Below, in pieces: positions 1 through 27,295 of a DNA stretch of 27,295 bases. Numbering within the stretch: position 1 is the first letter of the stretch; each line of letters opens with the position of its first letter. Below the pieces are notes generated by a model. It had not been told where the DNA came from and did no database searches. It saw only the letters and a program-made list of their open reading frames with translations. The DNA lies in contig JAYOYH010000015.1 in NCBI GenBank assembly GCA_038153405.1, forward strand, positions 10,984 to 38,278. Reading direction: 5' to 3'. The DNA comes from Gemmatimonadota bacterium (GTDB lineage: Bacteria; Latescibacterota; UBA2968; UBA8231). The translations under genes and the position numbers were made by a program.

Positions 1-3000
1 TCGTTCGAGGCGGGCGGCCATTTTACCTTGTAAGGGGATCACATACTCGCTGCGCATCCGCGAGAGGGTGGCTGGATTGTAGCGATGCAGGTAGACTAAG
101 CACTGAAAGGCTTTCTGCTTACCGCTGGAAAAGAGCCAGTAGATAGGACGTTTCTTGTAGGTCTGCAAATGGTCTTTGAAGAAACTATCGCACAGGTAGC
201 GGCGGACGGTTTCGCGGCTCGATTCGTTCTTCTTCGGAGATAGATTGTCTGCCAGGAACGTGAGATTATCCTCGAGGTGGGTCTTGTCCCAGGCCACCGA
301 GATAAACTCAACGAGCCGATTGCAGGCATCGTCGTCGAACCACTCGGTATCGGTGAGGGGGACCAGACCGTCGTCGTCGGCAGGAAAGGTGGTATAGCGA
401 CTGGGATCAAAGCCCTCGTTGCCGCTGTGGGCATAGATGAGGTCCGGCTCATCCAGGCTGTAGCGGCCCATCATACAGCCGATAGCGTAGGAGACTAACT
501 CCTGCATGGTATCTTCGCGGAAGCGGGTCCATAGCTCTTCTTCCGTGAGTTTTCCGCCGTAGCGGTAGGCGGGATTGACCGTGAGGGTGATCTGCTCGTT
601 GGGGACATCCGGGGTGAGTTCGTCCTGCAGGCCGTAAGCATCGATGAAGAGGCGGTTGTTCTCCTCTTCGAGGTGTTTCATCTCGGCGATGGTTTCGCGA
701 TTTTGGGTGATCCAGCCGGTGTAGCTGGATTCAAGAGTGGACGTGGAGTTGAGAGAGGCGGTCAGGATGGGGAGGGTTTGAAAGTTCCATGAGCGTTCGT
801 AGGCGTTCCAGTCGGCTTTTGCCGTTTGGACAAGCTCCTTAGTGATTTCGATAGTATCTGCGACATCGACAACTGGCATCCGACCAAGATCCCAGTTCGT
901 GAAACTCATAGAGGGGTTCAGTGCTGTTATCACTGAGTGGCCGACTTTAGAGTTCAGCACGCCCAAAACCGTCAAACTTCGCCCTTCATCACCCGGAAAT
1001 GCCGAACGAGCAGTGTCGTCAAAGACGAACCCCGCTTCCTTGTAACGACCGCAGAATCCAGATGAACCGAGCTTGTTCCAGGTCACGCCACTGCGAAAGA
1101 AGAACTGGGTATTCTGTGGCCGAGAACGGAGTTTTCCACCGTCATCTTTGAACGCTTTCAATCGCCTGCCGTCAGCCTCCCAGTCCACGACAATCTCATG
1201 GTTTCCATACCAACGGAGTGTCTCGCCCCCGCTATTGCACGGAAACCAGCGATGAGCTCCATCTGATGTCTGGGCAGCATTGGCATAGCCAAAGCCTATG
1301 GAGTTGTGAGCCAACTCATACCAACTACGTTGAAAGATGGTGTTATCACCCGTTGAGAGGCCCGCACGCGGTTTTGCGTAATTGGCGAGAGGAAGGCCTG
1401 ATCTGAACACGGCTCTCGCGTTCTCGCTAAACCAGTAAAGAATGGGGCAGCCTTCTATGGCAACGAAGGCTTTTCTTAAATCGACTGCGAATCGGCCTGA
1501 GACACCAGCAATCTGCTCGATCCGCTTCTCTTCTGAATCGCCGCTCACGCGCCGATCACATGAGGTCATCCAATTCTCAATTCGCGTGCGTCGAGCAGAG
1601 AAGACCGCAGCCTGAACCACTTCTCCCGAGATCTCCGGGAATGCCCCAGACCCGAGGTGCAGCAAGGCCACAAGGTCGTTGATTTCGCAAAACCTATAGC
1701 GGTGCTCGGTGAAGTCCTTGAGGAACATCCAATTGTGAAGCGTGATCATTGAAAAACGACCGCGTTCTCGCGATAAAGTTCTTCCTTGCTCCATAAAGGC
1801 ACTAAATAGATCGGCTATCCCAGTGCTGTAATATTCGGCAAGATACCCCAAGAGGTCGGCGTTGTAGAACTTGCGCCCCATATACGGGGGATTCGCGACC
1901 ACCGCGTCATATTGCGATGCCAGAATCTCAGCCTGTTGCACCAACAATCCCAAGTGTTCGAGTGCTTCCGATACGAAGAGGTCTTGGCTGGTCGCGTCGC
2001 CCAGCTTCTTCAACGCCGACAGTTTCTCTGCCAGCCGATCCGGCACCTGGATCAACGACCCAAATGTTGCCGCATGCTCAAACAGCTGCTTTAGCTCCGT
2101 GAGGTCCTCCGGCTTCAGCCCGTAGTCCGAAAGCTCCACTCCCTGCGCCAGTTCTTGCGCATCAAACCCCGCGCTATCGACCAACGCCATCACATGGAGC
2201 TTCACCCCCCGCTCAAACAGCCGCCGGTCGTCCGCCCGCCCTTTCATCATCAGCGCAAAGCCCGTCAGTTGCGCTGCCCGCTCATCGATGTCGAGACCGA
2301 AGAGGTTCTTCTCCAAGATTAGCTGTGCCACATCTCGTTGACGGTAACCCCGTTCCAGGTAGATGGCCTTGAACAACTCATAGGCCTCGACCAAGATGTG
2401 CCCCGAACCACAAGCCGGGTCGATGAGGGTTAACTCCTCGGGGTTGAGTTGACTTGGAGTGATCGCTGCGAGTTGTGCTTTGACCTCGTCGGTTTGCTCG
2501 GCGGGCTCGATGTAGTACTCCATCTGCCCTTTGAGCGGCGACTGAGGATAGGTCGCCAGCCACTGCGCCCCCAGCGAGTTCTGGACCATGTATTTTACGA
2601 TCCAGTTGGGTGTAAAGAGCTGGGTGGCCGCTGGGATGTCTTCCGATTTGACCACTTTGCCAATGACCTGGTCCTTCTTCTCTGAGATGTAGAACTGATA
2701 CAGCCAACCGATGATCTCAATATCTTGCCATGCACTCTCGTCGATCTCTTCTACTAATTGGCGGATCAGCGAATCGGTATGCAGCAGGTTGGCTGGCAGC
2801 AGTAATTCGGTTTCTCCTCCAATTCGATCAAACAGGAAGGGCATGGCTTGGTGGAGTGCATTGCACTGCGCTTTGAGGAGCAGCCTATAGAGCTCTTCGT
2901 CTTGCGTGCCGTCGAGTTTGAGTTCCACGGCCCGTTCGCGGTCGAGACCCGGCAATTCGACATCGGCCGCATGGTCGAGGATCTCGGGGTGGCTCTGGTT

Positions 3001-3330
3001 ATCGGAGTGGCTCAAGACGCGGTAGCCGTGGTCGAAGTAGCCGTGCAACTCCATATAGCGGATGGCCACAAATCGGTTGAACCAGGTATAGGCGATGGCT
3101 TCCATCGTGGCTGCGAAGCCGTGGGCTTGGACCCGATCTATCAGTTTTTTACGCGGATCGGCGTAGGCTTTGGGAAAGGCCTGTCCCCCTACAATCAATA
3201 CATCGCCCTGCACCTCGGCAGGCGCATTGCCTTTGGCCGTGATGCCCAGCCGGGCAGCCTGTGCGCTTACGGCGGCGATGAAGGCTTTGCGTGCTTCGGG
3301 TGCATACGCTTTTAGTTGGGCGGTGTTCAT
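1..3330 (-). CDS. pglX: BREX type 1 adenine-specific DNA methyltransferase PglX (BrxX), 3'-truncated by the window edge
   Basis: Not in the ORF track because there is no stop inside the window. I translated it by hand from ATG at 3330 (MNTAQLKAYAPEARKAFI) through 1110 codons with no stop. It contains AYTWFNRFVAIRYME, DIPAATQLFTPNWIVKYMVQNSLG, SAM-binding motif I DPACGSG (2401-2421), catalytic NPPY (1882-1893) and the PglX C-terminal signature HLQTYKKRPIYWLFSSGKQKAFQCLVYLHRY. It starts 10 nt after the brxC stop. Confidence 0.96.
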   Translation of the reverse strand, partial: MNTAQLKAYAPEARKAFIAAVSAQAARLGITAKGNAPAEVQGDVLIVGGQAFPKAYADPRKKLIDRVQAHGFAATMEAIAYTWFNRFVAIRYMELHGYFDHGYRVLSHSDNQSHPEILDHAADVELPGLDRERAVELKLDGTQDEELYRLLLKAQCNALHQAMPFLFDRIGGETELLLPANLLHTDSLIRQLVEEIDESAWQDIEIIGWLYQFYISEKKDQVIGKVVKSEDIPAATQLFTPNWIVKYMVQNSLGAQWLATYPQSPLKGQMEYYIEPAEQTDEVKAQLAAITPSQLNPEELTLIDPACGSGHILVEAYELFKAIYLERGYRQRDVAQLILEKNLFGLDIDERAAQLTGFALMMKGRADDRRLFERGVKLHVMALVDSAGFDAQELAQGVELSDYGLKPEDLTELKQLFEHAATFGSLIQVPDRLAEKLSALKKLGDATSQDLFVSEALEHLGLLVQQAEILASQYDAVVANPPYMGRKFYNADLLGYLAEYYSTGIADLFSAFMEQGRTLSRERGRFSMITLHNWMFLKDFTEHRYRFCEINDLVALLHLGSGAFPEISGEVVQAAVFSARRTRIENWMTSCDRRVSGDSEEKRIEQIAGVSGRFAVDLRKAFVAIEGCPILYWFSENARAVFRSGLPLANYAKPRAGLSTGDNTIFQRSWYELAHNSIGFGYANAAQTSDGAHRWFPCNSGGETLRWYGNHEIVVDWEADGRRLKAFKDDGGKLRSRPQNTQFFFRSGVTWNKLGSSGFCGRYKEAGFVFDDTARSAFPGDEGRSLTVLGVLNSKVGHSVITALNPSMSFTNWDLGRMPVVDVADTIEITKELVQTAKADWNAYERSWNFQTLPILTASLNSTSTLESSYTGWITQNRETIAEMKHLEEENNRLFIDAYGLQDELTPDVPNEQITLTVNPAYRYGGKLTEEELWTRFREDTMQELVSYAIGCMMGRYSLDEPDLIYAHSGNEGFDPSRYTTFPADDDGLVPLTDTEWFDDDACNRLVEFISVAWDKTHLEDNLTFLADNLSPKKNESSRETVRRYLCDSFFKDHLQTYKKRPIYWLFSSGKQKAFQCLVYLHRYNPATLSRMRSEYVIPLQGKMAARLER

Positions 3331-3340
3331 AGGATTGGTC

Positions 3341-6300
3341 TCATTTTAGTTGCACGCGTTCGTCGTCTTTGATGGCGGCCTCAAGTTCAGTGCGGAGCTT
3401 TGCCAGGAATGCCTCTACATCTTCTGGGGTCTCGATGAAACCATTTGTCCAGAGGCTTTTGGCCTCTACGATTCGTCGCTTTTTTACTTTCGTCCGCTTT
3501 ATGGGGTCAGGGTTGGGGGGGATTGTTGTCTTCTCTATGGCGAGTAGTGCGCGGTCAAACGCGCCTTCGGCTGTTTGTCGAGCCTGGGCGATGTGTGCAA
3601 TGCTGTTAGACTGGGCAGCCGTCTCAAGCAACTTCTCCAGCTCATTTGTGGCTTCTCTGCGTAGTGTTTCACTGGCATCTCGTGTATTTAGCTCTGCCTT
3701 AACGCTGTCGAGAAAACCTTGAATCACAACGATTGAGGGGCTGCGCGCCTCCGACACCAGTTCGTTATTTGCGCTCTGTGCCGTATGGATGAGATCCGCT
3801 ACTTCGTGCAGCACATTATAAGGGCGAGAAGTCGCGAGAATCTCCACCATACGGGCAAGGGCTGGGCCGGCCGCCTCATGGGTTTCGAGTTGCAGGCCGT
3901 TGGGGGCTAACTCATCTACTGCCGTCCGCAATGACTCCCAAGTGTGCTTCTGGTTGACGTAGAAGCCCTTGAGCTCCTGGATGTCTTCAGCCAGATCCAG
4001 CAATTCGTTTTTGTGCTCGACAAAGCGCTTTAGGAAGCGCAAGGAATCGCTCTCCTCGACGAATTTCCGCAAGCACTCGATACATTCTTCAATCTCGCTC
4101 AATCCAGGATACTTGCCGGTCCTTGCCAGGGGAGCATAGCCGGTGACGTCACTGTTCCATGCCGCGAGTTTGTCTTTTACGAAGCTAAACAACGCTTCCT
4201 CGCTATTGGGTCCCTGCTGGGCAAAGAGCTCTTGGCCGAGTGCTTGCGCCTTCTTGATCAGATCGCCGCCGGCTGACTCGCGCTGGGTGATGACGACCTT
4301 GCGTTGCTTGCTGCTGGCGGTCAGATGGTCGTAGGCCTGGTCCAGTGGCAAAGGAGCTGCGTTGACCAACAAGTTGATCTCGCGGAGCACTGCGAGGCGG
4401 GCTACCAGCAGCACGACCTCGAGCTCGGGCCAACCATAGGGACGACCGCCGTAGCGCTTGTCTATCATATCATAGAGCACGATCTGTTTGCTGGTCTGCG
4501 CGCAGAGGCGGATATAATCTCTCAGGTCGTTGAGTGCCTTGCTATTGGCCTCAGGGGTATCCAGTCCCAGACTCACCTGCTCGACGTCGTCGGCTCGTAA
4601 GGTGCTCTGAATATCGTGCTTGGGGTTGGGATGGAGATATTCGATAAAATCCATCTTGGGGTAGGCGTTCTGGATGAGGTATTCCAGCGCGTCATCTACG
4701 GCGTCTTTGGGATCGGTGCGGGTAATATCGAGCTTCTGGCCGCTGGCAAAGTAGCTGGCGCTTGAGAGCATCGTTTTGAGGCTCGTAACGATGCGGCTGC
4801 GGCGAGCCCGATTCTCTTCGCTGCGGTCGCGGAGGATGCGTTTGGTGGTGTCAGGCAGAGCGGCCGTGTGTTTGGTCTTTACGTAGGACTCGGTCTGTAG
4901 GTAGGTGCGCAGCTCGCGCCCCAGGTTGGCCTCGTCGGGCAGGCGAATGAGCACGCGGGCGGTTTCGAGGTTTGTATGCATACAGCAGTTCTCGTTGCTC
5001 GAAAATTCGCTGTAGCGGTCGCCCAGTGGACTGACGAAGGCGACCTCGAGGCTGCCCTCGAGTATATGGCCGACGGCCTGGTCATCACAGAGGCGGCTAA
5101 AGCTAAAGTCTCGACCGGTTGCGCTGTAGGTGTGCTTGCGGACATCGCCCATGATGTCTTCGAAGAGGAGCTTGCCCAGTTCGCGCTCTTCGGCTCCCGA
5201 AGGTATGGATATATTTTTTATTTCGCGGCCAATATCACGCTCTTCATTCGTGAGGAAAAAATACAGGTCGCCATTACGAGCGATAAGTGTTTCTGCTTCC
5301 AGGCGAGCGAGGGAGGTTTCTATGGTCTTGCGCAGGGCGAGTTTGTCGATGTCGATCTCGTCGATGCACAGGGTTACCAAATTATCGACGCTACCGGGCA
5401 ATTCATCGATATAGCGGATGAGGAAGAGGACCTTTAGCACGGTGGCATCAAAGGTCTGTAGGGCATGGTTGTCGCCCGCTTGATCGATGGTGCGCTTAAC
5501 GCCGGTATCGAGAAAGCCTTCCACCGCTGGATAGAATCGATAGAAGGGGATCAGGACACCGATTTCTTCGCTGCCGAGCTGCTTGGCGGCCCCTTGGAAC
5601 GCATCCAGCGTAGAGCGTTCGCCCTGGGATAGATGTAAGCCGGTAGCACCCGCTTTGCGGATGGATTCGAAGACTTTCTGCACCAGCGTAAACTGGTAGG
5701 CGGCGAAGGGATAACAGGCGGCGAAATCCTCGGCGTCGGCAAAGGTCTTGAACGACATGCCCGCGTTTAGAAAGGAGAGCTGGTTTTTAAGAATATCGTG
5801 CTTGCCCTCGTATGCGGCCGCCAGTGCCGGAATCGTCTCTGTCTTCTTTTCGAGCAGACGCTTCTTAATGACCTCGTCGACGTTATTGCTGGAAAGCGAT
5901 AAGCGCGTTTTAAATCGTCCTTGGATTTTTGAGAAGTCCTGTTGCTTCGTGCTATTGAGATCGCCGAGGACGGCATCGAGGTCTTCCTGAGAGGTGACGA
6001 CGACCCATGCACGGCCTTTGCAGACGGTGCCGAGCTGCTCGGTGATGGTCTGTAGGTTGAGCATGAGATGCGTGTCGTTGCCGATAAACTGGCCTACCTC
6101 GTCCACCAAAAACATAATGCGCTGGTCTTTGCCCTTTGTTTCGAGATATCGCTTCACCCACTTGGCGAAGTTCTCCACGGTTAGGCTGAAATGTTCGGCA
6201 CCGCCATCGACCCATTTTTCGACGGATTCTTCGCTCTGCCCAAGGGCTTCCTTTAGCGCAACGATGACTTCATCCCGATGAAATTCCCAGGCATCGCGCT

Positions 6301-6901
6301 GCTGTAGCCACGGCTCTTTCGCTTCGCGCTCGAAAGCGGCCTGGAAGACGCTGAGCTGTCCCTTCTCGTCGAGGTGGCGTTCCATGTGGGCGATATGCGG
6401 ATGGTCGCCGCTGTATCCCTGTTTTTCGTTCAGGACTTTGAGAAAAACCTGCAACAAGGCGTCGCGCCCCGAACGATGATCGGCTTTGCTATCAATATTG
6501 AAAAGGATTGTGTCGGTGGGGGAGGAGACGACTTTCTTCAGATCTGCAAAGAGCATGGCGTCGGCAAACTTATCGGTGAAGAAATCCACTGCTTGCCGCT
6601 GCTCCCCCTCGAGGGCATGTTCGTTATTTTCGATCAGATAGGAGAGCACTTTAATCAGGTGCGACTTACCGGAGCCGAAGAAGCCAGAGATCCAGATTCC
6701 ATTTTTGTCGGCCGCATCGGCTTCGGATTCTATCGTGGACAGTAGGACCGCCACCAGATCGTTGATATGCTTCGTCAGTTCGCGGGTGACCACGAACTCG
6801 TCGAGCTCTTGCCACACGGACGATGCATCGAGCTGATCGGCTTTGACGACGCCGTTGATGGAGCGATGGATATTGCGCTGGAAAAGGTCTTGGATCTTCA
6901 T
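3341..6901 (-). CDS. brxC: BREX P-loop ATPase BrxC
   Basis: 1186 aa. Walker A GIWISGFFGSGKSH, Walker B MFLVDEVGQFI, plus VVVTSQE, FSKIQGRF, YPF and PYGW motifs typical of BrxC. Lies between brxB and pglX, with an ATGA overlap with brxB. Confidence 0.96.
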   Translation of the reverse strand: MKIQDLFQRNIHRSINGVVKADQLDASSVWQELDEFVVTRELTKHINDLVAVLLSTIESEADAADKNGIWISGFFGSGKSHLIKVLSYLIENNEHALEGEQRQAVDFFTDKFADAMLFADLKKVVSSPTDTILFNIDSKADHRSGRDALLQVFLKVLNEKQGYSGDHPHIAHMERHLDEKGQLSVFQAAFEREAKEPWLQQRDAWEFHRDEVIVALKEALGQSEESVEKWVDGGAEHFSLTVENFAKWVKRYLETKGKDQRIMFLVDEVGQFIGNDTHLMLNLQTITEQLGTVCKGRAWVVVTSQEDLDAVLGDLNSTKQQDFSKIQGRFKTRLSLSSNNVDEVIKKRLLEKKTETIPALAAAYEGKHDILKNQLSFLNAGMSFKTFADAEDFAACYPFAAYQFTLVQKVFESIRKAGATGLHLSQGERSTLDAFQGAAKQLGSEEIGVLIPFYRFYPAVEGFLDTGVKRTIDQAGDNHALQTFDATVLKVLFLIRYIDELPGSVDNLVTLCIDEIDIDKLALRKTIETSLARLEAETLIARNGDLYFFLTNEERDIGREIKNISIPSGAEERELGKLLFEDIMGDVRKHTYSATGRDFSFSRLCDDQAVGHILEGSLEVAFVSPLGDRYSEFSSNENCCMHTNLETARVLIRLPDEANLGRELRTYLQTESYVKTKHTAALPDTTKRILRDRSEENRARRSRIVTSLKTMLSSASYFASGQKLDITRTDPKDAVDDALEYLIQNAYPKMDFIEYLHPNPKHDIQSTLRADDVEQVSLGLDTPEANSKALNDLRDYIRLCAQTSKQIVLYDMIDKRYGGRPYGWPELEVVLLVARLAVLREINLLVNAAPLPLDQAYDHLTASSKQRKVVITQRESAGGDLIKKAQALGQELFAQQGPNSEEALFSFVKDKLAAWNSDVTGYAPLARTGKYPGLSEIEECIECLRKFVEESDSLRFLKRFVEHKNELLDLAEDIQELKGFYVNQKHTWESLRTAVDELAPNGLQLETHEAAGPALARMVEILATSRPYNVLHEVADLIHTAQSANNELVSEARSPSIVVIQGFLDSVKAELNTRDASETLRREATNELEKLLETAAQSNSIAHIAQARQTAEGAFDRALLAIEKTTIPPNPDPIKRTKVKKRRIVEAKSLWTNGFIETPEDVEAFLAKLRTELEAAIKDDERVQLK

Positions 6902-7509
6902 GCTTCCGTCTCTCTGGGAACTAAGATGAAGGCGCGATAGTAGGGCTTGGTGCCGGGTGTAGATGTGTTTGAAGTAATCTGGTCAAACAGGCGAAGCGCG
7001 GTGCCATCAAAGCTACCTGGATAGAATAGTATTAACGGCGTTGTGCCGATGACGGTATGTAGGCAATTCAGCAGGTTGTGGGCTCGGAGCATCGGCCAAA
7101 CGCTGCCGACGCCAGAAAGAAGAAACAGGTCGTAATCAGCCGGGGCATATTTCTCGGCGATAAAGTCGCGGAGTTTCTCGGCCGCGAGTGGCCCCTTTAG
7201 TGCCTGCAATACGGCCGAATCGCCCTTCGTCTCCTGCATTTTGAGCGCCCGGTCGAGCAGGCCGCGCTGTTCGAGGTAATCGAGGATCACTTCAAGTAGG
7301 TTCAGGTGCAGAACGCGTAGCTCGCTATGATGACTCGCCAAGCGGTCCACTATTAAGCGGATATGCGCTCGGACCTGTAGCTCTTCTTGGGCTGGGTAGT
7401 CGAAGATATAACAGGCGATTTCGTTGCCAATGCCTTCGCTGGTGAGAAAGGCCTCGCTGGTGATGCGCGGTATGATTTGATTTAGACGATCAATAAGGGC
7501 TGTGCTCAC
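6898..7509 (-). CDS. brxB: BREX protein BrxB (DUF1788)
   Basis: 203 aa. GIGNEIACYIFDYP, GVGSVWPMLRAH, LFYPGSFDG and YYRAF motifs. GTG start overlaps the brxA stop (GTGA). Confidence 0.93.
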   Translation of the reverse strand: MSTALIDRLNQIIPRITSEAFLTSEGIGNEIACYIFDYPAQEELQVRAHIRLIVDRLASHHSELRVLHLNLLEVILDYLEQRGLLDRALKMQETKGDSAVLQALKGPLAAEKLRDFIAEKYAPADYDLFLLSGVGSVWPMLRAHNLLNCLHTVIGTTPLILFYPGSFDGTALRLFDQITSNTSTPGTKPYYRAFILVPRETEA

Positions 7510-8096
7510 TCGGTGACCTCCATACAGCGCAGGACATACGTTTCTCCACGGCTGCGCAAGCAGGCAGCGAGTTGAGTGTCGACAAATACATTCTGCAACA
7601 AAAGGCTCCGCGTGTCTTTCAGATAGCCGGCTTCAGCCAATATCGAAAACACGGCTGATCGCAACTTGGCCACAGTGGATTCGCTCCAATTGGGCATATC
7701 TGGATCGCGACCACGGCAGCCGGCGATAAACTCATTCCACATGCGATATTCGAGTTTCTTGGCGAAGAGCGCTCGCTGTTCGCGCATCGTTATATCCATA
7801 AAGTCGCCGAGGAGTCGGCTGTTCTTGATCGCGCCGGCCAGGACGGCTTGCGTGGCTTGCTCCTTGCCGCCATCGCGAATGATCTGCCACAGCTCTTCCC
7901 CTAAAGGCTCCAGTCGCGCACGAAGCAGTCGGGAAATCCGCTTGATGGATTCCACGCTATCCATTTGTAACACATTCTGCTCTAAAAGCGCTTCTTTCCA
8001 GGCTGTGCGGTTCGTCCCCTTTAAGAGCAAGTCGGCGACGATGCGGCTTTCGCGAAGCCGGAGTGAGGAACTGGTAATGGTGGCGGTATAGATCAA
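7506..8096 (-). CDS. brxA: BREX protein BrxA (DUF1819)
   Basis: 196 aa. YTATITSSSLRLRESR, NVLQ, SRLLGDFM and WSESTVAKLR...LAEAGYL motifs. First gene of the operon. The start is TTG with no clear Shine-Dalgarno, and an in-frame stop at 8136-8138 limits any upstream extension. Confidence 0.92.
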   Translation of the reverse strand: MIYTATITSSSLRLRESRIVADLLLKGTNRTAWKEALLEQNVLQMDSVESIKRISRLLRARLEPLGEELWQIIRDGGKEQATQAVLAGAIKNSRLLGDFMDITMREQRALFAKKLEYRMWNEFIAGCRGRDPDMPNWSESTVAKLRSAVFSILAEAGYLKDTRSLLLQNVFVDTQLAACLRSRGETYVLRCMEVTE

Positions 8097-8165
8097 ACGG
8101 TTACTATGACTTAGGTGAAGGTTTAGAAGCAGACCCTATATACTTCGGGGTTCCCAGCGGCTGAG

Positions 8166-8184
8166 TTGGCAGTAAAGTTGCCAA
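8166..8184. promoter_or_regulatory. Palindromic element TTGGCA-N7-TGCCAA; fits sigma54 -24/-12 spacing (GG-N10-GC) on both strands, or is an operator
   Basis: Sequence ttggcagtaaagttgccaa lies in the divergent intergenic region between brxA and the 8493 gene. A related inverted pair gttgccaaa/tttggcaac is at 8177-8185/8222-8230. Confidence 0.4.
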
Positions 8185-8417
8185 ATAGGATATTGTTACG
8201 CAAGGGTGTATTAGCATCTGTTTTGGCAACATTGCCTTTAGGATTGGCTCTTCGAACTGACGAGATCACTGGGATATCGGAAACATCGCAAAATTTAAAA
8301 AAAGGAGGCTAAAATCACATAAACCATAAAATATATGTGTTTCAGGGCACCCCCTCAATTCTTTAAAGACTCGATAATTTTCTCTGAAATGAAAATAAAA
8401 CTTTACATCTCATGAAT

Positions 8418-8447
8418 TTGCATTGAGGTCTTTTATTTGATTATTAT
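8418..8447 (+). promoter_or_regulatory. Candidate sigma70-type promoter for the 8493 gene
   Basis: TTGCAT (8418-8423), 18-nt spacer, TATTAT (8442-8447) in an AT-rich tract about 45 nt upstream of the ATG. Confidence 0.35.
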
Positions 8448-8492
8448 CATATTATAGTCATAAATGCAATCTCATTAAAAGAGAGATATAAT

Positions 8493-11400
8493 ATGAGGTT
8501 CACAATCGTTGCTGTAGTAGCTCTGGGTATGCTGGGAGTGGCTGAAGCTAAAAATGGCGATGACTTGCAGATGGAGCAGATGGATAACTCCGTATTGAAG
8601 TTGACCATTAACGACATAGATACTACGGAAATAAGGCAACCCAAAAAAAGACCTCGAGCAAAGACATTAACTCAGTATGAATCTGCAACACTGCAAGCCG
8701 GTCACTCTACTTCATTTACTTCGATATTAACCTCTGTCTGGACACATTCCCGAAACGAATTCTTATATGTTTTTTCAGATGCCGATCCCATTCCCAGTTT
8801 TATTTCTTACTCATTGACGAGTATCTCATCCCCTCCAGGCTACGACTATGCCCATGTGTTAGGAGGTCAGATTTACGCGGAAGATGGCACGTATTTGGGA
8901 GTAGTTTCGTCTAATAAATATTCATCCGATTCCATTACAAATACCTTTGGTTCGTATGGCAGCAAATATAGTTCGACTTCTATTAAAAACGAGTTTGGCT
9001 CTTATGGTAGCCCTTATGCATCACAGTCGGCCTATAATAAGTATTCCAGTTCGCCTCCGGTCATTTATGTCGGTTCGACCGCTGTCTGCTATTTATCAAC
9101 GAATACTTTCAGATCGCCCAGATGCGATCCGGATGAGTTGTTTTCTTATTTGGCGGGCGATGCGCCGGGCGGTTTCCCTACCGTTCGTCATAGTATAGAG
9201 GTCAATTCCACAGCTCCAGCCGGAACATATGAATTTCCCGTTATTTTTGGTTTTTATAGTGAGGGGGACGCTTCTAATCTGATCGGTGCCGAAGCTGTTT
9301 GGTTTTCTATTACCGTTCAGTCTGCCAATAGCTCTCCTATTTTGTCGAATATAGGAAATAAGAGTGTTGCAGAAGGGGCAGAGTTGCGATTTACACTGTT
9401 CGCCTCCGATCCAGATGGCGATGCGTTGGCGTATAGCGGGTCAATGTCACCATCAGCCTCCGGTCCAACGCTGAGTAGCACCAGTGGCATATTTAGCTGG
9501 ACTCCAAATTCAAGCCAGTCTGGATCATACACTGCCACGTTTACTGTAGCTGATGGAAAAGGGGGGAGTGACTCAGAAACGATCACTATCACGGTGGCGA
9601 ATGTAAATCAGCCACCGGTTCTATCTACCGTTGGCAGCCGGACAATCTCAGAGGGCAGTGCATTAAATATAAATCTGTCGGCATCGGATGCCGACGGTAA
9701 TAATCTCACCTATTCGGTCTCTGGAAATCCATCTGGCTCATCGCTATCAGGCAATACGTTTAGTTGGACGCCTACATCCACTCAGTCGGGTAGTTATACC
9801 GTCACATTTACTGTCGATGATGGGGTGGGAAGTAGCGATTCAGAGACGATTACTATTTCCGTAACGGATAAGAATTTGCCTCCCGTGCTATCTGCCATTG
9901 GTGACCAAGCCGCATCGGAGGGAAGTGCTTTGACCATCACCTTGTCGGCTTCGGATGAAGATGGGGATGATCTTGTATACTCGGTGTCGAATAGTCCGGA
10001 TGGAGCATCAATATCTAATAATGAGTTTAGATGGACGCCAACAGCGACCCAGGCAGGAAGCTATGCAGTAACCTTCACCGTAGAAGATGGGATGGGTGGA
10101 AGTGACTCCGAAACGATCAGCATCGCGGTGGCGGATGTTAATATATCGCCAGCCCTATCTGCTATTGGTGACCAGGTGGTTTCGGAAGGTGAATTATTGA
10201 GTTTAACGCTGTCTGCTTTCGATGCCGATGGTGATAGCCTTGTATACTCGGTATCTAATAATCCATCCGAATCTTCGTTGTCGGGAAGCGAGTTTAGTTG
10301 GACGCCAACAACGACCCAGGCAGGAAGCTATGCAGTAACCTTCACCGTAGAAGATGGGATGGGGGGAAGTGATTCCGAAGCGATCACCATTACAGTAACG
10401 AATATTAACCTACCGCCCATGATATCAGCTATTGCTGACCAGATTGTTATGGAAGGGGAAACAATAACTATTACTCTATCGGCGGTAGACCCCGATAATG
10501 ATGAATTAACTTATTCCTTACTTAATATTCCGCCTGGGGCAGTTCTAACGGATTCTGTTTTTTCATGGACTCCCGCGTTTGATCGTGCGGGTGATTACAG
10601 CTTGTCCTTTTCAGTCGCCGACGGTAAGGGAGGAGAAGCTTCTACTACGGTTGCAGTGGTGGTAAGAGATATAAATCGCCCGCCAATATTTCAAGCGATT
10701 GACGGTCTTAAGGTTGCCCCTAATGAAGATTTAGAATTACGAGTATCTGCTCAGGACCCAGATGGTGATTCAGTAGAGCTCTCTATGCCGGATAGCCCAG
10801 AGGGTTCGCAGTTGGTTGACTCCGTTTTTACTTGGATTCCACATGTAACAGATATTGGTTTATCTACGCTCAGATTTGTAGCGGTCGATAGCGGGGGAGC
10901 ATCCGATACTTTGGACGTTGAAATCTCCGTTGAAGCAAACGGACCAATTGCTTCGTTAATTGAAATGGACCTCGACCCAGAATCGGGAAATCAGGCGCTA
11001 AAAGGGGCTGATATTGCTGATGGTGAAACAATCGAAATCGAGTTCCACTATATCGGAGATGCAAATATAACAGGCTTCGGATTAACATTAGAGTTTGATG
11101 CAGACGTTATCGAATTAAAAGTAGGAGAGTTTACATCAAATATTGGACCTGCCGCTAATGTATTGCCTTTAGCAGTTCTTTCCGGAAGTGTAGCCCAACT
11201 GGGAGCGGTCAATACAGATGGTCGTATCATCGAAAATAAGCAGATCTGCACAATCCCTATTCTTTTAAATTTGGAATTAGAAGGACCAACAGTAGTAACA
11301 TTAAGCCAGATAATACTAAAGTTTGATGACCGATCGGATCTACAACTTGCTGTTAACGAACAAATAACTATTTCACCTCGTCTTGTAACTGGAGACTTTG

Positions 11401-11876
11401 ATGGGAATGGCGTTGTAGACTTCGTGGATTTTTTCAGTTTTGCCGATGCCTTCGGTGCACCATCCTTCGATCCCAGATACGATTTAAATGGTGATGGCGA
11501 GGTGAGTTTCCTCGACTTCTTTATGTTCGCCGATTTTTTCTCCAGTAATGAACGAGCAAAGTTGATGGTCCTTGCAGAGAGATTGATTGGGTTGCCTACC
11601 AGAACGCTGCTTTCTCAGAATTTCCCTAATCCATTCAATAGCGATACTTCGATTTTTTATACGATTGGCTCACCAGGTTATATAGAACTCTCCGTATATG
11701 ATTTAAATGGCCAGAGAGTAAAATCATTGACAAAGAAGCATCACGCTCCGGGTCAATACCAACTCTCATGGGATGGGACGAACGGCGCAGGTAGTCAAGT
11801 ATCAAGTGGAATCTATTTACTCCAGATACAGTCCGAAACAAGCACAGATACGCGTAAAATGATGTTGGTTAAATAG
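8493..11876 (+). CDS. Secreted multidomain surface protein: signal peptide, Ig-like domain with an inserted GSYGS-repeat domain, 6 cadherin/putative-Ig repeats, cohesin-like domain, dockerin/EF-hand pair, FlgD-Ig/T9SS-type C-terminal domain
   Basis: N-terminal MRFTIVAVVALGMLGVAEA signal peptide. Six repeats with NxxP...A.D.DGD.L.YS...FSWTP...G.Y...F.V.DG. Dockerin-like GDFDGNGVVDFVDFF...DLNGDGEVSFLDFF. C-terminal LSQNFPNPFN...VYDLNGQRVKSL...WDG...SSGIYL...RKMMLVK. Confidence 0.88.
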   Translation: MRFTIVAVVALGMLGVAEAKNGDDLQMEQMDNSVLKLTINDIDTTEIRQPKKRPRAKTLTQYESATLQAGHSTSFTSILTSVWTHSRNEFLYVFSDADPIPSFISYSLTSISSPPGYDYAHVLGGQIYAEDGTYLGVVSSNKYSSDSITNTFGSYGSKYSSTSIKNEFGSYGSPYASQSAYNKYSSSPPVIYVGSTAVCYLSTNTFRSPRCDPDELFSYLAGDAPGGFPTVRHSIEVNSTAPAGTYEFPVIFGFYSEGDASNLIGAEAVWFSITVQSANSSPILSNIGNKSVAEGAELRFTLFASDPDGDALAYSGSMSPSASGPTLSSTSGIFSWTPNSSQSGSYTATFTVADGKGGSDSETITITVANVNQPPVLSTVGSRTISEGSALNINLSASDADGNNLTYSVSGNPSGSSLSGNTFSWTPTSTQSGSYTVTFTVDDGVGSSDSETITISVTDKNLPPVLSAIGDQAASEGSALTITLSASDEDGDDLVYSVSNSPDGASISNNEFRWTPTATQAGSYAVTFTVEDGMGGSDSETISIAVADVNISPALSAIGDQVVSEGELLSLTLSAFDADGDSLVYSVSNNPSESSLSGSEFSWTPTTTQAGSYAVTFTVEDGMGGSDSEAITITVTNINLPPMISAIADQIVMEGETITITLSAVDPDNDELTYSLLNIPPGAVLTDSVFSWTPAFDRAGDYSLSFSVADGKGGEASTTVAVVVRDINRPPIFQAIDGLKVAPNEDLELRVSAQDPDGDSVELSMPDSPEGSQLVDSVFTWIPHVTDIGLSTLRFVAVDSGGASDTLDVEISVEANGPIASLIEMDLDPESGNQALKGADIADGETIEIEFHYIGDANITGFGLTLEFDADVIELKVGEFTSNIGPAANVLPLAVLSGSVAQLGAVNTDGRIIENKQICTIPILLNLELEGPTVVTLSQIILKFDDRSDLQLAVNEQITISPRLVTGDFDGNGVVDFVDFFSFADAFGAPSFDPRYDLNGDGEVSFLDFFMFADFFSSNERAKLMVLAERLIGLPTRTLLSQNFPNPFNSDTSIFYTIGSPGYIELSVYDLNGQRVKSLTKKHHAPGQYQLSWDGTNGAGSQVSSGIYLLQIQSETSTDTRKMMLVK
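9327..10935 (+). repeat. Six tandem cadherin/Ig-like coding repeats (267 nt, 89 aa; the first is 93 aa)
   Basis: Repeat-start Asn codons at 9327, 9606, 9873, 10140, 10407 and 10674, with an exact 267-nt period from the second repeat on. The end coordinate is approximate. Confidence 0.9.
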
Positions 11877-12069
11877 GCGATCTCAGCCGCGCGATCGAAT
11901 CGTGGTCGGGGGGCGTATTGGATCGACCTCGTAGCGGAGAATCGCTATGCTTACCATCCGGACCATGAAATTTAGCTCGATGTATTGGCAACGACAGTCC
12001 TCATCTTTGCTTGGCGTGTGGGCAAGGGTGCATGATTGACTCAGGCTCAACGGCTTCTACGGAGTTAGT

Positions 12070-15000
12070 ATGCAATTACCTCACTTTCGATTTAGACAAA
12101 ATACAATCTCGATGCTGTCGGCTTACTTCGTCCTGTTTATATCTCTAAGTGTATCAGGACAAGAGCTACCCAAAACTTCTCACACCAAAGATGTAGTTCA
12201 TGGTCTGGAACATCGTCTGGCACAGCTGACTCATAAACCTATCGCCGGAAAATTAGCCGCGCCCTACGCAGGAATAAAATTAAGGGACGATGGCAAGGTC
12301 GTAGTTATTATCGAGCCTTTAGACGGTTCCAGAGCTGCTGATATTGACTCTTTAGGTCTGGTCGCATTGGGCGCAGAAATACTTGCTCAGTCAAAAAGTC
12401 TGATTCGAGCAGCAATCCCAGTCGACCAACTTTTGTCGGCACGCGATGTGACTGGAGTCCAGTTCATACGAACACCATATCATCCTTTAAAAAACAGTGC
12501 CACCTCTGAGGGAGTAGGCCTAATTAACGCTGACAATTATCATCGCAATGGTTTGCTTGGCGCTGGAACAAAGGTGGCTATAATCGATCCGGGATTTACA
12601 AACGCAAACCGTTTATCATCCGATATGCCAGAGACGTGGGAAACGAGAGACTTTACTGAGGATGGCATGTATCGTGGAGGCGTTCACGGATCTGGCTGCG
12701 CGGAAATTGTCTATGACATTGCCCCTAAAGCGGAGCTTCATCTTCTACGCATCGGTGACCTCGTTGATTTAGAAAACGCGAAAGACTACTGTATTGCTCA
12801 CAACATCGATATAGTGAATTACTCAAGCGCTTGGGTGGGAACAGGCTTTGGGGATGGACGCGGGTTTGCATGCGAAATCGTAGACGATGCTGAAGAGAAT
12901 GGAATTCTTTGGGTCAATTCTGCTGGCAATTATGCTCAAAGCCAATATTCAGGTTTTTGGAGCGATGGCAACAGCAACAACCTTCACGATTTTGCTCCAG
13001 GTGATGAGATAATCTCACTGGAGAATGTTACCGCTGGAGATACGGTCGACGTTTGGCTAACATGGAATGAGTGGCCTACTACAGACCAAGACTATGATCT
13101 CTTCCTATACCGCACGGACGGAACAACCTTTGAACGCATTGCTGAAAGCAGCACAACTCAAAGAAACAGCAAACCAGTCGAGAGGGTCGAGCACGTCATT
13201 CAAAGCGATGGGGAATACGGAGTAGCTATATGGAAAGACGAAAATGCTCGCGGCACCGTTGTAAAAGTGTGGTCCGGAAACCATAAGTTATCAGAATTCA
13301 CCTCTCTTATTGGCCATATTGCATCACCAGCCGATGCTCGCGGGGCTTTTGCTGTTGGTGCTGTTGCTCATTTTGATTGGAGCAGGCAACGCATTGCACC
13401 TTACAGTTCGCGCGGTCCAACTGTGGACGGTAGAATTAAGCCAGATATAGTCGCACCAACACAGGTCTCCACAGCCTCTTATCCCTCAGGCTTTGCTGGC
13501 ACCTCAGCTGCGGCTCCGCATGCTGCTGCTGCTGCTGCACTTGTATTATCGGGAAATCCCTCGATGACTCCACGACAGATAGCAGCAGTCCTTACATCAA
13601 ATGCGCGAGATGCAGGTGATCCAGGTGAGGATAACACGTTTGGCTTCGGGTTATTGTCACTACCCAATCCCCCATCCTTCGATACATCACTACATACCGT
13701 CTGGGATGGATGGTGGGAGATTGATCAAGGTAGGATCGAGTCCGAAGACAAAACATGGCAATTTAACTCTTACGGGATAACAGATCGCGACAGCATTGCC
13801 GTAACAGGGATAGTCGTCGCCACTGTCACGAATAAAACACTTTACCCGCTTAACATGTCATATAGTGTGGCTTTTCTTGATTCCAATAATGAGGAAATAG
13901 CCACAAGGTTTGTTCCAGAGGCGCGCTTGCTTACACTCGACGCTGGCGAGAGCAGACAAATTCATGTCGATTTTCTCGGAGTATTTAGTGACCTATCGGC
14001 AGTTGAACGGGTAACCAGAGCGGCCCTATTTGGAGGTTTCAAAATCCAGGCTCCAGAAGCTGCGTTTGAGGCAACACCTATTAGCGGCGACGCTCCACTT
14101 GAAGTTAGATTTACGAACCGATCTACAGGAAAAATAGACGAATACTTATGGGGATTTGGCGATGGGGATATTAGCACTATGGTGAACCCCACGCACACTT
14201 ATAATACGCCCGGAACATATGCAGTGACTCTCACTGCTAAAAATCCGGGTGGTAACGGTCGCGTAGTTCAGGCTATTACAGTTCGGCAAGCAGTTTATAC
14301 GGCTTCCGGACGCGTAACTTTAGCGGGCAAATCAAATCATTCAGGGGTTCGGATTGCGTTTACAAAGGATAGTGGATCGGGCACTATTCCATCATCGGTG
14401 ACTACCAAAATCGATGGGACCTGGTCACAAGACGGCTTTCACCCAGGCACCAGATACAGAGCGACTCCAAGCTTAGGTGGCTGGACATTTAAGCCTTTAA
14501 GCAGACCCATTACACAAGCTGCACCAATCTACAATTTCTTGGGTGAACAAGCCGCGTTCTCTGTATCGGGAAGAGTAACTCTATCGGGTCAATCGACTCA
14601 TTCAGGGGTGCGGATTGCTTTTACCCGCGTGTCTGGTTCTGGAACAATCCCACCTGCTGTCCACACGGCATCAAATGGAACGTGGTCACAAAACGGGTTT
14701 GAACCTGGAACTACATACCGTGCAGCTGTAACAAGTAGTGGGTGGACTTTCACCCCCGCCAGTAGGCAGATCACGCAAGCAGTAACTAATCTTAATTTTC
14801 AAGGCGAGCAAGCGGCCTTTTCCACTTCAGGCCGCATTACTTTAACTGGTCAGTCGAATCATTCTGGCGTAAGGATCGCATTTACCCGTGTATCTGGTTC
14901 AGGCTCAATTCCAAGTGTTGTCAACACTTCGTCGAGTGGGGTTTGGTTTAGAAATGGTTTTGAATCAGGAACAACCTATAGGATAACACCAACGCGGTCA

Positions 15001-16026
15001 GGTTATTCGTTTACACCCGGCAGTCGTGTAGTTACCTCAGGTTCTGGTTCAATGGATTTTACGGGCACTGCGGCTGCCAGCACTGAAACATATACGATTT
15101 CAGGACGAGTAACACTAAATGGTAAAACAAACCATTCAGGTGTAATAGTCAATTTTAGGCGAGTTTCTGGTAGCGGAGCTATTCCGTCGCGTGTTATCAC
15201 ATCAGCAAACGGGTCGTGGACTCGCAGCGGCTTCACAAGGCGATCCACTTATGAAGTTACACCGACTTATTCAGGTTGGACCTTTACACCTGAAAACCGA
15301 ACAGTGATTGGATCAGTCTCAACTCTCAATTTTAGAGGCAGTGAAACGAACCAACATGCAAGCATACCAAGTAGTGGCTTTTACGGGTATGCAGCTCCAT
15401 CAGTTACAGGGCAACCTAAGGTAGCGAGTTTTCAATTCGACACCGAGAAGCAAGACTTGCTGCTATCATGGGAGCTAATTAGCAACGAAGAAAATGCAAT
15501 TAGCATTTGGCTAAATGGTTCATTCTTGTGGAGCATACCAGGCTCATCTACATCTTGGAAGACCTGGTATGGATCAATTCGCAGTAGTAGAATTAGAACC
15601 TCAGGAAACGTATTAGAATTTAGACATGGTCCTAACGCGAATCGAACCACTGGATATGATCGCTGGATGGTGAGAAATGTAAATCTATGGAAAAGCTTCA
15701 ACGCGAAAATTGCCGGTGCTCGGCCAATAGAAAGCCCGCCTCAACAGAAGACGTTCAGCATAGGCCTTCCATATCCATCACCATTTAATTCTACCGTAAC
15801 CATCCCTGTATCCGTAAGCACTTCAGCTACTGCTAACGTCCGTATTATCAACTTACTCGGCCAGCATATCGCAACCCTGCATGATGGCGTCTTAACACCT
15901 GGCCGCCATGCGTTCACCTGGAACACCAAAGATGAAAATGGAACCACTGTCACCACTGGCCTTTACATAGTGATACTACGCTCCGATGATCAATCATTGA
16001 CGAGAAAGCTTGTATTCATGCAGTAA
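12070..16026 (+). CDS. Secreted S8 (subtilisin-family) serine peptidase with PKD domain, four ~87-aa beta-rich repeats and a FlgD-Ig/T9SS-type C-terminal domain
   Basis: GGAG ribosome-binding site at 12061 and a hydrophobic signal-like segment. Catalytic triad motifs KVAIIDPG, HGSGCAE and FAGTSAAAPH; oxyanion-hole NSAGN; SSRGPTVDGRIKPDIVAP. PKD signature WGFGDG...NPTHTYNTPGTYAVTLT. C-terminal PYPSPFNS...NLLGQ...TTGLY...RKLVFMQ. Confidence 0.92.
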   Translation: MQLPHFRFRQNTISMLSAYFVLFISLSVSGQELPKTSHTKDVVHGLEHRLAQLTHKPIAGKLAAPYAGIKLRDDGKVVVIIEPLDGSRAADIDSLGLVALGAEILAQSKSLIRAAIPVDQLLSARDVTGVQFIRTPYHPLKNSATSEGVGLINADNYHRNGLLGAGTKVAIIDPGFTNANRLSSDMPETWETRDFTEDGMYRGGVHGSGCAEIVYDIAPKAELHLLRIGDLVDLENAKDYCIAHNIDIVNYSSAWVGTGFGDGRGFACEIVDDAEENGILWVNSAGNYAQSQYSGFWSDGNSNNLHDFAPGDEIISLENVTAGDTVDVWLTWNEWPTTDQDYDLFLYRTDGTTFERIAESSTTQRNSKPVERVEHVIQSDGEYGVAIWKDENARGTVVKVWSGNHKLSEFTSLIGHIASPADARGAFAVGAVAHFDWSRQRIAPYSSRGPTVDGRIKPDIVAPTQVSTASYPSGFAGTSAAAPHAAAAAALVLSGNPSMTPRQIAAVLTSNARDAGDPGEDNTFGFGLLSLPNPPSFDTSLHTVWDGWWEIDQGRIESEDKTWQFNSYGITDRDSIAVTGIVVATVTNKTLYPLNMSYSVAFLDSNNEEIATRFVPEARLLTLDAGESRQIHVDFLGVFSDLSAVERVTRAALFGGFKIQAPEAAFEATPISGDAPLEVRFTNRSTGKIDEYLWGFGDGDISTMVNPTHTYNTPGTYAVTLTAKNPGGNGRVVQAITVRQAVYTASGRVTLAGKSNHSGVRIAFTKDSGSGTIPSSVTTKIDGTWSQDGFHPGTRYRATPSLGGWTFKPLSRPITQAAPIYNFLGEQAAFSVSGRVTLSGQSTHSGVRIAFTRVSGSGTIPPAVHTASNGTWSQNGFEPGTTYRAAVTSSGWTFTPASRQITQAVTNLNFQGEQAAFSTSGRITLTGQSNHSGVRIAFTRVSGSGSIPSVVNTSSSGVWFRNGFESGTTYRITPTRSGYSFTPGSRVVTSGSGSMDFTGTAAASTETYTISGRVTLNGKTNHSGVIVNFRRVSGSGAIPSRVITSANGSWTRSGFTRRSTYEVTPTYSGWTFTPENRTVIGSVSTLNFRGSETNQHASIPSSGFYGYAAPSVTGQPKVASFQFDTEKQDLLLSWELISNEENAISIWLNGSFLWSIPGSSTSWKTWYGSIRSSRIRTSGNVLEFRHGPNANRTTGYDRWMVRNVNLWKSFNAKIAGARPIESPPQQKTFSIGLPYPSPFNSTVTIPVSVSTSATANVRIINLLGQHIATLHDGVLTPGRHAFTWNTKDENGTTVTTGLYIVILRSDDQSLTRKLVFMQ
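14296..15345 (+). repeat. Four tandem 87-91 aa coding repeats (SGRVTL.G.S.HSGV.I.F...SGSG.IP..V.T...G.W...GF....Y..TP...G.TF.P)
   Basis: Repeat starts at 14296, 14557, 14818 and 15091 (periods 261, 261 and 273 nt). The end coordinate is approximate. Confidence 0.9.
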
Positions 16027-16129
16027 AGTCGTAGGATGTTTAATCGAGATCGAACAACGGCATCGATCATTCTGGATTTCAGAACGGTGATAAGATACAA
16101 AATTCAATTTCAAGCTGAACAGGTTTAAA

Positions 16130-17617
16130 ATGTCTGATTTGCAAGGCAGATACATAGGTTGTCTACTCGGTCTATCTACAGGGGACGCGCTGGGGACGAC
16201 CTTAGAGTTTAAACCGCCCGGCACATTTACTCCTATAGATGATATGGTGGGCGGCGGACCATTCCAGCTAAAGCCCGGTCAGTGGACTGACGATACTTCG
16301 ATGGCGCTGTGTCTTGCTGAGAGCCTGATCAAATGCTGCGAGATGGACGCAAAGGATCAGATGGACCGCTATCTGCGTTGGTGGAAGGATGGCTATCTGA
16401 GTAGCACGGGAAGCTGCTTTGATATTGGCATTACGGTCCGTAACGCGCTCGCACACTATCAGCACATGGGCGAGCCCCTCGCGGGTTCGACGGACCCCCA
16501 AACGGCGGGGAATGGTTCTATCATGCGCCTGGCTCCTGTGCCACTTTTTTTTGCTGCTAATCCCGAAGACGCTATTTACCAGGCCGGGGAAAGCTCAAAG
16601 ACTACGCATGGCACGGCAGAAGCCGTGGATGGCTGTCGTTTACTTGCGGCTTTGATTGTCGGCGCTGTCCAGGCACGAACAAAGGAAGAGCTGTGCGCGC
16701 CGATGTTTTGTCCGGTATCGGGCCTGTGGAGTCGCGAGCCCTTATCGCCGAAAATTGCTGCAATTGCATCGGGTTCCTATAAAGACAAATCGCCGCCGGC
16801 GATTCGGGGGACGGGGTATGTAGTGGAATCCTTGGAAGCTGCGCTGTGGGCTTTTTACAATAGCACCAGTTTCAAAGAGGGCGCGCTGTTGGCGGTTAAT
16901 TTGGGCGACGACGCCGATACTACGGGGGCAGTATACGGTCAATTGGCCGGGGCGTATTATGGCACGGAGGGCATGCCCGAGGAATGGAAAGAAGTTGTCG
17001 CAAGCCGATCTCAAATTGAGGAGACGGCCATGCAGTTGCTGCATCCAGGCGACCGGCTGGCCCCAGAGGAGATAGTGCCCAATGTGCCTTTCGATCGCTC
17101 ATATTGGGTGGAGCCCGGCCGCTTGTTAGCTGGTTACTATCCCGGTGACGTCACCAAGAAAGATGCGCAAGAGAAACTGGATGCACTGGTCGATGCGGGG
17201 ATACGCTGCTTTATCAACCTGACAGAGGAAGATGAGAAAAGCACGGCAGGGAGCTTGGTGCGGTCTTACCAGCAGCTTCTTTTCGAACGCGCAGCCGCCC
17301 ACAATGTTAAGGTCAACTATCTGCGCATTCCGATCCGTGATCTCGGTATCCCATCCGAGCAGAATCTTATACACATCCTCAACACCATAGACTGGTCGAT
17401 TGAACACGATATGCCGGTTTATGTGCATTGTCGTGGGGGGATCGGCCGCACCGGCACGGTGGTCGGCTGTTATCTGGCGCGGCACGGTATCGCCACGGGA
17501 GCGGCTGTGATGGGGCACATCGCCGACCTCCGTCGCAGAGATGCTTGGGCAGATGTCGAATCTCCTGAGGCGCAAGAGCAGAAGACGCTGGTGTGCGCGT
17601 GGAAGCGAGGGCGGTGA
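16130..17617 (+). CDS. ADP-ribosylglycohydrolase (DraG/ARH family) fused to a C-terminal CX5R dual-specificity/tyrosine phosphatase domain
   Basis: Residues ~1-305 carry GDALG, WTDDT, GNGSIMR, THG and GDDADTTGAVYGQLAGA (ARH metal-binding motifs intact). Residues ~320-495 carry YWVEPGRLLAGYYP, IPIRDLGIP (general-acid loop) and the P-loop VHCRGGIGRTG (HCRGGIGRTG at 17426-17455). Confidence 0.93.
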   Translation: MSDLQGRYIGCLLGLSTGDALGTTLEFKPPGTFTPIDDMVGGGPFQLKPGQWTDDTSMALCLAESLIKCCEMDAKDQMDRYLRWWKDGYLSSTGSCFDIGITVRNALAHYQHMGEPLAGSTDPQTAGNGSIMRLAPVPLFFAANPEDAIYQAGESSKTTHGTAEAVDGCRLLAALIVGAVQARTKEELCAPMFCPVSGLWSREPLSPKIAAIASGSYKDKSPPAIRGTGYVVESLEAALWAFYNSTSFKEGALLAVNLGDDADTTGAVYGQLAGAYYGTEGMPEEWKEVVASRSQIEETAMQLLHPGDRLAPEEIVPNVPFDRSYWVEPGRLLAGYYPGDVTKKDAQEKLDALVDAGIRCFINLTEEDEKSTAGSLVRSYQQLLFERAAAHNVKVNYLRIPIRDLGIPSEQNLIHILNTIDWSIEHDMPVYVHCRGGIGRTGTVVGCYLARHGIATGAAVMGHIADLRRRDAWADVESPEAQEQKTLVCAWKRGR

Positions 17618-20600
17618 TTGGCTGATCTCGCGTCAGGCGTCTACGATGATATCGTAGACCTGTGTCTAAAGGAGGGCATTGACGGGCTGCAGGAGAAGCA
17701 TCTTCGCGCTCACCTGAGCGACGTCGACCCTGCGGATATCCCACAACGCATTGCCGGAATCATCGCGATCTGGGTCGCCCGGGCCTTGTCTGATCTTCCA
17801 GAAAAAGAGCGCACTGCCGGGGCCATCGAGCTAACGAAGCGTCTTTTGGACTTAGTTCGCGAAGTCTCACCTCAAGGGATCGACGCGGGAGATGGGCTGG
17901 CCATTCCGCTCAGGCGGCTGACGGCCATAGAAACCGTGGCACCCGATGGGAATACGCAGTCGATAGGGCGACCGCTGACGCCATTGCGGGACTCCGTGCT
18001 CATGACCAATGCGCGGGGCGAGCCGGGGGTGGGGCGTGAGCTCGCCGCCGAGGTCGAGTCGGCTGAGCGCATTGATGTAGTGTGTGCCTTCATTCGGTGG
18101 ACGGGCATTCGCGAGATGTTGCCGGCGTTACGCCGGCACGTGGCTTCGGGGCGCGTCCTGCGAATTATCACGACGGTGTATACGGGCACGACCGAGTTGC
18201 GGGCACTTGAGGCCCTGCAAGAGCTGGGAGCCCAGCTGCGCATTTCCTACGATATATCGAAGACCCGCCTGCACGCTAAAGCGTGGTTGTTTCACCGGTC
18301 CAACGGCCATTCTTCGGTCTATATTGGCTCATCTAACCTGACCTATTCGGCCCAGGTGACCGGGCTGGAATGGAATGTTCGTGCGTCACAGAAGGCCACC
18401 CCGACTGTGGTCGAAAAGTTTGAGGCGACGTTCGCCTCCTACTGGGCGAATGCACAGTTTGAGGATTTCGATCGCGATCGCTTCCTCAGGGCTATAGAGC
18501 GGGACGCGGGTGAGGTGATCGACCTGACGCCATTCGATATTGAGCCCTATCCCTTTCAGCGGCAAATGCTCGAGCAACTGCAAGTAGAGCGGTCGCGTGG
18601 CCGGCCGAACAATTTGGTTGTTGCTGCCACGGGAACGGGTAAGACGATATTGGCTGGCTTGGACTACAGAGCACTCCGGGAGTCGATGCCCCGTTCGCGG
18701 CTGCTCTTTATCGCCCACCGGCGAGAAATCCTCGAGCAGAGTAGGACCACTTTTCGCCATATCCTCAGAGATGGTGCGTTTGGTGAGTTGTGGGTAGCCG
18801 GGAAGCGACCGCAACACTGGGACCATGTATTTGCATCAATCCAGACACTGCATCGCAGTGAGTTGTCCCATGTCGCAGTCGGCCATTTCGACGTCGTCAT
18901 TGTCGATGAGTTTCACCATGCCGCCGCCGATTCCTACGAGGCCGTGCTGAGCTATCTGCAGCCGCAGTATTTGTTGGGGTTAACGGCCACACCAGAGCGC
19001 GCGGATGGCAAAGATATTCAACAATGGTTCGGGGGACGGACAGCCGTTGAACTACGACTATGGGATGCGTTGGAGCAGGAACTGCTCTCGCCATTTCACT
19101 ACTTCGGTATTCATGACGGCACCGATCTGAGCGGACTCACCTGGCGGCGAGGGGCGGGATATGATGTAGGCGAGCTTACCAATATTTATACGGCCAATGA
19201 CATGTGGGCCGCGATGGTGCTGCAGGCGGTGCAGGATAAGGTGGGGTCGCCGCATCTGATGAAGGCACTGGGATTCTGTGTCAGTATAGCCCACGCGCGA
19301 TTTATGGCGAAGAAGTTCGAGGCGGCCGGTTTGAAGGCAGTCGCAGTAACGTCGGCTACTTCTGCAACTGAACGAGACAACGCGTTGTCGGGGCTGCGCG
19401 ACGGTCAGCTGCAGGTGTTGTTTACGGTCGACCTATTTAACGAAGGGGTGGACATACCTGCTATAGATACCGTGCTGATGCTGCGCCCGACTGAGAGTGC
19501 CACGATTTTCCTACAGCAACTGGGACGAGGCCTGCGTCGAACGCACGGCAAAGACGTGTTGACCGTCCTCGACTTCGTCGGTCATCAGCGGGCAGAGTTT
19601 CGCTTCGATTTGCGCTATCGACGGCTTTTAGGGCGAAGTCGGAAGGAACTGGAGTCCGATATCGAGCAGGGCTTCCCCTATTTGCCGGCCGGATGCCATT
19701 TGGAGCTGGACCCGGTGGCCAGTCGTATTGTGTTGGCCAATATCAAGGCATCGCTGCCATCGACGTGGAGGCGGCGCGTAGAAGAACTGCGTGAACTCGG
19801 CGATGTGACGTTGCAAGCATATCTCGAAGAAACCAACCTCGACCTCGAAGACCTTTACCGGAACCGCCGCTACTGGACGCAGCTTAGGAGAGCGGCCGGC
19901 CACATATCTGCGGAATTGCTCGATGGCGAAGGAAAATTCGGACCGGGATTGGGAAGATTGGCGCACATCGACGACGAAGAGCGACTCAGATTTCTGCGTG
20001 CGCTGTTGGCCGACGGGCAGCGACCTATAGTTAAAAGCTTTGACCTTCGCGCATCGCGCCAACTTCACATGGTCTTATTGACCATACTGAACCCGAGGAA
20101 AGGCATTTACAATACACTTCAGGAAGGAGTCGATGCGTTGTGGGCCCATGCCCAGTTGATAGCTGAGGGGAGAGATTTACTGGATGCATTGGACGATCAC
20201 GTTGTGCACTTACAGCAGCCCTTAGTAGACTTGGGCGATATACCGCTGTGGGTCCATGCCCACTATACGCGAGACGAGATACTCGCGTCCTTTGGCATCG
20301 CCACGGTGATAGCGCCGCATCCGTTGCAGGCGGGTGTCTATTGGCACGAGCAAACTAAGACGGATTTGCTTTTTGTGACGTTGCAGAAGGCTGAAAAGGA
20401 CTTTTCACCGACGACGCGCTATAAGGATTACGCTATCAGCGAAACCCTATTTCACTGGGAAAGCCAGTCGACGACATCGCAGGACAGTGAAACGGGACAG
20501 CGATATTTGCACCATCGCGAGAAGGGGACACGGGTCCTGCTTTTTGTGCGCACCAGTAAGACGGATGGAGCTGGTCGGACGCTGCCGTATTTCTGTGCCG

Positions 20601-20713
20601 GTTTTGCCAACTACGTCAGTCATGAGTCCGATCGGCCGATAGCGATTACCTGGGAATTGGAAGTGCCGTTGCCTGGGGATCGGTTCGTTGAGTATCGGGC
20701 CGCAGTGGCATAG
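17618..20713 (+). CDS. SauUSI-like PLD nuclease + SF2 helicase + DUF3427 protein (putative type IV, modification-dependent restriction enzyme)
   Basis: PLD motif LHAKAW...YIGSSNLT. Walker A AATGTGKT, motif II DEFHH, motif III TATPER, LFNEGVDIP, motif VI QQLGRGLR. C-terminal DUF3427-type FVTLQK...YKDYAISETLFHWESQS...LFVR. The TTG start directly follows the TGA of the ARH gene, with GAGG upstream. Confidence 0.9.
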   Translation: MADLASGVYDDIVDLCLKEGIDGLQEKHLRAHLSDVDPADIPQRIAGIIAIWVARALSDLPEKERTAGAIELTKRLLDLVREVSPQGIDAGDGLAIPLRRLTAIETVAPDGNTQSIGRPLTPLRDSVLMTNARGEPGVGRELAAEVESAERIDVVCAFIRWTGIREMLPALRRHVASGRVLRIITTVYTGTTELRALEALQELGAQLRISYDISKTRLHAKAWLFHRSNGHSSVYIGSSNLTYSAQVTGLEWNVRASQKATPTVVEKFEATFASYWANAQFEDFDRDRFLRAIERDAGEVIDLTPFDIEPYPFQRQMLEQLQVERSRGRPNNLVVAATGTGKTILAGLDYRALRESMPRSRLLFIAHRREILEQSRTTFRHILRDGAFGELWVAGKRPQHWDHVFASIQTLHRSELSHVAVGHFDVVIVDEFHHAAADSYEAVLSYLQPQYLLGLTATPERADGKDIQQWFGGRTAVELRLWDALEQELLSPFHYFGIHDGTDLSGLTWRRGAGYDVGELTNIYTANDMWAAMVLQAVQDKVGSPHLMKALGFCVSIAHARFMAKKFEAAGLKAVAVTSATSATERDNALSGLRDGQLQVLFTVDLFNEGVDIPAIDTVLMLRPTESATIFLQQLGRGLRRTHGKDVLTVLDFVGHQRAEFRFDLRYRRLLGRSRKELESDIEQGFPYLPAGCHLELDPVASRIVLANIKASLPSTWRRRVEELRELGDVTLQAYLEETNLDLEDLYRNRRYWTQLRRAAGHISAELLDGEGKFGPGLGRLAHIDDEERLRFLRALLADGQRPIVKSFDLRASRQLHMVLLTILNPRKGIYNTLQEGVDALWAHAQLIAEGRDLLDALDDHVVHLQQPLVDLGDIPLWVHAHYTRDEILASFGIATVIAPHPLQAGVYWHEQTKTDLLFVTLQKAEKDFSPTTRYKDYAISETLFHWESQSTTSQDSETGQRYLHHREKGTRVLLFVRTSKTDGAGRTLPYFCAGFANYVSHESDRPIAITWELEVPLPGDRFVEYRAAVA

Positions 20714-20797
20714 ACGCCAATCTGATCCATGAAAACCGAAATTTGTTTATCGCTATTGTCAACTTAATAAATGACGTTACGCCCGTAGAGCCGCCAT

Positions 20798-21745
20798 ATG
20801 CAACATAGTAAGCAGCACTATGTGCCCAAGAGCTACCTTGAGTCGTGGTGTGATCCGGACTGCCCGGAGCAGATGGAACCTTATGTCTGGACTTTCAACG
20901 AGGACGGCAGCAGTAGCAAGAAGAAGGCTCCAAAAAATATCTTTTACGAGAAGGACATGTATACCATAAAGGGCAAGGACGGGGAGCGCGATTTGAGCAT
21001 CGAACATTCCCTCTCCAGCCTTGAGGGGGCCTTCACTGGCATCCGCGATAATAAGCTCGCCAAGCGGAAGATACTCGAACCTGAGGAGCAGCTCATCGTC
21101 TGTGCTTTCATAGCAGCCATGAAGGCTCGGAGCGCCAGCCATCGGGATCACTGGCAAAACCAATGGGGAAACGTTCTTGGAAAAATGGAACACATGAACG
21201 AACAGTTTAACAAAATGCCAGTTGAGCAGCGGAAGAAATTGACCTCACTGACGCCTCCCAGGCTCCCAGGCGACCCAGCCCCCATGACCATGAGGGACAT
21301 GCGCGAGCTATCCACGTCACATTTACAGATAAACCTTATGTCTGAAATCGGGATGATGTCTCACGCTTTCATGAGTCTGGATATGGCCATATTCAACACC
21401 GATGGGCAACCAGGCTTTATTACCTCAGATGATCCTTGCGTTTTTTATGACCCTGAAATACATAAGCTACCGCGCTGGATGCAGACCCCGCATCTTGGTA
21501 GTGCAACGATTGAGATCGGCCTACCAATCTCGCCAAGTCAATATATCCTTCTAAACAGGCAGGGTATCAACGGCCATATAGATATGCAAGAGTCCTTACT
21601 TGCGGAGGAACTCAATAAGCGCACTCGTTTCAGCGCCTACAAGGAGTTCGTCGTATCGCAGGACGTGGCTAAGGATGAATGGTTCGATACAAGCATCCCA
21701 CCTGAAGAGAGCGAGGACTCCGGTCAGACAAATGAGACCAGATAG
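20798..21745 (+). CDS. DUF4238 domain protein (family includes a single-gene anti-phage system)
   Basis: N-terminal QHYVPKSYL, NIFYEKDMY, IEHSLSSLE, FITSDDP and LPISP are the usual DUF4238 signature motifs. Confidence 0.85.
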   Translation: MQHSKQHYVPKSYLESWCDPDCPEQMEPYVWTFNEDGSSSKKKAPKNIFYEKDMYTIKGKDGERDLSIEHSLSSLEGAFTGIRDNKLAKRKILEPEEQLIVCAFIAAMKARSASHRDHWQNQWGNVLGKMEHMNEQFNKMPVEQRKKLTSLTPPRLPGDPAPMTMRDMRELSTSHLQINLMSEIGMMSHAFMSLDMAIFNTDGQPGFITSDDPCVFYDPEIHKLPRWMQTPHLGSATIEIGLPISPSQYILLNRQGINGHIDMQESLLAEELNKRTRFSAYKEFVVSQDVAKDEWFDTSIPPEESEDSGQTNETR

Positions 21746-21868
21746 TTTGACAGACCCCCTTGAACCTACACATTGGGCCTTTAGAATCAGCTTATCAAGA
21801 AGGGAATACCAATGAGTCGCTATGCACTCTCACTTTGAGTAGACCAACGCGTATCCTACAGGAATTTC

Positions 21869-22375
21869 ATGAAATCAGATAGCTTCAGAAGACTCGTGGA
21901 TTTTTATCAACTGCTTTGTAAGGAACATCCCAGCGAGCGGGTCCTTGAACAATTTTCCAAGTATATAAGAGATTGGTCTGCAAACCAGAAGTCGGAAGAC
22001 ATTGAATATGTTAAGTGTGAGTTGCCATTTCTATTTGATAGGGGTCAAAGCGGGGGCAGGTGCAGGACGTCCGACGCAAAAAGAGACCTTCAAAGACTCT
22101 TCCATATATATCATTTGCTTTGCATAGACCGACCGCGCGATCAAAGGGTTATGGCAATATTCGAAGACATTGTTGAAGATGAATACGAATCTCTGACCAT
22201 AGAGGAACGCGTTTTCTGCGAGGGTGGATTTTCCCAGTTCCAACAACTGAAAGCGTTTACGCCTGCGGAATTTTGGCAATGGGATATGATACGGAGGAAA
22301 GAGAATAGTCAGCGCATGGAACAATTAGAGCACCGGTTAAAGGGAAGCAAAAATGAGACTTCGTCTGATGACTGA
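21869..22375 (+). CDS. Hypothetical helical protein with an internal duplication
   Basis: 168 aa with AGGA upstream of the ATG. Two copies of RLxxxYxLLCxxxP(x2-3)RVxxxF support it being real coding sequence. Confidence 0.72.
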   Translation: MKSDSFRRLVDFYQLLCKEHPSERVLEQFSKYIRDWSANQKSEDIEYVKCELPFLFDRGQSGGRCRTSDAKRDLQRLFHIYHLLCIDRPRDQRVMAIFEDIVEDEYESLTIEERVFCEGGFSQFQQLKAFTPAEFWQWDMIRRKENSQRMEQLEHRLKGSKNETSSDD

Positions 22376-22469
22376 AGGTGCGGTGTTGCCGTCTTTAGAA
22401 ATATAAGACGTGCAGCCGCTTGCAAGCGAAGAGCCAGAATAGAGGCGTTGCGTCATCCAGAGGGTATAG

Positions 22470-22790
22470 ACTGAAACCGGTCAGCACCGGGAAGCAGGAC
22501 GAACCAAAGGTTTTCCGCGTCACTTTTTCAACTTTTTGCATAAACTCGGTGCCGGACAAGGTCTTCCTTTCGGCTTAGAGCACGGCTTCCTTAACGGTGC
22601 ACATCGACAGTTAGTTATTGATCGCAGGGAAGTTCTGGATATGATGGATGCACTGTTTAGCCAGCGGAATAGTTACGCCCACGGGAAAGTGCGCAGCTCT
22701 TCAGATGAGAGCGCCTGTGGTAGGGCAATGGATCATAGGAGGCAAAGCCAGCAGGTGCTACAGTTATTGACCGAACTTAAAAACTCCTAA
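22470..22790 (+). pseudogene. Probable remnant of a HEPN-domain gene
   Basis: The frame is open from 22470 to 22790 but is preceded by in-frame TAG stops (22467-22469, 22440-22442) and has no well-supported start or ribosome-binding site. It contains LFSQRNSYAHG, an RxxxxH HEPN-type motif at 22665-22682 in a helical context. Confidence 0.42.
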
Positions 22791-22901
22791 TCTATCGTCA
22801 TTGAGATCTTCTATTTTTTGGTATCATATTGATGCGAAATAATACATAGATATTGGGCATGAATAACTGTATTGGAAACGTGTTTTTGTTGCACATATTT
22901 C

Positions 22902-22930
22902 TTGCTTTCGAGATTGATTATTCGTAGTTT
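22902..22930 (+). promoter_or_regulatory. Candidate sigma70 promoter
   Basis: TTGCTT (22902-22907), 17-nt spacer, TAGTTT (22925-22930) in an AT-rich region. A second extended -10 candidate, TGgTATCAT, is at 22819-22827. Confidence 0.45.
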
Positions 22931-22994
22931 ATAAACAAGCAAAAGTGGTGATTTGCGGTCTATTGCCGCCACTCAAAATAAGGTGCTAAAAAAG

Positions 22995-23089
22995 CCACCC
23001 GAACGAATTTAACCCGGGCCTTTGGCTCGGGTTTTTTCTTTTTGGCCCTGGTGCGCACTTAGCTGCCAGGGTCTTTTTCGTTTGGGTGG
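22995..23089 (+). ncRNA. Candidate structured RNA (three-way junction containing two terminator-like hairpins)
   Basis: A 13-bp outer stem (22995-23007/23077-23089) encloses a 10-bp hairpin (23011-23033) with a U-tract and an 8-bp-or-longer hairpin (23044-23073) with a U-tract. Each stem has a G-U pair that works only on the + strand. Confidence 0.5.
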
Positions 23090-23123
23090 GGCCGCCTCAC
23101 GTTATACCGAGAGGAGCCTCAAA

Positions 23124-23477
23124 ATGAGCTCGATACTCCCACCCAACGTCATCGACTTTGTCGACGTAATCAACCAGAAAGCAAAGGGTGATCCTCCTGC
23201 TTGCTATATGGTAAACGGTTCCAGAGAGTCGCAGAAAAGTGCCGCCATTGTGCGACCCAAGGATGACAAGCAGGACACCTCGAGAGGAAAGAAGACGAAG
23301 TTCGAACGTATGAGAGAAATCTGCAAGGAAACGGGCGGCATATTCGCCAACGACTTTCCCGATCACCCGATCTGGAAGGAAGGATATACCATCACCTTTG
23401 GTGGCAGGACATCTCGTTTACGTGAAACGGATGCCGCTTCTGACAGCAGCGAGACGTCCCACGACAGCACCGACTGA
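23124..23477 (+). CDS. Hypothetical protein (117 aa)
   Basis: Strong Shine-Dalgarno GAGGAG at 23111-23116 before ATG 23124 (MSSILPPNVIDF). The track's TTG start at 23022 lies inside the hairpin region and is unlikely. Confidence 0.6.
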   Translation: MSSILPPNVIDFVDVINQKAKGDPPACYMVNGSRESQKSAAIVRPKDDKQDTSRGKKTKFERMREICKETGGIFANDFPDHPIWKEGYTITFGGRTSRLRETDAASDSSETSHDSTD

Positions 23478-23602
23478 AGAGCCGAGCTAATCGGATAGAC
23501 AGTTGTTGTCGAGCTGACTGAGAAGACGCCACGCCAGCAGTCTTATATCGGTAACCCGATCACATTCAGACAAACAAAAAACAAATCGCATAAGAGGACA
23601 TC

Positions 23603-24382
23603 ATGGACAAAGCCGTTTTAGATCTCAAAAATCAAGGTAATATTACTGAATTTTTAAATCATTCAGAGTGGGAAAACTGGAGCGTTTCTACCCTCAAAAC
23701 AGAGCTTATTAAAAAGATAGAATTTTATGAAAGCAATAGACCTATCAGCGGGTATATTGATTCGGTGGTGAAGGGTATGCAGAGAAACGAAGCAACTCGG
23801 ATGAGAGAGATACTACCCATCATCGATGCAATGTCGGAATTGGCTCTTGAAGAAAATAAAATGGTTCGATTTCCACGAGAGAGAATCCAGAGAGGTATAC
23901 CGTTCGGCCCCCGAGTAAATCTCGACCTTCCGTGGCAGACCGTATTTTCCAAATCTTCATTAGGTCCGTCTACTTTTTTCGTTCGCGATACAAAGTCTCT
24001 TTATAGGTGGGAATATGCTCATCTCGCATGGGAAAACATCCTTTTAGTGTGCAAGAGTATGGGGCTACCTGGAGGCACGGTAAACAGCGACTCGCCTGGG
24101 GGTGTTGCTGCCACCTATAGGAGATATGCTTTCATAGATGGAGGGTTTGTTAGCAAGGAAGGGAATTACTTCTATGGGTCTAAAGGATCGTGGGTTATAG
24201 GGAGAAAGGCACTGAGATATATTTGTTACGAGCTAAGCTTAACCCAACCAAGGCGATTCCCCGATGAACAAAAGATACCTACACACATTGACTTAAAAGA
24301 TGAGATTTTTGATCAAAAGAAAAAATACCGCCACATATTAGAAGAGCGTCTAATAGAATTTGAAAGACGGTTTCGTATCTAA
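23603..24382 (+). CDS. Hypothetical protein (259 aa)
   Basis: Long AT-rich ORF with AAGAGG before the ATG. No family recognised. Confidence 0.78.
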   Translation: MDKAVLDLKNQGNITEFLNHSEWENWSVSTLKTELIKKIEFYESNRPISGYIDSVVKGMQRNEATRMREILPIIDAMSELALEENKMVRFPRERIQRGIPFGPRVNLDLPWQTVFSKSSLGPSTFFVRDTKSLYRWEYAHLAWENILLVCKSMGLPGGTVNSDSPGGVAATYRRYAFIDGGFVSKEGNYFYGSKGSWVIGRKALRYICYELSLTQPRRFPDEQKIPTHIDLKDEIFDQKKKYRHILEERLIEFERRFRI

Positions 24383-24528
24383 AGCTCGGTTGTGGAACCG
24401 AATCGTAGAGATGGAGACGGAGGAGACCCCAAGGTCCAGGGAAGGGGCATTCGCCATCTGGGGTATTAACCCCGCAGCAAGGGCGACGGCAGATCGCATC
24501 TGACTGCCACTATGAAAGCTGATATAAT

Positions 24529-24822
24529 ATGGATTCGGTGGAACACCTACTGAATTATTGTCGCGAAGAGGGCCGGATCTGTCCCAAACCTCAACAGTGG
24601 GATCGGATGTATCAGATGCTGCCTAATCGACAACGGGTAGGAGGAGTCTGGGAGCCGCCAGTGCCGCTGATATTAGCCGGGTGGTGGGCAAGCTCAAATA
24701 GAGATAAAGCCAGTCGCTTAGGTGAGCACATTAAGTGGGCTATAGAGCATGATGCGTTGGGTGAAATCTCAGCATTCCTAAGCAGCTTAGACGAGTCGGA
24801 CTGGCACCACATAGGCGAATAG
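24529..24822 (+). CDS. Conserved small hypothetical protein (RICPxP..W...PPxPLILAxW type)
   Basis: 97 aa. The pattern RICPKPQQWDRMYQMLP...PPVPLILAGWW...K..RL.EHI.WA..H...L..L.E.DWHH resembles a widespread uncharacterised bacterial family as I recall it; not checked by search. Confidence 0.8.
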   Translation: MDSVEHLLNYCREEGRICPKPQQWDRMYQMLPNRQRVGGVWEPPVPLILAGWWASSNRDKASRLGEHIKWAIEHDALGEISAFLSSLDESDWHHIGE

Positions 24823-25041
24823 GCAGTTTTGCCGTCCATCCGAGAAAGCCAGCCAGGTTTTTTCCAGCAGGATTGCTCATTCGGGAGACACAGGTTGAAA
24901 CTGGTCAGCACCAGGTAGCAATACAAACCATAGTGCGAAGTGTGTGCATTTAGTAGTGTCCGCACCTTCGGCACCATTGAATACGAACACGGATATGCCG
25001 CTTGTGCTCTCTTGTGCAGTGTGGGTGCGGCGCCACGCGTG

Positions 25042-25087
25042 AAAAAAGCCTATGCCATCTCTAACCGAGTGGCGATCGGCTTTTTTT
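25042..25087. terminator. Probable bidirectional intrinsic terminator
   Basis: AAAAAAGCC...GGCTTTTTTT flanks an interrupted stem (GCCA/TGGC, CTC/GAG). It lies between convergent genes. Confidence 0.55.
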
Positions 25088-25221
25088 GTGCGCAATATGC
25101 GCTGACCAGCACAGCATATCCGTCGATTTAGTTTCTTATCAATGCGTCCATTTATAGTTACGTTCTTGAGGAACCTAACATTGCAGAGAGGGATCGCGTT
25201 TTAACTGAGTTGGAGCGATCG

Positions 25222-25270
25222 GTACAACAAGAGGGAGCGGCCTTTAACGGTTTGCTCCCTCTTGTTGTAC
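25222..25270. repeat. Perfect 17-bp inverted repeat with a 15-nt spacer
   Basis: GTACAACAAGAGGGAGC (25222-25238) and GCTCCCTCTTGTTGTAC (25254-25270). Confidence 0.92.
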
Positions 25271-25372
25271 GGGCACCCGGGCCCGCGATGCGTTTTCGCC
25301 GAAGCACGAGACCTAACTGCGCGGAGGCGGAGCCAGGACTCTGTGACGGAACCTACTGCTGCGAAGGGTTAG

Positions 25373-25855
25373 CTACCATCGACCCAGGGCGTCTGACTCG
25401 ACGGACCCCGCGCGCTGTTGCTCGGCCCAGCCGCGCGTGATGCGTTCGGCGAGCACCTTAATCGTCATTTCCAACACGTGCACATAAAGCTTGGGGTTGC
25501 CGTTGACTAGGCTGCGCAGGGCGCGGCGCGTGAGGCAAAGAGCGGTCGAGGGCTCGACGGCTTGAAAACCGACAAAGCGCGGGCTGCCCGACAGACAGGC
25601 CATCTCGCCAAAGGATGCGCCGGGTAGCACTTCGCCGATGACCTGGTCTGTGCTATTTTTTACGTGTAGTTTGCCGCTGATCAGCACAAACATACTATCG
25701 CCGGCATCGCTGGGTTTCCAGATGACTTCGCCTTAGGCGAAAGAAGAACGCTGACAGAGGCGCACAATCGTGCGCGCATCTTCGCTGTCGAGGTTGCTAA
25801 AAAGTTCGAGTTTTTGAATTACTTTGACGAGCTGAAATTCGCTGCTGTTGACCAT
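25373..25855 (-). pseudogene. Cyclic-nucleotide-binding (CAP/Crp effector-type) domain protein interrupted by an in-frame TAA
   Basis: From ATG 25855 it reads MVNSSEFQLVKVIQKLELFSNLDSEDARTIVRLCQRSSFA*GEVIWKPSDAGDSMFVLISGKLHV...PGASFGEMACLSGSPR. The stop is codon 41 (25733-25735), and both sides match the cNMP fold in the same frame. Confidence 0.8.
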
Positions 25856-25985
25856 TGGGGGATCCCTAGATAAGCATGGTGAGTATCTATATAAAGTCGC
25901 CGCTGCGTGCCGTCAATGACCCAATACACAGCGCGTGCTGACGTCGATAGCTCATGGCGTTGCCAACGCCGCGCTGCGATTTTTC

Positions 25986-27107
25986 CTAGTGCGAATCCCC
26001 ATCAAATACGATCACGCCCCTGCGCGCGTCGCCGTTGAGCAGGTCGACGTAGGCGTCGTTGATCTGCGACAGGGCGTAGCGACCAGAAATGAGCTCGTCG
26101 AGTAGTAGCTGGCCCGAGCGGTAGAGCTCGAGTAGGCGCGGGAATTCGCGTCGCGTATTGCACGAGCCGTATAGCGAGCCGTAAATCCGCTTCTCGCGCA
26201 CGTGCAGATCGAGTCCTTCGTAGCGGGTGTGCGAGCCGCGCGGTGCCACGCCTACAACGACGAGTGCACCGCCAGGGCGAATCGATTTTAATGCTTGCTC
26301 CTGCACGCTGGGCAGACCGATGGCCTCAAAGGCGAAGTCGGCACCCCGCCCAGCCGTCAGCGCGCGGATCTGCTGCAGCACTTCTTCGCCGTTGTCGCTG
26401 CCGCTCAGGACGGTGTGCGTCGCGCCGAACTGGCGCGCAATGTCCATCTTAGCCTGAGCCGTGTCCACGGCGATAATGGGATAGGCGCCGCTTAGGCGCG
26501 CGCCCTGCAGCACGTTGAGGCCCACCCCCCCGCAGCCAAAGACCACAGCGCTGTCTCCGGGATGCATGTGCACGGTGTTGAGCGCGGCGCCCACACCGGT
26601 AGTCACCGCGCAGCTGAGCAGCGAGGCCACGTCGAGCGGTATATCGTCGGCGATGACGATGCAGGATTCCTCCGGGGCGATGGTGTATTCGGCAAAGGTG
26701 GAGACGGTGGAAAATTGGTGGACGACTTCGCCGTTTAAACGCAGGCGCGTCGTGCCGTCGCGCATCGTGCCGCCGCGCCGCCCTTCGACAAAGGTCTCGC
26801 AGAGGTTATGCTGCTGGCGACTGCAGTAAAAGCAGCGGTCGCAGGAGGGCGACCAGTTGAGAATGACGTGGTCTCCGCGCCGCACGCTGCGCACATCGCG
26901 GCCCACTTCTTCGACGATACCAGCCCCCTCGTGGCCGAGGACCACGGGGAACGGACGGCTGAGGTGGCCGGTGACCATGTGCCAATCGCTGTGACAGACG
27001 CCCGCTGCGACCAGCCGTACGCGCACTTCACCGGGCTCGGGTGGCAAGAGGTCGACTTCTTCGATTTGGAAGGGGCCTCCAGTCTTGTGCAAGACGGCTG
27101 CTTTCAT
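25986..27107 (-). CDS. Zn-dependent alcohol dehydrogenase (MDR superfamily, class III-like)
   Basis: The likely start is MKAAVL at 27107 with Shine-Dalgarno AAGGAG (373 aa). Motifs GVCHSD, GHEGAG, structural Zn site CDRCFYC...C and NAD-binding GCGGVG. Confidence 0.95.
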   Translation of the reverse strand: MKAAVLHKTGGPFQIEEVDLLPPEPGEVRVRLVAAGVCHSDWHMVTGHLSRPFPVVLGHEGAGIVEEVGRDVRSVRRGDHVILNWSPSCDRCFYCSRQQHNLCETFVEGRRGGTMRDGTTRLRLNGEVVHQFSTVSTFAEYTIAPEESCIVIADDIPLDVASLLSCAVTTGVGAALNTVHMHPGDSAVVFGCGGVGLNVLQGARLSGAYPIIAVDTAQAKMDIARQFGATHTVLSGSDNGEEVLQQIRALTAGRGADFAFEAIGLPSVQEQALKSIRPGGALVVVGVAPRGSHTRYEGLDLHVREKRIYGSLYGSCNTRREFPRLLELYRSGQLLLDELISGRYALSQINDAYVDLLNGDARRGVIVFDGDSH

Positions 27108-27295
27108 CGCAGAGCTCTCCTTTGGCGAGACGTCCGTCTGGGGCACTTGGGGTTGCACGGCCCCGGCGTCTGCTGCCATATTGTGGACGCGGGGGGCGGG
27201 GGGGGGGTGGGCCCGCCCCCCCCCCGGCGGGGGAATCAAAAAAAGGTCCGGGGCGAAAAACAAAAAAACGCCGGGGTTTGGAGCGCGCACGGGCG

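Follow-up and report, generated by a model that had tools for sequence, protein, structure and literature searches.

An ADP-ribosylglycohydrolase-phosphatase fusion abutting a SauUSI-like helicase-nuclease: probably independent genes of defence type stacked within a mosaic island

The three-gene row and its surroundings

The window, the whole stretch of DNA that was analyzed (27,295 nucleotides, from a Gemmatimonadota bacterium), holds three adjacent genes on the forward strand. The first (16130-17617) encodes a 495-aa protein in which an ADP-ribosylglycohydrolase (ARH) domain is fused to a CX5R phosphatase domain, the second (17618-20713) a 1031-aa protein combining a PLD nuclease, an SF2 helicase and a DUF3427 domain, and the third (20798-21745) a 315-aa DUF4238 protein. 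The fusion gene ends with TGA at 17615-17617 and the helicase gene starts with TTG at 17618-17620, with zero gap and in the same frame. A Shine-Dalgarno-like GAGGG at 17607-17611, lying within the fusion gene and 6 nt ahead of this TTG, completes a junction (17607..17620, forward strand) that can be read from the sequence. Between the helicase stop at 20713 and the DUF4238 start at 20798 there are 84 nt. This arrangement, with the Shine-Dalgarno inside the upstream gene and DUF4238 following on the same strand, had been described in an earlier note on this DNA and is confirmed here. The abutting TTG and the internal GAGGG suggest translational coupling of the fusion and the helicase; a scan for promoters and terminators gave counts at chance level (4 vs 4.2 and 7 vs 5.2).

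A gapless junction with TGA and TTG in one frame could also mark a single protein of 1527 aa, whether a nonsense change has split it or the stop codon is read through. We reject this reading as highly improbable. In alignments the fusion and helicase ORFs both terminate at the ends of their respective homologues, and therefore represent two genes rather than one broken gene. Furthermore, the TTG is preceded by a separate Shine-Dalgarno, and no such fusions occur among relatives, with DUF3427 or PLD domains in 0 of 102 longer ARH fusion proteins and ARH in none of the 120 best helicase matches.

The domain calls and the defence-island setting of the earlier note are supported. On the reverse strand lie brxA, brxB and brxC of a BREX system (3341..8096; Pfam and PADLOC BrxA/BrxB/BrxC matches), which the earlier note had tentatively linked to the three-gene row. 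We reject a functional link to BREX: these genes are on the opposite strand and 8 kb upstream of the row, two large secreted-protein genes separate them from the fusion, and brxA/B/C were found in none of the 233 comparison loci. The gene upstream of the fusion, 103 nt away, encodes an S8 protease. An Atlas search with the 259-aa orphan gave scores all under 0.9.

The ARH-phosphatase fusion

The DraG/Tri1-like ARH domain (aa 1-305; 16130..17044, forward strand) matches PF03747 over aa 10-285 (Pfam, E 2.9e-79). By sequence it also matches the solved structures 2CWC from Thermus (E 1.1e-74) and Tri1 6DRE (E 5.9e-72), and an AlphaFold2 model that includes it (mean pLDDT 91) recovers Tri1 as the best Foldseek matches, at 2.1 Å rmsd. 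Its fold and active-site acids are common to both Serratia proteamaculans Tri1 (40% identity) and the DraG ADP-ribosylarginine hydrolases. However, it scores below the NCBIfam cut-offs for both (327 against 490 bits for Tri1, 153 against 337 bits for DraG) and lacks the N-terminal extension of Tri1, the alignment beginning at Tri1 residue 72. Also in contrast to these proteins, it has no cognate transferase adjoining and carries a phosphatase fused on. This phosphatase, a dual-specificity/PTP-type domain (PTP-SAK / Tc-R-P; aa ~316-495, 17075..17617, forward strand), matches PF22785 (E 4.8e-20) and PF22784 (E 3.5e-19), both above cut-off in Pfam, and follows a linker (aa 308-316) that is disordered in the AlphaFold2 model (pLDDT < 50). 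In keeping with the earlier claim of intact catalytic motifs, the ARH residues T53-D54-D55, D98, H160 and D261/D263/T264, with an intact metal-binding site, and the phosphatase residues D404, H433-C434-x5-R440 and Q484 are invariant across 36 aligned fusions (alignment A1). Genome contigs were searched for the fusion by an alignment scan, the single-protein scan having given no matches; among 166 plasmid records with a match to the fusion, none covers 80% of it. Partners in the 102 longer ARH fusions include GmrSD, SNF2, Sir2/TPR, TIR, NADAR and others, as well as EcoEI_R_C.

Modules combining ARG with a rhodanese/PTP-type phosphatase, with variable nuclease or helicase partners, have been predicted to reverse phage ADP-ribosylation (Iyer, Burroughs, Anantharaman, Aravind 2022, PMC9503650 section 3.8), and the fusion would represent the core of such a conflict module. 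In that study, which presents the ARG-centred systems as prediction only, a phosphatase, mostly of the rhodanese-phosphatase superfamily, is found in over 55% of the ARG-centred neighbourhoods. A Nudix or WYL repressor, a chaperone and an ARPP gene are frequent, not universal (repressor 42%), and the listed nucleases are of the REase fold. The window resembles these systems in uniting ARH and a CX5R domain of the rhodanese-phosphatase superfamily in one polypeptide, in the nuclease/helicase gene that follows the fusion, and in having no ADP-ribosyltransferase or sirtuin gene coupled to the ARH (Pfam, 14 window ORFs); a diverged transferase is conceivable because four small downstream ORFs have no family. 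Unlike many of them, the locus has by Pfam neither a repressor of the Nudix or WYL kind nor a chaperone or ARPP gene. We found no mention of DUF3427, PLD, HKD or DUF4238 in the main text or supplement text of PMC9503650 (the image of Figure 7 being outside this scope), and our literature search returned no experimental test of the predicted host reversal of phage ADP-ribosylation by ARG modules. The suggestion of the earlier note that phage ADP-ribosylation might be undone by the fusion is supported as an idea, but had already been published as a prediction. As a putative mechanism, the ARH domain would hydrolyze arginine-linked ADP-ribose put on host proteins in general by phage or competitor transferases, and the CX5R domain would likely strip a terminal phosphate, either off the product so released or off targets that carry phosphate.

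An alternative is that the fusion has no role against phages, and is an island passenger serving either as orphan immunity to interbacterial ADP-ribosylating toxins or in general repair of ADP-ribosylated and phosphorylated nucleic-acid ends. Its closest solved structure, Tri1, confers immunity to the toxin Tre1 (PMC8120803), an ARH-like Streptomyces enzyme has been reported to act on RNA and DNA, taking ADP-ribose off their phosphate ends (PMC11833690), and 27 of 40 linked ARH-phosphatase loci have no gene specific to defence within 2.5 kb. We nevertheless regard this as unlikely, given the differences from Tri1 in N-terminal extension and score and the presence of a defence or WYL gene near 13 of the 40 linked loci, a count that has no background control. 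The tally of defence neighbours leaves out PADLOC matches to generic ATPases, UvrD or proteases (L025, L055, L070, L222, L226, L227).

The SauUSI-like enzyme and the DUF4238 gene

The 1031-aa protein displays a ~125-aa N-terminal extension followed by a PLD nuclease, an SF2 ATPase and a DUF3427/SRA-like target-recognition domain, with Pfam matches to PLDc_2, ResIII, Helicase_C and DUF3427 (E 2.3e-21). The PADLOC run called for in the earlier note assigns it to mREase_IV (PDLC03659; 925.6 bits, model positions 15-942 of 945). It is also matched by 7CLG (E 1.6e-83), the structure of SauUSI, a type IV restriction endonuclease of S. aureus (PMC3141236, PMC7913695), and is 33% identical to an S. 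aureus homologue over 557 columns. PLD, SF2 and DUF3427 follow one another in identical order in SauUSI, which lacks the extra N-terminal segment, and the sequence places the protein in the SauUSI family of type IV restriction enzymes. The catalytic residues H119/K121/N139/E150 of SauUSI correspond to H219/K221/N240/E251, which are invariant in 40/40 helicases together with Walker A K342 and DEFH 430-433. The catalytic motifs are intact with one departure, the acid E126 of the SauUSI HxK(x4)E motif being replaced by H226. Four of the six SRA pocket residues of SauUSI are kept (F841, I842, D858 and W868 as F919, V920, D937 and W947), whereas M829/Y831 of its 5-methylcytosine pocket appear as A905/V907, in an uncertain register with a two-residue insertion. 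As two pocket residues differ, specificity for 5-methylcytosine is not certain. By analogy to its family, the enzyme would bind a modified base through the C-terminal domain, translocate by means of the ATPase and cut with a dimeric PLD nuclease, all without a partner; SauUSI is active as a single polypeptide (PMC3874153). No companion methyltransferase was detected among the flanking ORFs from 16130 to 24822 with Pfam, PADLOC or NCBIfam. The usual upstream gene of SauUSI is a MutT/Nudix gene, in place of which the window helicase has the ARH-phosphatase gene. The linkage of SauUSI-type genes to Nudix genes, mentioned in the earlier note, has been reported (PMC3141236) and is seen here in four Nudix neighbours of helicase relatives. 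Plasmid matches to the helicase number 26, including one S. aureus record.

The DUF4238 protein matches PF14022 at full length (Pfam, E 2.6e-34; aa 5-288, model 1-278 of 281) and was matched by no PADLOC model. A DUF4238 protein of the P2 hotspot has been described as a single-gene anti-T7 system that works alone (Rousset et al. 2022, PMC9122126). The window likewise has a single gene with PF14022. It is likely to be an independent passenger and a third single-gene defence, and DUF4238 was present in 0 of the 233 comparison loci.

Conservation of the pairing

Among 88 loci of helicase relatives (80 from metagenomes, 63 of them with at least 600 nt of upstream sequence, and 8 from the phylum of the window), none has a CX5R phosphatase and one, L133, has an ARH, in the form of NrtR and a distant ARH 433 nt downstream. 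Where context is available, the helicases closest to that of the window couple equally tightly to other upstream genes: that of L122 (77% identity) has an HNH nuclease gene 12 nt upstream, and that of L116 (65% identity) is overlapped by 8 nt by an upstream gene of no known type. Conversely, a helicase homologue occurs in two of 145 ARH/phosphatase loci, which include 47 with both domains linked. L224 has a true homologue 6.7 kb away, and L044 a distant PLD-SF2 helicase, without a DUF3427/TRD match, 53 nt from a phosphatase-ARH fusion, which makes it the one case of an adjacent helicase among the 47 linked loci. Two in 145 is more than random expectation, such a helicase being present in 8 of the 168 phylum genomes, although clustering in defence islands can explain the excess. 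None of the four fusion loci seen in context with the ARH-then-phosphatase order of the window, a set that excludes the closest relatives at 60-63% identity, has a helicase homologue, and the junction pattern had no matches in metagenome contigs. One genome (G116) has both genes, on different contigs and with other neighbours.

Sequencing runs were evaluated through contigs that bridge the window or depart from it; missing cover at DUF4238 or at the helicase (X5, X7, X8 and X9) was disregarded, and the X16 contig, which crosses the junction by 15 nt only, was excluded from the counts. An X9 contig bridges the junction and is identical to the window. An X7 contig, from another study, bridges it across 17400-18264 with 69 differences in 865 nt (~92% identical), and this variant departs from the window at the helicase stop, with different DNA and no DUF4238 downstream. 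As it keeps the junction and differs after the helicase, the pair stayed together while the downstream neighbour changed. The earlier note had treated an adjacency confined to this genome as fatal to its proposal; taken literally the adjacency is not so confined, because the diverged variant in X7 has the junction too. We did not recover the pairing beyond this variant, and the dedicated ARH-phosphatase, SauUSI-like and DUF4238 system that the note envisaged is not supported. An X8 contig has a near-identical ARH-phosphatase end, then 38 nt of helicase and then 231 unlike letters; this is one contig, at depth 5.4, for which insertion or mis-assembly is possible.

The three intact genes, each of a defence type, are probably independent of one another and stacked in a mosaic island, not parts of one machine; the fusion and the helicase are likely separate because other bacteria almost never have them side by side. 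The tight junction likely arose when one gene joined the transcript of the other, the two-gene block having since been inherited within a narrow lineage. An alternative that we hold improbable is a young, lineage-restricted cassette, in which the fusion would protect the restriction enzyme translated with it, clearing phage-added ADP-ribose or phosphate from this enzyme or from the DNA ends on which it acts; this is the idea of the earlier note narrowed to a single clade. It is consistent with the abutting genes and internal Shine-Dalgarno, the retention of the junction in X7 despite a different downstream neighbour, and L044 as a second, independent PLD-SF2 helicase next to a phosphatase-ARH fusion. 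Fusions of ARH domains to further proteins of restriction or helicase type, GmrSD and EcoEI_R_C among them, also fit, as does the reported ADP-ribosylation of the defence nuclease MazF by T4 Alt (PMC8120803). Against it stand the locus counts given above, the equally tight coupling of the closest helicases to other genes and the X8 contig that leaves the helicase after 38 nt. The version in which an estuarine/marine-lineage cassette has a bifunctional eraser, co-translated with a type IV restriction enzyme, that keeps this enzyme active against phage ADP-ribosyltransferases and kinases is in our estimate no less doubtful. Were it true, ARH domains, attached to many unrelated restriction/helicase proteins, would have a general 'bodyguard' role of which this is one instance, and the cassette would supply the first tested case of a host countering protein modification by phages.

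As a system the combination adds little, each gene being of a described kind and the combination not being conserved. The 495-aa fusion itself is a compact, intact, two-active-site example of the module for which reversal of phage ADP-ribosylation was predicted in 2022, and with T4 alt/modA/modB and T7 0.7 mutants it makes host reversal of phage-made protein modifications directly testable. It is convenient rather than unique for this purpose because many equivalent fusions exist, 119 of its 120 best matches having both domains.

Architecture and active sites of the three genes

Re-reading of the coordinates from the sequence placed the three open reading frames exactly where the earlier note had them. 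The first, at 16130-17617 of the forward strand, encodes a 495-aa protein in which Pfam recognizes an ADP-ribosylhydrolase (ARH) and a CX5R phosphatase of the PTP-SAK/Tc-R-P type. Its TGA stop codon (17615-17617) directly precedes the TTG start codon (17618) of a 1031-aa SauUSI-like helicase (17618-20713) with PLD, ResIII, Helicase_C and DUF3427 domains, and GAGGG stands at 17607-17611 of the same strand. The third gene, with a DUF4238 product (Pfam), begins 84 nt beyond the helicase stop codon (20798-21745, forward strand). The first two genes lie in one shared frame and each stops at the end point of its homologues; among the 7994 best-sharing candidates scored, none of the 102 longer ARH proteins bears DUF3427 or PLD.

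The catalytic motifs of both proteins are intact, as had been claimed. In alignment with 35 full-length relatives, T53, D54, D55, D98, H160, D261, D263, T264, D404, H433, C434, R440 and Q484 of the fusion are invariant, and in its AlphaFold2 model (mean pLDDT 91) a disordered linker joins two domains, with Tri1 and a Thermus ARH as the best structural matches. Likewise, H219, K221, N240, E251, K342 and the DEFH motif are invariant among 40 aligned helicases. The helicase also has an N-terminal extension (residues 1-125; 17618-17995) that is not found in SauUSI and is kept in its own clade, with G7, D10, W52 and R65 invariant in 40 of 40.

Neighbourhoods of the homologues

The earlier note had put forward the fusion, the helicase and DUF4238 as a new defence system. 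They are plausible defence genes and each belongs to a known or already predicted kind; as a conserved unit the proposed system is not supported. The helicase side comprised the best 80 of at least 527 confirmed relatives from an alignment-based scan of metagenome contigs; these 80 fall into 71 clusters at 90% DNA identity, with at least 600 nt of flank upstream in 63 and downstream in 57. Probed with HMMs made from the ARH and phosphatase halves of the fusion, these 80 loci yielded no phosphatase and one distant ARH (L133), located behind an NrtR gene 433 nt past the helicase gene; eight extra loci from the window's phylum added neither, leaving the phosphatase at 0 of 88. Immediate same-strand neighbours, for which 47 of 65 were scanned with Pfam, include four Nudix, four MazG and two HNH genes besides several helicases and assorted housekeeping genes. 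Among the matches listed, the closest helicase that has context (L122, 77%) is preceded at 12 nt by an HNH nuclease gene, and another (L116, 65%) is overlapped by 8 nt by an unknown gene; thus, the ARH fusion is not the only kind of upstream gene that sits tightly against the helicase. In several actinobacterial-type contigs a MazG gene (92-98 aa) lies within about 35 nt downstream of the DUF3427 helicase (L129, L134-L137, L181), occupying the place of the Nudix partner.

The ARH side comprised 145 loci (2.02 Mb), a subset chosen as best-scoring or two-domain matches: the best 80 of at least 597 in genome contigs, 10 from the window's relatives, and sets of 20, 20 and 15 picked by hand in three phyla, out of 401-genome samples taken around a Desulfomonilaceae, a Dehalococcoidia and an Acidimicrobiia genome. 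In 47 of the loci the ARH and the phosphatase are fused or stand side by side, two of these loci (L233 and L237) being 97% alike. A helicase homologue occurs in two of the 145, and in none of the four fusions whose ARH precedes the phosphatase as in the window (L202, L203, L225, L243). In L224 a true DUF3427 helicase lies 6.7 kb off with six ORFs intervening. In L044, from a Desulfobacteraceae, the homologue ends 53 nt ahead of a phosphatase-ARH fusion; it is 38% identical across the nuclease-ATPase part and gave no DUF3427 or target-domain match. Neither DUF4238 nor brxA/B/C was found in any of the 233 comparison loci.

PADLOC, run on 120 of the 165 ORFs next to 40 linked loci, made specific defence or WYL matches at 13 of these loci in a raw, uncontrolled count; the matches are diverse (type II R-M, AbiE, SoFic, NERD-UvrD, E1-E2 and PDC-S01, with WYL at three). 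ARH or ARH-phosphatase units are also fused to TPR arrays with Sir2, GmrSD, Lhr-like and SNF2 helicases, EcoEI_R_C and TIR_2 (proteins P0342-P0344, P0346, P0354, P0382, P0387, P0392, P0345), which may reflect a general tie of ARH to defence effectors. The L044 island (661-12170) encodes an SF1 helicase-REase, a small methyltransferase, the PLD-SF2 helicase, the phosphatase-ARH fusion and a DUF4062-HATPase; by eye, the PLD-SF2 helicase has a pyrophosphohydrolase-like N-terminus, and its C-terminus is not DUF3427. DUF6508 is fused to phosphatase-ARH proteins at L079:7941-9872 and L093:57-2063, an ORF just upstream of the L203 fusion (6254-7018) resembles it by eye, and it may be an unlisted component of the ARG-centred anti-ADP-ribosylation systems predicted by Iyer et al. 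(PMC9503650). A genome from the window's family carries ARPP-1 fused to the same CX5R phosphatase (L018:140-1807), as expected for those systems.

A further reading, which we regard as improbable, is that fusion and helicase form a lineage-restricted guard cassette. L044, as a second instance of similar genes adjoining, speaks for it, and two of 145 exceeds random expectation, given how rare such a helicase is in the window's phylum (8 of 168 genomes). The refuting case named in the earlier note, an adjacency found only in this genome, does not hold literally: a contig from another study (run X7) covers 17400-18264 and carries 69 differences over its 865 nt, so a diverged variant retains the junction. 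A second X7 contig departs from the window at the helicase stop codon, and DUF4238 therefore does not follow the helicase there; the pair is thus not limited to the window's assembly and has outlasted its downstream neighbour. On the other side, a phosphatase-end-then-helicase-start pattern that matches the window, with 30 nt of play per gap, hit no metagenome contig, the window's own records possibly being excluded. A contig from run X8 (depth 5.4) has a near-identical ARH-phosphatase end and 38 nt of helicase followed by 231 unlike letters, a single-contig hint against fixed pairing.

Predicted functions and earlier descriptions

Beyond the observed sequences, domains, motifs, fold and neighbour counts, family knowledge suggests that the helicase would work alone as a modification-dependent restriction enzyme. 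Excerpts of PMC3874153 describe SauUSI as sufficient as one polypeptide, and residues mutated in the SauUSI catalytic mutants (excerpts of PMC3141236) correspond to conserved positions here. Of six SauUSI pocket residues (excerpts of PMC7913695) four are kept, whereas M829 and Y831 appear to be A905 and V907, so the recognized base may differ from that of SauUSI. Arginine-ADP-ribose is the likely substrate of the ARH domain, being what Tri1 and DraG, its closest relatives of solved structure, hydrolyse (excerpts of PMC8120803). No transferase lies beside the fusion, and its substrate is thus likely of external origin, made by Alt/Mod-type enzymes of phages or by toxins of competitors. The phosphatase would likely take a terminal phosphate off the released product or off phosphorylated targets; the T7 0.7 protein is a protein kinase.

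The fusion has the core features of the ARG-centred systems, but their optional repressor and chaperone are missing at the window locus. A term search of the PMC9503650 main text and 1.74 million characters of supplement text, exclusive of figures, gave no DUF3427, HKD, PLD or DUF4238; 2023 work on this phosphatase superfamily may list more contexts. In the literature searched we found no paper describing the ARH-phosphatase/helicase pair or testing the predicted ARG-phosphatase module. DUF4238 is presented in part of PMC9122126 as a single-gene anti-T7 system.

Genomic setting

Third-position G+C is 0.60, 0.64 and 0.61 in the fusion, helicase and DUF4238 genes; it drops to 0.39-0.46 in the genes on either side, and 359 long ORFs have a median of 0.70 (genome G+C 59.4%), contrasts that mark the region as a mosaic. 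Neither ARH nor helicase was found in seven genomes of the window's genus (73-98% complete), and the nearest named helicase relatives (78%) are in bins labelled Latescibacterota, Gemmatimonadota or Rhodospirillaceae. Past DUF4238 the island continues with four forward-strand ORFs (21869-22375, 23022-23477, 23603-24382, 24529-24822) that have no family in Pfam, PADLOC or NCBIfam; the two measured have a G+C of 0.42-0.44, and the 259-aa product has weak Atlas look-alikes only.

By Pfam and PADLOC, brxA, brxB and brxC (3341-8096, reverse strand) lie 8 kb upstream of the fusion on the opposite strand. Between them and the fusion stand two forward-strand genes for large, low-G+C secreted-type proteins (Pfam), one with Ig/cadherin repeats and dockerin-like and C-terminal sorting domains (8493-11876), the other an S8 protease with PKD and sorting domains (12070-16026). 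The BREX locus also takes in 1-3330 of the window, extending as a whole over 5210-19079 of the contig (G000:C15). Three further long ORFs upstream (1163, 871 and 684 aa), whose starts resemble pglX, pglZ and brxL, are presumably these genes, and a 279-aa gene sits between the first two.
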